Part shown: positions 1 to 59,022 of the stretch, in pieces
How positions within the stretch are numbered: position 1 is the stretch's first letter
Layout: each line of letters opens with the position of its first letter
Assembly: GCA_035496475.1 (NCBI GenBank)
Contig: DATJEP010000030.1
Location: forward strand, 1 to 59,022
Direction: 5' to 3'
Source of the DNA: Candidatus Udaeobacter sp.
GTDB lineage: Bacteria; Eisenbacteria; RBG-16-71-46
Length of the DNA: 59,022 nucleotides
Made by a program: the position numbers and the translations under genes
The notes under the pieces: generated by a model
Database searches by the model: none
What the model saw: the letters and a program-made list of their open reading frames with translations, nothing else
Told to the model about the DNA's origin: nothing

Positions 1-2228
1 GTAACGTGAAGGTCCTGGACTTCGGTCTGGCGAAGGGGGGCGGCAGCGGAAATCCCTCCGACCCCGCGCTCTCGGCCTCGCCGACCATGACGTACGCCGC
101 GACCACCGCCGGCGTGATCCTCGGCACCGCCGCTTACATGAGCCCCGAGCAGGCCCGCGGCAAGGCGGTCGACAAGCGCACCGACATCTGGTCGTTCGGT
201 TGCCTGGTCTATGAATGCCTGACCGGCCGTCAGGTGTTCGAAGGCGAGACGGTGTCGGATCTGATCGCGCGCATTCTCGAACGCGAGCCCGATCTCTCCG
301 CGCTGCCGCCGCAGACGCCGGGGCGCGTGCGCGATCTGCTGAGGCGCTGCCTCGAGAAGGACGCACGGCGGCGGATGCGCGACATGGGCGATGCGCGAAT
401 CGAGCTGGAAGAGGCGATCGCGGTGCGCCAGTCCGCGTCTTCGCGCCGGGTCGCGGGCGCGGCCGCGGCGAGTCCCGTCGTCCGCATGCGTCATCTCGCC
501 ATCGGCGCTCTGGCGGGAATCGCCGTCGCGACGCTCGGGCTCCTGATCCTTCACGTGATCCGGCACCAGGCGGCGATGCCGGTCACCCGTTTCGCGATCA
601 CCGCGCCCAAGGATTTCAAGTTCGGGCCCGACGCGAGCTTCTCGTCAATCTCTCCGGATGGACGCCAGCTCGCGATCATCGTGCGCGACACGACCGGGAA
701 GTTTCTCATGGGGATACGCCCGCTGGAATCGCTCTCGCTGCGGCTGCTGCCCGGGACCGAGAACGCTCAGGGCGGCCTGTGCTGGTCTCCCGACAGCCGC
801 GCGATCGCGTTCTTCGCCGACGGCAAGCTGAAGAAGGTCTCGATCGACGGTGGTGCCGCCGAGGTTCTGTGCAATGCCAACAACGGCCGCGGCGCGGCCT
901 GGAGTCCGAAGGGCGTGATCGTGTTCGCGCCGGCCGGAGGCGGTCCCTTGTTCAAGGTGCCGGACAGTGGCGGAGATCCCGAGCAGGTGACGACGCTCGA
1001 TTCGACCAAGAAGGAGACCGGCCACCGCTTTCCCTCCTTCCTTCCCGACGGACGCCACTTCCTCTTCGCTGCGTTGTCGAGCCAGCCCAAGCGCGAAATC
1101 TGCGTCGCGTCGATCGATTCACACGAACGCAAGACGGTGATGACCAGCGAAGCGGGGGCCATCTACGCCGAGCCGGGATATCTCGTCTGCACGCGCAACA
1201 ACATCCTCGTCGCGCAGCGATTCGACGCTCGAGGGTTGCGCCTCATCGGGCAGCCACAAACGCTGGGAGAGGTCCCGTCCGGCTCGCAGTTCCTCGGCGC
1301 GGCCCACGCGACCGTGTCGTCGAATGGGATCCTGAGCTTCGCGCCGCTCGGGTTCGCGAACACGCGGCTCGATTGGACCGATCCGATGGGCAAGGATCTC
1401 GGACCCACGGGAATCCCGCCGGATCAGTACGTCACCGCCGAACTGTCACCCGACGGCCGTCGCGCGGCGATGATGCGGTTCGTCTCCGGCACGGAGACTG
1501 ACATCTGGCTGGCCGATCTCGAACGGCGCGCGGTGACGCGCTTCACGTACGGGCCAGCCGTCAGTGAGGAGCCCCGATGGTCGCCCGACGGCAGCCGGAT
1601 CATTTTCAGGTCGAACCGAAACGGTCCGTACGATTTCTTCATCAAACCCTCGAATGGCTCCGGTCAGGAGGAGCTGTTCTATCACTCGAACGTGATGTTC
1701 AAGGAGCCCGACTCCTGGTCGGACGATGGCGCGTACATCGTCATGAGCCAGCTCGATCCCGAAACGGGATGGGATCTGTGGGTGATCCCGACTCAGGGCG
1801 ACCACACGGCGCGGCCCTACCTGCGCACCCGGTTCACGGAGCGAAGCGGCACGATCTCACCCGACGGCCACTGGATGTGCTACACGTCCGACGAATCCGG
1901 ACCGGTGGAGCTCTACGTGCAGTCGTTTCCGACGCCGGGAAACAAGGTGCAGATCACGAATGGAGGCGGCGGTTCCGGCGGCTGGTCCAGGGACGGGAAG
2001 AAGTTCTATTACCCGATGAAGGACCAGTACATGGTTGCCGATGTCCTGCCGGGCCCGGAATTCCGACTCGGGCCACCGCGGCTGTTCGGGAAGCAGGACG
2101 ACAAGGCCGTGTACGGCACTGCCGATCGATCCCTGACGAAGTTCGCGGCGCTGATGCCGGTCGAGGACGCGCAGCCGGGAAGCATCACCGTGATCCTGAA
2201 CTGGACGGCGGCGCTGAAGAAGTTGTAG
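1..2228 (+). CDS. Ser/Thr protein kinase (5' end cut by window edge) fused to a TolB-like PD40/WD40 beta-propeller
   Basis: The frame is open to the window edge. The translation starts mid-kinase domain (KVLDFGLAK = DFG motif, GTAAYMSPEQ, DIWSFGC). A TM helix follows (LAIGALAGIAVATLGLLIL), then repeated SPDG/WSPDG blade motifs. Stop at 2226-2228. Confidence 0.85.
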   Translation, partial: NVKVLDFGLAKGGGSGNPSDPALSASPTMTYAATTAGVILGTAAYMSPEQARGKAVDKRTDIWSFGCLVYECLTGRQVFEGETVSDLIARILEREPDLSALPPQTPGRVRDLLRRCLEKDARRRMRDMGDARIELEEAIAVRQSASSRRVAGAAAASPVVRMRHLAIGALAGIAVATLGLLILHVIRHQAAMPVTRFAITAPKDFKFGPDASFSSISPDGRQLAIIVRDTTGKFLMGIRPLESLSLRLLPGTENAQGGLCWSPDSRAIAFFADGKLKKVSIDGGAAEVLCNANNGRGAAWSPKGVIVFAPAGGGPLFKVPDSGGDPEQVTTLDSTKKETGHRFPSFLPDGRHFLFAALSSQPKREICVASIDSHERKTVMTSEAGAIYAEPGYLVCTRNNILVAQRFDARGLRLIGQPQTLGEVPSGSQFLGAAHATVSSNGILSFAPLGFANTRLDWTDPMGKDLGPTGIPPDQYVTAELSPDGRRAAMMRFVSGTETDIWLADLERRAVTRFTYGPAVSEEPRWSPDGSRIIFRSNRNGPYDFFIKPSNGSGQEELFYHSNVMFKEPDSWSDDGAYIVMSQLDPETGWDLWVIPTQGDHTARPYLRTRFTERSGTISPDGHWMCYTSDESGPVELYVQSFPTPGNKVQITNGGGGSGGWSRDGKKFYYPMKDQYMVADVLPGPEFRLGPPRLFGKQDDKAVYGTADRSLTKFAALMPVEDAQPGSITVILNWTAALKKL

Positions 2229-2247
2229 CCGGGCGGCCGCACGAGTT

Positions 2248-2267
2248 CACCCGTACCGGTACGGGTG
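2248..2267 (+). terminator. Perfect 20-nt palindrome (cacccgtacc/ggtacgggtg) downstream of the kinase gene; possible U-tract-less terminator
   Basis: The palindrome was read directly from the sequence and lies 20 nt after the stop codon. No T-run follows it. Confidence 0.3.
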
Positions 2268-2310
2268 GAACTGACAACCGCGTTCACGAATCGTCACCGA
2301 AGTAGTCATG

Positions 2311-2334
2311 GCAACTCTCCGCGCGGAGAGTTGC
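2311..2334 (-). terminator. Perfect 24-nt palindrome (gcaactctccgc/gcggagagttgc) 2 nt after the prmC stop; possible U-tract-less terminator
   Basis: The palindrome was read directly from the sequence. It lies in the convergent gap between the kinase gene and prmC. Confidence 0.35.
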
Positions 2335-2336
2335 GA

Positions 2337-3254
2337 TCACTCGGCGTCCGGCATTTCCTCCGGCCACTGCTGCGGCGCGATCGCCGGACCGCGCGCCCGC
2401 CTTGCCAGCAGCACGCGCGGGGCGCCGCTGAGATCCTCACGCAGCTCGACACCTTCCCAGTCGTGCGCGCCCTCGAGCCATCCGGCCACCTCGGCGGCGC
2501 GCGATTCCGGCAGCTCCAGCGCGAGCAGGCCCCCGGCGACGAGATGGCGCGGCGCTTCGTCGATGATCTCGCGCAACGCGTCGAGCCCGCTCGATCCCGA
2601 GAACAGCGCCTGATGCGGCTCGAACGCGCGCACGTCGTTCGGGAGCGCGTCCCATTCGCCGGTGGCGATGTACGGAGGATTCGCGACCACGACTTCGAAT
2701 CGCTCGTCGGCATCGACGGCGTCGAACCAGTCGCCATGCCGGAAGTTGATTCGCGGGGCGAGGCCGAGCGAGTTGGCGTTCTCTCGCGCGAGTTCCAGCG
2801 CATCCGAACTCCAATCGGTCGCGGTGACGACCGCCGCGGGATACTCGCTGGCGATCGCCAGCGCAATCGCGCCCGAGCCACAGCCGAGATCGACCACCCG
2901 CGGCGATGGCCAGCGCTGCGTTTCAGCGCGGAGCGCTTCGAGCACGGCTTCGACCAGGCCTTCGGTCTCGGGCCGCGGAATCAGCACGCGGCGATCGACC
3001 GCGAGGTCGAGATCGCGGAACGCGGCGCGGCCGGTGATGTACTGCACGGGCTCACCCGCGGCGCGGCGGCTCAGCCAGGCTTGGAATTGTGGAGCTTCTT
3101 CGGAGCTGAGCATCCGCGAGCCGGAGGCACGTAGCTCGGGAAGCGTCAGCCTGAGCAGGCGGCTGAGCAGCTCCTCGGAATCCGAGCGGGCCGTATCCGC
3201 CGCGGCCAGCACCGCGATCGCATCCCGGAGAACGCCGGATACGGTCGGGCTCAT
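2337..3254 (-). CDS. prmC: Release-factor glutamine N5-methyltransferase (HemK/PrmC)
   Basis: Carries the SAM-binding motif DLGCGSGAIA and the catalytic NPPY motif (VVANPPYI). It sits 13 nt downstream of prfA. Confidence 0.9.
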   Translation of the reverse strand: MSPTVSGVLRDAIAVLAAADTARSDSEELLSRLLRLTLPELRASGSRMLSSEEAPQFQAWLSRRAAGEPVQYITGRAAFRDLDLAVDRRVLIPRPETEGLVEAVLEALRAETQRWPSPRVVDLGCGSGAIALAIASEYPAAVVTATDWSSDALELARENANSLGLAPRINFRHGDWFDAVDADERFEVVVANPPYIATGEWDALPNDVRAFEPHQALFSGSSGLDALREIIDEAPRHLVAGGLLALELPESRAAEVAGWLEGAHDWEGVELREDLSGAPRVLLARRARGPAIAPQQWPEEMPDAE

Positions 3255-3267
3255 CTCGATGCCGGCG

Positions 3268-4353
3268 TCAGCCCTCGCTGCCGAGCGCGGCCAGCCGCTC
3301 CGCCGCGTCGGCCGCGGCCAGCGCCTCGCTGAACTCGTCGAGGGCGCCCTCCAGCACCGCCGGCAGATTGTGCGTGCTGAGATTGATCCGATGATCCGTT
3401 ACCCGACTCTGAGGAAAATTGTAGGTGCGGATCTTCGCGCTGCGGTCGCCGGTCGAGACCTGCGACTTCCGCTGCGCCGCGTATTTCGCCTGCTGCTCCT
3501 GCAGCTTGGCGTCGTAGAGCCTGGCGCGCAGCACCTTCATCGCCTTCGCGCGGTTCTTGATCTGCGAACGCTCGTCCTGACACGTGACCACGACTCCGGT
3601 CGGCAGGTGGGTGATGCGCACCGCGGAATCCGTGGTGTTCACGCCCTGGCCGCCGGGACCACCCGCGCGATAGACGTCGACGCGCAGATCCTTCTCGGCA
3701 ATGTCGATGTCGACGTCCTCGACCTCGGGCAGCACCGCGACCGTCGCGGCCGAAGTGTGAATGCGCCCCGAAGCCTCGGTGGCCGGCACGCGCTGCACGC
3801 GGTGGACGCCGCTCTCGAACTTCATCTCGCGATAGACGCCGTCGCCTTCCAGCGAAAAGATGACTTCCTTGAGCCCGCCGGCCTCGGCGGGCGTCGAGCT
3901 CATCACCTCCTGCTTCCAGCCGCGGCGCTCGGCGTGCTTCGAGTACATACGGTAGAGATCGGCGGCGAACAGCGCGGCCTCCTCCCCGCCCACTCCGGCG
4001 CGCAGCTCGACGATGACGTTCTTGTCGTCGTCGGGATCGCGCGGCACCAGCATGCGCTTGAGGTCTTCTTCGAGCTTCGCCAGTTTTTCCCGCAGCTCGG
4101 GCAGCTCCGCCTCGGCCAGCTCGGCCAGCTCGCGATCCCCGGAGGCCACCGCGCGCTCGTCGTCGGCGATCGTCGCGGCGGTGCGGCGGTAGGTGGCGTG
4201 CGTCTGCACGGTGTCGTCCAGCCGCGAGCGCTCGCGCGCGAAGTCGCGCAGCTTGCGGGGATCGCGCGCCACCTCGGGATCGGAGAGCAGGGCGCCCAGC
4301 TCCTCGAAGCGCGTCTCGACCTTCTTCAGCGCCTCTTCGAGGTTCGCGTCCAT
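3268..4353 (-). CDS. prfA: Peptide chain release factor 1
   Basis: The internal ATG at 4353 gives 361 aa ([11 protein letters not shown]...). Carries the RF1-type PxT motif (RVPATEA) and the GGQ motif (GPGGQGVNT). The ATG overlaps the upstream stop codon (TGATG). Confidence 0.93.
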
Positions 4354-5348
4354 CACTGGACGAACGCGACTTCCGCGGCGACCGGGGTGGTGGCGCGCTC
4401 GAGCTTCACCACGGCCTCGTCGCCGCGGACGCGCTCGAGCGCCGCGATCGCGACCTCGCACATCGACAGATCGGGCTCGCGCGTGGTCAGACGCTGGAAC
4501 TGGATCCCGGGCCAGGTCAGCACGCGCACGATCGGCTGATCGGCGTAGCGGCCGGAGAGACGGATGAATTCGAACGCCACGCCGGCGATCAGCGGCATGC
4601 TGGCGATGCGCAGCAGGTGCTGGACGATCGAGGTCGGGCGGCCGATCAGCGTGAACACGATGATGCTGATGATCACGACCAGGAAAAGGAACGTGGTGCC
4701 GCAGCGCGGATGGAAGCGCGTGAAGCTCTGAACGCTCTCCGGCGTCAGCGGTGCGCGATTTTCGATGGCGTGGATCGCCTTGTGCTCGGCGCCGTGATAG
4801 CCGAGCACGCGCGCCATCTCCTTCCACTGGCTGATCAGCAGCAGGTAGAGCACGAAGAAGAGCAGGCGGAAGCCGCCGTCGACGAGACCGAACTGGAAAC
4901 GGTCGTGAACGCCGAGCCAGCCGGTGAGCTTGGCCGGGAGCACCACGAACAGGAAGAGTCCGAGCGCGAACGCGAAGATCATCGCCACGCCCTGGAGTGC
5001 CGACATCGCCGCCGCGCCCTTGGCGCTGGAGCTCGGAACGGTCGCGGTGTCAGCAGGGTCGGCCGGCGTCACCGCTTCGGGAGCACGATCGGGCACGGCG
5101 TCCCGCGACGCCTCCTCGGCGCTCCAGTTGAGCGCGGTGATCCCGAGGAACAGAGTCTCGAACAGCGAGACCGCGCCGCGAATCACCGGCAGTTTGAGCA
5201 GCCGGTGTGAAGCGATCACGGACTTGAAAGGTCGCTCGGTGGTGGCGATCGAGCCGTCGGGACGGCGCACGGCGACCGCGATCCGCGAGGGCGATCGCAT
5301 CATCACCCCTTCGATCACCGCCTGACCGCCGACTGGGAGAAACGGCAT
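4353..5348 (-). CDS. DUF1385 (YqhQ-like) polytopic membrane protein
   Basis: Carries the [15 protein letters not shown] and [11 protein letters not shown] motifs. The ATG at 5348 is preceded by GGAG. The track ORF starts 15 nt further up at a TTG. The rpmE-DUF1385-prfA-prmC neighbourhood is typical. Confidence 0.8.
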
Positions 5349-5420
5349 GAGCACTCCAGACAAGGCAACGGCTCCCGGCCGCTCGCGGAATCGCGACGAC
5401 GGGGAGCCGTGCCGAGGCAG

Positions 5421-5669
5421 CTAATTCTGTGACGTCGTCGCTTCGGCCTTCTCGTCCTTCTTTTGGCCCTTCGAATAACGCTTGCGGAAGCGCTCGACGC
5501 GACCGGCCTTGTCGAGCAGCTTCTGCTTGCCGGTGAAGAACGGGTGGCAGGCGGCACAGATTTCGACGTGCAGCTCGGGCTTGCCGACCGTGGAGCGCGT
5601 CTCGATGACGTTGCCGCAGACGCACACGATCTTGGTCAGCTCGTAGACCGGATGAATGCCAGCTTTCAT
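5421..5669 (-). CDS. rpmE: 50S ribosomal protein L31
   Basis: The translation MKAGIHPVY...VCVCG...[13 protein letters not shown] is typical of zinc-ribbon type L31. Confidence 0.93.
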
Positions 5670-5813
5670 GGGATGGACCTCAGGAAGCCGACGGCGGCGT
5701 CGGACGATCCGTACGCCAACCCGCCGGGGATTGCGGCGAGGGAGTATGCCCGAAGCGGCAGGCGAATGCCAGCCGCCGCGGCTCGCTTCAGATGCGGGAG
5801 GGCCTGGGGCGGT

Positions 5814-6545
5814 TCAATCGCCCTCGTAATGGTCGTAAACGCGCTTGAGATCGATCGCCGGCCGGTCGCCGCGTGAATCGCGGTGCGTGATCACGATCAA
5901 TTGCTTGGCATCCTTCGAGAGCTCGAAGGTCTGCGACATCTTGCCGCCCCGATCGGACGTTCTCTCGGCCACGAGATCGGTGCCGCGCCATTTCGCCTGA
6001 ACATGCGGGGATTCGGGCTCGACTGCGGCGGCCGCCGTCGCGACGTCGCCGAGCGTGATCACCTCGATCGTCTGCCCGCGTTCGCTCAGCACCACGGTGC
6101 TGTCGGTCTGTTCAACCAGCATGGTGAGCGGCGGCCGCGCGAGCGAACGCATCATTGGGTCGGCTGATCGGCCATCCGGTGGAGCGCCTTCCGGCCCGCC
6201 ACTCCCCGAAGTGCCTTCTTCGCCCTGCCTTCCCGATTCGCCGCCCTCGCCGCCACCATGCCGATGTCCACCCCAGCCACCACCACCGCCACCGCCATAG
6301 CCACCGCCGCCGCCCATTCCACCACCCATGCCGCCGCGATGGCCGCCCCAGCCGCCTCCTCCGCCCCCGCCGTGCTCCGCCATCTTCTGCTGCAGCGTCT
6401 CGCTCTGTTTTTCGTTGAGCTTCCACAGGCCTCCGAGCGTGGGCACAGACTTGGCGTCATCGGACGCGGCCGAACGCGCGAGCAGCGAGGCGGCGATGAT
6501 GAAAAGGGCGGTCATGCCGGGTAAGCGTCCGTTTCGTGGGCTCAT
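5814..6545 (-). CDS. Secreted protein with a central Gly/His/Trp/Met-rich low-complexity block
   Basis: Signal peptide MSPRNGRLPGMTALFIIAASLLARSAAS. The start could be 6545 or 6515. The longer track ORF would run into the divergent gene. Contains a GGGGGGGWGGHRGGMGGGMGGGGGYGGGGGGGWGGHRHGGG block followed by a globular C-terminal domain. Confidence 0.6.
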   Translation of the reverse strand: MSPRNGRLPGMTALFIIAASLLARSAASDDAKSVPTLGGLWKLNEKQSETLQQKMAEHGGGGGGGWGGHRGGMGGGMGGGGGYGGGGGGGWGGHRHGGGEGGESGRQGEEGTSGSGGPEGAPPDGRSADPMMRSLARPPLTMLVEQTDSTVVLSERGQTIEVITLGDVATAAAAVEPESPHVQAKWRGTDLVAERTSDRGGKMSQTFELSKDAKQLIVITHRDSRGDRPAIDLKRVYDHYEGD

Positions 6546-6687
6546 GCAGTTCCTGACGAATGACCTCCGCCCCGGTTGCTCAGGCTTTTCAGGCGTGGAA
6601 ACACCGCGTTTGATCGGCATCGAGCGGGAGTATGATTCCGGGCACCTGAGATCCGGGCTCCCTTCCCCTCGCCCGCAGGAGGCCGCC

Positions 6688-9600
6688 ATGACTCGCCCCG
6701 CCCGAGCGTGCGCACGCTCGATCCTCGCCGTTGTCGCCGTCGCGCTTTCAGGAATCCTCGCCGGGACTCTTCCCGCGTCGGCCGCGGGGGTCCTCTATGG
6801 ATCCACGAGCTACGGCGAGTACCTCAGTATCGACCTCGCCACCGGACATGGAACGCTTCTCGGCTATCTGCCATTCGGGGTCACGACCGGAGCGACCGAG
6901 ATCGAGTACGACCCGATCAGCGGGCGAGCATTCATGCAGGCGCGTGACGGCACGTTTCAGGGCTCGGAGTTCAATCCGCTGAATGGCTCGGCGATCGGCG
7001 GACCCATCGCCGACGGCGGTTCGTTCACCGGCCTCGAGTTCATTGGAAGCGTGCTGTACGGCACGGTGATCTACGGAGCCTGTGCCTCATCGGAGCTGCG
7101 CATTCTCGATCCCTGGAGCGGGAGCTCCACGCTGATCGGTTCCACCGGAGTCGGACCGATCTCCGGGCTGGCGTATGACGCCGGGACCGCGACCCTGTTC
7201 GGAATCACCGGATGCTCGGCCGGACATTCGAAGCTGCTGCGGCTCGATGTCTCGACCGGCGCGGCGACCGTGCTCGCGACGCTGGGATTCGAAGCCGGCA
7301 GCCTCGAATTCGGACCGGACGGGAAGCTCTACGCGGGAGGAAGCTATCAAGGCTCGGGCGCGTTCTTCCGCATCGATCCCGTGGCCGGAACTGGCACGTT
7401 CATCGGATACACCGGATTCGTTTCGCTGACCGGGCTCATGCTCGGGCCCGAGTGCCACAGCAGTTACGCCGACATTCGACTCGCCGGGACGTTCACGAGC
7501 CCTCCGTACGATCTTCCGACTTCGCCCGCGATGACAAACGTGTCCGGCTGCAGCTGGCAGGTCACACGACATCTCGATGCGGGAATGTATGACATCAAGT
7601 TCGTGACCGGCGGCGTGCTCGACACGCCGCCCGACTATGGCGATACGACGGGAGTGGCGCGAACGCTGCCCGGCTCGGGATTCCCAACGGTTCCGGTGTC
7701 GTCCGCCGGCCATGCGATCCGCATCCAGGTTCTCAATCCCGACGACTACACGTTCACTCTCGATGAGGGCACCCGTTTGTGGTCCGCCACCGCGGCGGGC
7801 GGAACGCCATCGGGGTCGATCAGCGGCACCGTGGCGTTCGAGGCGGGGTTCGACTTCCCGCCCTATCCGCCGGCGACGGTGGAGTTCTTCCGCGGCAGCA
7901 CGCTGATCGCGACCCAGCTCACCGATCGCTACTCGCCGACCTTCGACCTCCCTGGTCTCGCTCCCGGATCCGATTTCCGCGTGAGGGTCAGCGCGCCGTT
8001 GTTCGGCCCGGTCGAGAGATCGCCCATCGCCGTCGGCACCGGGCCGGTCGATCTTGGCTCGATCCTTCTGTCATCGCTGCCCTCGTCCTACTCGCGAATG
8101 GATCTGGTCGGCGATTTCAACAGCTTCGCCGTCGGCGCGAACCCGATGATCCAGACCCTCAATGGCTTCTGGTCCACGCATCAGACGCTCACCGCCGGCG
8201 ACCATTACTTCAAATTCGCGACCAACGGCGCTCTCGACACGCCCCCGGACTACGGCAACACGCCGTCGGGACCCGTGATCTTCTATCCGCCGGCGAGCGG
8301 CGACGTCGCCCTCGGAACTGGTCCGGAGACCGCGCTGCGGCTCTATGCGTTCGAGGCCGGCGATTACCAGTTCAACCTCGACGAGCGCAATCTCACGTTT
8401 CAGGCGTTCGAGCTGCCCCCGCCCATCCCGGCGATCGACATCAATCAGGTGCGTATGGTGGTGTCGAATGCCGGATCGTTCTCCTACGATCAGCAGACCG
8501 GGGCGGCCGGCCTCGAATTCCCGAAGGGCAGCGGCAAGACCGCGGTGTTCGCGGCCGGGCTCTGGTTGTCGGCGGGCGCGAACGTCGCGATTTCGGAATA
8601 CAGCGATGAGTTTGCGCCCGGCAGCATGATCGGTGGCGTGCCCGACAATCCGAATCAGCCCGTCTACAAGGTCTATAAGCTGAACCGGCACTATGCCTCG
8701 ACTGCCGACCGCGACGCTGCCCTCACACAATACAACGACGGCGCGGTACCGCACGGCGCTCCCCCGGTGGCGTTGCTGCCGAGCGGCGACCTCGACATTC
8801 TCGGCGACCAGATGCTGTGGCACGTCTACAACGACGCCGATCCGAACCAGCACACCAATCGAGCCGGCATGACGGCACCGCTCGGAGTCGAGATTCAGCA
8901 GACCACGTTTGGCTTCAATCGGCCGGGCGCGCTCGGGAACACGGTGTTCATGCGATTCAAGATCATGAACAAGGGCGCGAACTCGCTCACCGACATGCGC
9001 ATCGGCGTGTGGAGCGATCCTGACCTCGGAGACTACCTGGACGATCTCGTGGGCTGCGATCCCGCCCGCGGACTCGGCTTCTGCTACAACGGCGACAACG
9101 ACGACGCCATCTATGGAGCGACCCCGCCCGCGGTGGGCTTCGATCTCCTGCAGGGGCCGACGCCGCCGGGCGGCGGGCCGCGCCTCGGAACCACCGCGTT
9201 CATCAAGTACATCAACGGCACCGATCCCAGCAGCTCGACCCAGACCATCAATTACCTCCACGGATTGAATTCGGACGGCAGCGCGATCATCAACCCGACC
9301 AATGGGCAGCCGACGCTGTTCATGGTGTCGGGCGACCCGGTGGCGGGCACCGGCTGGCTCGACTCGAATCCTTCCGACCGCCGCATGCTGCTGTGCTCGG
9401 GGCCGTTCACCATGGCTCCGGGCGATACTCAGGAGATCTACGTCGCGATCGTGATCGGCCAGGCAGCCAACCGATTCGCTTCGCTCAGCGCCCTCGAGCT
9501 CTCCGACGACGAAGTGCAGAACATCTTCGACAGCGGGTTCTCGAACCCGACCGGGACCGAGATCTCGCTGGTGAGCGCCGATCTCGAACCCGGACGCGTG

Positions 9601-10095
9601 CACATCGTCTGGCACGCCACCGATCGCGCGGCGACGGCGATCGTCTACCGGGCCGACCCGAGCACGTCGTGGCAGCCCGTCGGCATGGTCACGGCCGATG
9701 GAACCGGGCGCATGGAGTTCGTCGACACTCAAGTGCGTCCCGGCGGACACTACGGCTATCGCCTCGGCGTTCGCGACGGCACGTCCGAATTCGCGGCCGG
9801 CGAAGTCTGGGTGACGGTCCCGGTCGCGCTCGAGCTGGCGCTCGAGGGCCCTCATCCGAATCCCGCGCGCGGCGAGCTGTGGGTGTCGTTCTCGCTGCCG
9901 AACGATGATCCGGCGTCGCTCGATCTACTCGACGTGGGCGGTCGCCGCGTGGCCGCGATCGATGCCGGGGCGCTCGGCGCCGGTATCCATCGATTGAGGA
10001 TGGCCCCCGCGACCGATCTCGCTCCGGGCGTTTACCTGATCCGGCTGCGGCAGAGCGGGCGGACGCTGATCGCCAAGGCCGCCATCATCCGCTGA
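6688..10095 (+). CDS. Large secreted multidomain protein (propeller-like N-terminus, two CBM48/AMPK-CBM-like modules) with a T9SS-type (FlgD-Ig-like) C-terminal sorting domain
   Basis: AGGAGG at 6677-6682 lies 5 nt before the ATG at 6688. Signal peptide MTRPARACARSILAVVAVALSGILAGTLPASA. Duplicated motif Y(D/F)(I/F)KF.T.G.LDTPPDYG. The C-terminus ...HPNPARGELWVSFSLP...LDLLDVGGRRV...GVYLIRL...AAIIR matches the T9SS CTD pattern. Confidence 0.8.
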   Translation: MTRPARACARSILAVVAVALSGILAGTLPASAAGVLYGSTSYGEYLSIDLATGHGTLLGYLPFGVTTGATEIEYDPISGRAFMQARDGTFQGSEFNPLNGSAIGGPIADGGSFTGLEFIGSVLYGTVIYGACASSELRILDPWSGSSTLIGSTGVGPISGLAYDAGTATLFGITGCSAGHSKLLRLDVSTGAATVLATLGFEAGSLEFGPDGKLYAGGSYQGSGAFFRIDPVAGTGTFIGYTGFVSLTGLMLGPECHSSYADIRLAGTFTSPPYDLPTSPAMTNVSGCSWQVTRHLDAGMYDIKFVTGGVLDTPPDYGDTTGVARTLPGSGFPTVPVSSAGHAIRIQVLNPDDYTFTLDEGTRLWSATAAGGTPSGSISGTVAFEAGFDFPPYPPATVEFFRGSTLIATQLTDRYSPTFDLPGLAPGSDFRVRVSAPLFGPVERSPIAVGTGPVDLGSILLSSLPSSYSRMDLVGDFNSFAVGANPMIQTLNGFWSTHQTLTAGDHYFKFATNGALDTPPDYGNTPSGPVIFYPPASGDVALGTGPETALRLYAFEAGDYQFNLDERNLTFQAFELPPPIPAIDINQVRMVVSNAGSFSYDQQTGAAGLEFPKGSGKTAVFAAGLWLSAGANVAISEYSDEFAPGSMIGGVPDNPNQPVYKVYKLNRHYASTADRDAALTQYNDGAVPHGAPPVALLPSGDLDILGDQMLWHVYNDADPNQHTNRAGMTAPLGVEIQQTTFGFNRPGALGNTVFMRFKIMNKGANSLTDMRIGVWSDPDLGDYLDDLVGCDPARGLGFCYNGDNDDAIYGATPPAVGFDLLQGPTPPGGGPRLGTTAFIKYINGTDPSSSTQTINYLHGLNSDGSAIINPTNGQPTLFMVSGDPVAGTGWLDSNPSDRRMLLCSGPFTMAPGDTQEIYVAIVIGQAANRFASLSALELSDDEVQNIFDSGFSNPTGTEISLVSADLEPGRVHIVWHATDRAATAIVYRADPSTSWQPVGMVTADGTGRMEFVDTQVRPGGHYGYRLGVRDGTSEFAAGEVWVTVPVALELALEGPHPNPARGELWVSFSLPNDDPASLDLLDVGGRRVAAIDAGALGAGIHRLRMAPATDLAPGVYLIRLRQSGRTLIAKAAIIR

Positions 10096-10114
10096 TCCTG
10101 GTGCACAACGCGCG

Positions 10115-10155
10115 GCGCCCGGCGTATTCATCGCGTCATACCCGTCGCCGGGCGC
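10115..10155 (+). terminator. 10-bp GC stem (gcgcccggcg/cgccgggcgc) with a 21-nt loop, after the large secreted-protein gene
   Basis: The hairpin was read directly from the sequence. It has no U-tract and ends 4 nt before the next ATG. Confidence 0.25.
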
Positions 10156-10159
10156 ATTC

Positions 10160-10657
10160 ATGGCGCGACCGGGGACGGGGACGGCTCATCCAAGGCTCAT
10201 GATGGGCGTCCTCGTCCTCGTACTCCACAGCATCGCGGCCGTGCTTCTGCTCGGCGCGGTCACGCATCAGGCTCTGGCGATGTGGTGGCCGGCCGCGCAG
10301 CGGAAAGCGGGCTGGTGGCAGTCGCTGAGGGCGGTGCATCCGGAGCGCTACGTGCCGGCGATCGTCGTTCTCTTCGCCGTGGTCGTCGCGCTCGGGTCGA
10401 TCGCGTACCTGCCGTTTCGGTCGGTGACGCGAGCTCTATATCTCGACGCCCACGCGCCGTGGGCGACCGGGCTGTTCGAGATCAAGGAGCACGCCGCGGC
10501 GATCGGGCTGGCGCTGCTCCCCGCCTACTGGGCGGCGTGGCGTGAGCCGGAGGCGAGTGATCGAGGCGCCCGCCGCGCGCTGACGACGTTCCTCGCCGCG
10601 ATCACGTGGTGGAACTTCCTCGTCGGCCACATCGTGAACAACACGCGCGGTCTGTGA
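10160..10657 (+). CDS. Hypothetical integral membrane protein (about 4 TM helices)
   Basis: Hydrophobic segments include GVLVLVLHSIAAVLLLGAV, AIVVLFAVVVALGSIAYL and AAAIGLALLPAYWAAW. I recognise no family. Confidence 0.5.
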   Translation: MARPGTGTAHPRLMMGVLVLVLHSIAAVLLLGAVTHQALAMWWPAAQRKAGWWQSLRAVHPERYVPAIVVLFAVVVALGSIAYLPFRSVTRALYLDAHAPWATGLFEIKEHAAAIGLALLPAYWAAWREPEASDRGARRALTTFLAAITWWNFLVGHIVNNTRGL

Positions 10658-10719
10658 GCGCTCTCGCCGAGCACCGGGCCTCGGACGAATCTTCGCGTCG
10701 ACTCCATTACAATCGCCGG

Positions 10720-11028
10720 GTGCGTTCCAACTCTCTACGTGGCGCCTCGCTCGGCGCCCTGCTCGGTTATGCCGCGGCCATGATGGCCCCGGGCCTGCCG
10801 ATCCTCCACTTCTTTCCGAGGCTCGGGATCTGGCGATTCGCGCCGATGGCGGGCCAGCCCGCGATCAGCTGGTATGGCGCCGTGCTTTACGGCGCGCTGG
10901 GCGGCGTGCTCGGCGCGGCCCTGTGCGGGCGAATGGGGCGGGCGCCATCGTGGAAATGGATCTGCGTCACCGCCGCGCTGGTGCTGGTCGCGCTCGCGTG
11001 GCACGAGCGGCATTGGTTCGCGCGCTGA
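10720..11028 (+). CDS. Small hypothetical membrane protein
   Basis: The GTG at 10720 lies 6 nt after a TACAAT hexamer (leaderless-type context). Three hydrophobic helices are present. The upstream part of the track ORF looks non-coding. Confidence 0.4.
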   Translation: MRSNSLRGASLGALLGYAAAMMAPGLPILHFFPRLGIWRFAPMAGQPAISWYGAVLYGALGGVLGAALCGRMGRAPSWKWICVTAALVLVALAWHERHWFAR

Positions 11029-11056
11029 GGCGCTGACCCGGGTCGCGGCGTCAGCC

Positions 11057-11299
11057 TCAGACCGATCCCGGCTCCATCCACTTGAAGACACGCCGGCCCT
11101 GCTGATCGGTGAACGAGCCGAGCAGGATCATGATGAGATCGATGAACGCCCACAGGCCGAGCCCGCCGCACGTGAGGATCATGAGGATCCCGGTGCCGTT
11201 CTTCCCGACGTAGAAGCGATGGACGCCGATGATGCCGAGGAAGAAACACAGCAGCAGGGCGACCAGGCGGGACTTCGGAGAGATGTTCGAGGCTTCCAT
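11057..11299 (-). CDS. TM2 domain-containing membrane protein
   Basis: The segment [18 protein letters not shown]...[23 protein letters not shown] is the typical TM2 pattern. It lies 11 nt downstream of rho. Confidence 0.8.
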
Positions 11300-11310
11300 T
11301 CCTCACCTCC

Positions 11311-12618
<1,308 letters not shown>

Positions 12619-12914
12619 GCGTGTCGCCTTTGCTGCGGCGCGCTCCGGGACGGCGGTGGGAATGCCTGCCCGAAGCGGCTGGCCGAGGTACGAAGCGGAT
12701 GCTTCGCGGGCCGAGGGTTGAGTGGGTGTGAGAGTTTCGACGAGGTCGTCGAGTCTCGACTGTTCCTTCTGTGAAGGCTGCGTCGTGAGGCGGGAGGACG
12801 GGGTGCGCCCGTAAGGTGCCTGCGAGAGTCACCGCGCCCGCGAGTACTCAGCGCGTTCGGTCGGGCTCGCACGCAGGGCGCTCGGGAGCGCCAGCGAGCC
12901 TCGACTGGAAAAAG

Positions 12915-12943
12915 ATTCTAGAGGCGCCCTCCGCACGTGTCAA
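12915..12943 (-). promoter_or_regulatory. Sigma-70-type promoter for rho: TTGACA-N17-TAGAAT
   Basis: The minus strand reads cTTGACAcgtgcggagggcgcctcTAGAATc. This implies a rho leader of about 290 nt. Confidence 0.55.
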
Positions 12944-13142
12944 GGATGCGGCACACCGTCGCACGACGCGGCGCGTCTCCAGACTCTCCCTCCGTCTCTT
13001 CCCCCCACCGCGATGCAAAGCACGGCGGGTCGCTGTGCGGAACGCGCGCGCTTGGTTGCGGCATTTCCCCCGCGCCGGCGCGTCAGTCGGAGGGAGCGAG
13101 CGATTTCAGGCAGTTCGGAGCGGCGAATTCGCACGGTCGATC

Positions 13143-13157
13143 TGGCACATGGCTTGC
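13143..13157 (+). promoter_or_regulatory. Sigma-54 (-24/-12) promoter, TGGCAC-N5-TTGC exact
   Basis: The plus strand reads tcTGGCACatggcTTGCgg. No credible plus-strand ORF lies downstream. Confidence 0.5.
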
Positions 13158-13168
13158 GGTTCAACTGG

Positions 13169-13292
13169 TTGGCGGTGGCGCGGAGCGCCGCGTTCCTACC
13201 AACCGAGCCTGCCATCTCGCGTGGCCTCTCTCACCGCCCCACTTCAACCCCAGAGCGTCCGGTCCCGAGAGGTCCGGGCGCTCTGTCGTTTT
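13169..13292 (+). ncRNA. Candidate sigma-54-dependent small RNA (about 125 nt)
   Basis: The predicted TSS lies about 12 nt after the -12 GC. A 5' hairpin spans 13167-13204, a C/U-rich linker (CCUCUCUCACC) spans 13205-13250, and the transcript ends in a terminator hairpin plus UUUU. Confidence 0.35.
13251..13292 (+). terminator. Intrinsic terminator: 12-bp stem (cagagcgtccgg/ccgggcgctctg, one G-U pair) followed by tcgTTTT
   Basis: The hairpin was read directly from the sequence. The T-tract is on the plus strand only. The same hairpin could also stop the convergent ybbR-like operon. Confidence 0.5.
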
Positions 13293-13348
13293 CGGCGGGT
13301 TTTCAGGCGGAGACGAGATGGGCGTTCGAGCGAACCGGCATCGCGACG

Positions 13349-14017
13349 TCAGCGGGCGGTGTGGTGGATCGGGATTCGCACCGCGACGGTGGGCGGCTCG
13401 CTCGTGCACCAGTCGGGCAGCGACAGCGGGGACACCTGAGCCCGAACGGTGTCGCGCCGCGAATCGATCCGGACCATGCCGAGCACCACGCTGTCGAGCT
13501 TCGTGACCGCGGCCTCGGGCCCGGTCACCGTGACGAAGCCCGGCTGCGTGCTGATCTCGCCCCAGGTCACCGAGCCCGCCGCCGGCGCACCCTGAACGCG
13601 CGGCGCCACCGGGACGCGCCGCCGTATCTTGCGGTCGAGCTGCATCTCGAGCATGCGCGAGCCCATGATGCGCTCGACCTCGACGCCTTCGGTGTTGCTG
13701 ATCGGCAGGTCTTCGGCGGTCAGCGCGCGCTCGAATCGCCCGCGGCTGACGCCGGCGAGCGAGATCTTGAGGACCGGCTCGCCGAGCCTCAGCCGGATCA
13801 GCTGCTTGCCGGTGCCGCGCAGCTCCGCGGTCACCGCGGCGGGCACCGGACCCGACAGCGACAGGGTGGAATCGAGGTCGGTGATCTGGAGCGGGAACTG
13901 AACCACGAGGTGGGCCGGCCGCTCGGTATAGACGTGAAGGTAGACCAGCAGCGCGAGCAGGAGCGCGGTGAGCTTGAGGCCGAGATTGTCGAGCAGAAGT
14001 CCGCGCAGGAGGCTCAT
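13349..14017 (-). CDS. YbbR-like (CdaR family) domain protein
   Basis: Has an N-terminal anchor (LKLTALLLALLVYLHVY) followed by YbbR-type repeats. Confidence 0.65.
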   Translation of the reverse strand: MSLLRGLLLDNLGLKLTALLLALLVYLHVYTERPAHLVVQFPLQITDLDSTLSLSGPVPAAVTAELRGTGKQLIRLRLGEPVLKISLAGVSRGRFERALTAEDLPISNTEGVEVERIMGSRMLEMQLDRKIRRRVPVAPRVQGAPAAGSVTWGEISTQPGFVTVTGPEAAVTKLDSVVLGMVRIDSRRDTVRAQVSPLSLPDWCTSEPPTVAVRIPIHHTAR

Positions 14018-14080
14018 GGCGTGGGCAGACTAATGGATTCGGACGCGCGCGGGAATGCGAAACGCCTCGATTGCTCCGCG

Positions 14081-15483
<1,403 letters not shown>

Positions 15484-15487
<4 letters not shown>

Positions 15488-16815
15488 TTCGCGGCGCCTC
15501 CCTTTCGCCGTGGCCAGCGCACCACGCACGTGGTTCCGCGGCCGACCTCGCTTCGAATCTCGAGCTCCCCTCCCGCCGACTGCACCAGACGGCGCGTGAG
15601 GAAGAGTCCGAGGCCCGACCCCCGCGCCTTGGTGGTGAAGAACGGGCTGCCGATCCGGCGCAGCGTTTCTTCGGGAATGCCGGCACCGGTATCGGTGAGC
15701 GCGACCTCGATCTTCCCCGCGTGCTCGCCGGCCGCGACCGTGAGCGTTCCACCGTCCGGCATGGCTTCGAGCGCGTTCAGGATCAGATTCAAGTAGACCT
15801 GTTTCAACGAGTCCCTGTCGAGCGCGACGCGCGGCGACCCGCGCCCCGCCGGCGCCTCGACCGCGGATCGCGCCACGGTGACGTGGCGGTCGCGGAATTC
15901 GCCGTCGAGCAGGTTGAGTGTCTGGTCGAGCGCCTCGATCGGATCGCCCGCCTCGCCGTCGGCGACGCCGCCGCGCGCGAACTCGAGATACCGGCTCACG
16001 GTCTTGGCCAGCCGATCGGCTTCCTCGACGACGTAGTCCGACATGCGCCGGGCCTCCGGCTCGAGCTTGCCCAGCCGTTCCGCCGATCCACGGATCACCG
16101 CCAGCGGATTCTTGATCTCGTGCGCCAGCGTCGCGGTCAGGCGTCCCATCGCCGCGAGATTCTCGGCCCGCGACAACCGCCGCTCCAGCCGCGCGGTCGA
16201 TGCCGCGACGCGAATGAACAGCGCGGCGAGCACGGTGATGGCGAGCAGGCTGACGAGCGCGATCAGGAGCAGCGTGTGACGGAGATCGGCGAGCGCGCCG
16301 AGATAGGCAGCCTCGGCTTCGATCGCGACCACCGCCAGGGCGTGTCCGTGCTCGTCGCCGATCGGCGCCACCGCCGCCCGCCGGACGGAGTGATCGCGCA
16401 GGTAGGGAGTCGAGACCGCGGCGTGGCCGGCGAAGGCGCGATCGAACGCCGGGCGCGCCAGTGAATCGAGCACGCTCGGCAGGCCTTCGATCTCCTCGCG
16501 CTCGCGCGCGTCGACGAGGGTCACGCGCGCGGAATCGACGATCACCGCGTCTACGAGGTCGGCGGTCGCGGGCAGCGGGCCGATCAGGGTCTGAAGCGCC
16601 GTGTAGGATGCGCTCTCGGTGCTGCGCACCGCGGGATCACGGATGTCGGCGGGCGCGATCTGGCTGGCCGCGCGCCGCACGATGCGCTCGAGCCTCGATT
16701 CGAACTCGGTCTCGAGCGCGGTCCGGACGCCGCGATACGCGAACGTGGCGCCGAGCGCCGTGACGAGCACGGCCGAGATCGCGAAGCCGACCGTGAACGC
16801 CAGCGTGCGCTGCAG
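15484..16815 (-). CDS. Sensor histidine kinase (2 TM helices, HisKA plus HATPase); probable CTG start
   Basis: H-box motif LAHEIKNPL, plus N/G boxes. The track ORF starts at GTG 16770, inside the first TM helix. An in-frame CTG at 16815 lies 4-5 nt after GGGAGGG and restores the full helix (QRTLAFTVGFAISAVLVTALGATFAY). Confidence 0.85.
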
Positions 16816-16840
16816 ACCGCCCTCCCGCTCGGTGCCGCCG

Positions 16841-17305
16841 TCAGGCCGGAGGTTTGGCGGAGACCGGATGGCCGGGCGCGGCCGCCGGCGCCACGGCGAG
16901 CGTGTCGCCGACCGCGAACGTGCCGGGCGTGACCACGCGGGCGAAGCGACCGCGGCGACCTTCGAGCGCGAGCTGCAGGCCGGGCTTCAGCTCCTCCATG
17001 CGCTCGCACGGAGCGCAGGGACCGAGCAGCTCCATCACCGCGGTGCCGGCATGGAGCCGCGCGCCGTCCGGAAGCGCGTGAATGTCGAGCCCGCGAATCG
17101 TCACCTGCTCGCGCACGTCGCCGGGGGCGAGCCCGAATTGATCGAGAATTTCGGCGGGCATGATCAGCACCGCGCGCTTGCTGCCCGGCTTGGCGTGGCG
17201 GTCGCCGTCGATGCCGCGATTCTCGAGCGCCTGAACGCTCTCTTTCGGCGTCAGCGGGACACGATTCGCGGTGCTGACGAACAGCGCGACGATGGTGGGG
17301 TTCAT
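16841..17305 (-). CDS. MOSC domain-containing protein
   Basis: Shows the ...GIDGDRHA...ENL-type beta-barrel pattern and a conserved Cys (GPCAPCERM). Confidence 0.7.
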   Translation of the reverse strand: MNPTIVALFVSTANRVPLTPKESVQALENRGIDGDRHAKPGSKRAVLIMPAEILDQFGLAPGDVREQVTIRGLDIHALPDGARLHAGTAVMELLGPCAPCERMEELKPGLQLALEGRRGRFARVVTPGTFAVGDTLAVAPAAAPGHPVSAKPPA

Positions 17306-17308
17306 GGC

Positions 17309-18082
17309 TCAGTCCCTCGCGGTCACCGGTTCCGTCCCGGCCAATCCATCGAAGCGGGCCAGGACCACCGTGATGTTATCGTGTCCGCCGCGTTCGCGCG
17401 CAAGCTCGATCAGGGCCGCGCACGCCGCGTCGGGGTCGCCCGCCGCGATCCCCGCCAGCTCCTGGTCATCGACCAGCCCGTGCAGGCCGTCGCTGCAGAG
17501 CAGCAGCGTGTCGCCCTTGCGCAGACCGCCTTCCAGCGCGCCGGAGTCGACGTCGATGTGGTCGCCCACCCCGATGCTGCGGGTGAGCACGTTGCGCCGG
17601 GGATCGACGCGCGCCTGCTCGGCGGTCATGAGCCGCTGCTGAACGAGCTGCGCCACCAGCGAATGATCGGCGGTGAGCTGCTCGATGCGCCCGCCGCGGA
17701 CGAGATAGGCGCGGCTGTCGCCGACGTGGGCGAACCAGACTTGATTGCCGCGAACCAGGACCGCGGTGCAGGTCGTTCCCATGCCCGCGAGCTCGGGCTG
17801 CTCGCGGCTCATGTCATGGATGGCCTGATGCGCGGCCTCGAGCGCCCGCGGCAGCGCCTGATCCAGCGCGTCTTCGTGGGAGCGGACGCGGCGCGCCACG
17901 GTCTCGATCGCGGTGCGGCTCGCGACCTCGCCGGCCGCCGAGCCACCCATGCCGTCCGCCACCACGAGGAGCTGGCCGTAGCGATCGCGATCGGCCGGCT
18001 CGGCGGGCGACCACACGACGTAAGCGTCCTCGTTGTGCTCGCGTCTGAGACCGACGTCAGTGGCGGCGGCGACTCGAAGCAT
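17309..18082 (-). CDS. PP2C-family Ser/Thr protein phosphatase
   Basis: Carries the motifs TDVGLRREHNEDAY, VADGMGG, LLLCSDGL and GGHDNITVV. Confidence 0.9.
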   Translation of the reverse strand: MLRVAAATDVGLRREHNEDAYVVWSPAEPADRDRYGQLLVVADGMGGSAAGEVASRTAIETVARRVRSHEDALDQALPRALEAAHQAIHDMSREQPELAGMGTTCTAVLVRGNQVWFAHVGDSRAYLVRGGRIEQLTADHSLVAQLVQQRLMTAEQARVDPRRNVLTRSIGVGDHIDVDSGALEGGLRKGDTLLLCSDGLHGLVDDQELAGIAAGDPDAACAALIELARERGGHDNITVVLARFDGLAGTEPVTARD

Positions 18083-18142
18083 CGTTGATCCCGGCGCGGC
18101 GGACCGTGAGCGCGATCAAGCCGACGCCACGCCGGTTTCCGC

Positions 18143-19564
18143 TCAGCGTACGGCGGCCCGGGCCTCCTGCCTCATCAGGTGGATGGCGACGCCATCGGCG
18201 TCCTCAGCCGCCTCGGCGAGGGTTTCGGTAAGGGTCGGGTGCGCGTGAATGGCGTGAGCGAGGTCGCGGATGTTGAGATCCGCGGCGATCGCCAGCGAGC
18301 ACTCGTGGATCAGCTCGCTGGCCCGGACGCCGAAGATGTGGGCGCCGAGCACCTGATCGGTCTCTTCGTCGCCGATCAGCTTCACGAAGCCGGTGGTCTC
18401 GCCGTCGGCGATGTTGCGGCCGTGGGCGCGGAACGGGAAGCGCCCGATCTTGAGCTTGCGGCCCTCGGCGCGCGCTTCGCGCTCGGTCAGGCCGACACTC
18501 GCGATCTCGGGGCTCGTGAACGTCGCCGCCGGCACCGCGCGCCAGTTGGTCTGGGACGGATGTCCGGCGATGATCTCGGCGGCCGCCTTGCCCTGCGCCG
18601 AGGCGAAGTGCGCGAGCTGCTTGATGTCGGTGACGTCGCCGATCGCGTAGATGTTGCGAACCGTGGTCTGCAGGCGGTCGTTGACCACGATCTTGCCGCG
18701 ATCCGCGGTCTTGACGCCGGCGGCTTCGAGGCCCATGTCGGAGGACCACGGCCTCCGGCCCGTCGCGACCAGCACCGTGTCCACGTCCACCGTCTTGCCG
18801 CCGCCGAGCGTCAGCGTCATCGAGCCGTCGGGATTGTCGCGGCGGTTCTCGAGCTTGGTGCCGAGGCAGAGGTCGATCTTCTGCTTCTTCATCTCGCGCT
18901 CGAGCGCCTGGCTGATCTCGTCGTCCTCGGCGGGAACCAGCCGCGGCAGCATTTCGATCAGCGTGACCTTGCTTCCGACCGCGGCGAAGAAGCAGGCGAA
19001 TTCGCTGCCGACCACGCCGCCGCCGAGAATCGCGATCCGCCTGGGCTGCTCGGCGAGGTCGAGCGCCTCCTTGCTGGTGATCACCCGCGAGCCGTCGAGC
19101 GAGAATCCCGGTGGCATCCAGGCATAGGCGCCGGTGGCGAGCATGATCGAGTCGGCGGTGAGCTCGGTCTTCTGATCGCCGGCGGTCACCACCATCTTGT
19201 TCGCCGAGGTCAGGCGCGCGGTGCCGCGATGGATGTCGACGCCGCGGCCGGAGAGCAACGTCTTGACGCCGCCGGTGAGCTGGCGCACGACCTTCGTCTT
19301 GCGCTCGATCAGCCAGTCCCAGCGTACGCGCGGCTCGCCGACCTCGATGCCGTATTCCTTCGCGCGCTTGATCTGCTCGAGCAGGTGCGCGGTGACGATC
19401 CAGGCCTTGGTCGGAATGCAGCCCCAGTTGAGACAGGTCCCGCCCAGCTCGTCCTTCTCGACCACCGCGGTCCTGAGCCCGAGCTGCGCGGCGCGGATGG
19501 CGGCGACGTAACCGCCGGGACCGGTGCCGACGATGATCAGCTGATAGGCGCGTGAATCGGGCAT
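18143..19564 (-). CDS. lpdA: Dihydrolipoyl dehydrogenase
   Basis: The internal ATG at 19564 gives MPDSRAYQLIIVGTGPGGY (FAD-binding GxGxxG motif). The redox-active disulfide motif GGTCLNWGCIPTK is present. Confidence 0.92.
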   Translation of the reverse strand: MPDSRAYQLIIVGTGPGGYVAAIRAAQLGLRTAVVEKDELGGTCLNWGCIPTKAWIVTAHLLEQIKRAKEYGIEVGEPRVRWDWLIERKTKVVRQLTGGVKTLLSGRGVDIHRGTARLTSANKMVVTAGDQKTELTADSIMLATGAYAWMPPGFSLDGSRVITSKEALDLAEQPRRIAILGGGVVGSEFACFFAAVGSKVTLIEMLPRLVPAEDDEISQALEREMKKQKIDLCLGTKLENRRDNPDGSMTLTLGGGKTVDVDTVLVATGRRPWSSDMGLEAAGVKTADRGKIVVNDRLQTTVRNIYAIGDVTDIKQLAHFASAQGKAAAEIIAGHPSQTNWRAVPAATFTSPEIASVGLTEREARAEGRKLKIGRFPFRAHGRNIADGETTGFVKLIGDEETDQVLGAHIFGVRASELIHECSLAIAADLNIRDLAHAIHAHPTLTETLAEAAEDADGVAIHLMRQEARAAVR

Positions 19565-19646
19565 GGGAAGGGCTCGGGCCGGGACTGGAGCGGGAGGCGC
19601 GTGGCGCGTGGCGCCGGGAGCGCGCATTCCGGGAAACGGCGCACGG

Positions 19647-19675
19647 ACTCTAGGCAGCGGCCGCGGGGCTGTCAA
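19647..19675 (-). promoter_or_regulatory. Sigma-70-type promoter for lpdA: TTGACA-N17-TAGAGT
   Basis: The minus strand reads gTTGACAgccccgcggccgctgccTAGAGTc, about 80 nt upstream of the lpdA ATG. Confidence 0.55.
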
Positions 19676-19706
19676 CCGCGACCGATGATTCCGTTATCGT
19701 GCGCGC

Positions 19707-20372
19707 GTGAAGCGACTCGGACTCTTCGCCCGCGCGCCGGAAGCGGGCCGGGTGAAAACGCGGCTCTCTCCCGCGCTGCCGCCGCGGCTCGCGTGCGATC
19801 TCTATCGCGGGCTGCTCGGGGACGCGATCGATGTTCTGGCGTCCGCGCGATCCGAGGACCGGACGCTCTTCGTCGCGGGCGACGGACACGCCGGCATCGA
19901 GGCCGGCGGGGGTGTTCGCGTCGAGCCGCAGGTCGGTCGAGATCTGGGCGAGCGGCTCGAGAACGCGTTCGCCGGCCTTCTCCGCGGTGACGGGGACCGC
20001 GCCGTGATCTTCGGCGCCGATTGCCCGGCGCTGTCCCCCGCCGTCATCGATCGCGCCTTCGCCGCGCTCGAGCGCGAGGACGCGGTGGTCGCGCCCGCGC
20101 GCGACGGCGGCTACGCGCTGATCGGGCTCAGGAGGCTCACGGCCGAGTTGTTTCGCGGCATCGACTGGAGTACCGATCGCGTGATGGCTCAGACCCTCGA
20201 GCGCGCACGATCGGCGGGGCTGCGGGTCGACCGGTTGGAGACGCTCGACGATCTCGACACGCCGGAGGATCTGATCCGCGCTCTGCTCGCGCTCGGGTCG
20301 GACCTGAGGCTGGCGCCGCGGACGCGCGGCGCGCTGGAGCGGATGAGGCTGCTGCCGCCGCTCGCGCTCTAG
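19707..20372 (+). CDS. DUF2064 family (CofC-like nucleotidyltransferase fold) protein
   Basis: The N-terminus MKRLGLFARAPEAGRVKTRL is characteristic of DUF2064. The GTG start lies 6 nt after a TATCGT hexamer, and no SD is present. Confidence 0.7.
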   Translation: MKRLGLFARAPEAGRVKTRLSPALPPRLACDLYRGLLGDAIDVLASARSEDRTLFVAGDGHAGIEAGGGVRVEPQVGRDLGERLENAFAGLLRGDGDRAVIFGADCPALSPAVIDRAFAALEREDAVVAPARDGGYALIGLRRLTAELFRGIDWSTDRVMAQTLERARSAGLRVDRLETLDDLDTPEDLIRALLALGSDLRLAPRTRGALERMRLLPPLAL

Positions 20373-20388
20373 AGTCCCGCCGTGGGCG

Positions 20389-21156
20389 CTAGTGTCCGCC
20401 CTCGGGCATGGCGGGCGCCTTGACGCCCAGCGCCTTCTGCACGCGCTGCATCGCTTCGAGCAGCGGAGGCCGCATGTTCTCGGGCGGCGCGCTTTCCAAG
20501 GCGCGATGGAGATACTGGAGCGCCGCGCGATTGTCGCCGCGGCGCTCGCTCACGATCCCGAGGTTGAAGAGCGCCACCGGCTGATGCGGATCGCGGCTCA
20601 ACGCCCGGGTGAACAGCGACTCGGCCTGATCCGAGTCGCCGAGGTTGTAGTAGCAGACGCCGAGATCCACGAACGTCGTCGCCCGGCTCGAATCGCGCGC
20701 CAGCGCGGCGCGATAGTGGATGATCGCCTCGGACCAGTTGCCGGTGTCGTAGAGCACGTCGGCGAGGCCGATGTGCGCATCGACGCTGGTCGAATCCTTC
20801 GCGAGCTCGGCGCGGAAGCGGTCGGCGACCTGCTGCTGGCCCTCCTTCGCGCCTTCGACCGCGGGAAAATTGTTCTGGTGGAATCCGCGGATGCCGGCGA
20901 TCACCACCGTGATCGCCACCACCGCCGCCGCCATCAGCCAGATCGAGAGCGCCTGCGGCTGCGGCCGCGGCGGGCGCGGGCGAACGCGGCGCGGCGGCGG
21001 CGGCGACCAGGTCATCGCTTCGTCGGCCGGGGTGCTCGCCTCGGCCGCCACTGCGATGTCCTGGTCGCGATCGAGCGGGAAATTGCAGTTCGAGCAGGCG
21101 GCGCTGCCGGGCGGGTTCTCGCGGCCGCAGTCGGGACAGCGGATCGAATCACTCAT
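20389..21156 (-). CDS. Zinc-ribbon / single-TM / TPR-repeat protein
   Basis: CPDCGRENPPGSAACSNCNFPL zinc ribbon, one TM helix (IWLMAAAVVAITVVIAGI), then TPR repeats. The ATG lies 6 nt after a TAACTT hexamer. Confidence 0.7.
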   Translation of the reverse strand: MSDSIRCPDCGRENPPGSAACSNCNFPLDRDQDIAVAAEASTPADEAMTWSPPPPRRVRPRPPRPQPQALSIWLMAAAVVAITVVIAGIRGFHQNNFPAVEGAKEGQQQVADRFRAELAKDSTSVDAHIGLADVLYDTGNWSEAIIHYRAALARDSSRATTFVDLGVCYYNLGDSDQAESLFTRALSRDPHQPVALFNLGIVSERRGDNRAALQYLHRALESAPPENMRPPLLEAMQRVQKALGVKAPAMPEGGH

Positions 21157-21214
21157 CCGCTGAAGTTATGCCGGATCGCCACGTGCACGCAATTCTGCTA
21201 CTTTTTCTCGTCTC

Positions 21215-24200
21215 ATGCGATCGCGCGCGCTGCTCCTGCTGCTCGGGTTGCTCGCCGCGGTTCCCGCGCGGGCCGAGTCCCTCCGCCTCACCCTCCTTCA
21301 TACCAGCGATCTGCATGGCGCGCTCGATGGCTGGGACTACCTTGCCGACCGTCCGGCGGCCCGGGGTCTGACCCGGATCGCGACGCTGGTGCGGCGCGCG
21401 CGCTCCGAAGGCACGCCGACTCTCCTCGTCGATGCCGGCGACGCGATTCAGGGCGGTGTCGAGGTCGCGATGCCGCACGTGAGCTCCGCTCCCGTCGCCC
21501 GGGCCGATCCCATGATGTCGGCGATGAGCGCGATCGGATACGACGCGATGGCGGTCGGGAATCACGAGTTCGACTTCGGCCAGGACGCGATCGAGCAGGC
21601 TCGCCGGGCCGCGCGCTTTCCCTGGCTCTCGGCGAACCTCCTTCGCGACGGCAGCCCGCTGCCGGTCTTCGCGCCGTCGGTCATCAAGATCCTCGGCGGC
21701 GCCCGCGTCGGGATCGTCGGCCTCACCACTCCCGCCACCGCGGCCTTCGAGGATCCGGAAAACCTGGCGGGCTGGCACTTCGTCTCGCCGCTCGAAGCCG
21801 CGCAGCTCGAAGTCGGGCGCCTGAGGGAGACCGAGCACTGCGACGTCGTCGTCGTGCTGGCGCACACCGGACTCGAGCGCGATTCGCTGCGCGGCGCGGC
21901 GCGTGCCGGCGAGACGCCGGACGAGAACTGGGGGCTGCGTCTCGCCACCGAGGTCCCGGGCGCCGACATCGTGATCCTCGGCCACACGCACGAGGTGATT
22001 CCGTGGCGGCGTTACGGCAATGTGCTCGTCACTCAGGCCGGTCGTTCGGGCGAGCAGCTCGGACGCATCGACCTCACGCTCGAGCGCGACGGAGCCCGCT
22101 GGAAGCTGATCAATGCCTACGCTCGCATGATCGCGGTCACCGACTCCGTGCCGGATGACTCGGCGCTCACCGCGCTCGCCGAGCCCTATCACGCCGCGGC
22201 GCGTGACAGCCTGAGCCGCGTGGTCGGCACGCTGAGCCAGTCCCTCGATTCCGGATTCGGACGGGCCACGCCGAATCCGGCCTGGCGTCTCGTCGCCGAG
22301 GCCATGCGCCAGGCCAGCGGCGCGGACATCGTCCTCACCACGCTTCCCGACACCGCGTCTCGAATCCCCGCCGGCCCGGTTCGAATGCGGGACGTGAGAC
22401 GGCTCTATCCCTACGACAACACGCTCGACGTCGTGGAGCTGACCGGCGCCGAGCTGCGCGGGGCGCTCGAACAATCCGCCGAGGCGTTCAATACCTACAC
22501 CGGCGAGGCCGGGCGTCCGCTCTTCGACTTCGCGTATCCATCATGGAATTACGACGCCGCGCTCGGCGTCCGTTACGCCTGGGATCTGACCCAGCCGCCC
22601 GGCCACCGCGTGGTCGCGCTCTCGATCGGCGACCAGCCGCTCGCGGCCGATCGAACCGTGAAGGTCGCGCTCAGCAGCTATCGCGCGAATGGCGCGGGTG
22701 GATACGAGTCCCTGAAGGGCGCCCGCCGCGTCGCGCGCGTGGCGCGGCCGATTCCGGATCTCATCGCCGACCTGCTCAGCGCGGAGCGACCGCACCAGGC
22801 GACTCCCGAGGTCGATCCCTGGCGCATCCAGCCCGATTACGCCGCGCTTCCCGAACGCGACCTCATCGACCGCCTGGTCCGTCAGGGAGTGCTCACGCTC
22901 GACGAGATGAAATCGGTCCGGGCGACCGAGCCGGCGCTGCAGGGCCAGGCGGCGACGTGGCTGGCGCGGGCGTTCGGATGGGGACATCCCGATCGCCCGC
23001 CGGTCGCGCGCACCGCCGCCGATTCGGTCGATCACTATGCCGCGGCGCTGGCGGCGCGGGACGTGATCGCGAAGCGCATGTTCCGCGCGGGCGAGCCGGT
23101 CAGCGAATCGCTGGCGGTGCTGTGGAGCGAGCGTATCGCCGAAGTGGTGGGATACGAGAACGCGCGCCGCGATCGCGCCGTGCTGCGCCGCTCGCTCTTC
23201 ACCGGCGTGCATCCGCTCACACTGACCGGCCAGACCGAACCTGCCGCGCGGCTGCTCGGCATGATCTCGAACCTGCGCTATCCGACGCTGCGCGTGATCG
23301 AGACCAGCGACGTGCACGGCTTCATCCTGCCCGGAGCGCGCGAGCGGCGCACGCGGCGGCCGGTCGGCGGCAGCGCCGCGCTGGCTTCGTGGGTCCGCCG
23401 GTTGCGGGCCGAGAATCCCGAGGGAACGATCCTGCTGGACGGCGGCGACTGGTTCCAGGGCACGATGATCTCGAACCTCCAGTTCGGCCGGCCGATCGTC
23501 GAGCAGATGAACCTGCTCGGCTACACCGCGGCCGCGATCGGCAACCATGATTTCGACTGGGGCGTCGACACGCTGGCGCGGCGCATCGGTGAGATGCGCT
23601 TCGCCGCGCTCGGCGCCAATTGCGTCGAGCGGAAGAGCGGCCGGCTGCCGCGCTATGCGCGCGCCGACACCGTGGTGGTTCGCCGCGGCGTGCGGGTCGG
23701 GATTCTCGGACTCTGCTTCCGCGAGACGCCGACCGTCACGCTGCCGAAGAACGTCGCGCACCTGAGATTCGAAGACGACTCGGCGACCGCGGCGCGCCGG
23801 GTGCCCGAGCTGCGCCGGCGCGGGCACGCGCAGGTGGTGCTCTCGGTCGGGCACATCCCGGCCGAGACGGACAGCACGAACCGCGCCGCCTCCGGCGATC
23901 TTCTGCGGCTGGCGCGTGGCGTTCACGGAGTCGACGCATGGCTCGGCGGCCACAGCCACAACAACGTGGTCGATGCGGTCGGCGGTGTCCCGGTGATGAT
24001 TCCCGGCGCGCACGCCGAAGTGGTCGGCGTCATCGATCTGACGTTCGATCCTCTGGCCGGCCGCGTGATCGAGCATCGCGAATGGCTGCAGCCGACCTAT
24101 TCCGACATCCTGCCCCCCGATTCGGCGATGGCGGCGCGGGTCACGAAGTGGAACGCCGAGGTGGCTCCGCTGGCCGCTCAGCCGGTCGGCCGCGCGGTCC

Positions 24201-24751
24201 ACCGCCTCACGCGGAGCGGAGAGAACACCATCGGCTATCTGGTCACCGACGCGATGCGGGCCGCCAGCGGCGCGGATGTCGCGCTCACCAACACCGGCGG
24301 CCTGCGCGCCGATCTTCCGGAAGGCTCGATCACCCACGGCGCGATCTATGAAGTGATGCCGTTCGACAACACCATCGTCACGCTCGACATGAACGCCGGC
24401 GAGCTGCGTCAGGTGTTCGAGGAGGGACTGCGCGTCGGGCGCGTCCTGCAGGTGAGCGGCATCCGGCTGTCGTTCGATCTCAGCCGTCCCCAGATGCAGC
24501 GCGTGGTCAGCCTGACGCAGCCGAACGGCAAGCCGCTGGATCCGAATCGCACGCTCAAGGTCGCGGTCAACAACTTCATCGCCAGCGGCGGCGATGGCTA
24601 CACGTCGTTCGCACGCGGGCGCAACCTCGTCGACACGCGGATGGCGCTGCGCGACGCCATGGAGGCGTTCGTCCGCACCAAGTCGGCAAACGGCGGCGCG
24701 ATCGACTACGGGGACGAGGGTCGGGTCACGAGGATCGGCGGCCGCGACTAG
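21215..24751 (+). CDS. Secreted tandem (doubled) metallophosphatase / 5'-nucleotidase
   Basis: Signal peptide MRSRALLLLLGLLAAVPARA. There are two complete module sets: LLHTSDLHG...GNHEFDFG and IETSDVHGF...GNHDFDWG. Each is followed by a 5'-nucleotidase C-terminal-like region. Confidence 0.85.
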   Translation: MRSRALLLLLGLLAAVPARAESLRLTLLHTSDLHGALDGWDYLADRPAARGLTRIATLVRRARSEGTPTLLVDAGDAIQGGVEVAMPHVSSAPVARADPMMSAMSAIGYDAMAVGNHEFDFGQDAIEQARRAARFPWLSANLLRDGSPLPVFAPSVIKILGGARVGIVGLTTPATAAFEDPENLAGWHFVSPLEAAQLEVGRLRETEHCDVVVVLAHTGLERDSLRGAARAGETPDENWGLRLATEVPGADIVILGHTHEVIPWRRYGNVLVTQAGRSGEQLGRIDLTLERDGARWKLINAYARMIAVTDSVPDDSALTALAEPYHAAARDSLSRVVGTLSQSLDSGFGRATPNPAWRLVAEAMRQASGADIVLTTLPDTASRIPAGPVRMRDVRRLYPYDNTLDVVELTGAELRGALEQSAEAFNTYTGEAGRPLFDFAYPSWNYDAALGVRYAWDLTQPPGHRVVALSIGDQPLAADRTVKVALSSYRANGAGGYESLKGARRVARVARPIPDLIADLLSAERPHQATPEVDPWRIQPDYAALPERDLIDRLVRQGVLTLDEMKSVRATEPALQGQAATWLARAFGWGHPDRPPVARTAADSVDHYAAALAARDVIAKRMFRAGEPVSESLAVLWSERIAEVVGYENARRDRAVLRRSLFTGVHPLTLTGQTEPAARLLGMISNLRYPTLRVIETSDVHGFILPGARERRTRRPVGGSAALASWVRRLRAENPEGTILLDGGDWFQGTMISNLQFGRPIVEQMNLLGYTAAAIGNHDFDWGVDTLARRIGEMRFAALGANCVERKSGRLPRYARADTVVVRRGVRVGILGLCFRETPTVTLPKNVAHLRFEDDSATAARRVPELRRRGHAQVVLSVGHIPAETDSTNRAASGDLLRLARGVHGVDAWLGGHSHNNVVDAVGGVPVMIPGAHAEVVGVIDLTFDPLAGRVIEHREWLQPTYSDILPPDSAMAARVTKWNAEVAPLAAQPVGRAVHRLTRSGENTIGYLVTDAMRAASGADVALTNTGGLRADLPEGSITHGAIYEVMPFDNTIVTLDMNAGELRQVFEEGLRVGRVLQVSGIRLSFDLSRPQMQRVVSLTQPNGKPLDPNRTLKVAVNNFIASGGDGYTSFARGRNLVDTRMALRDAMEAFVRTKSANGGAIDYGDEGRVTRIGGRD

Positions 24752-24778
24752 CGACGCGATCCGTCCGGCGTGCCGCGG

Positions 24779-26059
24779 CTAGCGCCCGCCCGAGGAGCTG
24801 GGCGGAACCGTCGGCGCCTGCAGCTGAATCCCGGAGCGATCGAAGTAGGCGGTGACCCCGGTCGCGAGCTGGTGGCCGAGCTCGTGCTGGAAGTCGGGAT
24901 TCCGCAGCAGCCGCGCCTCGACCGGATTGTTGATGAACGCGGTCTCGACCAGCACCGATGGGAACTCCACCGACTTCAGCACCGCGAACCCCGCCTGCTT
25001 GACCCCACGCACCTCGAGCCGGCGGTCCGCCGACAGGTGATCGAGCAGCGATTCGGCCAAGAGCTGACTCTTCTCGAGCGCGGCGGAGCGCTTGACGTCG
25101 TAGAGGATGTTGACGAGATCATCCTCCGACTGCGACGGAACTCCGCCCACCAGGTCCGCCGCGTTTTCCATGTTGGCGAGATCGGCGTCGGCCTGATCGG
25201 AAGCGCCGTGCAGCGAGAGGAAGTAGACCTCCGTGCCGCTTCCCGAGCCGCGACGGTGCGACGAGTTGCAGTGGATGCTGACGAAGAGATCGGCCTTCAT
25301 GCGCTCGGCGATGTGGTAGCGCTCGCGCAGCGGAATGAAGTAGTCGCCGCGCCGCGTCAGCACGCCCTGGACCCCCGGCGTCGCGTTCAGCTCGTCGACC
25401 AGCGCGCGAGCAACCGCCAGCGTCACGTTCTTCTCGAGCACGCCGTTCGGTCCGCGCGCGCCGGTGTCCTCGCCGCCGTGGCCGGGGTCGACCGCGATGA
25501 CGCGGATCCGTTTCGCCTTCTTGGCCGCCGCGATCGCAGCCAGGCGCTTGTCTTCCGCCGCCGCGGCGCCCGGCCTCGAAGCATCGACGACGAGCCGGAA
25601 CGGCTTGTCGGATTCGGCGCTGAGCGTGAACATCGAGAAGCGTGCCGCGCCGGCGAACGCGACATAGAGGCGCGGGCCATCGTCGGTGAGCACGATCCGC
25701 ACCGAGTCGACCACGCTGTCGCGGACCATCAGCGTCGTCGGCGCGCCGGAGCCGAGCGTGACCGACTCGCCGGGAAGGCTGAGCGCCAGCATCGCGCTGG
25801 TGCCGGAATCCGGTCCGGCCACCGTCACCGGCTTCGAGAAATCGAACACGATGCGCGTGCCGGTGGGCGCGGACCAGCTGCGAAGGCCGGTCAGAACCGG
25901 GTTCGCCGGAAGACGGGTCGCGGCGGCGGCGTGGGCGCGCGGATGCTTCCTGCGGGCTTTCGCGGCGGCTTCGGAGGGGATGACACAGCAGAGCGCGATC
26001 AGCGCGGCGACGAGCGCCGGAATCACACGCGATCGCATCCTGAGACCCTCCCTGTTCAT
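24779..26059 (-). CDS. N-acetylmuramoyl-L-alanine amidase with an AMIN domain (AmiC-like)
   Basis: AGGAGGGA precedes the ATG at 26059. An AMIN-like N-terminal region is followed by the Amidase_3 motif AVDPGHGGEDTGA. Confidence 0.85.
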   Translation of the reverse strand: MNREGLRMRSRVIPALVAALIALCCVIPSEAAAKARRKHPRAHAAAATRLPANPVLTGLRSWSAPTGTRIVFDFSKPVTVAGPDSGTSAMLALSLPGESVTLGSGAPTTLMVRDSVVDSVRIVLTDDGPRLYVAFAGAARFSMFTLSAESDKPFRLVVDASRPGAAAAEDKRLAAIAAAKKAKRIRVIAVDPGHGGEDTGARGPNGVLEKNVTLAVARALVDELNATPGVQGVLTRRGDYFIPLRERYHIAERMKADLFVSIHCNSSHRRGSGSGTEVYFLSLHGASDQADADLANMENAADLVGGVPSQSEDDLVNILYDVKRSAALEKSQLLAESLLDHLSADRRLEVRGVKQAGFAVLKSVEFPSVLVETAFINNPVEARLLRNPDFQHELGHQLATGVTAYFDRSGIQLQAPTVPPSSSGGR

Positions 26060-26120
26060 GAGTCGTCCCTCCTGGGCGACCTGGAGCGGGCCGGAGCCCG
26101 CTCCCCTGATCGGATCGCGA

Positions 26121-27647
<1,527 letters not shown>

Positions 27648-27745
27648 GATCCTTCCTCCGTTGGGATTCTCCCGCCGGTTCCGGCGCACGACCGTATCGC
27701 GGGCCGGGCTCGTCGCATGGAACGTGTGGAACGGGTGACTCAAAG

Positions 27746-27775
27746 ATTATCGGCCGCTGATGGGAAGCCTGTCAG
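27746..27775 (-). promoter_or_regulatory. Sigma-70-type promoter for the HtrA gene: CTGACA-N18-GATAAT
   Basis: The minus strand reads atCTGACAggcttcccatcagcggccGATAATc, about 100 nt upstream of the ATG. Confidence 0.4.
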
Positions 27776-27916
27776 ATGCCCGTCAAATCTGGCCGAGGGG
27801 AGCGCCGGCTGACTCGCAGACTATACGCCCGAGGAGGCGTCGGGTTCCGCACCGCGATCGACTCTTCGGCCGGACGCGGCGCGTCCCGAGCCTAACGCGG
27901 AGAGCCTGTCACGCGC

Positions 27917-27946
27917 TTGTGACGCTGGAAGCACGGTTGCTAGACT
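27917..27946 (+). promoter_or_regulatory. Promoter for the lpxH-like gene: TTGTGA-N18-TAGACT, with the -10 only 7 nt from the ATG (leaderless-type)
   Basis: The plus strand reads cTTGTGAcgctggaagcacggttgcTAGACTcgcgcgcATG. No SD is present. Confidence 0.4.
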
Positions 27947-27953
27947 CGCGCGC

Positions 27954-28685
27954 ATGTCCGAGCTCCCGGTGGTGTTCTTTTCCGACGCCCACCTCGGAGC
28001 CGAGTCGAGCGCGCGCGAGGCCGATCGTGAGCGGCGCCTGCACGCGTTCCTCGAGTCGCTCATCGGACGGATCTCCCGCCTCGTCATCGTCGGCGACCTG
28101 TTCGACTTCTGGTTCGAATACCGGTCCGCGATTCCAAGGCGCTATTTCTCGACGCTCGAGCTGCTCGGCCGGTTGCGCTCCTCCGGCGTCGCGATGGACT
28201 ACCTGAACGGAAATCACGATTTCTGGCTCGGGCCTTTTCTGTCCCGTGACCTCGGGATCACGACGCATCAGGGATCGATGACGCTGGACCAGGGCACGCG
28301 GCGGATCTGGATCCATCACGGCGACGGATTGATCGGCGGCGACCATGGCTACCGCCTGCTGAAGCGCGTGCTGCGTCACCCTGCGAGCATCGCGCTCTAT
28401 CGCCTGATCCATCCCGACCTCGGCATCCCGCTGGCGCGCTGGGTGTCGAGCGGATCGCGCCATGCACAGGGTCAGCGGCCGCTCGAGGCCGAGCGGCTGT
28501 GGAACGAAGTGGCGCGCCCGCGCTTCGATCAGGGATTCGACGCAGTGATCCTCGGCCACTTCCATCACGCCTACGAGCGCCGCGAATCGGGACACGAGCT
28601 GTTCGTGCTCGGCGATTGGATCCGTCACTTCACCTACGTCACACTCGACAACGGCCGCCTGTCGATGGAGTGCTGGCCGGAGTAG
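27954..28685 (+). CDS. lpxH: LpxH-family metallophosphoesterase (UDP-2,3-diacylglucosamine diphosphatase-like)
   Basis: Carries the motifs FFSDAHLG, VGDLFDFW, NGNHDFW, HHGD and GHFHH in the LpxH order. Confidence 0.7.
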   Translation: MSELPVVFFSDAHLGAESSAREADRERRLHAFLESLIGRISRLVIVGDLFDFWFEYRSAIPRRYFSTLELLGRLRSSGVAMDYLNGNHDFWLGPFLSRDLGITTHQGSMTLDQGTRRIWIHHGDGLIGGDHGYRLLKRVLRHPASIALYRLIHPDLGIPLARWVSSGSRHAQGQRPLEAERLWNEVARPRFDQGFDAVILGHFHHAYERRESGHELFVLGDWIRHFTYVTLDNGRLSMECWPE

Positions 28686-28759
28686 GGCGGTGCAGTTGCG
28701 CCGGAGGGCGGGGCGGGCCGGAAGGCGATACGGCCGGAAGGCGGTGCGGCGCCTTCGAT

Positions 28760-29674
28760 CTAGAACTGCGCGCCGAGCGAGAAGCGGTGGGTGTCGCCGA
28801 GGTTCGAGCGGAACGGCACGAACGCGTAGTCGAGCCGGAGCGACCGCACCGCCCATCCCGCGCCAAGAGACATCGTCGATTCCGTGTCCCCGGTCCGGAG
28901 GCCGCCCCGCAGCGCGAGTCCCGATGAGTGCGCCACCTCGGCGCCCAGGGCGGTGACCGACGCCTGGCCGGCCAGCATCGAATTCTCGAGCGCGCCGCGC
29001 ACCGTCAGGGCGCCAAATCCGTGCGTCCACGACGCACCGGTGCGCAGTCCGGCAGGAAGCCGCACCGGATCTCCCGGCGTTCCATCGATGGTGAAGTGCG
29101 TGGCCGGACCGAGGTCGTGAAGGTCGGCGCTCAACCGCAGTCCGGACCAGCGCGCCGGATTCCAGGTGACACCCGTACCGAAGTCGTACGTGGTTGCCGC
29201 GGCATCGGCGATGCGCTCGTGGACCACCTGGGCGCTGCCGCCGAAGCGCCAGCCGGGCGCGATGGCGCGACCGTAGCCCACTCCAAATTCGAGGTCGTCG
29301 GAGCCGAATGATCCAACCAGGTTGCCGAGCGCGTCGCGCTCCGGAATCGGCTCCGAGTAGAGCGCGCGGAGCGAGGCCGCGATACCGCCCCCGAACAGTC
29401 GGCCGGCAATCGCGAACTGATCGTGGCGGAGGTTGGCGAGATACTCGAAATGCGACGCTTCGAGCTGGATTCCGCGGGCGCCATCGAGCGCGGCGGGATT
29501 CCAGAACGCCGCTTCGACGCCGTCGGCGATCGAGGCGTACGCGCCGCCCATCGCCGAAGCGCGCGCGCCCGCCGGCACCTTGAGGAACGCGAAGCCGGCG
29601 GGATCGCCGAGGGCGGACGTGGAGATCAGGGCGCCGGCAAGAATGGCGAGAATCGTGAGGCGTGGTCGGGACAC
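28760..29674 (-). CDS. PorV/PorQ-like outer-membrane beta-barrel protein
   Basis: AAGGGAG lies 5 nt before the GTG at 29674; an alternative ATG is at 29710. The signal peptide is followed by FLKVPAGARASAMGGAYASIADGVEAAFWNPAAL, the PorV-family signature. The protein ends in ...GAQF. Confidence 0.7.
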   Translation of the reverse strand: MSRPRLTILAILAGALISTSALGDPAGFAFLKVPAGARASAMGGAYASIADGVEAAFWNPAALDGARGIQLEASHFEYLANLRHDQFAIAGRLFGGGIAASLRALYSEPIPERDALGNLVGSFGSDDLEFGVGYGRAIAPGWRFGGSAQVVHERIADAAATTYDFGTGVTWNPARWSGLRLSADLHDLGPATHFTIDGTPGDPVRLPAGLRTGASWTHGFGALTVRGALENSMLAGQASVTALGAEVAHSSGLALRGGLRTGDTESTMSLGAGWAVRSLRLDYAFVPFRSNLGDTHRFSLGAQF

Positions 29675-29786
29675 GAAGGCTCCCTTGGGATGGCAATCGC
29701 GGGGCCGCATTCGCGAGCCCCGCGAGAGTTCGAGCTTATCACGATGTTCGAGGCCGGTGCCCGCACCGCGCTGCCGCCGCCGGCGA

Positions 29787-31229
29787 CTACGGACCGCCGC
29801 GGCCTCCATGGTCGTCGCGGTTGTCGCGGTTGTCGCGGCTGTCGCGGCCGGGAGGCGGCTGCTTCGGCCCGTTGTCGTGAGGCCGTTCATCGCGGTGACC
29901 GCCGCCATTGTCGCGCGGATGATCCTCGCGGCCGCGCGGCTGATGTTGAGGCTCCTGGCGCTCGACCGGATGCCGGTCGATGCGCGGCTCCGCCGGTCTT
30001 TCGACTCGAGGAGGGGGTGCGTCGCGGCCGCTCCTGCCCGAGCCACCGTCATCGCCCGTGCGTCCAGCCGGCATGCGACCCACATCGGGCCTGCGCCATT
30101 CGGTCCCTCCGGGGCTTCGACGATCACGTCCGTTGTCCTGGCTGACGGGGATTCTCTCGGCCGGCTCGCGCGCGACGTCCGGCCGCCGCGGCGTGCGATC
30201 GGAGTCCGCCGGACGATTGCGTCCGATCGGCAGGGATCCGATTCCACCGCGCCTCACTCCGGATACGACGAACCCCGGTGGAGGTGGCGTGGTTCCACCT
30301 CGCCAGTCCTTGTAGTGATCCGGCGGCGTGTAGCCGACCGGCGGAGGCGACTTGTAACGCACCAGGGGACCGCCCCAGTTCTGAGTCCATCGCCTCCAGC
30401 CATCCCATGAGGACAGCCAGGGCTGGCCGCCCACGCGCCAGCGCGGCGGGCAGTCCGGGCGATAGACGAACACGTAGTAGGGAACGAAGCCGCACCAGTA
30501 GGTCGGGCCCCAGCCCCACGACCAGTTGACGCGGAAGTCCACCACGCGACAGCTCGTGTAGTAGGGATCCCAGCCGTCCCACCATGCCCAGCGACCCGGC
30601 CGGTGGCAGTCGTTGCAGATGTAGCGCGGATAGCGGACCTGCTGATGCACGTAGTACGTGGTGTAGGCGGTCGCGAAGGATTCGGTGTCGTTGGGATGCG
30701 ACACCACGCGGCGACGGATGCGCTCCATCGCGACGAATGGATCGCCGACGATCCTTCCATCCTGGGTCACGCCTTCTTCGTCGGTGGGCTCGTTGACGTA
30801 GCCGATGTCGTCGCCCTGTGCGTCGAACGGGCGCAGGTACCAGGGCAGATCCTCGAACGGCTCGCGCGACGCGATGGCGACGATGAAATCCTCGCCGATC
30901 GGATCCTGCACCACGAGCTGGTTTTCGTCGTCCTCGGGGGGAACGCGATAGGTCTCGCGCGCTGCCACCATGCCGTTCTGTCCGCGCAGGGGATAGAGCA
31001 CGCGCACGTAGCCCTGGGAGTCGATCTCGTAGACCAGCAGGTAGGCGTCGTCGGTCGCGCGGGTGCGGACCTGGAGAACGTCGCCGGGCTCGTAGATCGC
31101 GTCGTTGCCGCGATCGGTCCAGAGGTCGATGCCGATGTGCCGGGCCTCTGCCGGGCTCGCGGCCATCAGCGAGCCGAGCAGGATCAACGAAGCGAGGCAG
31201 GAACCGGCGGATGCGATCGAGCGCTTCAT
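29787..31229 (-). CDS. DUF4384-domain secreted protein with a Trp/Cys/Tyr-rich middle and an Arg/Asp/Pro-rich disordered tail
   Basis: Signal peptide MKRSIASAGSCLASLILLGSLMAASPAEA. DUF4384-like segment YEPGDVLQVRTRATDDAYLLVYEIDSQGYVRVLYP. W-rich block WAWWDGWDPYY...WSWGWGPTYW. Confidence 0.7.
   Translation of the reverse strand: MKRSIASAGSCLASLILLGSLMAASPAEARHIGIDLWTDRGNDAIYEPGDVLQVRTRATDDAYLLVYEIDSQGYVRVLYPLRGQNGMVAARETYRVPPEDDENQLVVQDPIGEDFIVAIASREPFEDLPWYLRPFDAQGDDIGYVNEPTDEEGVTQDGRIVGDPFVAMERIRRRVVSHPNDTESFATAYTTYYVHQQVRYPRYICNDCHRPGRWAWWDGWDPYYTSCRVVDFRVNWSWGWGPTYWCGFVPYYVFVYRPDCPPRWRVGGQPWLSSWDGWRRWTQNWGGPLVRYKSPPPVGYTPPDHYKDWRGGTTPPPPGFVVSGVRRGGIGSLPIGRNRPADSDRTPRRPDVAREPAERIPVSQDNGRDRRSPGGTEWRRPDVGRMPAGRTGDDGGSGRSGRDAPPPRVERPAEPRIDRHPVERQEPQHQPRGREDHPRDNGGGHRDERPHDNGPKQPPPGRDSRDNRDNRDDHGGRGGP
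29811..29846 (-). repeat. Four tandem 9-bp units (gtcgtcgcg gttgtcgcg gttgtcgcg gctgtcgcg) encoding RDSRDNRDNRDD
   Basis: The repeat was read directly from the sequence. It lies inside the 3' end of the DUF4384 gene. Confidence 0.85.
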
Positions 31230-31407
31230 GGCCGTACTCCTCTCCCGGTGGGCCGGAGGGTCACGGCAGCAGATTCCGCGACCGGCGGCTCCACGGTCTC
31301 CGGTGGCCTGCGCGTGAGGTCACGCGTGGTGCGCCGGATCTGCACGATCATCTCACGTCCGCGCCCGGCGCATCGTCCCCTGGGATGCGCATCGCGCGGC
31401 GTTTTCG

Positions 31408-32241
31408 CTAACGACTCCCTACCGCGCCGGCCGCGAGCGATGCGGCGGTGCGCCGCGTGCGCGCACCGTCTTCACCCGCGGGGCGGGCGCGCAACTCCCG
31501 ATTGTTGGGATCGGTCTGATACGCCCAGTCGAACACCACCTGGCTCGACGAGATCGAGATCACGCGGAACTTCGCGTAGTTCACGGTGGTGGCCCCGAGC
31601 CTGAGCACGTAGCAGTGGCCCGCGATCAGCTCGACCGTTCCGGTCGAGGACCATCCGGCCGAAGGAGCGAAATCGACGGCGTCGAGGCTGGTGGCATAGC
31701 CGGCGTCCTGAATGTCGGTATCCGTGAAGGGGCACACCATCTGCGGCGTGCCGCCGACCAGCTGGTAGTACATGTCGGTGCTGGGATCGTCCCAGGGCCG
31801 GACCGTGAAGGCCGAGAAATCCCATCCGCTGGTCGAAGGCGATGACGTCTTATCGCTCAGCCCCTGATTCGTCCCGGCGGGGCGAGGGGTGTCGTGGATC
31901 GTGTCGTACGACAGGTCGCTCTCGTTCCCCGCCAGGTCCACCGCCGAAACCGCGAAGTACTTGGTCACGCCATCGGTGAGCCCGGTGATCGTGAACGAAG
32001 TCGCGGGGGTGGATCCGACACGGGTATAGGCGCCATTGGCGGTGTTGCCGATGTAGACGCGATAGAGGGCGAGATCGCCTTCGGTGTTCTGGAGCCAGTG
32101 GAGGGTGACGCTCTGGTCTCCGGTGACGCTGTACACGCCGCGCGGCGCTGCCGGAGGCGTGCGGTCCTGAGGTGAGGTCTGGTCATCGCAGCCGGCCAGG
32201 AACACGGCTGACACCATCATCAGAATCCACAGTTTCCGCAT
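31408..32241 (-). CDS. Lipoprotein with a fibronectin type III domain
   Basis: GAAGGAGG lies 5 nt before the ATG at 32241. Lipobox: MRKLWILMMVSAVFLAGC. FN3-like segment PPAAPRGVYSVTGDQSVTLHW...YRVY...YFAVSAVDLAGNES. Confidence 0.8.
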   Translation of the reverse strand: MRKLWILMMVSAVFLAGCDDQTSPQDRTPPAAPRGVYSVTGDQSVTLHWLQNTEGDLALYRVYIGNTANGAYTRVGSTPATSFTITGLTDGVTKYFAVSAVDLAGNESDLSYDTIHDTPRPAGTNQGLSDKTSSPSTSGWDFSAFTVRPWDDPSTDMYYQLVGGTPQMVCPFTDTDIQDAGYATSLDAVDFAPSAGWSSTGTVELIAGHCYVLRLGATTVNYAKFRVISISSSQVVFDWAYQTDPNNRELRARPAGEDGARTRRTAASLAAGAVGSR

Positions 32242-32290
32242 GGCAGCCTCCTTCGGTGCGAACAATCGTCTCCAGCACCCTAACCCCAGC

Positions 32291-32305
32291 GCAATCGATG
32301 TGCCA
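32291..32305 (-). promoter_or_regulatory. Sigma-54 (-24/-12) promoter, TGGCAC-N5-TTGC exact, for the FN3-lipoprotein operon
   Basis: The minus strand reads gcgTGGCACatcgaTTGCgc. The -12 element lies 50 nt upstream of the ATG and SD. Confidence 0.6.
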
Positions 32306-32365
32306 CGCGGAAGGGCGATCCGGCGCACCGACCGCCGATCGCGTAAGTGGCGGGGTGGCAAGCGG

Positions 32366-32418
32366 AAAACGCGACGGCCGCCCGCGGTCCTCTCGGGACC
32401 GGAGGCGGCCGGATCGCG
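32366..32418 (-). terminator. Intrinsic terminator: CGCGA-tcc-GGCCGCC-t-CCGGTCC-cgaga-GGACCG-cg-GGCGGCC-g-TCGCG followed by TTTT
   Basis: The composite stem of about 18 bp and the T-tract on the minus strand were read directly from the sequence. Confidence 0.5.
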
Positions 32419-32677
32419 CTGGAGTGTGGCGTCGCCGCAACGGCGCGAAGCCACTCTGGAATACGGGGACACCAGTCGAGCTGCAACGTGACTACAGCCG
32501 AGACATCCCCCAGTGTTGGCCCGCGGTCACGAATCGAGCCGGTGTCCCACACCTGAGCTCGCCACGGGACACGGCGACCGATACACAAGAACCGGGTCAA
32601 CCGTGAAGCGGTCGACCGCGGCTCCGAGGTGAGACTCAGGCTTTATTCTTCATTGCTTCTGGATCTGCACGTTCCAA

Positions 32678-32759
32678 GCTAGCCGGTCGTAAAGGGCGGT
32701 GCGCTGTCATGTGACTGGGGCTCGTACCCTCGACCGGATCCTTTACTGCACCGGCTAGC
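32678..32759. repeat. 82-nt inverted repeat / long hairpin (gctagccggt-c-gtaaagg ... cctttac-tgc-accggctagc)
   Basis: The 10-bp and 7-bp complementary arms were read directly from the sequence. Confidence 0.7.
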
Positions 32760-32830
32760 CCAGATTGTGGTTCGACAACTTGCGCTGCCGAACTTTTTTG
32801 GAGGTCCCCCCCCTCCGCCGACGTGGTAGA

Positions 32831-32845
32831 GCACCCCGCGTGCCA
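32831..32845 (-). promoter_or_regulatory. Sigma-54-like element TGGCACG-N4-GTGC
   Basis: The minus strand reads cTGGCACGcgggGTGCTc. The -24 element is perfect, and the -12 element has G instead of the first T. Confidence 0.35.
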
Positions 32846-33060
32846 GATGCAATGACCCTGGCAAGCAAATCTTCATCGCATTACGCGACAGCGGATTACG
32901 GGCTCGTTCCGCGGACGGGGATGGCGGCGCCGCGAAACCGCGACCGGCCGATTCCTAAGATAACTATCGAATGACCCACGTGACCGGCTAAGTGCCGATG
33001 GCACATGGGTCTGAGTATAAAATGACTTAATAGTCGATCGCGGCGGTTTCGGAGGGTTTG

Positions 33061-36141
<3,081 letters not shown>

Positions 36142-36233
36142 TTTCGAACCCTCGATTTACCCGCACACCCGGTTGAGCGCCCCGGCGGTTCGTTCCGGAA
36201 CGCCGAAAAAACGAACTGACGTTGAATCGACTG

Positions 36234-36518
36234 CTACCGATCCAACCCCAGCTGTACCGCCGCCCAGATTCTGCTGGCCCAATAGAACCGGAGCGCATTA
36301 CCGATGGTCGAGGCGCTCTCGTTCCCGGGCGCGATCGAAGCACTGGTCTTCTTCACGCTCGGAACGTCGGGTTCTCCCGTGTACGGGCTCACGACCGGGT
36401 CGCTCCCGAAGGAGTCCCAATCGGTCTGGATCGCAGCATTCGCAACACCGCGAACGCTGAAAAGCCCGACCGCGAGAAGGGCCAGCAGGATCAGGAGCCT
36501 GTTGCGGAGTCTCGTCAT
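36234..36518 (-). CDS. Small secreted protein (94 aa), no recognised family
   Basis: Strong SD (GGAGAAGGAGGGGG) before the ATG. Signal peptide MTRLRNRLLILLALLAVGLFSVRGVANA. It lies 92 nt upstream of the activator gene on the same strand. Confidence 0.5.
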   Translation of the reverse strand: MTRLRNRLLILLALLAVGLFSVRGVANAAIQTDWDSFGSDPVVSPYTGEPDVPSVKKTSASIAPGNESASTIGNALRFYWASRIWAAVQLGLDR

Positions 36519-36553
36519 TAACTTCCCCCTCCTTCTCCAAAAACTGGCGGCTG

Positions 36554-36595
36554 AAAAAAACTTTCACACCAGTCGACTAGGAGGAAACCGACTGG
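36554..36595 (-). terminator. Hairpin (ccagtcg/cgactgg) plus T7 tract 8 nt downstream; possible terminator of the ArsR-Ppx operon
   Basis: The hairpin was read directly from the sequence. The gap between stem and T-run is atypical. Confidence 0.3.
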
Positions 36596-36671
36596 TATCA
36601 ATATTTTTGAATCGAGGGGACCGCCTGCCATTCGGTGCCGGGCAAAGTATCCGCCCACCCGGCGAATGGCG

Positions 36672-37658
36672 TCAAAGGGTATTTCCGGGACCGTCAGCCT
36701 CGATGCCGGCCGCTTCCTCGGCCGCGAGGCGCGCCAGCCCGTAGCGGAGCCCCTGGGTCGAGCAGACCAGGGCGCCCGAGGGGAACCGCCGGTACAGCTC
36801 GTCGATGATGAGGGCTCCGGCGGCGACGATGTCGGCGCGGCCCTCTCCCATGATCGGCCAGGTTCCCCGCTCGCGGCGCGGGGTGGTGATCAGCCGCTCC
36901 ACCAGCTCGACCAGCCTCGGGCCCTGGATGCTCCAGCCTTCGAGCATGGCCGGGTCGTAGGTCGTCAGGCCCCGATCGAGCGAGGCGAGAACCGTCACCG
37001 TTCCTCCCACGCCGGCGAGGAGCGGAACGCGCTCGGGCATACTTGCACAGTGATGCATAAGTTCATCGCGGACCCGCTGCCGCAGCGAGGCGATCTCGTC
37101 CGCGGACGGCGGATCGCTGGCCAGGAACGCGTCGGTCAGGCTCACCGCCCCGAAGCCGAGGCTCGTCCACCGGCCCGGCTCGAGCCCGACGCCGCTCACC
37201 ACTTCGGTGCTGCCACCACCGACGTCGAAGACGACACCGGCCTGCCGGCGGGTGGCGAGGCCGAGGCCGTGGACCACGGACCGGTAGACCAGCCTGGCCT
37301 CGTCATCGCCGCTCAGGACACGCACCGGCAGCCCGGCTCTCAGCGAGATCCGCTCCGCCGTTTCGGCACCGTTCTTCGCGTTCCGGAGCGCGGCGGTGGC
37401 GCCGATGATCAGCGTCGTGGCTCCGAGCCCTCGGGCCCGACGTACGAATTCCGCGACCACGTCGCCGGCCCGGGCCGCGATGTCGGCATCGATCTCGCCA
37501 TTGCGCGACAGTCCGCGCGCCAGCCGGCACGACTCGCCTGCGCGGGCGATCACGCGGAGCTGGTCGCGACCCTCCGGCGACCGCGCCGTATCGGCGACCA
37601 GCAGCCGGATCGAATTGGAACCGACATCAATTGCACCGACACGCATAGGTTGCTTCAC
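36672..37658 (-). CDS. Ppx/GppA-family phosphatase (short form)
   Basis: Contains the GAIDVGSNSIRLLVAD ASKHA-fold motif. The GTG at 37658 overlaps the upstream stop codon (GTGA); an alternative ATG is at 37646. Confidence 0.85.
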   Translation of the reverse strand: MKQPMRVGAIDVGSNSIRLLVADTARSPEGRDQLRVIARAGESCRLARGLSRNGEIDADIAARAGDVVAEFVRRARGLGATTLIIGATAALRNAKNGAETAERISLRAGLPVRVLSGDDEARLVYRSVVHGLGLATRRQAGVVFDVGGGSTEVVSGVGLEPGRWTSLGFGAVSLTDAFLASDPPSADEIASLRQRVRDELMHHCASMPERVPLLAGVGGTVTVLASLDRGLTTYDPAMLEGWSIQGPRLVELVERLITTPRRERGTWPIMGEGRADIVAAGALIIDELYRRFPSGALVCSTQGLRYGLARLAAEEAAGIEADGPGNTL

Positions 37659-38212
37659 AACAGGAAATCCTCCAGCTCTTCACGAATCGGCCATCTCCGG
37701 GGTCGAGCCGCATTGGCCACCGGCTCGGATCGCGCGCTCTCGCCATCGCCTGGGTTCCTCACCGCCTCATCGTCCATCGGCCGGGAGGGATCCGGTCGCG
37801 GGGACGCCACCGGGGGCTCGGACCGGGGTTCGAGCGCCGCCGGGGGCTCGGGTGGGAGTCCGAGCCTCGGCCCGGGCGCATCGACCCGGGTCTCCGTATG
37901 AGCCCGGGGTCGAATTCGGCGGCGTGGCTTCGGTCGCGCGGGCGGATCCGGTCGATCGGGAGACGGCACAGCACTCGACAGGGCCCAGCGCAACAGCGCA
38001 CGAACCGTCGCGCGCTCGGTGCAGAGCTGGAACAGCACGCGCTTCCCGTCGCGGCGCCCACGCGCGACGCCGTGTCGCGCCAGAACCTGAAGGTGGCGGG
38101 TCGTGCAGGACTGGGACAGGCCGACGCGCCGGGCGAGATCGCTCACGCACGATTCGCCGGCGGCCAGTCGGCCCACCAGTTGGAACCGCGACGGATCGGC
38201 GACGCAGGCCAT
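37655..38212 (-). CDS. ArsR/SmtB-family transcriptional regulator with a long Pro/Arg-rich C-terminal extension
   Basis: Winged HTH segment ADPSRFQLVGRLAAGESCVSDLARRVGLSQSCTTRHLQVLARHGV. The start is uncertain: 38212, or upstream ATGs at 38335 or 38350. Confidence 0.65.
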   Translation of the reverse strand: MACVADPSRFQLVGRLAAGESCVSDLARRVGLSQSCTTRHLQVLARHGVARGRRDGKRVLFQLCTERATVRALLRWALSSAVPSPDRPDPPARPKPRRRIRPRAHTETRVDAPGPRLGLPPEPPAALEPRSEPPVASPRPDPSRPMDDEAVRNPGDGESARSEPVANAARPRRWPIREELEDFLL

Positions 38213-38364
38213 GAGATCGCGGCGTCGCGGCGACCGGGACTGGGATGTGGGCTGTGATCCGGGCCGGGAGCGGAGTTGAGAGCGACGATGGGATTGGGGC
38301 CGGTTTCGACCGGCGGAAGCGGCTCGGACATTCATTGCATGGCGATGCATATCATCGACCGGCG

Positions 38365-38394
38365 TTGACCGCAAGGAATTGCGTTTGATAGCCT
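38365..38394 (+). promoter_or_regulatory. Sigma-70-type promoter for rlmN: TTGACC-N18-TAGCCT
   Basis: The plus strand reads gTTGACCgcaaggaattgcgtttgaTAGCCTc. This argues for the ATG at 38421 rather than the TTG at 38379 as the start. Confidence 0.4.
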
Positions 38395-38420
38395 CGGCGG
38401 ACCCCGCTCGAAAGGCGCTC

Positions 38421-39491
38421 ATGGCCACCTCACCCCTCCCACTCCAGCTGGATTCCGCGCCCAATTTCTACGGTCTCACCCGCTCGGGTCTCGGCGGGCG
38501 TCTGGAGGCCGCGGGACTGCCGCGCTATCGGGCGGATCAGCTGTTCACCTGGGTGTACCAGAAGCACCGCCGCGACGCTGCCGCGATGTCCAATCTGCCG
38601 GCCGCGATGCGCGAGCGCTTCACCGACTTCTGTGACCTCCGCCTGCCGCGGGTCGAGGCCGCGCTCGAGACCCGGGACCGCCAGACCCAGAAGTTCGTCC
38701 TCGCGCTCGAGGACGGCTCGCGGATCGAATGCGTGGCCATGCGCGCCGCCCGCCGGCTCACGTTCTGCCTCTCCAGCCAGGCCGGGTGCGCGCTTCAGTG
38801 CGCGTTCTGCGCCACCGGCCTCATGGGACTCAAGCGCAACCTACGCGCCGAGGAGATCGTGGCCCAGGTGGTGATCATGGGCGATTTCCACGGCTGGCGT
38901 GACGATCGCTTCAATCTGGTCTTCATGGGAATGGGCGAGCCCCTGGCGAACTACCGGGCGATGATGGACGCGATCCGCATTCTCCACGAGCCGCTCGGTC
39001 TGAACCTCGGCGCCCGGCGCATTACGGTGTCGACCAGCGGCCTCGTGCCCCAGATCCGCATGCTCGCCGAAGAGCATCTTCCCCTGGGTCTCGCCGTCTC
39101 GCTCCACGCCACAACCGACGCGCTGCGCGACCGGCTCGTGCCGGTCAACCGCCGCTGGCCGATCGAGGAGCTGCTGTCGGCGGCGCGAGACTACGGCCGC
39201 GTCACCGGGCGGCGGGTGACGCTCGAATACACGCTGCTCGCCGGCGTCAACGACGGCCCCGAAGACGCCGACCGCCTCGGCGCGATCGCCCGCGATCTGC
39301 CGTCCAAGATCAATCTGATCCCCTACAACCCGGTGCCGGGACTGGAATGGAAGCGGCCCTCGCAGGCCGCCATCGACGCCTTCGTGGAGCGGCTCTACCC
39401 GCGGGCGCCGGCCGTCATGGTGCGCAACACGCTGGGCGGCGAGATCTGGGCGGCGTGCGGACAGCTCGGAGGACTGAGTCCCGGGGCCTGA
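38421..39491 (+). CDS. rlmN: Radical-SAM 23S rRNA/tRNA adenine-C2 methyltransferase RlmN
   Basis: Contains YRADQLFTWVY, the CxxxCxxC cluster (GCALQCAFCATG), and SLHA...VPVN motifs. Confidence 0.9.
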   Translation: MATSPLPLQLDSAPNFYGLTRSGLGGRLEAAGLPRYRADQLFTWVYQKHRRDAAAMSNLPAAMRERFTDFCDLRLPRVEAALETRDRQTQKFVLALEDGSRIECVAMRAARRLTFCLSSQAGCALQCAFCATGLMGLKRNLRAEEIVAQVVIMGDFHGWRDDRFNLVFMGMGEPLANYRAMMDAIRILHEPLGLNLGARRITVSTSGLVPQIRMLAEEHLPLGLAVSLHATTDALRDRLVPVNRRWPIEELLSAARDYGRVTGRRVTLEYTLLAGVNDGPEDADRLGAIARDLPSKINLIPYNPVPGLEWKRPSQAAIDAFVERLYPRAPAVMVRNTLGGEIWAACGQLGGLSPGA

Positions 39492-39510
39492 TTCCGCCCC
39501 GCGCTCCGCC

Positions 39511-41031
39511 GTGTCGCTGCGCGCACGACTGATTCTCGCGCTGCTGGCAATGGCGCTGCTGCCCACGCTGGCGTTCACGCTCTACACCCGCTATCAGATC
39601 GGCATCGCCTCGCAGTGGTGGATGCTGCCCGGCATCCAGCGCACGCTCGAGTCCTCGATCGAGGTGAGCCGCGGCGCCATGGTCCGAATGGACGCGGCGG
39701 CCCTGGCCCAGGCCGATCGCTGGGCCGCGGATTGCCCGCTGCCGCGGCCGAAGCCGCCGGAGCTGGCCTCGCTGCGCCGCGAGATCGGCGAAGCGGGCCT
39801 CGACATGCTGCAGGTGTATCGCCATGGACGCCAGTGGCACCTGGAATCGCAGTTCGCGCCCGAGCGCGTGCTCCAGCCCGATCGACCGGACTTCTCCGCC
39901 GACCTCGACTCGGTGCTCGCCGGAGGCGGGAGTCTTCATTCCGCGCGGGGCTGGCTGGCGGGCGTGGCGCGCGGGCCCAACGGCTGCGCGGTGCTGTGCG
40001 GATTCCGCGTGGCGCCGGGATTCTTCGAAGACATCGACCGGATCGGGCGCGGCACCGAATATTACCGCGGCCACTCGGTGGTGGCCGACATCCAGCGCCA
40101 GTACGCGTGGATGCTGGCGACCGCGCTCGTCCTCGTGCTGGTCGCCCTCGCACTGATCGTTTCCGCGCGCCTCGCCGGCGAGATGTCGCGGCCGCTGCGA
40201 GAACTTTCCGAAGCACTCGGCCGCATCGCCGCCGGGGAATGGAGCGCGCGCGTCGAGCCGCAGGGCGCACCCGAGATGCGGAGGCTCGGCGAGTCGTTCA
40301 ACGCCATGGCCGCGCGCCTCGAGGCGGCCCGGGACGCGCTCGCCCGCGCCGAGCGCGAGGCGGCGTGGCGGGACGTCGCGCAGCGTCTGGCCCACGAGTT
40401 CAAGAACATCCTCACGCCGATGTCGCTTTCGCTCTACGTGCTGGCGAAGAACGCCGCGGCGGCCGAGAGCTCGGCGACGGAGACCGAGGAGAGCCTCGGT
40501 GCGCTCGAGCGCGGCGTCGCGCACCTCAGCCGGCTGGCGGGCCAGTTCTCGCAGTACGCGCGGCTGCCCGAGCCGCGCTTCGAGCCGCTCGATCTCGTCG
40601 AGCTGGCGCGCGGCACCGCCCAAAACGCGCCGGGCGCGAAGGTCGAGATCCATGCCGATGGGCCGGTCGAGGTGGTGGGTGATAGCCTGCTGCTGGCCCG
40701 CGCCGTTCACAATCTGGTGCTGAACGCGTGCGAGGCGAGCTCGGCTGGTGGAATCGTCGAGGTCGCCGCGTGGATCGAAGGGGATCGCGCCGTTCTCGAG
40801 GTGCGGGATCGCGGCACGGGGATCCCGGAGGGGCTCGAGGCCAGACTCTTCCGGCCGTACGTCAGCACGAAGAAGCGCGGCAGCGGTCTCGGCCTCGCGC
40901 TGGTGCGCGACATCGCCGAGCAGCATGGGGGCAGCGTCGGGCTCGCGAATCGCGAGGGCGGCGGCGCGGTGGCGCGGCTGGTCGTTCCGCGGGACCGAGC
41001 GGCGGCCGCCGATCCGCCGCGCGAAACCTGA
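39511..41031 (+). CDS. NtrY-like sensor histidine kinase (TM, HAMP, HisKA, HATPase)
   Basis: Two TM helices flank a periplasmic segment. HAMP domain present. H-box motif LAHEFKNILTPM, and a G-box (KKRGSGLGLALV). Confidence 0.85.
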   Translation: MSLRARLILALLAMALLPTLAFTLYTRYQIGIASQWWMLPGIQRTLESSIEVSRGAMVRMDAAALAQADRWAADCPLPRPKPPELASLRREIGEAGLDMLQVYRHGRQWHLESQFAPERVLQPDRPDFSADLDSVLAGGGSLHSARGWLAGVARGPNGCAVLCGFRVAPGFFEDIDRIGRGTEYYRGHSVVADIQRQYAWMLATALVLVLVALALIVSARLAGEMSRPLRELSEALGRIAAGEWSARVEPQGAPEMRRLGESFNAMAARLEAARDALARAEREAAWRDVAQRLAHEFKNILTPMSLSLYVLAKNAAAAESSATETEESLGALERGVAHLSRLAGQFSQYARLPEPRFEPLDLVELARGTAQNAPGAKVEIHADGPVEVVGDSLLLARAVHNLVLNACEASSAGGIVEVAAWIEGDRAVLEVRDRGTGIPEGLEARLFRPYVSTKKRGSGLGLALVRDIAEQHGGSVGLANREGGGAVARLVVPRDRAAAADPPRET

Positions 41032-41083
41032 CGCAGGCGCCGCATCCGACCCGGAAACTTCCGTTGAACGACAAGGAGAGCTG

Positions 41084-42424
<1,341 letters not shown>

Positions 42425-42542
42425 GAGGCGGTGCCGTCGCCGCCCCGCCACACGCGCGGAGCCGCGGCCACATTGTGCCGCGCTCGATCCGGTCCGCGAG
42501 CGGGATTCCCGGCGATCACGCGGGTCATGCCAACGTCATGGC

Positions 42543-42557
42543 TGGTATGGAGCTTGC
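42543..42557 (+). promoter_or_regulatory. Sigma-54-type promoter TGGTAT-N5-TTGC upstream of the Omp85-DUF4390 genes
   Basis: The plus strand reads gcTGGTATggagcTTGCgt. The -12 element lies 45 nt upstream of the GTG at 42602, which has a GAGGAGG SD. Confidence 0.45.
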
Positions 42558-42601
42558 GTTGCGGCCATGAGATGCTCCCGGCTCCTGTTCGAGGAGGTCC
42601 C

Positions 42602-43918
42602 GTGACGCCGCCTTCCCCTCTGCGCACGCTGATGATCGCAGCCGCACTGGTCCTCGCCCCCGGGCTCGCTCGGGCGGCCGATCCGCCCCCCGAGCCGGCC
42701 GCCCGCGACACCACCGAGCACCTCCAGTTCACCCCGAACCCGCTCGAATCGGAAGCGCCGCCCGAGCGCCCGCGTTCTCCGATCGGCGACCGCGAAGGCT
42801 CGTGGGCCAGGGCCCCGCGCGGCGACGACATCATCACCGACATCGAGCCCTGGCACGCCGCTGAAGGACACCATCAGGACCTCGATCTCCTGGTCGACTA
42901 CAACCGCGTCGATCCGCTCCGTGCCGGATTCGGCTGGCGATTCCATGGGACGGATGCGTGGATGCCGCGCGTCGGCGCGCGGGTCGAGCGTGCGTTCGGC
43001 CGGAATCGCACGCTGTACGGCGCGCAATTCGAGCAGCCGATCATCGGGCGCCGGAGGCTTTCGATCGGCGCCACGATGTACCGGAGAACCGATCACAACG
43101 ATCTCCAGCAGATGAGCGACTTCGAGAACAGCCTGGCGCTGCTGCTCGGTCGCACCGACGATCGCGATTACTTCGAGCGCGAAGGCCAGGGCGTCTACCT
43201 CGCGCTCCGGGTTCCGCGCGTCACCCGCGCCAGTCTGCGCTTCAACAGCGACCGCTACCGGTCGCTGTCGACCTGGACCGACACGCGCTCGTGGGCGCAC
43301 ACTGGGCGACCGTTGCGCGTGAATCCCGCCATCGACGACGGCGACGTGCACGCGCTCCAGCTCCGATTCGAGCGCGCGCCGCGCATGCCGCGCCGGCTCC
43401 GCGTCGGTCTCGATCACTGGATCGAGATCGAGCGCGCGGGTCATGGCATGGGCGGAGACTTCAGCTACACGCGGGCACTGGCCGACGTCCGCAGCATGCT
43501 GCGGCTCACCCCCGCCTCGACCCTGTCCCTTCGCGCCGTCGGCGGCCACAATCCCGACGGCGATCTGCCCCGCCAGAGGGAATTCACCGTTGGAGGGCCT
43601 GACGGCCTGCGCGCCCACCCGGTCGACGCCTTCCGCGGCAATCGCATCGCGCTCGGTCAGGCGGAATACGACGTCGGACTCTGGAGTATGCGGGGTGACG
43701 GTTTCGAGAACGGGATCCATGCGCTGGCATTCGTCGACGCGGGAGGAGCGTGGCATGGAACGCGCGGGAGCTGGGATCCGATTAGTCAGCGCTTCGCCGC
43801 CGACGGCGGCGTCGGGGTCGCGACCTCGGACACTTCGTTGCGGGTCTACTTCGCGAAGGACCTTCATGACGCCGGCCGCGACGTGGTGATCTCGGTGAGA
43901 CTTCAGCGTCCGTTCTGA
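42602..43918 (+). CDS. Omp85/BamA-TamA-family outer-membrane beta-barrel protein
   Basis: GAGGAGG lies 4 nt before the GTG at 42602. Signal peptide ...LMIAAALVLAPGLARA. C-terminal bacterial-surface-antigen pattern (FTVGGPDGLR...AFVDAGGAW...LRVYFAKDL...RPF). Confidence 0.75.
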   Translation: MTPPSPLRTLMIAAALVLAPGLARAADPPPEPAARDTTEHLQFTPNPLESEAPPERPRSPIGDREGSWARAPRGDDIITDIEPWHAAEGHHQDLDLLVDYNRVDPLRAGFGWRFHGTDAWMPRVGARVERAFGRNRTLYGAQFEQPIIGRRRLSIGATMYRRTDHNDLQQMSDFENSLALLLGRTDDRDYFEREGQGVYLALRVPRVTRASLRFNSDRYRSLSTWTDTRSWAHTGRPLRVNPAIDDGDVHALQLRFERAPRMPRRLRVGLDHWIEIERAGHGMGGDFSYTRALADVRSMLRLTPASTLSLRAVGGHNPDGDLPRQREFTVGGPDGLRAHPVDAFRGNRIALGQAEYDVGLWSMRGDGFENGIHALAFVDAGGAWHGTRGSWDPISQRFAADGGVGVATSDTSLRVYFAKDLHDAGRDVVISVRLQRPF

Positions 43919-43924
43919 CCCATC

Positions 43925-44611
43925 GTGCTCCCTTCGCTCCCCCATCCATCGCGGGCACGAGGCGTTGCGGGCGTGGCGCTCGTCACGCTCGCGTGGCTCG
44001 CGCTGCCGGCCATCGCCCATGCGCTCGACGTCGACGTGAGCGCCCCGCGCGCGCGCAGCGGTTATCTGTGGGTCGACGCGCGGCTGTCCGATCTCTTTCC
44101 GGCCCCGGTCGAGAGCAGCCTGTCGCGCGGGATGCCGGCCACGCTTCTGCTTCACGCCGAGCTGTGGCGGAAGCGCTCGATCTGGTTCGACCGCGTCGAG
44201 CACACCTTCGACGCCTCGGTGCGCGTTCGATACGAGGTATGGAACGACGTCTACCGGATCGAGCGAACGGGGGCGCCACCGCGCACACTCGGATCGCTGG
44301 ATTCCGTGCGCACGCTGCTCGAGCGGCCGATCGCGCTGCCGGTATGCGGTCTCGACGGGGTCGAGGAGGGCGTCCGCTACTACGTCGTGGTCTCCGCCAC
44401 GCTCGTCCCGCTCAGCGTCGAGGATGTCCAGGAAGTCGAGGGCTGGCTGTCGGGAGAAGTCGAGAGCAAGCGCCACTCGGGCTTCGGCGTGTTCACTGAA
44501 TTGCCGCAGGCGCTCTACGACACGGTGCGCAATTTCGCCGGCTTTGGCGATCGCCACGCCCGCGCGCAATCACGGGTCTTCGATGGGAGTGACCTCGGCG
44601 TCGGACGGTGA
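43925..44611 (+). CDS. DUF4390 domain-containing protein
   Basis: The segment LWVDARLSDLFPAPVESSLSRGMPATLLLHAELWRKR...VRYEVWNDVY... matches the pattern I associate with DUF4390, a family usually found beside ntrY-type kinases. Confidence 0.6.
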   Translation: MLPSLPHPSRARGVAGVALVTLAWLALPAIAHALDVDVSAPRARSGYLWVDARLSDLFPAPVESSLSRGMPATLLLHAELWRKRSIWFDRVEHTFDASVRVRYEVWNDVYRIERTGAPPRTLGSLDSVRTLLERPIALPVCGLDGVEEGVRYYVVVSATLVPLSVEDVQEVEGWLSGEVESKRHSGFGVFTELPQALYDTVRNFAGFGDRHARAQSRVFDGSDLGVGR

Positions 44612-44665
44612 GCGGCTCGCGCGCCCGAGCGAAGCGAGCCTGGTCCGGCCGGGCGGCGGCACCGG

Positions 44666-45700
44666 CTAGTTCGGCGGCGTGAAGACGAACGGCGCCTGGA
44701 ACGACGTCATCCCCGCCTTGATCGGGGGGAAGCGCCAGTCGCGGATCTGGGACAGCACGCAGCTCGAGAGCCGCTCGGAGCGGATCGAGCTGTGCACGAT
44801 GTCGGCCTGGGTCACTTCACCGGACGGCGCGACCACGATCGCGACCACGATCTTTCCGGCCAGCGAAGGATCGCGTTTCAGCTCGGCGCTGTAGCAGTAC
44901 TGAATGCCGGCGGCGTAACGCTGGATCACGGCGAGCAGCGACGCGTTGGTGCGATACACGCCGGGCGCCGCGCCCGGCGCGATCGCGTCGTCGCTCGACG
45001 CCGCGGAGGGCGCGGTCCCGGCCGACAGGCCTCCGATCGCGAGCATCGGCGCCTCCACCGAACCGTGCAGGTCGGCCGAGCCGCCGCCGTTCGGAAGACT
45101 GGCGTCGACCGAGCCGAGCTGACCCTCGGAGCGCCCGCCGCGCACGCCGCGCTCGCGCGCGCTGCGGGTCGGCTGATAGGAGCCGGTGTCCTTGAGCAGC
45201 GCCGCGACGTCGCCGAGCGTGCGATCGATGCTGGCGGTCGCACTGGCGAGCCGTGCGGTCGCCTGCTGGGCCCGCGCGCGCCCCGCGCGCGACGCGTCGT
45301 TGTCGATCTCGGAAGGCTGGACCGCGCGGCGCACGCGCTCGGGCGCCTCGGGCGGCGGCGCCGGCATCGCCGCATCGGCCATCTCGTTGACCTTGAGCGG
45401 CAGGTGAATCGGCGGGCTGACCTCTCGCGCCGGCGGAGGCGTCTCGGGCTTGATCTGAGCCATCAGCTTCACGGCGCGCTCCGGCAGCTCCACCACCGTG
45501 ACCTCGCGCTTCCAGAGCGGCGACAGCACGAACGCGATGACGAACAGCAGGCACATCAGTGCCGACGCGATCACCATGCTCATCGAGAGACGGCGTGGAA
45601 TCGCGCGCAGGAATCCGCGGCGTTCCTCGATCAAATGGAGGAACGACCATTTCAGTCGCTTCTGAACCGCCGCCGCGCTCGGACTGGTCGAGAGGATCAT
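44666..45700 (-). CDS. Single-pass, Pro-rich TonB-like protein with an AgmX/PglI-type C-terminal domain (GltG/NfsG-like)
   Basis: TM helix MVIASALMCLLFVIAFVL, a Pro-rich linker, and the C-terminus IQYCYSAELKRDPSLAGKIVV...SSCVLSQIRDWRFPP...APFVF. The ATG overlaps the upstream stop codon (ATGA). Confidence 0.7.
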   Translation of the reverse strand: MILSTSPSAAAVQKRLKWSFLHLIEERRGFLRAIPRRLSMSMVIASALMCLLFVIAFVLSPLWKREVTVVELPERAVKLMAQIKPETPPPAREVSPPIHLPLKVNEMADAAMPAPPPEAPERVRRAVQPSEIDNDASRAGRARAQQATARLASATASIDRTLGDVAALLKDTGSYQPTRSARERGVRGGRSEGQLGSVDASLPNGGGSADLHGSVEAPMLAIGGLSAGTAPSAASSDDAIAPGAAPGVYRTNASLLAVIQRYAAGIQYCYSAELKRDPSLAGKIVVAIVVAPSGEVTQADIVHSSIRSERLSSCVLSQIRDWRFPPIKAGMTSFQAPFVFTPPN

Positions 45701-46158
45701 GGCTGGCTCGGGCCACCGGAGGTCGACGGCGATTCAGCGGCGTCCGCTCGCGGAACGGGCGCGCCTCCGCTCTGAATCCGCGCCGGCAGGCCGGTGGCCT
45801 TGCCGAGCTCGGCGGCGGAGCGGAGGTAGCGGCGGTGCTGGAGATCGATGAAGCGGCGCTGATCCGATGCGGTCACGAACAGGACCTGCGGAACCGGGAT
45901 CTCGCCTTCGATGTGAATGTCGGTCAGCCGTCGCTGGGTGGAATCCGCCGCGGGCGGCTTGATGCCGCTGGCAGACGTTCCCGCCCGGGATCGCGGACTG
46001 CGTCGCGCCTTCGAGGCCGGCGCCTTCGACACCGCCGACTTCGAGGCGTGCGCGGGGGCGGCTGCGCGATCCGCGCCCGGCGCCGCGGGATCGGCCTGCG
46101 CCGCCGCGACGGTGAGGGTCAGGGCGACGAGGCCCGCGAACACGATGCGGCGCCTCAT
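45697..46158 (-). CDS. Small secreted protein (GltF/NfsF position), no recognised family
   Basis: The ATG at 46158 overlaps the upstream stop codon (ATGA). Signal peptide MRRRIVFAGLVALTLTVAAAQA. Conserved-looking core DIHIEGEIPVPQVLFVTASDQRRF. Confidence 0.55.
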   Translation of the reverse strand: MRRRIVFAGLVALTLTVAAAQADPAAPGADRAAAPAHASKSAVSKAPASKARRSPRSRAGTSASGIKPPAADSTQRRLTDIHIEGEIPVPQVLFVTASDQRRFIDLQHRRYLRSAAELGKATGLPARIQSGGAPVPRADAAESPSTSGGPSQP

Positions 46159-47051
46159 CGCTCGCCATCCTTTCCCACCAGCTTGCTCGATCCGATGCGC
46201 TCGAATACGGCCTCGAGGCTGTCGGGGTCGGCGTGCGAGCGCTCGCGATAGGCGCGGAACCATTTGAGTGCGGCGTCGTCGTCGAAGACGAAGAACTCGT
46301 CGAGGATCGCCAGGTTGTAGTAGGGCCCGGCCAGCTTCGAATCGAGATCGATCGCCTTGAGGAACGAGCGCCGCGCCCCCTCGACGTCGCCGGCCCGAAG
46401 CTGCGCGATGCCGTAGTTGTTGTGATTCGCGGCACTGTGACCGTCCTCGTTAACGGCGTCGGCGGCGAGCGAGGCGGCCGAATCCGGGTGGGTTCCGCGC
46501 AGCGTCAGGTAAACACGCGCCGACGTCAGGCTCTTCGACTCGCCGCGGACGTCCGCCAGGGTCGCGCGCGCGCGCGCCAGGTCATCGACCGCGTCGTACT
46601 CGATCGCGAGATCGGCGGCGAGCTCCGGCGGAGCCTCGCCGGGGAGCTCGCCCGATCCGCCGCGCGCGGTTTCGAGCAGGCGGATCGCCTGTTCATGGCG
46701 ACCCGACTCGAAATAGATCTTCGACAGCAGCGAGAGCGCCGGCGCGTAATGGGCATCCCGATGGAGCGACTCACGCAGCGCGCTCTCCGCCTGCCCGATC
46801 GAATCCGCGTCGACGTAGAGCTCAGCCAGCTGGAACGGCCAGTAGGGCTCGGCCGGCGCGCTCGCGCACTTCTCGCGCGCGGTCGCCTCCCTGGAAGCCG
46901 TGGTCTCGGGCACGATTCCGACCCTGGACGCGACCAGGTTGGCCCGATGCGCCACGCTTCGGACCGCGCAGCCGCTCGAACCCACCGCCATCACGGCGAG
47001 GATCACGATCACCGCGAGTCGTCGTTGCCGGTGCGGAGGCGTGAAGGTCAT
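46155..47051 (-). CDS. TPR-repeat (lipo)protein (GltE/NfsE-like)
   Basis: N-terminus RRLAVIVILAVMAVGSSGCA (possible lipobox), followed by TPR repeats. The ATG overlaps the stop codon of the giant TPR gene (ATGA). Confidence 0.7.
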   Translation of the reverse strand: MTFTPPHRQRRLAVIVILAVMAVGSSGCAVRSVAHRANLVASRVGIVPETTASREATAREKCASAPAEPYWPFQLAELYVDADSIGQAESALRESLHRDAHYAPALSLLSKIYFESGRHEQAIRLLETARGGSGELPGEAPPELAADLAIEYDAVDDLARARATLADVRGESKSLTSARVYLTLRGTHPDSAASLAADAVNEDGHSAANHNNYGIAQLRAGDVEGARRSFLKAIDLDSKLAGPYYNLAILDEFFVFDDDAALKWFRAYRERSHADPDSLEAVFERIGSSKLVGKDGER

Positions 47052-50000
47052 CGCCGGCTGTCCTTTCGGTGCGGTCGCGAATCATCCGGAGCGGCGTGGT
47101 TGGACGCGTTCGCCGGATCGTCGGCCGAGTCGTCCGCCACTTTGGCGGGCGGCGAGGCCGGCGCCAGCGGGAACTCCAGCTCGGGCCGGTAGGTGAAGCG
47201 GTTCGACAGTCGCTTCCACAGCGACACCTGAGTGCGCGCGATCCACTCGTCGTCGGAGTGGTCCTTCGCACGCTGACGCAGCACGTCACTCCAGATCTTC
47301 TCGGCGCGATCGCCGAACGCCCGGCTCCGGTCGCTGAGGACGTTGTCGTAGGCACGGCGCGCGTCTCCCTGAAGATCGGCAGGCCGCTCGCTCTCCTCCA
47401 GCGCCTTGCCGAAGGCGATCACGGCCTCGCCCATGCGGCATGCCGAGGCGTGCGCCCAGCGCGTGACGCCGAAGTTCATGCTTTCGCGGTAGAGCCCGAG
47501 CACGCGATCGAGCCGCTGCTGGCGGAGCGCGATCGACTTCGCCAGCGGCTGACGGAGGCGCGTGGCGTCGTAGACGGGGTAGGCCTCCTCGGCCTCGAGG
47601 AAGCGGACCTGAGCCAGGACCGGGTGCGACTCGAGGTCTGGGTGAGCCGAGGCAAGCCTCAGGTACTCGGCCAGACGCGACGGCGAGGGCGACGGAACCG
47701 CGGCCGCGGATCGTCGCGACTTCGAGCGCGACGGCACCGGCACGGCTGGCAGCAGCGTCGAGATCGGATGTTGCGCCGTGACCGAGGCGAGATCGCGAAC
47801 GGCCAGCGGCTCCAGGATCTCCATCGCGGTCGCGAAATCGCCGGGATAGCGGTGGAGGTATTCGAGGCGCAGCGTTTCGGCGCGATCGCCGGCGTGCGAG
47901 GATTCGAACAGGTCGGCGGCGCGCAGCAGCGCGTTGCGCGCGGTCGAGTCGGCCGGGAAGTGCGCGGCGAAGTCGGCGTAGGCCTCGGCGCTCTTCGCCG
48001 AGTCGCCGCTCGCCTCATAGGTCTTCGCGATCTCGAGGTGGGCGTCGCGCACGTATTCGCACTGCGGGAACTTCTGAATCAACGATTGCATCGCACGCAC
48101 CGAGCGGTCGTACTTGCCGGCGCGCCGGTAGTCGAGCCCCGCCAGATACTGCGCCCGCGCCGCGTAGCGATAGCCCGGCCAGTTCGTGGCGACGGTTTCG
48201 TAGAGCTCGGCGTGCTTGAGATAGGCGGTGGAGTCCGCGGCCACCGCGGCTTCCGCTTCGCGGTAGGCGCAGACCGGAATCGCTTCGGCGGCGCGGCGGG
48301 CGACCGAATCGACTCCGGCGGCGCGCGCGGTGGTCAGCGCCTGCTCGTACGCGCCGCGGGCGTCGGCGTAGCGACCGAGGCCGAACCAGGCGTCGGCGCG
48401 CAACACCGCCGCGCGCGATGCGCGGCGATCGCCTGGCGCGCGCGTGAGCATGAGGCCGAAGTGATTCGCGGCGTCCTCGAGCCAGCCGTGCGCGAAGGCG
48501 AGGTTGCCGGCCCTCCAGGTCAGGTCGGCCGAGGCGGGGTGTGAGGGGGCGCGGTCGAGCAGCTCGTCGGCGCTCCGGATGACGAGATGCGCGAGCGAGT
48601 CGCTGCCGAGCGACGTGTTGGCGATCGCCCGCGCCGCGCCCGTGCCGCGTGGCGCGGCGGCGCGCGGGTGTCCCGGCGGGCGGGTGCTCTCGTACCAGGC
48701 GTCGGCGACCGCGACCCTCTGCCACATCGCGCTGACCGAGACGCTGTCCCGCCCGTCTCCGGCCGCGGCCGTGTAGTGATGCATCGCGGTGGCGTATTCG
48801 CCGAGCCGAGTGCTGGCCTCCCCGGCCTCCATCTCGACCCGCTGGGTCGAGGGATCGTCCGGCCACTTCGCCAGCAGCTGCCCGTAGAGATCGAGGGCGG
48901 CGCGCCAGTCGTCGCGCGAGCCGCTCTCGCGCGCCTTCAGGTGATGCTCGAGCGCCACCGCCTCGATCGAAGAGCGCGCGAACTCGGAGCCCGCCGCGCG
49001 CACGGAATCCGAACGCTGCGCCCGGGCCCAGTCGCTGCCGGGCGAGAATCGCGGCGCGAAGTTGAGCCGGGCGTCGCGGGCGCCGGCGGGCCGGTTCCAG
49101 CGCTGATAGGTTTCGACCAGTCGCTCGGCGCTGATCAGCGCGTCGGACTCGAGCGGATAGCGGGTAAGCGCGAGCTCGTCGACCGCGATCGCCTCAGGGT
49201 ACTTGCCGTAGCGGCGGAATTCCTGACCCATCGAGAGCAGCACACGACGCTCGTAATCGCGCGATCCAATGCGATCGAAGTACCCCGCCAGCGCCTCGGC
49301 GCCGCCGGCTTCGGCGAGCGAGTGCACGAGATAGGTCTCGGCCTCGCGCCGGACGTCGACGCCCATCGCATGGCCGGTATCGGAGGCATAGAGATCGAGG
49401 ACGCTCCGGAACGCGTCGGCGGCGGCGAGGAACTGGTCGCGATTGAATTCCGCCCAGCCCATCTTGTAGAACGCGACCGTGCGCAAGTCGGCGTTCGAGC
49501 CCTGGGTGGCACGCCGATAGAGCGGAACGCACTCGGCATAGCGCCGGTCGGCGAACGCCATGTCGCCCATGCGGACGTAGGACTCCTGGACGTAGCGCGA
49601 CGCCGGGTACTGCCCGGTGAGCTCGGCGAAGAGCTTCGCCGCCTCGGGGCTCCCCTGTTCGGCGAGGATCATGCCGGCGTTGAAGAGCACCGCGTCGCGG
49701 TGCGCGAAGTCGCGGTCCTCGGCGAGGATCTTCCGATAGAGCGCGAGCGCGTCGTCGTGACCCAGCACCGGCAGCGGCCCGGCCGCGCCGCCTTCGGAGC
49801 GCGCCTTGAGGTAGGCGGCCATGCGCTCTTCGAACTTCTGGCGACCGTCGACGATGAGGAGATCGGCCAGCCGGAATCGCATCTCACCGCGCGCGAAGGA
49901 GCGCGGGTGGCGCGCGAGGAACGAGCCCAGCCGATCGATCGCCTCCTGCCGCCAGCGCGCCGTCTCGGGATCACTCGCGTCTGCGCCCTGAGCCGCCGAG

Positions 50001-52192
50001 CGCACCGAATCCGCCGGTTCGGATCGCGACGAATCGTCCGGAGCCTGCGGATTCGCGACGTGAAGAGCCATGAGCGTGTCACCCGGCACGAGGTGAACGC
50101 TCGCGCCGTAGGCGGAAACCGCGAGACCGTAGTCGATGCCTTCGCGCTCTCCCGCGAGCGCGGCCAGCGTGCGGGAGACCGCGGCGCGCGCGACGCGCCG
50201 GGCGAGCTGCCGGTATGCCTCGCGCCGGGCCTCGGTCTCGCGCGTCAGGCGCTCGATCCTGGCTGCGAGCAGGCGCAGCGTGTCGCTGGTGGCCGCCGCG
50301 GCGAAGCTCGAATCGATCGCGGTATGGAGCGCGCGCGCCCACATGAGCTGGTTCTCGACCTCGGCCCAGTCCGAGGAGACGCGGTCGATCAGACCCGGGC
50401 GCCACGCGTTCTCGTCGGAGCGATCGATCAGACCCGGGGCCTGCGCGGCGAGCGCGGAGGCCGACGCCATGATCGCGCGCGCGAGCGCGGTCTCGGTGGC
50501 GACCACCTCGTCCGGCAACGGGTATCCCTGAGGCGCCGGAGTGGATCGCTCCCGGTTCGGCCCGTCGAGATGGAAACGCTTCATGGCCTCGAGCCAGAGA
50601 AGGTGGTCGGTGCAGCGCTCGAGGATCGCGGCGGTGCGCTCGGCGACGCGGCGCTTCGACTCGTCGTGAACCGACTGGATCAGCGCGCGCAGGCTGGCGA
50701 GTGATTTCTGCAGCGAGTCGAGCAGAGCCGATTCGGACTCGAGGATCCCCTCCTCGTGGCGCGTGCGGGTGAGCCCGCCCTCGAGATAGCGGCGCAGACC
50801 GTCCAGCTGCTCGCGCTCGCGCTGCCACGCCCACCGCGCTCGAATCAGATCGCTCGCCGATTCGCGCGCCGACCGGCCGGCGTGCGCGACGACGTCACGC
50901 TCGGAATCGGATGGCGCGATCACCGCCCACCGGGAGAACGCTGCCACGGGTGAGGTGAGCAATGGCACGGGCCCGTCCGGACGCCGGCCGAGGTCGAGCG
51001 ACGAGGTGACGAGCTGCATGGCCGAGGCGAACGACGACCCGCCGTCGAGCAGGAGCGCGTCGTCGTCCGGAGTGGTGGTCCAACGAACCCACAGCGAATC
51101 GAGCGCGTCGTCCGCGGTCAGCCGCTCGAGCGCGTCCTGGTGCCGCGACCAGTCATCGTCCACCCTGCGGTAGAGATTCCACGCGCCGTTCCAGTCACCA
51201 TGGTCGAGGGCGAGCCCGGCGAGCGAGCGCTCGACCTCGCGCCATGAGGCGTAGGTCGTGTCCGTGCCGGACACCGACTCGAGAACGAGACGCGCGCCGG
51301 CGGAATCGCCGTGCTCGAAGTCGGCCATGCCGAGCATGTGCATTGCGCGGGCCCGATAACGGCTTCCGGTCGGAACCGACTCCAGCAGCGCACGCGGATC
51401 GCGGCCGCGAGTCAGCTCGCGCGTCGCGCGCGCGATCAGCGCGGCGGCGGCGAGGTCACGCCCGAGCGCGGTGGTGGTATCGCGACTCGAAAGCGCCTCG
51501 AGCATCGGGCCGTCGTCGAGGCCGAGCGCGCGGCGGGCGCGGGCGGCGATCTCGAGCGAGAACGGCGTGGTTCCGCCCCGCACATCGATCGCGCGGATCA
51601 GCGCGAGCGCCGCGTCGGGATGACCGGCGCGGAGCCGCAACGCGGCCTCGAGCGCATCGGTCGCGTCGTCTCCCGAGCTCGCGCTGTCGGCCGCGCCGGG
51701 CTGCTCGCCGATCTCGCCCGATCGAAGCTGGAATGCCAGCCAGCGCGTGTACAGGCTCTGATGTCGCCAGGTCGACACGGAATGCGCCAGCGCCTCGAAG
51801 CTCTCACGGCTGCCCATCTCGAGATACATCTGTCCGAGCAGGAACGCGGCGCGGTCGCCTTCCGGGAACGAAGGCTCGGACGAGAAATCGATCGCCTCGA
51901 GATTCTCGACCGCCTCGGACAGGTTGCCGCGGGCGATCTCGAGCGTGGCGCGCCCGAGCCTCAGTTGATTGGCATCGCTCGAGCCGGGAGTGGTGGTCGC
52001 GAGCGGAATGGAATTAGGGTCCGCCGGCCGCGCCGCCGCGGGCCGGGGCGACGCCGCCGGCTGTACCGCGGGATGCGCGGGCGCCGCGGTCCGGGCGAAC
52101 GCCCGACCGGGATTCGTCACCAGAACGACGGACGCCGCGATGGCACTGAGGGCGAGGAGCGCGGCGTTCCGGACGGCGACGTGCCGATTCAC
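47048..52192 (-). CDS. Giant (1714 aa) TPR-repeat envelope protein (GltD/AgmU/NfsD-like)
   Basis: GAGGAG lies 7 nt before the GTG at 52192. An N-terminal signal/anchor (AALLALSAIAASVVLV) is followed by TPR/BamD-YbgF-like repeats throughout. Confidence 0.75.
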   Translation of the reverse strand: MNRHVAVRNAALLALSAIAASVVLVTNPGRAFARTAAPAHPAVQPAASPRPAAARPADPNSIPLATTTPGSSDANQLRLGRATLEIARGNLSEAVENLEAIDFSSEPSFPEGDRAAFLLGQMYLEMGSRESFEALAHSVSTWRHQSLYTRWLAFQLRSGEIGEQPGAADSASSGDDATDALEAALRLRAGHPDAALALIRAIDVRGGTTPFSLEIAARARRALGLDDGPMLEALSSRDTTTALGRDLAAAALIARATRELTRGRDPRALLESVPTGSRYRARAMHMLGMADFEHGDSAGARLVLESVSGTDTTYASWREVERSLAGLALDHGDWNGAWNLYRRVDDDWSRHQDALERLTADDALDSLWVRWTTTPDDDALLLDGGSSFASAMQLVTSSLDLGRRPDGPVPLLTSPVAAFSRWAVIAPSDSERDVVAHAGRSARESASDLIRARWAWQREREQLDGLRRYLEGGLTRTRHEEGILESESALLDSLQKSLASLRALIQSVHDESKRRVAERTAAILERCTDHLLWLEAMKRFHLDGPNRERSTPAPQGYPLPDEVVATETALARAIMASASALAAQAPGLIDRSDENAWRPGLIDRVSSDWAEVENQLMWARALHTAIDSSFAAAATSDTLRLLAARIERLTRETEARREAYRQLARRVARAAVSRTLAALAGEREGIDYGLAVSAYGASVHLVPGDTLMALHVANPQAPDDSSRSEPADSVRSAAQGADASDPETARWRQEAIDRLGSFLARHPRSFARGEMRFRLADLLIVDGRQKFEERMAAYLKARSEGGAAGPLPVLGHDDALALYRKILAEDRDFAHRDAVLFNAGMILAEQGSPEAAKLFAELTGQYPASRYVQESYVRMGDMAFADRRYAECVPLYRRATQGSNADLRTVAFYKMGWAEFNRDQFLAAADAFRSVLDLYASDTGHAMGVDVRREAETYLVHSLAEAGGAEALAGYFDRIGSRDYERRVLLSMGQEFRRYGKYPEAIAVDELALTRYPLESDALISAERLVETYQRWNRPAGARDARLNFAPRFSPGSDWARAQRSDSVRAAGSEFARSSIEAVALEHHLKARESGSRDDWRAALDLYGQLLAKWPDDPSTQRVEMEAGEASTRLGEYATAMHHYTAAAGDGRDSVSVSAMWQRVAVADAWYESTRPPGHPRAAAPRGTGAARAIANTSLGSDSLAHLVIRSADELLDRAPSHPASADLTWRAGNLAFAHGWLEDAANHFGLMLTRAPGDRRASRAAVLRADAWFGLGRYADARGAYEQALTTARAAGVDSVARRAAEAIPVCAYREAEAAVAADSTAYLKHAELYETVATNWPGYRYAARAQYLAGLDYRRAGKYDRSVRAMQSLIQKFPQCEYVRDAHLEIAKTYEASGDSAKSAEAYADFAAHFPADSTARNALLRAADLFESSHAGDRAETLRLEYLHRYPGDFATAMEILEPLAVRDLASVTAQHPISTLLPAVPVPSRSKSRRSAAAVPSPSPSRLAEYLRLASAHPDLESHPVLAQVRFLEAEEAYPVYDATRLRQPLAKSIALRQQRLDRVLGLYRESMNFGVTRWAHASACRMGEAVIAFGKALEESERPADLQGDARRAYDNVLSDRSRAFGDRAEKIWSDVLRQRAKDHSDDEWIARTQVSLWKRLSNRFTYRPELEFPLAPASPPAKVADDSADDPANASNHAAPDDSRPHRKDSRR

Positions 52193-52203
52193 GGTGCCGC
52201 TCC

Positions 52204-53016
52204 TCAGCTATCCCCCGCACCCTGCTTCGCGTCGTTGAGCCAGGTGGTCGCACGCAGGCTCGCGGCGCCGCGCGCGGGATTCGCGGACGAGAGATCGAAG
52301 CGCAGGAAGCTGAAGCGGTCGCGCGGCGGGTCGAGCGTGACGAAGCCGGCGTCGCCGGGACTCCAGCCCCCGCCCGACATCGCGACCTGGATCACCTGCG
52401 CCCGCGGCTCGACGAATCCGTGGAAGATCTGCACCACGCCGCCCTGCTTCAGCGCCTGCTGCTGCTCGGCGGAGAGCGTGTCCGACACGGTGGTGCCGTC
52501 ATCGAGGGTGATCGCGACGGTTCTCGGCGCCTCGCCTTGCGGGCTTCCGCTCAGCACCACGACCAGCGCGGTGCGCTGGCGCCCGGTGAAGTCGGCCTGC
52601 AGCCGCGCCAGCCGGTTGCGCTGGCCGTCGAGCTGCCGGTCGAGCAGATCGAGCTGGTTCTCGAGCCGTCCGAGATCGGTGATGCTGCGCAGGAGATCGA
52701 GCTTCTTCCGCGCGTCCTCGGCGAGCGCCACCGAATCACGCGCGCCCATGATCTCCGCCAGCATGCTCTGGTATCCGAGGAAGCGCGGATCGATCGCCGC
52801 CGCCTCGCCGCGCTTCTGCAGCGCGACCTGCTTCAGGAGATCGAATCGCGCGCGGATGAAGTCGCGATTGTCCTTCAGGAATCGAAGCGTCTCGATCTTC
52901 TCCTTCGGCGGGCGTTCACGCTCGACCCGGACCTCGGTGACGGCGCCCTGGCCGAAGGCGCATGCCGGCAGCGCGAGGCCGACGAGGAGCGCTGCGGTAA
53001 CCATCGCGCGTCCCAT
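52204..53016 (-). CDS. Secreted coiled-coil protein with a C-terminal beta-rich domain, unknown family
   Basis: The ATG at 53016 lies 2 nt after the upstream stop codon. Signal peptide MGRAMVTAALLVGLALPACAFGQG. Heptad-like segment LDLLRSITDLGRLENQLDLLDRQLDGQRNRLARLQ. Confidence 0.6.
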   Translation of the reverse strand: MGRAMVTAALLVGLALPACAFGQGAVTEVRVERERPPKEKIETLRFLKDNRDFIRARFDLLKQVALQKRGEAAAIDPRFLGYQSMLAEIMGARDSVALAEDARKKLDLLRSITDLGRLENQLDLLDRQLDGQRNRLARLQADFTGRQRTALVVVLSGSPQGEAPRTVAITLDDGTTVSDTLSAEQQQALKQGGVVQIFHGFVEPRAQVIQVAMSGGGWSPGDAGFVTLDPPRDRFSFLRFDLSSANPARGAASLRATTWLNDAKQGAGDS

Positions 53017-53018
53017 GA

Positions 53019-53627
53019 TCAGCCCCTCCAGGTGCGGCGCACCTTGCCGTCGGTGGCGCTCACCACCACGAACAGCGAGGGCGCGCGGTCGGAGGAATAA
53101 ACGATGGTCCACGTCGTCTCGTCGGGATCGCCTTCGAGGAAGGGGCCGCGCATCAGCAGCATGGTCTGGAGCTTTCCACCCTGTTCCCTTCGAAACGCCA
53201 GGCCGGCGGCACGGTCGGCCGCTTCGAGCGCGGCTCCGCTGTTGATCCACTGGGTGGCCGTGGGCGGCGCCTCGAACTTCATCCCGAGGTTCTCGGCCAC
53301 CAGGATCCTGCCGTCGCGCACCGAATAGCCTCGCGCCTTCATCAGCGAAGGCGAGTAGAAGAGATAGCCCCAGCGCGTGGCGGCTCCGCCCGGACCGACG
53401 TCCTCGTCGTTCTCGACGTAGACCAGGAACGCGTCCGGCGCCCAGGCCCACGCCGCGGCGGCGCAGATCTCGACACCGGCACGCGCCTCGAATGGCGTGT
53501 AGTCGCGCGCCTCGACCGGCGCGGCGAACGCGAGCAGACCGAGCGACAGCATCGCGAGGAACGCGGCGCCTCGTCCGGCGAGAGCGTTCGAGCGGCCGGC
53601 GACCCTGATTCGTCCCTGAGGCTTCAT
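53019..53627 (-). CDS. Secreted protein, unknown family
   Basis: AGGAG lies 8 nt before the ATG at 53627. The signal peptide ends ...LLAFAAPVEA. Confidence 0.55.
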   Translation of the reverse strand: MKPQGRIRVAGRSNALAGRGAAFLAMLSLGLLAFAAPVEARDYTPFEARAGVEICAAAAWAWAPDAFLVYVENDEDVGPGGAATRWGYLFYSPSLMKARGYSVRDGRILVAENLGMKFEAPPTATQWINSGAALEAADRAAGLAFRREQGGKLQTMLLMRGPFLEGDPDETTWTIVYSSDRAPSLFVVVSATDGKVRRTWRG

Positions 53628-53637
53628 GGGAACGCTC

Positions 53638-54606
53638 CTAGAAGAGGTACGAAGAGCCGAAGCTGAATTCGATGTTGTGATTGGTGACGCGCGCGTCGGG
53701 AGGACCGGTCTTGAAGCGGAAATCACGCACTTCCCACCGCACCGCGGTCCGCTTCGAGATGAACAGCGCGGTGCCGCCGCCGAAGTTGAAGCCGGGCTCG
53801 GTCTCGCCCTGCATCATCGAGGCGCCGATGCCGCCGCTCACGAACGGCACCATCTGCCGGCCCGGCAGCAGCTCCCAGACGCCGCCGAGGTAGTACGACA
53901 GCATGTGAAAGCTCTCCTCCTCGAGCGAGAGATCGAACAGCGACTCGACGATCTCGGCCGGGCGGCGCACGTGCGTCCAGGCGAGGCCGGCCTCGGCCTG
54001 CAGGCGATCGAACACGTAGTAGCCGAGTCTGCCGCCGAGAACGAGCGAGTTGGACTTGCGATCGAACGCGTAGGCGCCCCCGTAGCCGCCGATCACGAAG
54101 CTGCCGGTGCGCGAATAGAGACGAGGATTGGGCTTGAACTCGAGATCGGACAGGTCGTCGTATTCCTTGCACAGCGCGGAATGGATCCAGCCGGTCTCGG
54201 AATCGCTGAGGCGAACGTTGTACCAGGGACCGCTCTTGGCGATCACGGTGAACGTGGCCCCGCGCGGGTAGACCCCGGCGATGGCGAACGAATCGCCGGG
54301 ACCTAAGCGCACGACGTTGCGGTCCGAGTGCGTGAGCCGGACCTTGCGCGTCGTGTTGATGTGCGCATTCGGCGAGGCGGGAAAGGCCGCCGGATGGGGC
54401 GCGGTGACCGACGCCGCGGTCGGGACGCTGTCGGCGGGCGCCGTGGCGGCGCTGTCGATCGACGCGGTCACGGCGAGGCTGTCGACGGCACTCGCGGCGC
54501 CCGCCTCGCGCGGGAGCGCGGCGGCGAACGAGCCGGCCGCGATCAACAGCGCGAGGGTCGAGCGGCGCCCGGCTCCCACGATGGGATGAGGATCCCTGCG
54601 CTTCAT
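53638..54606 (-). CDS. SH3-domain plus outer-membrane beta-barrel protein
   Basis: Signal peptide, then a bacterial SH3-like segment (VRLGPGDSFAIAGVYPRGATFTVIAKSGPWYNVRLSDSETGWIH). This is followed by alternating-hydrophobic barrel strands ending ...GSSYLF. Confidence 0.65.
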   Translation of the reverse strand: MKRRDPHPIVGAGRRSTLALLIAAGSFAAALPREAGAASAVDSLAVTASIDSAATAPADSVPTAASVTAPHPAAFPASPNAHINTTRKVRLTHSDRNVVRLGPGDSFAIAGVYPRGATFTVIAKSGPWYNVRLSDSETGWIHSALCKEYDDLSDLEFKPNPRLYSRTGSFVIGGYGGAYAFDRKSNSLVLGGRLGYYVFDRLQAEAGLAWTHVRRPAEIVESLFDLSLEEESFHMLSYYLGGVWELLPGRQMVPFVSGGIGASMMQGETEPGFNFGGGTALFISKRTAVRWEVRDFRFKTGPPDARVTNHNIEFSFGSSYLF

Positions 54607-54619
54607 CGTGACATCCCTT

Positions 54620-55339
54620 TCAAGGCCGCGCGAAGATTCGCGCCAGCTCGAAGCGTGCGCTCCAGTCTCCGAACGACGTGCGTCCCTGCTCGATCGCGCC
54701 GCCCTGCCGGTGCGCGGTATCGAGCGCGAACATTTCCTGCTCGACGTCCACTCCCATTCGCCACGCGCCGCCGAGCGGCCGCCTCAGCGCCACGCCTCCG
54801 CCCACCGCCCATGCGTTGATCGGATCGAACGACACCTCGGTCGAGCCCGATCCCGACGGAATCGAGACCCGGTCCGGGTCGTAGCCGAGATGCAGGAGCC
54901 CGGTGCTGACCGTCGCCAGCGACTGGACCTGATGCCATTCCCACACCCGCGCGCGGGTCACGACCTCGAAGCTCGTGGCCTGCACGCGGGTCTGGTCGAT
55001 CGCCCCCGGAACGCCGATCGCTTGCGACGTCCCGGTGCGCACGAACCGGATCCCGGCCTCGAGCCGGCCAAAGCCGGCCATCGCCTCGCCGCCGAAGCCG
55101 GCCCGCGGCGTCACGCTCCACTGGTAATCGGCCAGTTTCGAATTCCATTGAGTCGAACCGCCGAGGGCACCGACCAAGAACCACCGGCGCGGCGTTTCGG
55201 ACGCGGCGGAGAAGGGGCCGGCCTCGCTCCGGGCCGGAGCGGCGGCCACGGCGGCCACCAGCAGCGCGGCTCCGAGGGTCGCGTGCGCGGGGCGGGCCCA
55301 CGCGCGCCCGGTCGCGAACGAAGCGAGCCCGGGGCGCAT
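54620..55339 (-). CDS. Small outer-membrane beta-barrel protein
   Basis: Signal peptide ...ALLVAAVAAAPARSEA, followed by amphipathic beta-strand periodicity. The start lies 2 nt after the upstream stop codon. Confidence 0.55.
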   Translation of the reverse strand: MRPGLASFATGRAWARPAHATLGAALLVAAVAAAPARSEAGPFSAASETPRRWFLVGALGGSTQWNSKLADYQWSVTPRAGFGGEAMAGFGRLEAGIRFVRTGTSQAIGVPGAIDQTRVQATSFEVVTRARVWEWHQVQSLATVSTGLLHLGYDPDRVSIPSGSGSTEVSFDPINAWAVGGGVALRRPLGGAWRMGVDVEQEMFALDTAHRQGGAIEQGRTSFGDWSARFELARIFARP

Positions 55340-55341
55340 GA

Positions 55342-56022
55342 TCAGAACGGCCTCGGCGCGACCGACAGGTTCATGCCGATCGAGAGGTACTCGTAGTCGG
55401 TCGACCGGTAGGGCGTGATCAGGATCGAATCCATCCCGTTCGCGAGCTCGATCTTGTCGCCGTGGGCGAGATAGCAGACCAGGAAGAGCCCGCGGATCGC
55501 CGCGCCGGAGGAGTCGGTGGCGGGCGCCACGCCCGCGAACGAAAGATTGATGCCCTGGATCAGGTGATCCCAGCCGGTCACGGCGCGTATCCCGCGCCCG
55601 ACGCAGGTCGAATTCTGCAGCAGATGATCGATGTCCTCCGCCATCCGCTGGCGAGGCGCGTCGAGCCCGATCGCGACGTCGGATGGCCCGATGGTGCTGC
55701 TCGCGCGCAGATCGCAGACGAGGTAGCCGGTGATGATCGACCGGTAGGTGATCTGGGTCCCGACCTGGATCGACTCGCGGACCCCCGGCGTGATCGCCTG
55801 GTTCTCGGACAGGTTCGAGCTCCGAACGTCGATCCGCGTCCAGCGGTCCTCGATCTTCGGCTTGCCGAGGCAGCCGCCGAGGACGAGTGCGGCAACGCTG
55901 AGAACGAGCGCCGCCACGCCGCCGGCGAAACGCGGATGCGCCGGTCTCGTCCGGGTGGACGGGGCACCGCCCGGTCGCGCCGCCGCTTCGGCGGTCGCGG
56001 CTCTCCGCGTCCGCTCGATCAA
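55342..56022 (-). CDS. Lipoprotein, unknown family
   Basis: Lipobox ALVLSVAALVLGGC. The start is uncertain: a TTG at 56022 overlaps the upstream TGA (TTGA), and an alternative GTG is at 55917. The track ORF start at 56127 would overlap the upstream gene by 108 nt. Confidence 0.55.
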   Translation of the reverse strand: MIERTRRAATAEAAARPGGAPSTRTRPAHPRFAGGVAALVLSVAALVLGGCLGKPKIEDRWTRIDVRSSNLSENQAITPGVRESIQVGTQITYRSIITGYLVCDLRASSTIGPSDVAIGLDAPRQRMAEDIDHLLQNSTCVGRGIRAVTGWDHLIQGINLSFAGVAPATDSSGAAIRGLFLVCYLAHGDKIELANGMDSILITPYRSTDYEYLSIGMNLSVAPRPF

Positions 56023-57662
56023 CGGATCAGCACCATGCGGCGGGTGAAGCTCTCGCGGCCGACGTCGAGCCGGTAGAGATACACGCCGGCACGCGCGCGG
56101 CGGCCCCATTCGTCGCTGCCGTCCCACACCACTTCGTTGAGGCCGGGCGTGAACGAGCCGGAGAACGTCCGGACCCGCCGTCCCATCGCGTCATACACGC
56201 TGAGCGACACGCGCTCGCCGGAGGCCGGCAGGAGGAACGCGATGCGCGTAAACGAGGCAACCGGATTCGGAATGTTGCCGAGCAGCATGGTCCGGGCCGG
56301 TGCCGCCGCGCCGGCGCCGCTGGTCGAGAACTCGGTCTGCGCCACGTCCGACGGGCCATTCGCGTAGCTCGACACCGCCGAAACGCGGAGGATCAGCGCA
56401 TCCGCACCCCCGGCGCCGGCGACATCCTGGTCCTTGAGCGGCAACGTATGGACGCCGGCATCCATCACGCCGGCGCTGCGGCGGGCCAGCCAGCGCCCGG
56501 TCGAGACGTCGAGCACTTCGATCGAGACGGTGGCGCGGTCCGAGAGCGTGAAGAACGCGGCGGGTCCGTTCTCGGTGCCGACGGTCAGCTTCGAGATCTC
56601 GAGGCCGAGATTCCAGCGGCGGATGCCGCTGGCTTCGGACCAGTTCTCGACCGACACCGCGACCGGCTGTCCGATCCGCGACACCGTTCCAGCGCGATGG
56701 TCGCGCACGTTCGCGAACGGCACGCGGAAGCTGTGCGGGCTCGAGAGTCCGTCGCGGATCTCGGCCACCGGGGTGAGGTCGGGCGCGAACTTCCGCACCA
56801 GCGCCTGGCGCGGCGCGCTGGCGTAGAGGTTGCCCCACTGATCGGTGTCGAGCGAGGTCAGGAGATCGGCGTCGAGCCGCGCGTCGGAGACCCAGCTCAG
56901 CGCGCCGGACTGATTGCGAAGGTGAACGATGCGATGGTTGTGCGCGTCGGCGACGTAGATCTCGGCGTTGTTGGCGCCTTCGGTCCGTCCCGCCGCGATC
57001 GCGAGAGGGCCGGCAAATCGGCCGGTGCCGCCGCCGAGGTCGCCGATCGTCGAGATCAGGCGCGCCCGCGCCGACTCCAGCGCATAGGACGCGATGCGGT
57101 TGCGTCCGGTGTCGGCGACATAGAGATAATCGTCCCCGTCGTGGAACGGCGTTCCGCCGTCCGAGTAGGCGACGTCATAGGGTCCCGAGAGCCCCGCGAT
57201 CTCGAAGATCGGCACCAGCTCGACGTCGCCGAATTCGGTCGAGGCCTGGAGCACGAGGATGCGGTTGTTGCCGGCGTCGGCGACGTAGACGCGATTGTTC
57301 TCGTCCACCGCCATGCCGCGCGGATTCGAGAGCGGGCCAAAGACCGTCCCCTGGCCGTCGAAGGCGCGCAGCGTGCGCCCGGACTCGCCATAGACCAGCC
57401 GGTTCCAGCGCGGGTCCGAGACCACCAGGAACTGCCGCGACTCAACGTAGGGGAAGCGGTCGTAGAGATCGACGTTCGAGATCGTGACGGTGGACCAGGG
57501 ATTCGCGAACAGGTCTCGACCGAGCTGGTCCCGCGTGAGCTTGCGCGTGAAGGAGTCGATGCCGAGCTCCGGCGCGATCGGCGACGTGCTGAAGGTGGCC
57601 GCAGGGACAGGCCGCGCCGCCGCCAGCGTCAGACCGAGGGCCAGTAGGATGAGTCGTCGCAC
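56019..57662 (-). CDS. NHL-repeat beta-propeller protein with a T9SS-type (FlgD-Ig-like) C-terminal sorting domain
   Basis: GGAGAGGAG precedes the GTG at 57662. Signal peptide MRRLILLALGLTLAAA. NHL motifs YVADAGNNRILVL, YVADTGRNRIASY and YVADAHNHRIVHL. CTD ...IPNPVASFTRIAFLLP...LSVYDAMGRRV...GVYLYRL...MVLIR. Confidence 0.8.
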   Translation of the reverse strand: MRRLILLALGLTLAAARPVPAATFSTSPIAPELGIDSFTRKLTRDQLGRDLFANPWSTVTISNVDLYDRFPYVESRQFLVVSDPRWNRLVYGESGRTLRAFDGQGTVFGPLSNPRGMAVDENNRVYVADAGNNRILVLQASTEFGDVELVPIFEIAGLSGPYDVAYSDGGTPFHDGDDYLYVADTGRNRIASYALESARARLISTIGDLGGGTGRFAGPLAIAAGRTEGANNAEIYVADAHNHRIVHLRNQSGALSWVSDARLDADLLTSLDTDQWGNLYASAPRQALVRKFAPDLTPVAEIRDGLSSPHSFRVPFANVRDHRAGTVSRIGQPVAVSVENWSEASGIRRWNLGLEISKLTVGTENGPAAFFTLSDRATVSIEVLDVSTGRWLARRSAGVMDAGVHTLPLKDQDVAGAGGADALILRVSAVSSYANGPSDVAQTEFSTSGAGAAAPARTMLLGNIPNPVASFTRIAFLLPASGERVSLSVYDAMGRRVRTFSGSFTPGLNEVVWDGSDEWGRRARAGVYLYRLDVGRESFTRRMVLIR

Positions 57663-57693
57663 GTTGAACTCCTCTCCCGGGAAATCCCGACGA

Positions 57694-58833
57694 TCAGAAT
57701 CGAATGTCGAGCTGCGTCGTGAGGATGTCGGCCGAGTAGTTGTTGCTGTTGAAATACCTCTGATATCCGCACTGAACCCCCATCCGGCGCAGCAGCGCCT
57801 GCTTGAGGTCGAGCGCGCTGAAGTCCACGTCCACGCCCACGCCGAGGAAATGCGACGAGAGCGCGGCCATCCGGTAGTCGCCGGTCAGATAGCCGTCGAC
57901 GCCGGTCGGACTCACATAGGTGCTGCGATAGAAATCGGCGCTGGTCTGCGTGTAGTAGCGGTACTCGTAGCTCGCGAACGCGCCGCGCGTGAGGTACTGG
58001 CTGAGCTTCGACTCGATCTCGTGCGAGTTGATGCCCCAGTCGTCGTTGTAGAACCGGTAGCCGAGCTTCAGGCTCGATCGGTTCGCGAAGTACTGGTTGA
58101 GCTTGAGGAACGCATCGCGGCGCTCGCGACGGTCGGGATGGCGCTCGGGAACGATGCTGCCGCCGGCGTAGACGTCGCGATACGGATTGTGCTGCAGCCC
58201 TTCGACGTGGTTGTACTCGACGCCGAATCGAAGCATCGAGTTGGGGCTGATCACGCGCGTCAGCACCGCGTTGCCGTGAAGCGTGGTCTTCGAGGCCGCC
58301 GCCGCGCCGTTGTCGTCGGCCAGCGGATGAATCGAGTCCCAGCCGTAGCTGCTGCCCACCGACAGGTTGGTCTGGGCGTCGAGCACGTCACGGGCGTAGC
58401 TCGCGGCCAGCTGCTGGCCGAGGTAATCCGCTTCGTCCGAGACGTAGTAGTCGACTTCCGCGCCCCCGCGCTTCAACCCTCCCTGCAGCTCGTTCCGCAC
58501 CTTCACGAAGTCCTGGAACGCGTTTCCCGAGATCGGGCGGCTCGCGGTCGTGATCGCGTCCACCGCCTGCTGGCTGCCGGGCGGCGCGCTGATCGCCGGC
58601 ACGCGCACGCGCTCGTTGTTCCAGTGCAGCGACAGCGACGAGTGGTCGTCGAGCGCGATCTTGTATTCGCCGATCGCCGAGCGCACTGCGACGTGCTTCG
58701 AGTCGGAGAAGTACTGCATCATGACCTGCGACTCCTGCTCGTCGATCCCGGGCGAGGCCAAGCTGGGTCCGATCCACACGGAGGAGATCCCCATGGCGAC
58801 GATGAGCGGGGCGAGCCCGCGCCTCAGTTGCAC
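57694..58833 (-). CDS. DUF3570-like outer-membrane beta-barrel protein
   Basis: Signal peptide, Tyr/Gly-rich strand pattern, and terminal ...QLDIRF. It is paired with an upstream DUF4266-type gene, as is usual for this family. The GTG start overlaps that gene by 10 nt. Confidence 0.6.
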   Translation of the reverse strand: MQLRRGLAPLIVAMGISSVWIGPSLASPGIDEQESQVMMQYFSDSKHVAVRSAIGEYKIALDDHSSLSLHWNNERVRVPAISAPPGSQQAVDAITTASRPISGNAFQDFVKVRNELQGGLKRGGAEVDYYVSDEADYLGQQLAASYARDVLDAQTNLSVGSSYGWDSIHPLADDNGAAAASKTTLHGNAVLTRVISPNSMLRFGVEYNHVEGLQHNPYRDVYAGGSIVPERHPDRRERRDAFLKLNQYFANRSSLKLGYRFYNDDWGINSHEIESKLSQYLTRGAFASYEYRYYTQTSADFYRSTYVSPTGVDGYLTGDYRMAALSSHFLGVGVDVDFSALDLKQALLRRMGVQCGYQRYFNSNNYSADILTTQLDIRF

Positions 58834-59022
58834 GCGCAGCCCCCGCCCGCGCCGCCGTTACCGCCGGTCGAGCCTTCCCGGGCATCGAGAGCCTTCGTGC
58901 GGCGTGCCGCCGCTTTCGCATCCGTGTCGAAGGACATGATTCGGTCGACGAGATGCTCGCGCTGGTAGACCGGAACGCTGGCGCAGCCGGTGGCGAGCGA
59001 CGACGAGAGAAGCAGCGCGGCG
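58824..59022 (-). CDS. DUF4266-like small lipoprotein (5' end beyond the window)
   Basis: My own reverse-strand translation gives ...ALLLSSSLATGCASVPVYQREHLVDRIMSFD...GGNGGAGGGCACN*. It has a lipobox plus a GGGC.CN C-terminus. Confidence 0.6.
   Translation of the reverse strand, partial: AALLLSSSLATGCASVPVYQREHLVDRIMSFDTDAKAAARRTKALDAREGSTGGNGGAGGGCACN

Follow-up and report, generated by a model that had tools for sequence, protein, structure and literature searches.

A predicted sigma-54-dependent small RNA of Candidatus Eisenbacteria, conserved between rho and a two-component operon

On a metagenome contig of the Eisenbacteria (the whole stretch analysed, 59,022 nt, is called the window here), the plus strand between rho and a two-component operon carries what is very probably a conserved RNA gene driven by sigma-54. 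The unit consists of a -24/-12 element, a structured RNA of ~125 nt and a GC hairpin with a frequently U-poor tail. Of 73 related genome loci 42 have it, as do 41 metagenome contigs, 83 loci in all. Comparison of these loci shows conservation of the promoter, a covarying structure, the terminator, an upstream box and synteny. Judged from these features, the RNA is probably a free-standing, sigma-54/enhancer-dependent, trans-acting sRNA of ~124 nt in Candidatus Eisenbacteria. It appears to represent a previously uncatalogued family of a familiar regulatory type: the Rfam 15 covariance models gave zero matches at E <= 1 in positions 12000-14500 and zero at the gathering score in the whole window, and in the literature we found no paper joining Eisenbacteria to sRNAs or sigma-54, nor any regulatory RNA described there. 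Features of the locus are collected in Table 1.

Table 1. Features of the RNA locus and its neighbours (positions in the window)
Feature	Position	Strand	Remarks
rho (transcription termination factor)	11311..12618	-	Pfam Rho_N, Rho_RNA_bind, ATP-synt_ab
rho promoter, sigma-70-like, TTGACA-17-TAGAAT	12915..12943	-	divergent from RNA promoter
E1 left half, ATGCA (family consensus GTGCA), candidate enhancer (UAS)	13013..13017	+	aligned in nearly all sRNA loci
E1 right half, TGCGGAACGCG, palindromic YGCG-N3-CGCR	13036..13046	+	107 nt upstream of the -24 T
Second upstream box, ATTTCCCCCG	13063..13072	+	conserved in close relatives; xTTTCCCCCGCG-like recurrence at about -85 to -70
Phased A/T tracts (ATTT, TT, AATT)	13103..13129	+	between upstream boxes and promoter
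Sigma-54 type -24/-12 promoter, TGGCAC-N5-TTGC	13143..13157	+	exact match; kept in relatives
Predicted non-coding RNA, ~124 nt	13169..13292	+	5' end inferred from promoter geometry, 3' end from T-run
Long stem, 5' strand (P1 13171-13178; P2 13182-13192)	13171..13192	+	pairs with 13220-13238
Apical loop, UUCCUACCAACCGAGCCUGCCAUCUCG, C-rich, ~27 nt	13193..13219	+	unpaired in consensus structure
Loop core, CCGAGCCUGCCAUC, nearly invariant	13203..13216	+	candidate functional (seed or binding) site
Long stem, 3' strand, contains CCUCUCUCACC	13220..13238	+	covarying
Single-stranded linker, CCACUUCAACCC, variable, G-poor	13239..13250	+	length and sequence differ (alignments A4, A6)
Intrinsic-terminator-like hairpin (13251-13285) and T-run (13289-13292)	13251..13292	+
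YbbR-domain protein gene, last in convergent operon	13349..14017	-
NtrC-family response regulator gene (REC, sigma-54 AAA+ = Sigma54_activat, HTH_8)	14081..15529	-	candidate activator
Sensor histidine kinase gene (HisKA, HATPase_c)	15484..16770	-

The conserved unit and its neighbours

An earlier, sequence-only reading of this DNA had proposed that an exact TGGCAC-N5-TTGC on the plus strand at 13143-13157, with no ORF behind it, drives a terminator-capped non-coding RNA of about 125 nt beside an NtrC-type operon, and had named comparison with relatives and covariation as the check. The motif (TGGCACATGGCTTGC) is indeed there, and the comparison strongly supports the proposal: the 83 loci preserve promoter, RNA body and terminator as a single block, the helices covary, and an enhancer-like box is kept upstream. 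Sigma-54 promoters are characterized by GG at -24 and GC at -12 within the consensus TGGCAC-N5-TTGC(A/T) at fixed spacing, and both consensus and spacing are found at this site and across relatives. The exact motif occurs twice in the window versus 0.04 times expected from shuffles. Among the relatives with the RNA that were anchored on ybbR, TGGCA[CT]-N5-TTGC is exact in 40 of 42, with one mismatch in L023 and in L029; the distance from promoter to RNA is fixed (8-13 nt to the start of the covariance model), while spacer and flanks vary freely. The window's second -24/-12 promoter precedes a lipoprotein ORF and, together with the enhancer-binding-protein gene, lends indirect support to the use of sigma-54 in the source organism; a six-frame translation of the 59-kb window contained no RpoN box.

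These relatives were retrieved via the neighbouring YbbR protein and not via the RNA, and thus constitute an independent sample. The metagenome scan was blind to context, its pattern comprising promoter and loop core only. It returned 119 stretches, among them 41 further family members, every one near rho, ybbR, the response regulator or the kinase gene where flanks suffice; because the selection pattern included the promoter, these 41 carry no weight for promoter conservation. The other stretches, about two-thirds of the 119, are non-members, mostly real sigma-54 mRNAs in which the Shine-Dalgarno/start region happens to read GGAGCCTGCCATG. The covariance model matches once per locus, and the nhmmer alignment of relatives spans promoter to terminator and stops there. 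RNA-bearing loci, at least 83, come from soils, sediments and waters. About 30 related loci have kept the kinase-regulator-YbbR operon with the RNA absent within 3 kb, and in the ybbR-rho spacers of the RNA-less relatives the rho promoter is present and neither the -24/-12 site nor the core was found.

The most constant neighbour, overlooked in the sequence-only reading, is rho, which is transcribed divergently. Its start lies 413-820 nt upstream in 48 of the 53 loci in which rho was detected, and 1.9-4.3 kb away in L021, L038, L042 and L145; the TGTCAAG motif of its promoter occupies the same place in relatives, and the RNA remains beside rho where genes are inserted on the ybbR side. At 53 of 74 loci the RNA ends 1-320 nt from the ybbR stop codon. 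In 19 others, 1.3-4 kb and other genes (in the L006 clade a TetR regulator and an S41 peptidase) separate the two, and in L055 the unit is inverted, co-oriented with ybbR. Pfam domains bear out the claim that the RNA converges on the 3' end of an operon encoding a kinase and a sigma-54 regulator, to which the YbbR gene also belongs. The accompanying suggestion of antisense read-through into ybbR, regulator and kinase is not general, given the intervening genes in these 19 loci and the one inversion. More specific names for regulator and kinase were discarded, both scoring below every NCBIfam equivalog cut-off; the regulator comes nearest to AtoC and ZraR.

Fold, coding potential and termination

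The covariance model R1 has one match in the window, at 13166-13295 (49.3 bits, E = 3e-5), and folding of 13168-13296 gives -59.9 kcal/mol (z = -3.1 versus shuffles). In the model-based alignments, 91.5-92.4% of cells are paired compared with 41-52% in slid controls, compensatory changes occur in 27-28 of the 31 pairs, and the covariation score is 0.42-0.45 versus <= 0.12 in controls, values reached by none of 500 shuffles. Pairs of the long stem are kept in 95-99% of relatives at most positions, with compensatory changes; the covariation of P1 depends on the alignment fitted to the model. From a plain MAFFT alignment RNAalifold recovers P2 and the terminator (12 of 19 pairs compensated), and the folds of individual sequences share one shape despite clade-specific stems. 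We also considered a two-hairpin fold (GGGGCGCG with CGCGUCCC, GAGCCUGC with GCGCGGCUC), the RNAalifold favourite in one clade. It shows no compensatory changes there and its second hairpin is impossible in other clades (alignment A4), and it was therefore judged clade-specific or spurious.

This structure replaces the one drawn from the single sequence. A hairpin had been placed at 13167-13204, the pairs of which hold in just 51-53% of cells among 77 distinct relatives, which is background, as is the value for its inner stem. The stretch 13205-13250 had been taken as unpaired and as exposing the anti-SD-like CCUCUCUCACC; this element is part of the 3' strand of the covarying stem, and its sequence is not conserved. 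The unpaired conserved part of the RNA is the apical loop, not the CU-rich stretch. Column identity in the loop core is 94-100% at 13 of 14 positions and 79% at 13215 (77 distinct sequences), such that the RNA does present a conserved single-stranded stretch of the kind that a trans-acting sRNA seed requires. With a ~14-nt invariant core in 27 nt of conserved loop, this stretch exceeds most seeds, and a protein-binding site would also fit.

The source's gene caller placed zero genes between ybbR and rho, and the family alignment contains no conserved start codon or reading frame in the RNA. Since the stems tolerate indels of 1-2 nt, and no gene was called, we consider the RNA to be non-coding. 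An own promoter, an own terminator, the lack of an ORF and a conserved structure, the features by which an sRNA gene is recognized, are thus all found.

The stem followed by UUUU that had been described at 13251-13292 is real: a GC-rich hairpin of 12-13 bp runs directly into TCGTTTT, the combination of GC-rich hairpin and direct U-run expected of an intrinsic terminator. All 11 of its modelled pairs show compensatory changes. Across the family the median stem is 12 bp; 44 of 71 members carry TTT within 12 nt and 15 carry TTTT, so that many members have weak U-tails. A simple terminator scan missed the hairpin in the window because its 8-base tail window holds too few T.

The upstream region and a proposed mode of action

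Sigma-54 enhancer sites typically lie ~80-150 bp from the promoter and are bound by an AAA+ enhancer-binding protein. A conserved bipartite box, E1 (GTGCA-N17-20-TGCG-N3-CGCA, the halves 17-20 nt apart), precedes the -24 element by ~110 nt, in the interval that separates the divergent rho and RNA promoters. A composite score of >= 11/13 is reached in 59 of 71 loci versus 13 of 355 shuffles, within a narrow range of distances (median -109 from the -24 element), and the box accompanies the RNA even at loci with a remote rho and in L055, where the unit is inverted. We regard E1 as enhancer-like and as a candidate site for an enhancer-binding protein. On sequence it could be attributed to the adjacent regulator or to another enhancer-binding protein alike. 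E1-like boxes elsewhere in the window were set aside, the relaxed motif being insufficiently specific in GC-rich DNA. The sequence also contains the two palindromes (13071-13082 and 13123-13132) for which an enhancer or bending role had been suggested, yet close relatives do not preserve them; the conserved upstream elements are instead the two E1 halves and the second upstream box. Family-wide maxima of A/T content lie about 50, 40 and 30 nt ahead of the -24 element, a pattern compatible with a bend or an IHF-type site.

From this arrangement we infer transcription itself, the identity of an activator, base-pairing in trans and its targets, in the following scheme. RNA polymerase with sigma-54 would bind the -24/-12 element, and an enhancer-binding protein would open the promoter. 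The likeliest such protein is the adjacent NtrC-type response regulator, which combines a domain for interaction with sigma-54 and an HTH_8 for DNA binding, after phosphorylation by its kinase; we put its being the activator of the RNA promoter at slightly better than even, the roughly 30 loci that keep the operon and lack the RNA counting against it. The activator would bind E1, and the phased A/T tracts may assist looping. The transcript would start near 13169 and end at the GC hairpin and T-run, giving an RNA in which a long 5' stem displays the ~27-nt C-rich apical loop with its almost invariant core, the presumed working part. Within this scheme the loop would most probably pair in trans with G-rich mRNA stretches encoded elsewhere in the genome, and the target genes would thereby be placed under the control of the two-component system. 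That the RNA acts by trans base-pairing at all seems to us an even bet.

Target searches in the window and the local loci gave no candidate. Paired with the start regions of the rho, ybbR, regulator and kinase genes, the loop gives background duplex energies, and 45 rho leaders gave no signal (mean z = 0.2). Complements of the loop across the window amount to four 9-mers, none longer and no more than chance. ATGGCAGGC at 36631 was rejected as a target for want of a credible gene start at that position, and within ybbR a match of 12 bp (13553-13592) falls in a variable part of the protein.

Alternative explanations and known systems

The RNA could be a by-product of action in cis, the unit serving in head-on interference with or antisense read-through into ybbR, regulator and kinase genes, and/or as a bidirectional terminator. 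Its convergence with ybbR across a short gap in most loci would suit this, the hairpin is equally stable on the opposite strand, and the scarcity of TTTT and weak U-tails in many members make read-through plausible. We nonetheless consider this unlikely: the loci in which other genes intervene and the inverted unit of L055 offer no such arrangement, the minus-strand hairpin is followed by GGGGUUGAAG without a U-run, and a by-product would not retain a ~27-nt invariant loop and covarying stems across a phylum. The proximity to rho and the C-rich, G-poor unpaired segments could point to something else, namely that the RNA binds protein as a decoy or modulator of Rho, or that the shared upstream region couples rho transcription to the enhancer-binding protein. 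The constancy of divergent rho, beside which the RNA stays despite insertions on the ybbR side, the position of E1 between the two promoters, a conserved stretch exceeding usual seed length and the YC-rich loop (27 nt with 13 C and 4 G) and linker (12 nt with 7 C and no G) would all be accommodated. Rho-binding (rut) sites are degenerate, however, and need roughly 60-80 unstructured nucleotides. The RNA has ~39 unpaired nucleotides, and their sequence is invariant, which indicates a sequence-specific partner, unlike degenerate rut sites; moreover, rho lies kilobases off in four loci. This explanation is improbable, and more doubtful still is its specific form, in which the RNA would be a signal-controlled modulator of Rho-dependent termination, via Rho binding or via an enhancer shared with the rho promoter. 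If this were true, an environmental signal would reset the genome-wide level of transcription termination.

Could the unit instead be a 5' leader (riboswitch or attenuator), the 5' remnant of a sigma-54-dependent gene, or a small-peptide gene? In the L006 clade the TetR and S41 peptidase genes are co-oriented and begin ~140 nt past the terminator, and the core GAGCCUGCCAUC, read in the sense direction, looks like the GGAGCCUGCCAUG at the Shine-Dalgarno/start regions of the real sigma-54 mRNAs that the same scan returned. Most loci, including the window, nevertheless lack a co-oriented gene downstream, the next gene being convergent; a strong terminator belongs to the conserved unit, the covariation is that of RNA helices, and the absence of a conserved start codon or frame together with the stem indels speaks against a peptide. 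We give a leader or peptide gene very little credence. Chance, i.e. a fortuitous -24/-12 match beside the terminator of a neighbouring gene, might be entertained where hairpins and GC palindromes abound, as they do in GC-rich genomes, and where the window contains a second exact promoter match, but the comparative data already refute it, since 83 loci keep the entire unit, with its geometry fixed and its helices covarying; its probability is negligible.

As a trans-acting sRNA, our preferred reading, the RNA would on best reading be analogous to Pxr, Qrr and GlmY and probably not homologous to them. The sigma-54 promoter of Pxr, in Myxococcus xanthus and other Cystobacterineae, is likewise a predicted one, with an enhancer-binding region farther upstream, and the adjoining PxrK/PxrR control synthesis of the RNA; its 3' stem-loop, preceded by conserved stem-loops, is required for accumulation (PMC5684412). 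The Eisenbacteria RNA shares with it a predicted sigma-54 promoter, an enhancer-like upstream region, an adjoining pair of histidine kinase and NtrC-like regulator, and stem-loop structure ahead of a 3' stem-loop. By their descriptions the two are set apart, Pxr having three stem-loops and being confined to one myxobacterial suborder (PMC5684412), compared with one long stem-loop plus terminator in Eisenbacteria. The location differs too: pxr lies downstream of and co-oriented with pxrK-pxrR, whereas the Eisenbacteria RNA is convergent with the operon, with the YbbR gene between and rho divergent.

The Qrr RNAs of Vibrionaceae are likewise sigma-54-dependent and activated by a phosphorylated NtrC-family regulator, LuxO, which qrr1 adjoins, and they act in trans through a highly conserved unpaired stretch. 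At qrr, LuxO recognizes short palindromes built around 3 central nucleotides (TTGCA-N3-TGCAA), a geometry matched by the TGCG-N3-CGCA box here. The RNAs differ in fold and phylum, the Eisenbacteria RNA is single-copy per locus, and it has no match to the Qrr family in Rfam. GlmY/GlmZ with GlrK/GlrR in Enterobacteria offer a further parallel in sigma-54 promoter, adjacent NtrC-family two-component system, terminator and lack of an ORF. GlmY, one of two RNAs acting in a cascade, sequesters the RapZ protein, and a sigma-70 promoter overlaps its sigma-54 promoter; here too Rfam gave no match for the Eisenbacteria RNA. In Pseudomonas, CrcZ/CrcY with CbrA/CbrB and NrsZ with NtrB/NtrC are sigma-54/NtrC-family sRNAs that relay a two-component signal post-transcriptionally. 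The repeated A-rich motifs of CrcZ, a protein sponge, contrast with the one C-rich loop of the Eisenbacteria RNA, which has no repeats and no homology to CrcZ.

The tight linkage to rho is a noteworthy feature of the RNA family that the main reading does not explain. Candidatus Eisenbacteria has no cultured member, and here a complete regulatory module can be read from its DNA alone. A sensor kinase with its NtrC-type regulator is joined in it by an enhancer-like box, a sigma-54 promoter and a predicted structured sRNA whose loop is invariant. Such a module would carry to a distant phylum the pairing of two-component system and neighbouring sigma-54 sRNA that Pxr, Qrr, GlmY and CrcZ exemplify. 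From it come the seed alignment and the structure of a new RNA family, and with these a handle on its possible regulon, through target prediction, and on its signal, through metatranscriptomes.

A conserved unit in the rho–ybbR spacer

All of the genes surrounding the predicted ~124-nt RNA lie on the minus strand, so that rho would be transcribed away from it and the operon encoding the kinase, the response regulator and the YbbR-domain protein towards it, the latter as a sequence-only reading of this DNA had described. That reading also proposed a non-coding transcript here, in agreement with the source's own gene calls, which show no gene in the 730-bp spacer between rho and ybbR. The window belongs to a JGI metagenome contig of 76.7 kb, and the nearest homologues of the YbbR protein carry the annotation Candidatus Eisenbacteria.

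Features of the rho–ybbR region and its flanking genes (window positions)
Feature	Position	Strand	Remarks
rho	11311-12618	minus	
rho promoter	12943-12915	minus	strong, sigma-70-like, TTGACA-17-TAGAAT
Bipartite box	13013-17 and 13036-46	+	ATGCA and TGCGGAACGCG; from alignment of upstream DNA
Second conserved upstream box	13063-72		ATTTCCCCCG
−24/−12 promoter	13143-13157	+	TGGCACATGGCTTGC, exact TGGCAC-N5-TTGC
Long stem	13171-13192 with 13220-13238	+	
Apical loop	13193-13219	+	
Linker	13239-13250	+	
Terminator hairpin	13251-13285	+	12-13 bp, GC-rich, then TCGTTTT
T-run	13289-13292	+	
YbbR-domain protein gene	13349-14017	minus	
Response regulator	14081-15529	minus	REC / Sigma54_activat / HTH_8
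Kinase	15484-16770	minus	HisKA/HATPase

An alignment of YbbR homologues, used to scan a single genome from each GTDB species, gave 80 loci, 73 of them Eisenbacteria-like with the common order kinase, regulator, YbbR, (spacer), rho; since they were fetched via a neighbouring protein, these loci sample the RNA and its promoter independently. Exact TGGCA[CT]-N5-TTGC occurs on the strand opposite ybbR in 40 loci, followed in all 40 by the core CGCGUCCYACCAUCCGAGCCUGCCAUCUCCAGCGCGG and then a GC hairpin. Alignments from nhmmer (query, window 13100-13310) span promoter to terminator and stop there, and when five whole spacers were aligned, promoter, RNA and terminator formed islands amid otherwise unalignable DNA. 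A covariance model built from 14 sequences, with the structure set by hand and the promoter left out, finds a single match per locus in 42 of the 73 loci, and one match in the window (13166-13295, 49.3 bits, E = 3e-5). A context-blind scan of metagenome contigs with the pattern TGGCAC-N5-TTGC-N35-60-GAGCCTGCCA returned 119 stretches, of which the model accepts 41, the remainder being unrelated; wherever flanks are available, the accepted members have the rho, YbbR, regulator and kinase neighbourhood. Because the search pattern for these already included the promoter, promoter conservation is judged from the 42 ybbR-anchored loci alone.

Of the 53 loci with rho detected, 48 have its start codon 413-820 nt upstream of the RNA in divergent orientation, and the RNA 3' end is at most 320 nt from the ybbR stop in 53 of 74 loci; the gap to ybbR is 1.3-4 kb in 19. 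The RNA is absent from ~30 Eisenbacteria-like loci that retain the operon and rho, where spacers are shorter and the rho promoter is their only content. This absence, together with the neighbourhood pattern, indicates a discrete gene, present in single copy and restricted to certain clades, with a strong preference for one genomic position.

Variants of this arrangement were also seen. In one clade (L006 3742-5528; also L008, L011, L014, L054, L066), genes for a TetR-family regulator and an S41-type peptidase lie between the sRNA terminator and ybbR, co-oriented with the sRNA, the first beginning ~140 nt past the terminator. In a closed Eisenbacteria chromosome (L055 3740-4042, OY970342.1), upstream box, promoter, RNA and terminator are all inverted inside the ybbR–rho spacer, so that the RNA is co-oriented with rho, ~310 nt upstream of it. 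At L064 (2747-2901), a sigma-54 promoter precedes an RNA that retains GAGCCUGCC within a different surrounding fold; it is rejected by the covariance model and could be a diverged offshoot of the family. Seven loci (L004, L005, L020, L024, L025, L029, L044) are from MAGs whose titles include Saccharimonadaceae, Binatia, Verrucomicrobiia, Methylomirabilota, Acidiferrales, Terriglobales and Limnocylindria, labels at odds with their synteny with the Eisenbacteria locus (YbbR 53-62% identical) and likely to reflect mislabelled or mis-binned MAGs. In relatives the rho promoter is likewise conserved, reading TGTCAAG on the plus strand, and the ~290-nt rho leader has an invariant GAGTCTCGA box (12751-12759), ~135 nt ahead of the start codon, perhaps belonging to an attenuator through which rho regulates itself.

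Structure of the RNA

The segment 13168-13296 folds with −59.9 kcal/mol (z = −3.1 versus shuffles). Folded one by one, nearly all members take the same shape despite clade-specific stem sequences: a long 5' stem, in which a small bulge or internal loop separates P1 (~7 bp; GGCGGUG/CACCGCC, UGCGGGG/CUCCCGCA or GAGGGUG/CACCCC by clade) from P2 (10-13 bp) and which is closed by a ~26-nt loop, then a variable, mostly G-poor linker and the terminator hairpin. RNAalifold recovers P2 and the terminator from a plain MAFFT alignment, with 12 of 19 pairs compensated. The main covariation test used a model-based alignment of 77 distinct sequences, which is fitted to the covariance model so that support for P1 in particular leans on that model; here standard pairs fill 92.4% of cells versus 41-52% when 3' partners are slid 1-3 columns, the covariation score is 0.454 versus at most 0.119 in controls, and both sides have changed in 27 of 31 pairs, the kind of signal that had been suggested as a check on the rho–ybbR regions of relatives. 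None of 500 shuffles matched the observed values, and a second model-based alignment (A4; 45 rows, 43 members and two weak hits) gave the same picture.

This fold replaces the 5' hairpin proposed earlier at 13167-13204, which pairs in only 51-53% of cells across relatives, equal to background, while CCUCUCUCACC, taken to be unpaired, is actually the 3' strand of the covarying long stem. The terminator, described as a 12-bp stem with UUUU, is present and kept as a GC hairpin in relatives (median stem 12 bp), with an often poor U-tail (TTT within 12 nt in 44/71, TTTT in 15/71). The loop core CCGAGCCUGCCAUC (13203-13216) shows 94-100% identity among the 77 sequences at 13 of 14 positions, with 79% at 13215.

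Promoter and upstream region

Exact TGGCAC-N5-TTGC occurs twice in the window versus 0.04 times expected from dinucleotide-preserving shuffles. The copy ahead of the RNA, on which the sequence-only reading was founded, is matched by a −24/−12 element 8-13 nt ahead of the model start in all 42 ybbR-anchored RNA loci (40 exact; CTGC in L023, ATGC in L029). As sequence varies freely in the 5-base spacer, upstream of −26 and from −12 to the RNA, the promoter is under selection of its own. The other copy, TGGCACATCGATTGC (32291-32305, minus), lies ~50 nt ahead of GAAGGAGGCTGCCATG and an ORF (start 32240, minus) opening with MRKLWILMMVSAVFLAGC, which resembles a lipoprotein signal; just upstream of this promoter, a terminator-like hairpin (~32367-32413) has the same loop, CCCGAGAGG, as the sRNA terminator.

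Alignment of the DNA 5' of the promoters revealed a bipartite box, GTGCA-N17-20-(T/C)GCG-N3-CGC(A/G), whose palindromic right half lies a median of 109 nt (range 84-136) upstream of the −24 T. Its composite score is at least 11/13 in 59 of 71 loci versus 13 of 355 shuffled controls, a contrast somewhat flattered because the consensus derives from the same loci. The box accompanies the RNA where rho is 1.9 kb off (L021, L038, L042) and in the inverted L055, and thus belongs to the RNA promoter and not to rho. A/T content peaks at about −50, −40 and −30 relative to the −24 element, which would fit a DNA bend. The GC palindromes to which an enhancer or bending role had been assigned (13071-13082, 13123-13132) are present but not conserved. 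No rpoN was seen within the 59-kb window.

Proposed activation and mode of action, and known analogues

Comparison of the loci shows a predicted unit in which a sigma-54 promoter under selection, with an enhancer-like box suitably spaced upstream of it, precedes a structured RNA, whose unpaired loop is invariant, and a terminator. These comparative data exclude a chance match of promoter and hairpin. A leader or small ORF is unlikely, given that most loci have no co-oriented gene downstream, that the reading frame is not conserved and that the covariation is of helix type. Cis interference, or antisense action by read-through into ybbR as first envisaged, is possible and fits loci where the RNA adjoins ybbR and the U-tail is weak, but does not account for the loop's invariance, for the genes inserted in 19 loci or for the inverted L055. 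Being linked to rho, having C-rich unpaired segments and carrying an unusually long conserved stretch, the RNA could instead bind a protein, especially one connected with Rho, but rut sites are normally degenerate and we regard this as improbable.

Sigma-54 transcription requires an AAA+ enhancer-binding protein, and the NtrC-family regulator encoded nearby has the domains for this role, among them the DNA-binding HTH_8. Qrr1 and GlmY, both sigma-54 sRNAs, are encoded beside their cognate systems. So is the sigma-54 sRNA Pxr (PMC5684412). On these grounds we lean slightly towards the adjacent regulator, in its kinase-phosphorylated form, as the putative activator of the RNA promoter. The RNA itself would act in trans, base-pairing through its C-rich loop, a mode of action to which we give an even chance. 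Around the starts of the four neighbouring genes, complementarity to the loop is not above background, in the rho leader there is no excess either, and no target was found elsewhere within the window. Genuine sigma-54 promoters ahead of genes with the Shine-Dalgarno/start region GGAGCCTGCCATG were picked up by the pattern scan as well (L090, L098, L100, L118, L125, L130 and ~25 other metagenome loci); since mRNA start regions read this way, the invariant loop (CGAGCCUGCCAUC) resembles a translation start in sense orientation, not its complement. The sole ATGGCAGGC (loop-core complement) found outside the sRNA locus adjoins an intergenic stretch (36560-36640) that is unusually A/T-rich (TTCAAAAATATTGATACC) for this ~70% GC contig.

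The closest functional analogues are Pxr/PxrKR, Qrr/LuxO, GlmY/GlrKR and CrcZ/CbrAB, each pairing an sRNA that has a sigma-54 promoter with an NtrC-family two-component system. Fold, gene order and phylum differ (Pxr being set apart by its description), and Rfam 15 gave no family match at E <= 1 around the locus and none at gathering score across the whole window; the Eisenbacteria RNA is therefore a member of none of the Pxr, Qrr, GlmY and CrcZ families. As a full-text literature search for sRNAs or sigma-54 in Eisenbacteria also found nothing, the family appears to be undescribed so far. Thus the kind, a sigma-54 sRNA with an NtrC-family two-component system, is already known, while the RNA family itself appears to be new.

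Follow-up and report, generated by a model that had tools for sequence, protein, structure and literature searches.

Two tandem predicted sigma-54 promoters, a predicted conserved structured RNA and an envelope operon beside a TPR-GAF activator gene in Eisenbacteria

Here we describe a locus of an uncultured member of the Eisenbacteria, contained in a 59,022-bp stretch of DNA (contig DATJEP010000030.1, analysed over its whole length and called the window below), in which the gene for a large sigma-54 activator, an intergenic gap of 819 bp and three genes for envelope proteins follow one another on the minus strand (Table 1). An original prediction, made from the letters alone, had placed a sigma-54 promoter in front of the operon, and its description of the flanking genes is borne out by their Pfam and NCBIfam domains. 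The product of gene 1 starts with MRKLWILMMVSAVFLAGC, lipobox included, and its conserved C-terminal half is beta-rich; the AlphaFold model has a mean pLDDT of 81, and sequence and fold searches give FN3/beta-sandwich matches only. The product of gene 2 ends in a low-complexity tail rich in Pro, Arg, Gly and Asp; a PDB sequence search returned no relative of this DUF4384 protein, and the titles and abstracts of the DUF4384 literature gave no functional lead. The product of gene 3 resembles the T9SS proteins PorV and PorQ (NF033709, NF033710, NF033711) in that it passes the NCBIfam PorV_fam model (129 bits, cutoff 90) and aligns weakly to a solved PorV (PDB 6h3i, chain F), but it falls far short of the T9SS equivalog cutoffs (PorV NF033710, 26.3 vs 250 bits; PorQ, 70 vs 220 bits) and is accompanied by no other T9SS genes in the operon. 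Since the equivalog cutoffs are missed, it is named here a PorV-family barrel and not a T9SS PorV. The next gene after it is a conserved, convergent metallophosphoesterase gene (27954-28685, plus strand). In L060, a locus from another phylum, the operon includes the lipoprotein together with a protein of unknown kind and one combining DUF4384 with PEGA.

Table 1. Features of the activator-RNA-operon locus, in the order in which they are read on the minus strand.
Feature	Positions	Strand	Basis
Sigma-54 enhancer-binding protein, 1026 aa, TPR/GAF/AAA+/HTH_8	33061..36141	-	Pfam domains, motifs, synteny
Hairpin ACCCATGTGCCATCGGCACTTAGCCGGTCACGTGGGT and T-rich tract, past activator stop	32974..33010	-	MAFFT alignment, 42 activator-stop-to-P2 regions
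P2-proximal element, degenerate, CTG-N5-TAA-N4-AT in the window	32875..32891	-	Position-anchored profile
P2, predicted distal sigma-54 promoter TGGCACGCGGGGTGCT	32830..32845	-	Relaxed-motif scan, conservation
Predicted non-coding RNA, ~454 nt	32366..32819	-	P2, fold, covariation; start (~32819) and T-run end predicted
RNA domain A	32672..32818	-	Pairing, covariation, covariance-model match
Invariant 5' hairpin GGAGG-GGGGGGA-CCTCC	32800..32816	-	44-sequence alignment
RNA domain B, long hairpin GGGACACCGG...CTGGTGTCCC	32466..32548	-	Covariation of helices 1-2
Element 4, inverted repeat/hairpin, GAGTGGC...GCCACACTC	32422..32456	-	Anchored profile, helices 3-4
Predicted terminator hairpin of P2 RNA, GGCCGCCTCCGGTCCCGAGAGGACCGCGGGCGGCC gtcgcg TTTT, GC-rich	32366..32410	-	Covariation of helix 5
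P1-proximal element TTG-N12-TTA, TTGCCACCCCGCCACTTA	32344..32361	-	56 nt before T of TGGCA
P1, predicted proximal sigma-54 promoter TGGCACATCGATTGCG	32290..32305	-	Exact motif, conservation in orthologous loci
Predicted operon mRNA leader, 38 nt	32242..32279	-	Sequence; 5' end predicted from -12
Gene 1, 277-aa lipoprotein, FN3 domain	31408..32241	-	Pfam fn3; 992 homologues
Gene 2, 480-aa secreted DUF4384 protein	29787..31229	-	Pfam DUF4384, 2.2e-16
Gene 3, outer-membrane barrel of the PorV/PorQ family, closing the operon	28760..29710	-	NCBIfam

The activator combines N-terminal TPR and a GAF domain with Sigma54_activat (PF00158, 5.8e-64), AAA_lid_14 (PF25601) and HTH_8 (PF02954, 2.3e-12), and carries Walker A at residue 740, GAFTGA at 787 and Walker B at 808, as a sigma-54 enhancer-binding protein (bEBP) does. 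It reaches the cutoff of no named NCBIfam equivalog (NifA, 326 vs 529; NorR, 318 vs 476) and is therefore a member of none. The hairpin past its stop codon, whose stem covaries and whose loop (C)ACTTAG(C) is conserved in the 42 aligned regions, is probably the terminator of this gene. In the Eisenbacteria, the order TPR-GAF activator, gap of about 0.8 kb, FN3 lipoprotein, DUF4384 protein and PorV-family barrel occurs in 54 out of 54 sequences, these being the ones with enough upstream DNA, and the activator orthologues share 51-84% identity. The window encodes a second GAFTGA-type sigma-54 activator, an NtrC-type response regulator at 15529-14081. No RpoN-box signature was detected in the window or in the 80 orthologous loci fetched; because no rpoN gene lies in these stretches, the presence of sigma-54 is deduced from the activators.

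The consensus of sigma-54 promoters is TGGCAC-N5-TTGCW (Barrios et al. 1999, quoted in PMC4253122), and the minus strand matches its -24/-12 elements exactly as TGGCAC-N5-TTGC at 32305-32291, which confirms the predicted site: gcgTGGCAC (capitals at 32305-32300), ATCGA (32299-32295), TTGC (32294-32291) and g, with the invariant GG and GC dinucleotides at canonical spacing. This site is called P1. The exact pattern TGGCACNNNNNTTGC has two copies in the window, at 13143 (plus strand) and at 32291-32305 (minus strand), where a mean of 0.04 is expected and none of 100 dinucleotide-preserving shuffles gave two, in agreement with the earlier statement that such a match should be rare by chance. The intergenic position and productive orientation of P1 were likewise rightly described: it stands on the coding strand and is suitably spaced from the Shine-Dalgarno sequence (SD) and the start codon, the first T of TGGCA being 64 nt from the ATG. 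The predicted start site falls near 32279, as placed from the GC at -13/-12. With the SD GAAGGAGG at 32254-32247, 5 nt before the ATG at 32241, and a leader of 38 nt, the predicted start would precede the SD by about 25 nt; the original prediction had the ATG right and the distance to the SD, "about 40 nt", too long. A scan of 31800-33400 revealed no sigma-70-like promoter. Altogether, the sigma-54 reading of P1 is supported by sequence, every testable part of it having held, and P1 taken alone would be an ordinary sigma-54 promoter, an assignment that is well supported.

Comparison among orthologous loci strengthens this assignment. The strict motif falls within the interval -130 to -20 relative to the start codon of the lipoprotein homologue in 71 of 78 loci and the core motif in 74, at chance probabilities per locus of ~1.5e-4 (from a background of 2 matches in 1.48 Mb, both strands) and 3e-3, respectively. 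A position-anchored profile of the orthologues extends the consensus to TGGCACG-N4-TTGC. For Eisenbacteria its distance to the gene is 52-98 nt, and for other phyla 39-87 nt; it fronts the lipoprotein gene also in genomes of WOR-3, Gemmatimonadota and KSB1, there preceded by palindromes of the classical enhancer kind, and the sequence flanking it is otherwise unrelated between phyla. In these homologous operons of other phyla there is neither an adjacent activator gene nor a leader RNA, and the P1-type element alone serves the gene. The WOR-3-type loci, where the element lies at about -39 from the ATG and is preceded by tandem TGCACAA-N3-TTGTGCA palindromes, show by their sequence every part of a classical sigma-54 layout before a gene of the same family. 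Clear tandem palindromes are limited to these loci, and the Eisenbacteria promoters have no NtrC-like palindromes. Across phyla, the P1 motif is under strong purifying selection before the orthologous gene. One might still see in TGGCAC-N5-TTGC a chance or non-functional match, given that genome-wide studies in E. coli have reportedly found many sigma-54 binding sites within genes, but the number of matches expected in the window, the conservation far above background and the unrelated flanks effectively refute this.

When the -12 element is relaxed, to TGGCAYN6TGC, one extra site only appears in the window, at 32845-32831, on the same strand and in the same intergenic region. This second element, P2, retains the invariant GG and GC at canonical spacing and deviates once in the -12 box, with (G/C)TGC instead of TTGC. 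It lies 215 bp past the activator stop codon and ~540 bp upstream of P1, and in each of the 54 sequences with an upstream activator it precedes P1 by 446-1128 bp, mostly by 500-600. The same geometry of P2 and the RNA described below recurs in six independent metagenome contigs, which are the true copies among 120 matches of a 14-mer scan, the rest being mostly chance. The gap between activator and lipoprotein gene would thus hold two tandem sigma-54 promoters on the same strand. The original prediction was right that a 1026-aa sigma-54 activator lies upstream, but that gene does not directly adjoin the P1 promoter, as an RNA gene appears to fill most of the gap.

Indeed, the segment downstream of P2 bears the marks of a structured RNA. 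Its predicted fold has an MFE of -227.8 kcal/mol (z -5.66), equalled by 0 of 100 shuffles. In every locus the 5' hairpin begins 13-14 nt past the -12 GC, close to +3 of the predicted transcript, which is where a sigma-54 transcript should start; its offset from the beginning of the P2 motif is 28-30 nt, and 29-30 nt in all loci but one. At the 65-70% GC of this DNA, predicted duplexes between the RNA and mRNAs would not discriminate, since every CCUCC could pair with every SD. Domain A comprises this hairpin, a variable hairpin (32793-32770) capped by GNRA/UNCG-type tetraloops, and a multi-branch domain closed by the pairing of CTGGGCTAGCCGG (32763-32751) with CCGGCTAGCTTGG (32686-32674), with the invariant block GAGGGTACGAGCCCC at 32731-32717. 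In it 87.5% of cells are paired, compared with 29-48% in controls with slid partners, and double-change cells number 117 vs 46 +/- 6.5 in shuffles, 0 of 500 of which reached that value. In domain B, helices 1 and 2 have 95% and 78% of cells paired, with changes on both sides in 17 of 25 pairs, and the apical loop carries the invariant CACTGGGGGATGT (32515-32503). A covariance model of domain A scores 143 bits on the minus strand and ~15 bits on the opposite one; its matches are strand-specific; every unseeded Eisenbacteria locus has one, and the loci of other phyla have none. At gathering scores, Rfam 15 gave no family match in the whole window or in 10 orthologous loci, and a permissive Rfam scan of the gap returned microRNA noise only (E > 1).

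A small protein encoded between P2 and P1 is very improbable. High GC does produce long stop-free stretches, with minus-strand ORFs of 26-106 aa, and ORFs of different loci group by BLASTP, but all six frames fall in one BLASTP cluster, a signature of conservation at the nucleotide level, so that the clustering could not discriminate. Moreover, no frame is kept open around the invariant block (the minimum is 9-13 codons in every frame), the spacing of the invariant blocks is uniform modulo 3, only 21% of gap runs are divisible by 3, and base pairing governs what is conserved. Sequence and comparison show the structure and the non-coding nature of the predicted P2 RNA.

The 3' part of the segment invites two other interpretations. 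Past domain B lies element 4, whose family consensus GGTGTnGCG-N7-CACA(CC/GG)TG.G.C-N5-CGCACACC lies ~145 nt upstream of the P1 TGGCA; 35 of 52 sequences have it between -131 and -178 relative to P1, and helices 3 and 4 show compensatory changes in 4 of 10 pairs. It is a candidate either for a part of the RNA or for an enhancer of P1, and it could serve as a DNA site also, or instead. It may be a NifA-type TGT-N10-ACA enhancer, although its spacer measures 11-12 nt instead of 10 and its outer arms show the covariation of an RNA stem. The near-fixed distance of element 4 from P1, the palindrome-like variation of its centre CACA(CC/GG)TG, the uncompensated GGTGT arm and the fact that enhancer sites are typically inverted repeats could suggest that what is conserved between P2 and P1 is chiefly a set of DNA-level sites, for instance for the activator or an architectural protein, and not an RNA. 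We regard this as quite improbable: stems 60-100 nt apart covary, which dimer-binding sites do not need, the variable hairpin has its tetraloop caps, the invariant hairpin stands exactly at the predicted +3 of P2, the strand asymmetry of the covariance scores is not expected from duplex DNA palindromes, and P2 would be left without a product. The stretch 32380-32500, which had been proposed for footprinting of activator sites, consists largely of the 3' hairpins and terminator of the RNA; within it the inverted repeat at 32456-32422 still stands as an enhancer candidate.

The predicted terminator, in turn, bears on where the P2 transcript ends. Helix 5 shows changes on both sides in 9 of 12 pairs, and most orthologues have a clean CCGCCGCCGG...CCGGCGGCGG followed by a T-run; in the window the T-run is short and offset, and read-through into the operon is therefore possible. 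A terminator scan of 31800-33400 gave one weak site inside the RNA, the loop and T-run rules of the scanner missing the real hairpins. The transcript could then belong to the operon as an extended, structured 5' leader, a cis-acting sensor or attenuator with conditional terminators, and P1 be an additional internal promoter: the operon lies directly downstream on the same strand, two hairpins resembling terminators follow one another (past domain B and at 32410-32366), the window has a weak T-run at the last of them, and large cis-regulatory leaders are of comparable size and multi-domain build. This is an alternative to be taken seriously, yet an unlikely one, considering that a fully conserved P1 with its own upstream element stands between RNA and gene, that other phyla use P1 alone for the same gene with no leader RNA, and that the terminator of most orthologues is strong and canonical.

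Upstream of both promoters, candidate protein-binding elements can be discerned. The P2-proximal family consensus is TTG-N5-CAA-N4-TT(A/G), fixed at -46 from the T of TGGCA: CAA-N4-TT[AG] occurs at -38/-37 in 21 of 52 P2 regions (background 1.8% per 90 nt) and scattered in 13 of 52 P1 regions, and TTG-N12-TT[GA] precedes P2 at -46/-47 in 12 of 52 sequences. The element is a candidate for a DNA-bending (IHF-core-like) or an activator site. Before P1, 14 of 52 sequences carry TTG-N12-TT[GA] between -53 and -57 (background 3.3% per 100 nt). TTG-N12-TT(G/A) is thus common to P1 and P2, exact in about a quarter of the loci, and nearer to the promoter than most enhancers. The IHF binding-site consensus is WATCAANNNNTTR, of which the core copies in this window are degenerate. 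No palindromic enhancer clearly common to P1 and P2 was found in the 52 regions by profiles and expressions; strict TTGC...GCAA palindrome expressions match 5-10 of the 52, the position-anchored profile being more informative.

Taking these layers of evidence together, we propose a joint account, with a probability of about 0.8, in which P1 would drive the three-gene envelope operon and P2 a separate structured RNA, both under the TPR-GAF activator. On each promoter, the sigma-54 holoenzyme would wait as a closed complex until remodelled by the AAA+ activator, which would bind upstream DNA through HTH_8 once its TPR and GAF sensors receive their signal; the TTG-N12-TT(G/A) element, 46-57 bp before each -24 box, may bend the DNA or bind the activator. 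P2 would then start an RNA of ~454 nt near 32819, ended by the hairpin and T-run just before P1, and P1 the messenger for the FN3 lipoprotein, the DUF4384 protein and the PorV-family barrel, so that RNA and envelope proteins would be co-induced outputs of one sensor. In this scheme we infer the start sites, the dependence on rpoN, the acting activator, its binding place and the role of the RNA.

As judged from gene adjacency, the TPR-GAF protein is the most likely activator of P1 and P2. The other exact site of the window is instructive here. The original prediction compared P1 with that promoter at 13143; the exact plus-strand site is there, but what it would drive is a conserved predicted RNA of ~125 nt, and not a protein gene. 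The activator encoded at 15529-14081 adjoins this sigma-54 RNA of its own. It is rather unlikely that this NtrC-type protein, or an enhancer-binding protein encoded outside the window, activates both P1 and P2 and that the TPR-GAF protein regulates something else. Adjacency is admittedly the sole link to the latter, the operons of WOR-3 and related lineages do without an adjacent activator and carry TGCACAA-N3-TTGTGCA sites typical of NtrC-like regulators, and P1 and P2 have no clearly common enhancer motif; but the order and orientation of activator, RNA and operon are kept in all 54 sequences, at identities down to 51%, such palindromes are missing from the Eisenbacteria promoters, and the NtrC-type gene already has its neighbouring RNA.

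Textbook examples of sigma-54 promoters are glnAp2, nifH and Pu. P1 is like them in its invariant GG and GC, its spacing and the neighbouring gene for a GAFTGA/HTH_8 activator, and the candidate CAA-N4-TTR-like promoter-proximal element of this locus sits at the place usual for their IHF sites. It differs in that the enhancers are candidates only, that the sensor consists of TPR and GAF with no receiver domain, and that the promoters form a tandem pair ~540 bp apart whose predicted outputs are an RNA and an operon.

The closest parallels for the P2 RNA are found among sigma-54-dependent small RNAs. The CrcZ RNA is of ~400 nt, a similar size class. Its gene lies just past that of the activator CbrB in Pseudomonas, on the same strand, with an RpoN- and activator-dependent -24/-12 promoter and its own terminator (PMC5113210). 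The P2 RNA shares the placement by an activator gene, the sigma-54 promoter and the terminator, but no similarity in sequence or structure, belonging to no Rfam family: CrcZ acts by way of repeated A-rich Hfq-binding motifs, whereas the P2 RNA is GC-rich with G-rich invariant loops. Furthermore, unlike in the CrcZ/CbrB system, a sigma-54 operon directly follows, and the activator here is no response regulator of a two-component system. Sigma-54-dependent RNAs next to an activator gene are also NrsZ, beside NtrC in Pseudomonas aeruginosa and processed to pieces of ~40 and ~140 nt (PMC4253122), and Pxr, beside Nla19 in Myxococcus, with a coding region of 108 nt (PMC5568312). Pxr and its sigma-54 promoter are conserved lineage-wide, as is the P2 RNA; however, NrsZ and Pxr are much smaller, unrelated in sequence and not followed by a co-oriented sigma-54 operon. 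Among Enterobacteria, a further sigma-54-dependent RNA, GlmY, acts by protein sequestration in the GlmS pathway. It serves the supply of cell-envelope precursors, and sigma-54 has been argued to control genes of the cell exterior generally (PMC3162934), a theme that the envelope proteins encoded downstream of P1 fit. GlmY and the P2 RNA are alike in that the sigma-54 regulon of the former joins, and that of the latter would join, RNAs with envelope functions, but they have no homology and differ in genetic context.

With its sigma-54 promoter, non-coding nature, conserved structure, terminator and position by an activator gene, the P2 RNA has the features of the CrcZ/NrsZ/Pxr type; by analogy it may work like these RNAs, yet it is a member of no described family. 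That it represents a new family of large structured RNAs, apparently specific to Eisenbacteria, and a dedicated output of the TPR-GAF activator in the envelope pathway of the operon, is a proposal to which we give even odds. It might use its invariant G-rich motifs, GGAGGGGGGGACCUCC at the 5' end and CACUGGGGGAUGU within the loop of domain B, to sequester or bind a protein, or else target the mRNAs of the operon; as a guess, it would be a trans-acting regulator or a protein-binding RNA in the same envelope pathway.

The literature on Eisenbacteria is ecological as far as titles and the openings of abstracts show, and these hold nothing on regulation. The present analysis would define the lipoprotein and DUF4384 module as a sigma-54-controlled envelope unit in Eisenbacteria, WOR-3, Gemmatimonadota and related lineages, and carry over to largely uncultured phyla the notion of sigma-54 as a regulator of the cell exterior. 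More is gained from the RNA: in bacteria it is uncommon to find a conserved RNA of ~450 nt that has several covarying domains. This one combines a defined promoter with a candidate regulator and an obvious candidate pathway, so that a heterologous sigma-54 system would allow its function to be tested while the organism stays uncultured. The locus also illustrates that automated annotation of these genomes would leave a whole gene, and a smaller second one, hidden in "empty" intergenic DNA. If the account is true, this locus together with the RNA at 13143 would mean that an uncultured phylum routinely pairs its sigma-54 activator loci with non-coding RNA outputs.

On the minus strand, TGGCAC-ATCGA-TTGC (32305-32291) precedes an operon for an FN3 lipoprotein, a DUF4384 protein and a PorV-family barrel, and the window sequence confirms the exact sigma-54 match that the original prediction had placed there: the 59-kb window contains two copies of the 10-position pattern, where dinucleotide-preserving shuffles lead one to expect 0.04. 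Relaxing the -12 box yields one further site (32845-32831), on the same strand and in the same intergenic region; the two are called here P1 (proximal) and P2 (distal). Setting GC at -13/-12 predicts a P1 start site near 32279, and the protein encoded behind it carries a lipoprotein signal (…FLAGC) at its N-terminus.

Databases contain 992 homologues of this lipoprotein, and those with names come from Candidatus Eisenbacteria (Eiseniibacteriota). A scan of one genome per species gave 261 relatives; from these, 80 loci were taken together with 6-kb flanks, about 55 of them Eisenbacteria-like and the others labelled WOR-3, Gemmatimonadota, Stahlbacteria, Cloacimonadota or KSB1. In the region from -130 to -20 before the homologous start codons, 71 of 78 loci have the strict motif [TC]GGCA[CT]-N5-TTGC on the coding strand, against a background of 2 in the other 1.48 Mb of these loci, both strands included (about 1.5e-4 per locus), which supports P1 as a sigma-54 promoter. 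Furthermore, the extended consensus across orthologues, TGGCACG-N4-TTGC, agrees with the published one, TGGCAC-N5-TTGCW, as quoted in PMC4253122.

The clearest support comes from the other phyla, where TGGCAC-N5-TTGCA lies about 39 nt before the lipoprotein ATG, the flanking genes are unrelated and there is no adjacent activator gene. In WOR-3 and related loci (L054-L079), two tandem TGCACAA-N3-TTGTGCA palindromes and a conserved (g/c)(t/a)AATTTCA block stand upstream of this element, the SD being AGAGGTG; enhancer-dependent promoters have just this arrangement in their complete classical form. The operon behind it in one WOR-3 genome (L060) encodes the lipoprotein, an unknown protein and a DUF4384+PEGA protein. 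From these comparisons we conclude that P1 is very likely a true sigma-54 promoter, as the original prediction had it, and that the lipoprotein/DUF4384 module came under sigma-54 before these lineages diverged, consistent with the proposal that sigma-54 exerts a broad control of cell-exterior functions (PMC3162934). Taken alone, P1 is an ordinary addition to a well-known promoter class.

The gene content of the original prediction was matched throughout: a TPR-GAF sigma-54 activator, the FN3 lipoprotein, DUF4384 and a PorV-like barrel. The activator (1026 aa) comprises TPR, GAF, sigma-54 AAA+ and HTH_8 domains, with GAFTGA and both Walker motifs, and the barrel scores above the NCBIfam PorV/PorQ family cutoff and below the T9SS PorV and PorQ equivalog cutoffs. 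Every Eisenbacteria locus with enough sequence keeps the order activator, gap of 750-1400 bp, lipoprotein, DUF4384, PorV-family barrel, and the operon ends after the barrel, because a conserved metallophosphoesterase gene converges there; DegP and amidase genes follow the latter, with their own sigma-70-like promoter. Five loci (L002, L006, L031, L041 and L076), labelled Saccharimonadaceae, Krumholzibacteriia, Limnocylindria, Methylomirabilota and Verrucomicrobiia, are of the Eisenbacteria type, with a lipoprotein 52-63% identical, gene order kept to the contig limits and, in L002, L006 and L041, the activator gene included; mis-binning or mislabelling of these contigs seems likely. A small ORF (94 aa; 36518-36234, minus strand) separates the Ppx/GppA gene (37658-36672) from that of the activator. 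Its SD is strong (GGAGAAGGAGGGGGAAG), its N-terminus resembles a signal peptide (MTRLRNRLLILLALLAVGLFSVRGVANA), and 9 other loci show weak conservation at this position (33-51% identity); it may be co-transcribed with the activator.

P2, together with a predicted RNA gene in the gap, was missed by the original prediction. It is kept in all 54 sequences with an upstream activator, some 190-340 bp past the activator stop codon, its distance to P1 being 500-600 bp as a rule. An invariant hairpin, CGGAGG-G(5-6)A-CCUCCA, starts 13-14 nt past the P2 -12 GC, where a sigma-54 transcript is expected to begin, and from P2 to P1 near-invariant blocks are parted by stretches of variable length. The predicted transcript (32819-32366, 454 nt) has a minimum free energy of -227.8 kcal/mol, against -190.4 +/- 6.6 in shuffles (z -5.66). 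Covariation was counted on plain MAFFT alignments, fitted to no structure. In the 5' domain (47 sequences), 87.5% of cells are paired, against 29-48% with slid partners, and two-sided changes occur in 117 cells, where shuffles give 46 +/- 6.5 and none of 500 reaches 117. In the 3' half (41 sequences), each of five measures lies above the values of all 500 shuffles, the stringent ones included: 30 pairs are changed on both sides (19.8 +/- 2.2 in shuffles), and there are 87 further pair types (68 +/- 3.5). The variable hairpin is capped by GCAA, TTCG or CTCG loops, depending on the locus.

The segment is non-coding: the frame test across orthologues found no frame open around the invariant block, block spacing is uniform modulo 3, and just 21% of gap runs are multiples of three. 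The notions that it encodes a small protein, or that its blocks are DNA sites only, fit poorly, being opposed by the long-range covariation, the strand asymmetry and these frame tests. No Rfam 15 family matched the window or ten orthologous loci. Searched with a covariance model of the 5' domain, the window yields a single copy, which scores 143 bits on the minus strand and about 15 on the opposite one. The model also matches every Eisenbacteria locus outside the seed, including the divergent lineage L049 (45 bits), as well as six metagenome contigs; it has no match in the fetched loci of other phyla. The P2-P1 distance is larger (641-1128 bp) in L032, L034, L038, L039, L042, L047 and L049, where the 5' domain is still matched by the model, which points to extra sequence inserted either in the linker or further 3' in the RNA.

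Features of the lipoprotein and 13143 loci
Feature	Position	Strand	Remarks
Hairpin just 3' of activator stop codon	33010-32974	-	Covarying stem, conserved (C)ACTTAG(C) loop, then T-rich tract
P2	32845-32830	-	TGGCACGCGGGGTGCT; third sigma-54-type motif of the window
RNA 5' hairpin	32816-32800	-	GGAGGGGGGGGACCUCC
RNA variable tetraloop hairpin	32793-32770	-
RNA multi-branch domain	32763-32751 paired with 32686-32674	-	Invariant GAGGGTACGAGCCCC at 32731-32717
RNA linker	Between multi-branch domain and long hairpin	-	Poorly conserved
RNA long hairpin	32548-32466	-	Invariant CACUGGGGGAUGU in apical loop, 32515-32503
Element 4	32456-32422	-	Inverted repeat
RNA GC-rich hairpin and T-run	32410-32366	-	Final terminator
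TTG-N12-TT(G/A) before P1	32361-32344	-	Window copy
SD	32254-32247	-	GAAGGAGG, read from sequence
Lipoprotein gene ATG	32241	-	Predicted leader 38 nt
Metallophosphoesterase gene	27954-28685	+	Convergent on operon; conserved, 42 loci
Second exact sigma-54 match	13143-13158	+	TGGCACATGGCTTGCG; RNA region 13143-13295
13143 RNA core	13199-13214	+	CCAACCGAGCCTGCCA
WOR-3-type promoter elements (L054-L079)	~40-140 nt upstream of match at ~6001

Many orthologues have an additional T-run after the long hairpin, and the RNA may thus stop either at that point (about 350 nt) or at the final terminator (about 450 nt); the window lacks this first T-run, which favours the longer form. The P2 transcript could instead be a long cis-acting leader with conditional terminators, but a fully conserved P1 stands between RNA and gene, and the RNA is absent where P1 alone serves the same gene, both of which argue against such a leader. 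The two most invariant unpaired or loop motifs of the RNA, GGAGGGGGGGGACCUCC and CACUGGGGGAUGU, are G-rich; the former combines SD-like and anti-SD-like sequence. The CsrA SELEX consensus is RUACARGGAUGU, and GGAUGU, in which CACUGGGGGAUGU ends, is identical to its 3' half.

The second exact match, at 13143 on the plus strand, has no protein gene behind it and faces the gap that separates rho (12618-11311, minus strand) from a YbbR-like gene (14017-13349, minus strand). The latter is the last gene of a cluster that also encodes a histidine kinase and an NtrC-type activator, and the 13143 RNA is convergent with this cluster. This promoter is predicted to drive a structured RNA of about 125 nt (folding z -3.3; strong terminator at 13251-13292) that matches no Rfam family. 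Five of six orthologous loci (L201-L205) conserve the promoter, the invariant core CCAWCCGAGCCTGCCA and a terminator hairpin, with position and orientation unchanged. Two of the three sigma-54-type sites in the window thus appear to drive predicted non-coding RNAs beside activator genes and, with P1 serving the operon, all three are explained. The terminators at 32410-32376 and 13251-13285 have a near-identical core, TCCGGTCCCGAGAGG(A/T)CCG (18 of 19 bases); the loops differ in orthologous loci, so the likeness is specific to this genome and may reflect chance or sequence exchange between the two loci.

As a candidate activation element, a degenerate, tightly placed TTG-N12-TT(G/A) is common to both promoters: 12 of 52 sequences have it at -46/-47 before P2, and 14 of 52 have it at -53 to -57 before P1 (background 3.3%). 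The position profile across orthologues places TTG-N5-CAA-N4-TT upstream of P2 at a fixed -46 to -30; its inner CAA-N4-TT(A/G), at -38/-37 in 21 of 52 P2 regions, resembles the IHF core. In 35 of 52 sequences element 4 is spaced some 145 bp from P1, its outer arms covarying as an RNA stem and its centre varying as a DNA palindrome, and could serve in both roles, as stem and as candidate DNA site. The hairpin behind the activator gene is probably its terminator; its centre is some 147 bp upstream of P2, and it may also act as a protein-binding site. Its conserved loop is unusual in a plain terminator.

The model with the best support has a single sensor and two outputs: the TPR-GAF activator would sense some signal and remodel the sigma-54 holoenzyme at P2 and P1, so that the structured RNA and three envelope proteins would be co-induced. 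A different activator could drive the locus, adjacency being the sole link between the TPR-GAF protein and the promoters, and other phyla doing without an adjacent activator. Sequence comparison establishes the motifs with their conservation and geometry, a complete activator, the synteny, and an RNA that is structured and non-coding; from these, the start sites, rpoN dependence, the choice of activator and the role of the RNA are inferred. No rpoN was found in the available sequence (window and fetched loci). Direct precedents exist for this layout: crcZ lies directly downstream of cbrB, its promoter being RpoN- and CbrB-dependent (PMC5113210), nrsZ adjoins ntrC (PMC4253122), and pxr is downstream of nla19 throughout myxobacteria (PMC5568312). 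The P2 RNA is unrelated to CrcZ, NrsZ and Pxr, and would therefore work like them from outside their families. The pairing of an activator gene with a sigma-54-dependent RNA is known, and this locus would be a new version of it, holding a previously undescribed family of large structured RNAs in an uncultured phylum.

Follow-up and report, generated by a model that had tools for sequence, protein, structure and literature searches.

The locus studied here raises the question of what occupies the wide gap between a gene for a sigma-54 enhancer-binding protein and the lipoprotein gene that follows it on the minus strand. In the window, by which we mean the whole stretch of 59,022 nucleotides that was analysed, the spacer between these genes measures about 820 bp, and the source's own gene calls likewise place no gene in it. 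The first-pass annotation had singled out this gap as free of credible ORFs and rich in hairpins, and every feature that it listed was found at the positions given. The features of the locus, as we now read them, are collected in Table 1.

Table 1. Features of the RNA locus and its neighbourhood (positions in the window)
Feature	Position	Strand	Description
Enhancer-binding protein (activator) gene	33061..36141	-	1026 aa, GTG start; TPR-GAF-AAA+(sigma-54 interaction)-HTH_8 (Pfam)
Activator translation-initiation region	36121..36173	-	proposed target
ACCGGGU in activator 5' UTR	36167-36173	-	
Activator SD box	36144-36155	-	UCGAGGGUUCGA
Activator GTG start	36139-36141	-	
C7 run	36121-36127	-	activator CDS +15 to +21; flanks GAUC/GAUY
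Activator 3' UTR hairpin	32973..33011	-	GACCCATGT; covarying arms, conserved loop ..CACUUAGC.., AT-rich flanks
P1, sigma-54-type promoter	32831..32845	-	TGGCACGCGGGGTGC; TGGCAC-N5-GTGC, correctly spaced -24 GG and -12 GC
Predicted ncRNA gene	32366..32820	-	about 455 nt; block flanked by P1 and terminator, conserved at all Eisenbacteria loci
H1, 5'-terminal hairpin	32800..32816	-	GGAGG-GGGGGGA-CCUCC; G-run loop complementary to activator-mRNA C7 run
H2, variable hairpin	32770..32793	-	GUUCGGCA/UGUCGAAC in the window; compensatory changes in 8/8 pairs across species
Domain A	32674..32763	-	13-bp closing helix CUGGGCUAGCCGG/CCGGCUAGCUUGG, P2 and P3 helices, three-way junction
Copy of activator SD box in domain A	32722-32733	-	UCGAGGGUACGA
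Invariant segment of domain A	32717-32730	-	AGGGUACGAGCCCC
Variable linker	32549..32673	-	lineage-specific hairpins; conserved motif ACCCGGU (32591-32597)
Domain B	32466..32548	-	long helix GGGACACCGG.../...CUGGUGUCCC around two inner helices and apical ACA-YUGGGGGA-UGU hairpin
Invariant segment of domain B	32502-32515	-	CACUGGGGGAUGUC
Domain C region	32415..32449	-	in relatives CGGUGU-GCGCC/GGCGC-ACACCG, conserved loop CACACCUGAGUC
Intrinsic terminator	32366..32411	-	GC-rich hairpin 32375-32411, then UUUU 32366-32369
P2, perfect sigma-54 promoter	32291..32305	-	TGGCACATCGATTGC; promoter of fn3-lipoprotein/DUF4384 operon, outside the RNA
fn3 lipoprotein gene	31408..32241	-	277 aa; first gene downstream of the RNA
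DUF4384 gene	29787-31229		after the fn3 lipoprotein gene

Extent and conservation of the locus

A gap of 0.8-1 kb is present at the syntenic position in more than 50 Eisenbacteria species genomes. The gene order, activator, RNA, P2 and the fn3-lipoprotein/DUF4384 operon, which encodes envelope proteins, was detected in more than 50 of these species genomes and in more than 100 metagenome contigs. The nucleotide conservation is 70-86% for the RNA block, and the surrounding spacers are divergent. The RNA is preceded by the 3' end of the activator gene at 82 of the 83 scorable metagenome loci and at all genome loci, and it is followed by the fn3 lipoprotein gene at 92 of the 98 scorable metagenome loci. 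At three other metagenome loci, the DUF4384 gene comes after P2, either directly (L144 and L178) or past a different small gene (L160). One further pattern match in the metagenomes (L131) has neither flanking gene and no P2-like site and lies inside long ORFs; it was taken as a chance match. The structure model R1 matches one site per Eisenbacteria locus. A second copy was not found in the window, and no match was obtained at WOR-3, Gemmatimonadota or other loci with a homologue of the lipoprotein.

The coding potential of the gap was analyzed. The local ORFs encode 65 aa (32679-32876, minus strand) and 69 aa (32765-32974, plus strand), and no Pfam family matched them. In a survey of 55 loci, no ORF was conserved in place or frame, and five loci were without any ORF of at least 20 aa. 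Thus, since the ORFs shift place and frame between species, the region is non-coding, as the first-pass annotation had proposed.

P1 differs from TGGCAC-N5-TTGC by one mismatch. In the window alone, the three P1-type matches are not above chance (2.6 expected). The GG-N10-GC frame of P1, however, was detected upstream of the 5' hairpin at all 106 scorable metagenome loci and at all genome loci, and the sigma-54-like promoter that had been proposed for the minus strand is therefore borne out by comparison. A promoter of the form TGGCA(C/T)-N5-TTGC, corresponding to P2, is present at every locus, 400-640 nt after H1, or 707-1083 nt in four outliers; P2 had not been listed before. Sigma-54 promoters require upstream enhancer and bending sites. 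The enhancer-binding protein encoded next to the RNA is the presumed activator of both P1 and P2. No enhancer site common to P1 and P2 was found by dyad and k-mer enrichment, and thus it is the adjacency of the activator gene that argues for dependence of P1 on it. AT-rich palindromes and an IHF-like motif are located upstream of P1.

At the other end, the GC-rich hairpin stands directly before a U-tract on the transcribed strand, which is the arrangement of an intrinsic terminator. Its arms of 16 nt (32375-32390 and 32396-32411) are 88% complementary. About 30 of the 55 loci have a stem of 10-14 bp with a T-run behind it, located 70-100 nt before P2, and compensatory changes were detected in 9 of the 12 pairs of the helix. 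The RNA is predicted to start about 12 nt past the -12 GC of P1 and to end at the terminator U-tract. The terminator had been correctly taken as the place where the unit stops; the left boundary had been set too short, and the predicted RNA runs on to 32366. On the opposite side of P1, the stem that had been noted near 32975-33010 exists. Its arms (32973-32982 and 33002-33011) are 90% complementary; in an alignment of 50 loci, the arms differ in sequence, the centre is kept and a T-rich run follows. Since the GACCCATGT hairpin is upstream of P1, it is not a part of the RNA. It falls within the 3' part of the activator transcript, of which it is probably the terminator.

Conserved structure of the minus-strand RNA

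The minus-strand RNA from 32835 to 32350 folds with z = -5.5 relative to dinucleotide shuffles. The folding was analyzed domain by domain, with structural alignments obtained by Infernal realignment.

H1 is invariant in all relatives except for the length of its G run, which varies from 5 to 8 G between lineages. In the window it is composed of the GGAGG/CCTCC arms (32800-32816) and the C8 tract of the plus strand (32806-32813), with a T6 run at 32794-32799. The GGAGG-G8-CCTCC hairpin of the first-pass annotation is thus a genuine RNA structure, and the same holds for the 82-nt inverted repeat at 32678-32759, which corresponds to the closing helix of domain A. This helix has perfect arms of 10 nt (32678-32687 and 32750-32759) and reaches 13 bp when G-U pairs are included (32674-32686 with 32751-32763). 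For domain A (model R1, alignment A4), 45 pairs were counted, of which 89% are paired and 19 are changed on both sides. None of 500 shuffles reached any of five measures, including the two strict ones.

The linker between domains A and B contains, in many relatives, a third hairpin (CCUCC-GUGGGAU-GGAGG). Domain B (alignment A5) has 26 pairs, 87% paired and 18 changed on both sides, and again none of 500 shuffles reached this. A GTGTCCC/GGGACAC stem had been proposed within this part. The stem can form in the window, but relatives do not keep its upstream arm; the partner with which GGGACACC pairs across species is found further downstream, at 32466-32479. Thus, the proposed stem is window-specific and the conserved helix has another partner.

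Domain C is supported moderately. By RNAalifold and pair counts, 81% of the positions are paired and 5 of the 11 pairs are changed on both sides, and the copy in the window is degenerate (UCGCGC/GCGCGA). Domain C overlaps the place where an enhancer for P2 would be expected to lie, so that a part of the conservation at the 3' side might be at the DNA level. In one clade, a U-run directly after domain B suggests an even earlier stop of the transcript.

Taken over domains A, B and C/terminator, more than 50 base pairs are kept through changes on both sides. The covariation of domains A and B was repeated on 94 independent metagenome sequences. When the 3' partner was moved by 1-3 columns as a control, only 28-50% of the positions in domains A and B were paired. 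The stems are hence kept with compensatory changes in relatives, and the structure suggested from the window alone is upheld by the comparison that had been proposed for it. The strand is also specified: model R1 scores 90-152 bits in forward orientation versus at most 27 in reverse, and the G-U pairs of domain A are compatible with the minus strand only. For example, the opposite strand would carry A-C mismatches at invariant pairs such as UG, which was counted in 51 of 51 sequences.

The window and 11 relatives were searched with the covariance models of Rfam 15, which include CrcZ, Qrr, GlmY/Z, CsrB/RsmZ, 6S, OLE, raiA and riboswitches. No match was detected at the gathering threshold, and only noise (miRNA, terminator-like) appeared at E < 10 in the window and relatives. 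The scan suggested in the first-pass annotation thus returned no known element and no mobile-element match either. From these comparisons of sequences, we consider a minus-strand RNA gene at 32820-32366 near-certain. It is a discrete gene adjacent to that of a sigma-54 activator, as are the activator-adjacent sigma-54-dependent regulatory RNAs (CrcZ, NrsZ, Qrr1, GlmY and Pxr), and in our view it forms a new RNA family that belongs to a known regulatory kind.

The activator translation-initiation region as a candidate target

To what the RNA might bind is suggested by the start of the activator gene. The first 24 nt of its CDS are near-invariant at the nucleotide level, synonymous sites included. 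The C7 run is present in 37 of 44 species, and codons 6-7 are CCC CCC in 38 of 44; elsewhere in the same genes, CCC makes up 34% of the Pro codons. In the 59-kb window, the only C/G runs of at least 7 nt are the activator C7 run and H1. In 538 kb from relatives, 89 of the 110 such runs (81%) are C7 and H1 sites, and about 446 runs would be expected from the composition.

The conserved loops of the RNA are complementary to this region. Complementarity of at least 7 nt between H1 and the activator coding start was found in 41 of 44 species, and in 40 of 44 the activator mRNA contains AUCCCCC, the complement of GGGGGAU in domain B. The linker motif ACCCGGU and the ACCGGGU of the activator 5' UTR are reverse complements of each other; complementary 7-mers between linker and UTR exist in 35 of 44 species, of which 19 have exactly ACCGGGT. 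In addition, TCGAGGGTWCGA occurs exactly twice in the window, in domain A of the RNA and in the activator SD. In the consensus fold of the leader, the C run pairs with the SD.

Since the G runs and the C run are both almost invariant, no compensatory changes linking them were found. In species L054, the C run is lost and the RNA loops are intact. Cofolding of the RNA hairpins and the leader gave energies no better than those obtained with shuffled hairpins; kissing contacts are outside the scope of this method. Full-length RNAduplex predictions were discarded as meaningless giant duplexes. The lipoprotein mRNA leader was also considered as a target and rejected: its sequence varies between loci, and the conserved loops of the RNA were not seen to have a conserved complement in it.

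The target and mechanism that we infer from these complementarities are as follows. The best explanation, to which we give a fair measure of confidence, is that a sigma-54-driven, terminator-ended RNA of about 455 nt feeds back on the translation of its own activator. The minus-strand RNA would be transcribed from P1 and ended by the intrinsic terminator, and the adjacent activator would turn on P1, and probably P2 too, upon its signal. The step by which the RNA would act back on the mRNA of the activator has, in our judgement, about an even chance of being right. The G-run loop of H1, GGAGG-G5-6A-CCUCC, and the loop UGGGGGAU of domain B may pair with the C7 run, probably by loop-loop 'kissing', and a further contact may form between the linker ACCCGGU and ACCGGGU of the 5' UTR. 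For the mRNA by itself, a cis pairing of the C run with GAGGG of the SD box and with CGGG is predicted, so that the ribosome-binding site would be remodelled once the RNA captures the C run. We lean towards an anti-antisense activation of the activator, that is, a positive feedback; repression seems somewhat less likely.

The copy of the SD box in the RNA is folded against the RNA's own C run, and thus the RNA may partly mimic the activator leader. If this is taken further, the RNA would be a structural mimic and a competitor of the activator initiation region, with its SD copy and two G loops kissing the C loop. We regard this form of the proposal as possible but rather doubtful; if it is true, the RNA would represent a previously undescribed design, a switch by which RNA feeds back on a sigma-54 enhancer-binding protein, and the elaborate fold might bring in sensing or protein binding as an extra role. 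An RNA of 455 nt with three domains, conserved across the phylum, is far more elaborate than simple antisense needs. Hence its main function could lie elsewhere, in protein binding, sensing or catalysis.

Alternative readings and related systems

CsrA-type proteins recognise GGA in hairpin loops. The RNA might accordingly be a decoy that titrates a protein, such as one of CsrA type or a translational repressor that would normally bind the activator SD box. Both invariant loops end in GGA just before the 3' arm of the stem, and ACA-YUGGG-GGAUGU of domain B fits the flanks of the CsrA SELEX consensus RUACARGGAUGU save for an insertion of 4 nt. The third hairpin, in the linker of many relatives, the exact copy of the SD box and the strong conservation of stem sequences, as is usual for RNAs that proteins recognise or that have a tertiary fold, point the same way. 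Known CsrA sponges, however, carry 5-22 sites. Here, only two or three GGA loops are conserved (the third in some clades), fewer than the five or more loop GGA of a CsrA-sequestering RNA, and the eight GGA triplets are about what the composition gives. Binding of CsrA also leaves the G5-7 run and the matching C7 run at synonymous sites unexplained, and neither csrA nor another gene for a candidate protein was recognised among the conserved neighbours, although CsrA homologues are reported in Eisenbacteria (PMC13443453). We consider a decoy unlikely. A cis-acting leader of the lipoprotein/DUF4384 operon, with the P1 transcript stopping or reading through according to a ligand or factor that the folded domains would sense, appears less likely still. 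A complex fold found across the phylum before one operon, with a terminator at its end, is a riboswitch-like architecture, and P2 and the DUF4384 operon invariably follow the RNA. But a perfect P2 stands between the terminator and the operon at all loci, so that the operon has its own regulated start, and inspection of the sequences of domain C and the terminator showed no antiterminator that could pair with the terminator arm instead. The U-run after domain B in one clade speaks for an earlier stop, and the matching motifs of the activator mRNA would be unexplained.

It is very improbable that there is no functional RNA and that only DNA elements of the two flanking units (enhancers, IHF sites and promoters) are conserved. 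The palindromes and the IHF-like motif upstream of P1 would agree with this, as would the distance of domain C from P2 (110-150 bp upstream), which is enhancer-like. Sites for proteins, however, conserve sequence and not pairing, whereas here more than 50 pairs are changed on both sides, UG pairs are kept in all 51 sequences, the structure model is strongly strand-specific and the block lies between a promoter and a terminator. We give equally little credence to a small protein gene, a mobile-element remnant or a phase-variable switch based on the G8 tract. ORFs of 65-69 codons do exist in the window, but none is kept in position or frame, several relatives have none and Pfam gave no match. 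A remnant of a mobile element is at odds with the strict synteny, the single copy per locus and the lack of a transposase or repeat ends. Homopolymer tracts can mediate phase variation, and the G run does vary among lineages (5-8 G). However, it lies in the loop of a non-coding hairpin, and therefore a change in its length cannot shift a reading frame; as the hairpin is otherwise invariant, a phase-variable tract found no support.

The feedback on the activator, as the favoured reading, was compared with known systems. In Pseudomonas, crcZ lies immediately downstream of cbrB, which is the gene order of the Eisenbacteria locus. CrcZ and CrcY are regulatory RNAs of about 400 nt from a sigma-54 promoter that is activated directly by an enhancer-binding protein, as is proposed for the Eisenbacteria RNA, and for activation of CrcZ by CbrB, IHF is also required (PMC6296734). 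No similarity of sequence or structure to CrcZ exists, and Rfam gave no match. CrcZ sequesters Hfq/Crc by repeated A-rich motifs, whereas the Eisenbacteria RNA is without repeats and has three covarying domains and G-run loops; the Eisenbacteria activator has TPR and GAF sensor domains and is not a response regulator. As for Qrr of Vibrio, qrr1 adjoins luxO. The Qrr sRNAs are sigma-54-dependent, are controlled by the enhancer-binding protein LuxO and pair with the luxO mRNA, which closes a feedback loop (PMC3262071). They are about 100 nt long and Hfq-dependent, have a single-stranded seed and repress luxO. The Eisenbacteria RNA is 4-5 times longer and found across the phylum, and its proposed contacts are apical G-run loops on a C7 run inside the coding region. 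The nrsZ gene adjoins ntrC in an intergenic region and has an RpoN promoter with a CTGC -12 element (PMC4253122). In Pseudomonas aeruginosa, this element of NrsZ resembles (G/C)TGC of P1. NrsZ is built from three modules that resemble each other and are separated by processing, and its target is rhlA; the Eisenbacteria RNA has no repeated modules and no homology to it.

The rpoS leader sequesters its own ribosome-binding site by pairing it with a distant segment, and the site is freed when trans-acting RNAs (DsrA, RprA and ArcZ), as anti-antisense activators, pair with that segment. The logic proposed here would be alike, since the consensus fold of the activator leader pairs the C run with the SD. 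It would differ in that the sequestering segment is downstream of the start codon and in the predicted loop-loop pairing of homopolymers. The CsrB/RsmZ sponges share GGA at the 3' end of loops and mimicry of the SD region of target leaders. They differ from the RNA described here, which has two or three conserved sites, a promoter of sigma-54 type, not a GacA-dependent one, and no Rfam match, and CsrA does not require long G runs. OLE, GOLLD, ROOL and raiA are large conserved bacterial ncRNAs of unknown function. They resemble the Eisenbacteria RNA in their length of more than 400 nt, multiple domains, many covarying pairs, invariant loop and stem nucleotides and deep lineage. The Rfam search showed no similarity to them, and they lack the regulatory context of sigma-54 and an activator.

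Large, deeply conserved structured RNAs are rare, and each find has opened a line of research. If the feedback is real, a logic of sigma-54 activator and RNA that is known from Proteobacteria would extend to a distant phylum, where its mechanism would differ in that homopolymer loops pair within a coding region. The RNA would also explain the odd invariant CCC CCC codon pair of the activator gene. Eisenbacteria are an uncultivated phylum of soil and groundwater; the type of promoter, the activator and the predicted target permit tests in a heterologous host without cultivation. As a new covariance-model family, the RNA marks a gap of 0.8-1 kb that is otherwise empty in the examined Eisenbacteria genomes.

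The base composition around the RNA was also analyzed. The distal part of the gap had been described as less GC-rich than its surroundings, and this is correct: the GC content is 0.57-0.63 over 32600-33100 versus 0.65-0.75 around it, a genuine but modest dip. On the other hand, the idea that the activator and small secreted-protein genes are bracketed by atypical DNA did not hold, because both AT-rich patches are normal terminator/promoter spacers. The patch at 36530-36620 is an ordinary intergenic spacer; a hairpin that resembles a terminator lies in it, together with the ribosome-binding site for the small secreted protein.

Locus layout and conservation in Eisenbacteria

The window, a metagenome contig of high GC content, has its best protein matches in Candidatus Eisenbacteria. 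On the minus strand, a small secreted-protein gene is followed by the activator gene, the gap, an fn3 lipoprotein gene and a DUF4384 gene. Two sigma-54-type promoters, P1 and P2, both point leftwards, and a GC hairpin with a U-tract lies between them. When the window sequence was checked, the features that the first-pass annotation had listed in this AT-rich, hairpin-dense gap were all present where it had placed them.

Genes, promoters and predicted RNA parts at the locus
Feature	Position	Strand	Remarks
Small secreted-protein gene	36234-36518	-	
Activator (enhancer-binding protein) gene	33061-36141	-	1026 aa; TPR, GAF, sigma-54-interaction AAA+ and HTH_8 domains
P1	32845-32831	-	TGGCACGCGGGGTGC; within the gap
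Putative RNA start site	about 32820	-	about 12 nt past the -12 GC of P1
H1	32816-32800	-	5' hairpin, G-run loop
H2	32793-32770	-	variable hairpin, covarying
Domain A	32763-32674	-	three-way junction carries invariant AGGGUACGAGCCCC
Linker	32673-32549	-	ACCCGGU (32597-32591) conserved, otherwise variable
Domain B	32548-32466	-	ACA-YUGGGGGA-UGU hairpin at its apex
Domain C region	about 32449-32415	-	window copy degenerate
Terminator	32411-32366	-	GC hairpin and UUUU
P2	32305-32291	-	TGGCACATCGATTGC; just ahead of the lipoprotein gene
fn3 lipoprotein gene	31408-32241	-	
DUF4384 protein gene	29787-31229	-	

Starting from the protein family of the lipoprotein, we gathered 80 genome loci. In every Eisenbacteria locus reaching far enough, a distance of 0.8-1 kb separated the activator 3' end from the lipoprotein gene downstream. 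Blocks of the spacer matched the window at 70-86% identity (BLASTN), and the conservation profile showed several near-invariant stretches within it. P1 was followed, about 12-14 nt on, by an invariant GGAGG-G(n)-ACCUCC hairpin (H1) in every locus, and P2 lay 400-640 nt beyond H1 except in four outliers (707-1083 nt). The H1-P2 distance of 1083 nt in locus L033 (about 4830-5930), versus the usual ~500 nt, suggests an insertion of ~0.5 kb within the variable region of the RNA.

At least 120 metagenome contigs matched a pattern derived from the RNA. Among the metagenome matches listed, the activator 3' end was upstream in 82 of the 83 scorable cases and the lipoprotein gene downstream in 92 of 98. 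Three of the exceptions (L144, L160 and L178) had either no fn3 lipoprotein gene or a different small lipoprotein gene in its place; P2 was followed immediately by the DUF4384 gene in L144 and L178, and in L160 another small gene stood between the two. Thus, the RNA has the activator and DUF4384 genes as its constant partners rather than the fn3 protein. The match L131 was taken as chance, since it lies within long ORFs and has neither flanking gene nor P2.

A predicted structured minus-strand RNA

The minus-strand RNA from P1 to the terminator hairpin folded far better than shuffled sequences (z = -5.5). The secondary structure of its 5' domain (A) was built by hand and first tested on a plain MAFFT alignment. 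With 46 pairs, 86% of the cells were paired (28-49% in the slid control), and both sides were changed in 103 cells versus 39 in shuffles; the shuffle control was beaten, but not on all measures. After Infernal realignment, 89% were paired over 45 pairs, both sides were changed in 19 pairs, and the shuffle count was 0 of 500 on all five measures. The 94 metagenome sequences gave 88.5% over 45 pairs, 18 pairs changed on both sides and again 0 of 500 on all five measures. The 82-nt inverted repeat of the first-pass annotation corresponds to the closing helix of domain A. Its GTGTCCC/GGGACAC stem differs from the conserved pairing.

In domain B, 87% were paired over 26 pairs, 18 of which were changed on both sides (shuffles, 0/500). 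Pairing in the predicted domain C hairpin and terminator is moderately supported (24 pairs, 82% paired; slid control, 35-50%), and 9 of the 12 terminator pairs were compensated. In about 30 of 55 loci a textbook terminator, consisting of a 10-14 bp stem and a T-run, precedes P2 by 70-100 nt. G-U pairs are numerous among the invariant ones, and on the opposite strand these would become A-C mismatches; the covariance model scored 90-152 bits on the forward strand versus at most 27 on the reverse. No conserved reading frame was detected among the loci surveyed: five had no forward ORF of at least 20 aa, and the ORFs crossing invariant motifs used all three frames. The Rfam scan proposed earlier (Rfam 15) gave no match to a known element in the window or its relatives, and we found no literature description of the family.

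These features indicate that the gap very probably encodes an Eisenbacteria-specific family of structured ncRNA, driven by a sigma-54 promoter and ended by a terminator. Rfam does not contain this family; its regulatory type, in which a sigma-54 RNA adjoins its activator, is already known.

Many relatives (L013, L016, L020, L025, L027, L037, L038, L039 and L043) carry an extra linker hairpin, CCUCC-GUGGGAU-GGAGG, followed by GACGGC. They thereby have a third G-rich loop containing GGA, which is missing from the lineage of the window. In one clade (L003, L008, L009, L011, L012, L022, L024, L030 and L035), a U-run (CCGGUGUCCUCAUUUUU) directly follows the domain B closing helix, and a strong GC terminator is missing farther 3'. 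Thus, the RNA of this clade may be only ~330 nt long.

Complementarity to the activator coding start

In a search for complements of the invariant G-run loops of the RNA, we noticed the start of the activator gene, which is nucleotide-invariant across the phylum (UCGAGGGUUCGAAa GUG CAG CGA GCG AUC CCC CCC GAU). Of 44 species, 37 have a C7 run and 38 have CCC CCC as codons 6-7, although CCC makes up only 34% of the proline codons in the rest of these genes (CCG, 58%). The CCC CCC pattern was repeated in 37 further metagenome loci. The H1 loop matches the C run by at least 7 complementary nt in 41 of the 44 species, and GGGGGAU in domain B is complementary to it in 40. On both strands of the 59-kb window, C or G runs of at least 7 occur in exactly two places, H1 and activator codons 5-7. 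In 538 kb from 53 relatives (L001-L077) there were 110 such runs versus ~446 predicted from composition (about four-fold rarer); 89 were H1 and the activator start, and the remainder were scattered and not conserved.

The linker ACCCGGU and an ACCGGGU in the activator 5' UTR are reverse complements; 35 of 44 species had a complementary linker-UTR 7-mer of some kind, and 19 had this exact motif. The window has just two copies of the 12-mer TCGAGGGTWCGA, one in the activator Shine-Dalgarno (SD) region and one in domain A. In the consensus fold of the activator leader, the C run pairs in cis with GAGGG of the SD and CGGG of the UTR motif. With its GAUC/GAUY flanks, the run may be presented in a C6 loop. 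One species has no C run and retains the RNA loops. Between the RNA G runs and the C run no intermolecular covariation was observed, because both partners are nearly invariant. Cofold energies of the RNA hairpins with the leader, from a method that cannot represent kissing loops, were no better than those of shuffled hairpins, and full-length duplex prediction was uninformative.

The activator 5' UTR also has a conserved hairpin at 36177-36203 on the minus strand, with the window sequence GCGUUCCGG-AACGAACC-GCCGGGGCGC. It falls after the small-protein gene and before the activator start, upstream of the ACCGGGU motif and SD box. Its arms covary between species, and its loop (..GAACGAACCG..) is conserved.

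Judging from adjacency, the RNA is likely to be controlled by the neighbouring activator, as CbrB activates CrcZ (PMC6296734) and nrsZ adjoins ntrC (PMC4253122). We tentatively prefer a mechanism in which the RNA acts on the activator's own mRNA, and lean towards release of a self-sequestered ribosome-binding site as the outcome. Such action would resemble that of the Qrr sRNAs, which pair with the mRNA of their own activator, luxO (PMC3262071). The main rival is that the RNA is a protein decoy: its GGA-ending loops and SD-box copy are reminiscent of CsrA sponges, and Eisenbacteria are reported to have CsrA homologues (PMC13443453). However, the sites are few, and a decoy leaves the G-run/C-run match without explanation. 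With P2 lying in between, a cis-acting leader is unlikely, and a purely DNA-level element, contradicted by the covariation, is highly improbable. The RNA size, three-domain fold, phylum-wide conservation and homopolymer match to the activator coding start stand out as unusual and can be tested directly.

Promoter surroundings and other elements

A further stem assigned earlier to the hairpin-dense region (32973-33011) does covary in relatives, but it lies upstream of P1. In relatives it has a conserved centre, CACUUAGC, followed by a T-rich run, and we read it as the putative end of the activator transcript. The AT-rich patches at 32950-33040 and 36566-36612 have a common layout: an A/T-rich near-palindrome (TATCAA-N5-TTGATA in many relatives; TCAAAAATATTGA at 36596-36608), a C(C/U)UAG-loop hairpin and a T-rich run. 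Both may just be A/T-flanked terminators; alternatively, a single DNA-binding protein may bind at them.

Dyad and k-mer enrichment identified no enhancer site that P1 and P2 have in common. A conserved IHF-site-like motif (gCAAcnnnTTAnnaGAtTgt in relatives) lies ~20-60 bp upstream of the P1 -24 element (window about 32860-32900). A third perfect TGGCAC-N5-TTGC match, TGGCACATGGCTTGC at 13143-13157 on the plus strand, may be another sigma-54 promoter. ARAGORN predicted a tRNA-Arg(TCG) at 21351-21441 on the minus strand; at 91 nt it is long for tRNA-Arg, and it may contain an insertion or intron, or be mis-predicted.

Follow-up and report, generated by a model that had tools for sequence, protein, structure and literature searches.

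The window (the whole stretch of 59,022 nucleotides that we analysed) contains nine tightly packed genes, G1 to G9, on the minus strand between positions 44666 and 56022. The genes are real and lie on the strand and at the positions where the preliminary description had placed them; in the gene call made independently by JGI for this contig, their products are 226, 239, 322, 202, 266, 1714, 298, 153 and 344 aa long. That description counted ten genes on one strand within these limits; the common strand is correct, the number is nine, and the tenth gene is the upstream G0 (56019-57662). Four-nucleotide start-stop overlaps join G0 to G1 (TTGA, at 56019-56022, where the stop of G0 lies over the start of G1) and G6 to G7, G7 to G8 and G8 to G9 (ATGA in each case). 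The remaining gaps in the cluster are 2, 13, 10 and 11 nt, plus 14 nt between G4 and G5. The overlaps had thus been described correctly, and the upper limit of 13 nt given for the gaps is exceeded at the G4/G5 junction, where the gap would shrink to 2 nt if an upstream ATG is the start of G5. All nine open reading frames are intact. Terminator-like sites inside the cluster show no excess over shuffled sequence (5 observed, 4.7 expected), and G1, G2, G3, G6, G7 and G9 are predicted to be co-transcribed with the lineage-specific secreted proteins G4, G5 and G8.

The operon extends beyond the limits first assigned to it, since three genes on the same strand precede G1 and continue to the edge of the window. 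The outermost encodes a DUF4266 lipoprotein (58827-59021, minus strand; Pfam DUF4266 54.2 bits, cutoff 27), and its 5' part is cut by the window edge. Its stop overlaps by 10 nt the start of a gene for a 379-aa DUF3570 protein (57694-58833, minus strand; Pfam DUF3570 134.8 bits), which is followed after 31 nt by G0. G0, also on the minus strand, encodes a secreted NHL-repeat (beta-propeller) protein of 547 aa (NHL 51 bits) with a C-terminal FlgD_ig / T9SS type A sorting domain (FlgD_ig 34.8 bits; TIGR04183 Por_Secre_tail 29.6 bits, cutoff 23).

A conserved operon of Candidatus Eisenbacteria

About 140 related loci (64 from genomes and the best 80 from metagenomes), almost all of them from Candidatus Eisenbacteria, show one invariant order of G1 to G9 as far as their contigs reach. 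Such recurrence, seen in every related locus examined, goes far beyond what chance would give. Conservation of the gene order in relatives is therefore strict across Candidatus Eisenbacteria, and the cluster is a real, strongly conserved operon of this uncultured soil phylum. The flanking genes vary between loci. G0 is the immediate upstream neighbour of G1 in the window and in loci L003/L004, L007, L073 and L074, and the order DUF4266-DUF3570-NHL-G1 is also found in L073 and L074. This synteny makes G0 a candidate surface cargo or adhesin of the system.

From the outer membrane to the inner membrane

Three genes encode the outer-membrane side of the complex. G1 (55342-56022, minus strand) is a lipoprotein of 226 aa that belongs to a family without a name, has no Pfam or NCBIfam match and occupies the position of GltK in Myxococcus. 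Its lipobox (LGGC followed by LGKPxIEDRWTR) is kept across the family, and the window copy is 52% identical to its orthologue in L003. G2 (54620-55339, minus strand) is a small outer-membrane beta-barrel of 239 aa. It has no sequence-family match in Pfam or NCBIfam and no profile similarity to G3, and the barrel assignment is supported instead by an AF2 model (21-sequence alignment; pLDDT 82.8 overall and above 90 at residues 50-239, all beta). The top Foldseek matches of this model in the PDB are the OmpA transmembrane domain, OmpW, NspA and OpcA (E 1e-7 to 1e-5), which points to a predicted OmpA/OmpW-like fold. G3 (53638-54606, minus strand; 322 aa) has, as had been described, an SH3 domain fused to an outer-membrane beta-barrel; the SH3 domain is periplasmic, the barrel is of the OMP_myx_plus type, and G3 passes the cutoffs for both (SH3_3 33.6 bits, cutoff 27; TIGR04565 OMP_myx_plus 63.9 bits, cutoff 60; OMP_b-brl 27.9 bits). 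The OMP_myx_plus model scores 69-120 bits against the barrels of Glt-paralogue clusters from Myxococcota.

G4, G5 and G8 are secreted. G4 (53019-53627, minus strand; 202 aa) has a signal peptide in every family member and no sequence match in the PDB. Pfam PepSY is weakly matched by 8 of 22 family members (best E 5e-5), though not by the window copy, and G4 is probably PepSY-like. G5 (52204-53004, minus strand; 266 aa) has a helical or coiled-coil N-terminal half and a beta-rich C-terminal half. It belongs to no Pfam or NCBIfam family, its profile matches only coiled-coil peptides in the PDB, and a low-confidence single-sequence AF2 model (pLDDT 52) places a long helix at residues 91-141, followed by strands. 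It has no similarity to GltC paralogues. G8 (45697-46158, minus strand; 153 aa), in the position of GltF, is a small protein with a signal peptide, a low-complexity central part rich in Ala, Pro and Ser, and a C-terminal segment that is conserved; it forms a conserved family without a match in Pfam or NCBIfam.

The periplasmic TPR giant G6 (47048-52192, minus strand; 1714 aa) is linked to Glt by homology. Residues ~750-1640 are a GltD-family scaffold and residues 1 to ~720 are a lineage-specific extension with no likeness to GltC. The comparator here is the GltD-position family, that is, the giant TPR proteins of Myxococcota Glt-paralogue clusters, including that of the cultured Myxococcus stipitatus. 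Alignment of the G6 family to this family with hhalign gives a probability of 100 and E 2.9e-45 over 845 columns, and the G6 HMM matched 120 of its 120 members. When built without locus L071 the HMM gave 71 bits in one collinear domain, and a TPR-rich neighbour (E754), used as a control, was not matched by the G6 HMM. Pairwise BLASTP of G6 against a protein of the GltD-position family gives E 7e-17. The proposed likeness of the 1714-aa protein to GltD thus holds for its C-terminal ~900 residues, as judged against Myxococcota paralogues.

The likeness proposed between G7 and GltE is not specific. G7 (46155-47051, minus strand; 298 aa) is a TPR lipoprotein in the GltE position that matches TPR families; it scores 21 bits against NF033758 GltE (cutoff 225), which is no more than it scores against other TPR models such as PilW and PrsT. 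Its 95-97% hhalign probability against TPR proteins of the Myxococcota clusters is over generic TPR repeats. The lipobox cysteine of G7 is kept in most, not all, of the family members shown; with the lipobox of G1, it bears out the lipoprotein calls.

G9 (44666-45700, minus strand; 344 aa) is a single-pass inner-membrane TonB-like transducer with a ~40-aa cytoplasmic tail, a transmembrane helix, a Pro-rich linker and a C-terminal AgmX/PglI domain. The preliminary description had proposed this domain from a C-terminal motif, which is present, and G9 scores 88.1 bits against NF033768 (AgmX/PglI; cutoff 40), 70 bits against the GltG model (at the C-terminus) and 54 bits against the GltJ model (residues 41-340). 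The C-terminal domain is almost invariant in the family alignment. A G9 HMM built without L071 matches the GltG-like protein of that locus at 107 bits, from the transmembrane helix to the C-terminus.

Loss of the motor genes and a proposed mechanism

Most relatives encode a motor in the operon. Of 52 genome loci that could be assigned to a type, 42 have genes for MotA_ExbB, ExbD and ExbD (TolQ-like, TolR-like and TolR-like) placed between G8 and G9, as do all informative loci from metagenomes. As first reported, there is no TolQ/TolR-type motor gene anywhere in the 59-kb window, by Pfam searches of all plausible open reading frames and by tblastn with the relatives' motor proteins. An assembly artefact does not explain the motor-less arrangement: an independent Logan contig with this sequence shows it too, as do at least 10 MAGs. 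The motor-less minority consists of 10 genome loci, the window and a few metagenome contigs, and in crude trees these loci are nested among motor-bearing ones. The missing motor is a derived minority state. The word "minimal" in the earlier term "divergent or minimal version" does not suit the family as a whole, most members of which encode the motor.

Homology and structure establish G9 as an inner-membrane TonB-like protein, G6 as a scaffold, G7 as a TPR lipoprotein, G2 and G3 as outer-membrane barrels and G1 as an outer-membrane lipoprotein. In the mechanism that we propose, a 5:2-type stator driven by the proton motive force would act on the transmembrane helix of G9, whose long Pro-rich linker and C-terminal domain would dock on a periplasmic scaffold of G6, G7 and G8. 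G4 and G5 might fill the connector role held by GltC in Myxococcus. The scaffold would pull or move an outer-membrane platform of G1, G2 and G3, which probably displays the co-encoded G0 with its NHL beta-propeller and T9SS-type sorting tail. Since the motor genes are absent and yet all nine genes are intact and conserved, the complex of the window would have to borrow a motor encoded elsewhere, either a generic ExbBD/TolQR set or that of a second motor-bearing cluster.

The motor-less copy might instead be a decaying or static remnant that stopped transducing force when its stator genes were lost, and that now either spans the envelope as a passive tether or is itself being lost. We regard this as very unlikely. 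The 59 kb do lack any MotA/ExbB or ExbD/TolR gene, no stand-alone copy of the cluster-type motor was found among the best 80 metagenome loci, and a second locus was seen in only one of the 10 motor-less genomes (L015 and L068). However, besides the intact reading frames, the window genes are 43-58% identical to their orthologues in other motor-less loci, with order and overlaps kept, and this speaks for purifying selection having acted on them for a long time since the motor was lost. Motor-bearing and motor-less loci share a conserved small-residue motif and Pro61 in the transmembrane segment of G9, and the C-terminal domain of G9 is equally conserved in both. One ExbBD/TolQR set commonly serves several TonB-like proteins, so such sharing also speaks against a remnant. 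Lastly, Nfs provides a precedent for a motor in trans: it operates with the AglRQS motor, which is encoded elsewhere (PMC3858216).

A housekeeping system of the Tol-Pal/TonB type would also account for part of the data. Under that reading G9 would be a TonB/TolA paralogue of the ordinary kind and G6 a CpoB/YbgF-like TPR protein of unusual size; the two would keep the outer membrane intact or support uptake, acting through the co-encoded barrels. G9 does exceed the generic TonB cutoffs (TIGR01352, 32.6 against 27.1 bits; Pfam TonB_C, 28.1 against 24.6), but its AgmX/PglI score is far above that for TonB_C. G6 contains a YbgF/CpoB-type TPR segment (cutoff 90.1 bits; window copy 82.9, L001 copy 91.7), but its alignment with the GltD-position family reaches well beyond that segment. 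The motor proteins of the relatives score best, though weakly, against TolQ and TolR models, and the upstream neighbourhood in L073 and L074 also holds a PD40 beta-propeller and a small OMP barrel. Against this, each motor has two different TolR paralogues, an arrangement of AglRQS and not of Tol or Ton, and neither TolB, a Pal/OmpA-like peptidoglycan-binding lipoprotein nor a TonB-dependent receptor is encoded in the cluster. We consider this reading unlikely. Glt itself is regarded as a Tol-like derivative, so the housekeeping reading differs from ours mainly on output.

Comparison with Glt, Nfs and related systems

The window probably encodes a trans-envelope, force-transducing complex of the Agl-Glt/Nfs class, in the form that this class takes in Eisenbacteria. 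Likeness to GltD, NfsD, GltE, GltF, GltK and AglRQS was judged through NCBIfam models (GltG, GltJ, GltE and GltC) and paralogous Myxococcota clusters rather than the M. xanthus proteins themselves. These clusters are genuine Glt paralogues: their GltG-like proteins score 117 and 217 bits and their GltC-like proteins 75 and 90 bits, and they also encode OMP_myx_plus barrels. Of the Glt/Nfs-like order originally proposed (barrel, barrel, x, giant TPR, TPR lipoprotein, small protein, PglI-like protein), G3, G6 and G9 give support, as does G2 through its barrel fold, and homology of x to GltC/NfsC falls away. G1, G2, G4, G5 and G8 have no similarity to any protein of the Myxococcota clusters examined, and GltK/B/C/F-like roles for them would follow from position and predicted location. 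All member organisms are uncultured. The cellular output of the cluster is conjectural: the machine might move an adhesin or polymer along the surface, drive gliding or remodel the envelope.

The locus does lie outside a myxobacterial context, although this is not novel in itself: core clusters of gltD/E/G/C and aglRQS are already known in Gamma- and Betaproteobacteria, Geobacter and Fibrobacter (Luciano et al. 2011, PMC3169522). G4 and G5, which are encoded between the two barrels and G6, are not homologues of GltC/NfsC; in Myxococcus the connector role belongs to GltC. The cluster has no GltC, FHA, GltI or GltJ module, in agreement with the initial report for GltI and GltJ, and the cytoplasmic tail of G9 has no FHA, ZnR or GYF domain; thus, the complex is not wired to a cytoplasmic polarity or cytoskeleton platform. 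The TolQ-like gene and two different TolR-like genes of most relatives have the one-plus-two arrangement of AglR, AglQ and AglS. In having no connection to a cytoplasmic platform, the Eisenbacteria machine is closer to Nfs and the non-myxobacterial core complexes than to the focal-adhesion gliding machine.

Organization and distribution of the cluster

The G+C content of the window is about 70% throughout, and nine minus-strand open reading frames, G1 to G9 (44666-56022), have the high third-position G+C that is expected. Independent gene calling by JGI on this contig predicts products of 226, 239, 322, 202, 266, 1714, 298, 153 and 344 aa for G1 to G9. Four-nucleotide ATGA start-stop overlaps join G6 to G7, G7 to G8 and G8 to G9. 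The other junctions have gaps of 2, 13, 10 and 11 nt, and G4 and G5 are 14 nt apart, or 2 nt if another ATG is taken as the start. Sites resembling terminators are not commoner within this stretch than in shuffled sequence. A TTGA overlap (56019-56022) joins G1 to the gene upstream of it, G0 (56019-57662, minus strand), which encodes an NHL-repeat protein with a FlgD_ig/T9SS type A sorting tail. These junctions are signals of co-transcription among the cluster genes. The preliminary description had placed ten closely joined, same-strand genes in 44666-56022; the overlaps and short gaps are as described, but only nine genes lie there and the tenth, G0, is outside. A DUF3570 gene (57694-58833, minus strand) and, upstream of it, a minus-strand DUF4266 gene cut by the window edge precede G0, and thus the cluster runs off the window.

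We mapped family HMMs on all comparison loci with overlap resolution, which removed the shadow-frame open reading frames typical of 70% G+C DNA. The order G1-G2-G3-G4-G5-G6-G7-G8-[motor]-G9 is invariant wherever the contig reaches, so that the gene order seen in the window is conserved in its relatives. The bracketed position holds motor genes in most loci; the window has the motor-less type of cluster. In both types of cluster, G0 immediately precedes G1. The window proteins share 43-74% identity with their orthologues, and the genes outside the block vary by locus. A set of genes that precedes the operon is also conserved in both types (57694-59022, minus strand, in the window; 433-7182 in locus L073; 391-7047 in locus L074). 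In order, this set encodes a small protein, an OMP_b-brl barrel (~210 aa), a PD40/Tricorn_N/HZS_alpha beta-propeller (~660 aa), a thioredoxin/AhpC-TSA protein, and the DUF4266, DUF3570 and NHL/FlgD_ig proteins. The window contains only the last three, since it ends at 59022.

The distribution of the cluster bears on the identity of the host. There are more than 200 strong homologues of G9 in metagenomes. When the G9 alignment was searched against one genome for each GTDB species, 64 loci were recovered: 32 bear the label Eisenbacteria or Eiseniibacteriota, 23 have no label and 9 have scattered labels. Five of these nine have TPA labels that contradict one another, and four of the five are SMAG isolates. 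Conflicting labels of TPA MAGs that have this cluster include Limnocylindria, Saccharimonadaceae, Verrucomicrobiia and Methylomirabilota. NCBI lists the window's own G9 protein under the TPA MAG label Candidatus Udaeobacter sp. (Verrucomicrobiota). Because the relatives of the cluster are overwhelmingly from Eisenbacteria and the TPA labels are inconsistent, we take the host to be a member of Candidatus Eisenbacteria and the Udaeobacter label to be probably wrong.

Several other genes in the window are worth describing. Four plus-strand genes (39478-44611) are convergent with the 3' end of the operon across a 54-nt gap and encode a HAMP histidine kinase, a sigma-54-dependent response regulator, a weak Omp85-like protein and a DUF4390 protein. 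This group may be an envelope-related regulatory unit, and it is not conserved beside the cluster in other loci. A 1264-aa open reading frame (6301-10095, plus strand) has good coding statistics and no Pfam family at E<=1e-3; the G0-family HMM matches it, probably through a shared C-terminal sorting-type domain. Lastly, the gene at 33061-36156 (minus strand) encodes a large one-component enhancer-binding protein of 1031 aa (TPR repeats, GAF, sigma-54 AAA+ activator and HTH_8), and there is a second sigma-54 activator 5 kb from it.

Relationship of the gene products to Glt proteins

G9 is a TonB-like protein of the GltG/GltJ family. As had been proposed from the appearance of its C-terminus, it matches the AgmX/PglI C-terminal model (NF033768) with 88.1 bits (cutoff 40). 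It also matches the GltG model NF033760 with 70 bits at the C-terminus and the GltJ model NF033761 with 54 bits over residues 41-340, from the transmembrane helix to the C-terminus, and it passes generic TonB C-terminal models. The equivalog cutoffs of the GltG and GltJ models (650 and 450) are unreached, so G9 is a relative of these proteins and not an orthologue. It has about 40 cytoplasmic residues, and family-model scans found no FHA, ZnR or GYF domain in it. A tblastn search of a plasmid collection with G9 gave zero matches.

The relationship of G6, the 1714-aa TPR protein (47048-52192, minus strand), to GltD could be assessed through a bridge. NCBIfam includes models of GltC, GltE, GltG, GltJ, CglF and Tgl, and no NCBIfam GltD model matched G6 or even the GltD-position proteins of the two Myxococcota-type clusters used for comparison, L071 and L072. 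The only NCBIfam matches of G6 are to YbgF/BamD-type TPRs, including a YbgF/CpoB-like segment (82.9 bits, cutoff 90.1). We therefore compared G6 with Myxococcota Glt-paralogue clusters, which encode paralogues of M. xanthus GltD/NfsD. L071, an outlier of the genome scan from a 'Proteobacteria bacterium' MAG, is a myxobacterial-type cluster that encodes an FHA and GltG-like protein (117 bits; AgmX/PglI, 106 bits), two OMP_myx_plus barrels, a GltC-like protein (75 bits) and, in the GltD position, a TPR protein of ~1100-1277 aa. The family of this TPR giant takes in the cultured Myxococcus stipitatus, M. landrumensis and Vulgatibacter. L072, from M. stipitatus (CP102770), has the same set of GltG-like, barrel, GltC-like (90 bits), giant and TPR proteins. 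The C-terminal domain of G9 is common to the GltG-like proteins of both clusters, and in L071 the region from the transmembrane segment to the C-terminus is shared as well. In L071 the GltG-like gene (8115-10309) is split into overlapping open reading frames, an FHA part (8115-9113) and a transmembrane and AgmX/PglI part (8780-10309), owing either to a frameshift or to faulty assembly.

Three comparisons place the C-terminal ~900 residues of G6 in the GltD-position family. BLASTP of G6 against the L071 giant gives 74 bits (E 7e-17) in a non-repeat stretch. A G6-family HMM built without L071 matches that giant with 71 bits as a single collinear domain of ~835 positions, and the TPR-rich neighbor of the giant is unmatched by the same HMM. 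It matches all 120 of the 120 Myxococcota family members, with 69-107 bits on cultured Myxococcus and Vulgatibacter. Finally, hhalign of the two families gives a probability of 100 (E 2.9e-45, 845 columns), with G6 residues ~750-1640 aligned to residues 54-~910 of the M. stipitatus giant. The suggestion that the 1714-aa protein is a GltD/NfsD relative is thus borne out, with Myxococcota paralogues as the comparators.

Residues 1-~720 of G6 are an extension conserved within Eisenbacteria, with a long predicted helical or coiled-coil stretch at about residues 440-720. Nothing in the Myxococcota GltD-position proteins corresponds to the extension, which is also unlike the GltC paralogues, G5 and G7. 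That it might be a fused GltC is not supported: with two GltC paralogues, the only comparators, hhalign gave a probability of at most 1%. No window protein matches the GltC model (NF033756) at E<=0.1, and G4, G5 and the N-terminal part of G6 have no profile similarity to the GltC paralogues.

G1 is a lipoprotein with a conserved lipobox and sits in the GltK position. G2 has no sequence-family match and is a predicted barrel by fold only: an AlphaFold2 model from a 21-sequence alignment has pLDDT >90 for residues 50-239 and matches the OmpA, OmpW, NspA and OpcA barrels (E 1e-7 to 1e-5). G3 has an SH3 domain and a barrel that matches TIGR04565 OMP_myx_plus (63.9 bits, cutoff 60). The L071 and L072 barrels fit this model as G3 does, and since hhalign of G3 with the L071 barrel gave 18% probability, orthology to GltA or GltB is not implied. 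G2 and G3 were also considered as paralogous barrels; their profiles lack similarity. G4 is probably PepSY-like, with weak matches in 8 of 22 family members (best E 5e-5, Pfam per-member scan); a PDB profile search with it gave no match. G5 appears helical and then beta-rich in a low-confidence, single-sequence AlphaFold2 model (pLDDT 52); Pfam member scans gave no family, and a PDB profile search gave coiled-coil noise only. G7, directly after the giant, is a TPR lipoprotein whose lipobox Cys is kept in most family members shown. Its match to the GltE model NF033758 (21 bits, cutoff 225) is below its own PilW and PrsT scores, and its hhalign matches to TPR proteins of the Myxococcota clusters are generic TPR. 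G8 is a small secreted protein with a low-complexity middle. When the G1, G2, G4, G5 and G8 families were compared by hhalign with every L071 and L072 protein, nothing exceeded 4% probability.

Motor genes in the relatives and in the window

Most relatives encode a motor within the operon. In 42 of 52 classifiable genome loci, the G8/G9 junction holds one MotA_ExbB gene and two ExbD-family genes, the one-plus-two arrangement of AglR/AglQ/AglS. Motor genes are between G8 and G9 in comparison loci L001, L005, L073 and L074, and also in all informative metagenome loci among the best 80 of 249 relatives (scanned with the second TolR-like family). The motor proteins of the operon score weakly on the TolQ, TolR, ExbB and ExbD equivalogs. 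Of the two TolR-like paralogues in the operon (9003-9987 in L001; also in L005 and L020-L069), the first has Asn at the position of the TolR/ExbD membrane Asp in 38 of 41 sequences, and the second keeps the Asp in 40 of 40. Together, these residues imply that only one residue of the stator axle can be protonated. According to a review, the conserved Asp is predicted in both AglQ and AglS (PMC9389320).

No MotA/ExbB or ExbD/TolR gene was found anywhere in the 59-kb window, which agrees with the preliminary description of a cluster lacking a TolQ/TolR-type (AglRQS) motor. The motor-less minority consists of the window, L003/L004/L009, L006-L008, L010-L015, L017 and L019, and the motor-less junction of the window is seen also in an independent Logan contig. 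In crude neighbor-joining trees of G9 and G6, which are poorly resolved, the motor-less loci are nested among motor-bearing ones and the deep branches are all motor-bearing. Thus, the embedded motor was probably ancestral and then lost, possibly more than once. Decay of the whole cluster could be another reading of the missing genes. The remaining genes are intact and conserved and the G9 transmembrane segment is conserved, which argues against decay.

The energy source of the window copy would have to be encoded elsewhere. We found no stand-alone motor of the cluster type in the best 80 of the 249 metagenome relatives; all those with enough flanking sequence had the arrangement G8, TolQ-like, two TolR-like, G9. 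Among motor-less genomes, only swi_bin.170 (JBKJXJ01) has a second locus (L015 and L068). The second G9-like gene has a C-terminal domain that resembles the motor-bearing type, and its contig is too short for neighbors to be seen. Two loci of the family are also present in the Eisenbacteria MAGs CAZADU01 (L047 and L060) and JANNKI01 (L026 and L062).

Proposed mechanism and comparison with known systems

The products of the cluster are predicted to comprise an inner-membrane anchor, a periplasmic TPR scaffold, lipoproteins and outer-membrane barrels. By analogy with models of the Tol, Ton and Agl-Glt systems (PMC11761067; PMC9389320), a stator driven by the proton motive force would act on the transmembrane helix of G9, and the Pro-rich linker and C-terminal domain of G9 would bind a scaffold of G6, G7 and G8. 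G4 and G5 could link this scaffold to a platform of G1, G2 and G3, and the SH3 domain of G3 might contact peptidoglycan. G0, with its beta-propeller and T9SS-type tail, would be a candidate for the displayed cargo, loosely parallel to CglB. The cluster encodes no FHA or ZnR/GYF module, GltI or GltJ, so the machine would not be coupled to a cytoplasmic polarity platform, and its logic is closer to that of Nfs or the 'core complexes'. The homologies are well founded on sequence comparison, and the mechanism is a proposal.

We speculate, and think it rather unlikely, that the cluster encodes a phylum-wide, single-operon Agl-Glt-like machine for surface translocation or gliding, that its cargo is a T9SS-sorted NHL beta-propeller, and that the lineage of the window dropped the stator and rewired its transducer to a generic Tol/Exb motor. 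If so, a myxobacterial-type transducer would be combined with a Bacteroidetes-type secreted adhesin, and the Glt outer-membrane module would not be a late deltaproteobacterial invention. Our literature search found no paper linking Eisenbacteria with gliding or Glt.

The cluster could be useful whatever its output. To our knowledge, Agl-Glt is the sole known bacterial focal-adhesion motor, and its periplasmic force path is known from AlphaFold models only. The Agl-Glt parts are spread over three loci in Myxococcus. The Eisenbacteria operon joins motor, transducer, scaffold and outer-membrane platform and is conserved across a whole uncultured phylum; so compact an operon offers a natural minimal set with which to analyse co-evolution, predict complexes and attempt heterologous reconstitution. 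Variants like the window, 'motor-deleted' by nature, might help to explain how transducers choose a stator. Eisenbacteria are, as far as we know, a common soil phylum with no cultured member, and the proposal is one of few functional hypotheses for them.

The Agl-Glt system of M. xanthus (GltA-K and AglRQS) is alike in many respects. Both have a TonB-like inner-membrane protein with an AgmX/PglI C-terminal domain, a giant periplasmic GltD-family TPR scaffold, after which come a TPR lipoprotein and a small secreted protein of largely low complexity, OMP_myx_plus-type outer-membrane beta-barrels with a lipoprotein before them, and a stator built from one TolQ-like and two TolR-like proteins, which most of the Eisenbacteria loci encode. 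The order lipoprotein-barrel-barrel-...-D-E-F-(motor)-G parallels gltK-B-A-C and gltD-E-F-G. The likeness in order to gltD-E-F-G and nfsA-G that had been noted from the sequence stands as a positional parallel, but no GltC homologue lies between the barrels and the giant; two unrelated secreted proteins are in its place. Also lacking from the cluster, as the preliminary description had it, are GltH, GltI and GltJ. GltG has a cytoplasmic FHA domain (PMC11761067), whereas G9 does not. None of the gliding-machinery coupling modules (FHA, ZnR/GYF, GltI) is encoded in the cluster or the window, whereas the GltG-like proteins of L071 and L072 have FHA. Other differences are the ~720-aa N-terminal extension on G6, the SH3 domain on G3, and G1, G2 and G8, which are without detectable Myxococcota relatives. 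In place of CglB, an adhesin with a beta-propeller and a VWA domain, the NHL/T9SS-tail protein G0 is co-encoded; G0 is of the NHL beta-propeller type and has no VWA domain. Lastly, the Eisenbacteria parts are all in one operon, and in the window the motor is missing.

The Nfs spore-coat system (NfsA-H) is similar in having one locus with barrels, a giant TPR protein, a TPR lipoprotein, a small protein and a TonB-like protein. It also has no cytoplasmic platform components, and its motor is encoded elsewhere, as in the motor-less type of the window. Nfs proteins are close Glt paralogues, including an NfsC/GltC-type protein, whereas the proteins of the Eisenbacteria cluster have diverged much further, and five of them are without counterpart. 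We know of no sporulation link for the Eisenbacteria cluster and expect none.

Luciano et al. 2011 (PMC3169522) described core clusters of gltD, gltE, gltG, gltC and aglRQS in bacteria that do not glide (Gamma- and Betaproteobacteria, Geobacter and Fibrobacter), and assigned the barrels, GltF and GltK only to Myxococcales and Bdellovibrionales. Compared by description, the Eisenbacteria cluster resembles these core clusters in being a single operon outside Myxococcota, with GltD/E/G-type proteins, a TolQ/TolR/TolR motor and an extra gene without a myxobacterial homologue. It differs in having an outer-membrane module (a lipoprotein and two barrels), in lacking GltC, and in the loss of the motor genes from a subgroup to which the window belongs. 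The outer-membrane module thereby has a wider known range than Myxococcota and Bdellovibrionota. Fibrobacter and Eisenbacteria both belong to the FCB group.

The clusters L072 (M. stipitatus, CP102770) and L071 share with the Eisenbacteria cluster a giant TPR protein that is a demonstrated homologue of G6, and barrels in the NCBIfam domain family of G3. In contrast, their GltG-like gene is first, they have FHA domains and a GltC paralogue, they have no embedded motor, and they have no counterparts of G1, G2, G4, G5 and G8.

Tol-Pal and Ton systems share a more general design: a 5:2 stator, driven by the proton motive force, acts on a protein that crosses the membrane once and has a long linker in the periplasm and a TonB/TolA-type C-terminal domain. 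The CpoB/YbgF-like TPR segment in G6 is a further likeness to Tol-Pal. These systems do not have two distinct TolR paralogues, a giant scaffold or a dedicated outer-membrane barrel module. No cluster protein has a TolB, Pal or OmpA_C-like domain, and the window open reading frames have no Plug or TonB_dep_Rec domain; the barrels of the cluster are small, and G2 folds like OmpA/OmpW/OmpX-type barrels.

Based on these comparisons, we conclude that the Eisenbacteria cluster is a further lineage of Glt-type clusters, undescribed in the literature that we searched. Its distinguishing features are an outer-membrane module, the lack of GltC, a GltD-family protein that is much enlarged, a minimal GltG-like protein, five lineage-specific parts, a conserved NHL/T9SS-tail neighbor and natural motor-less variants.
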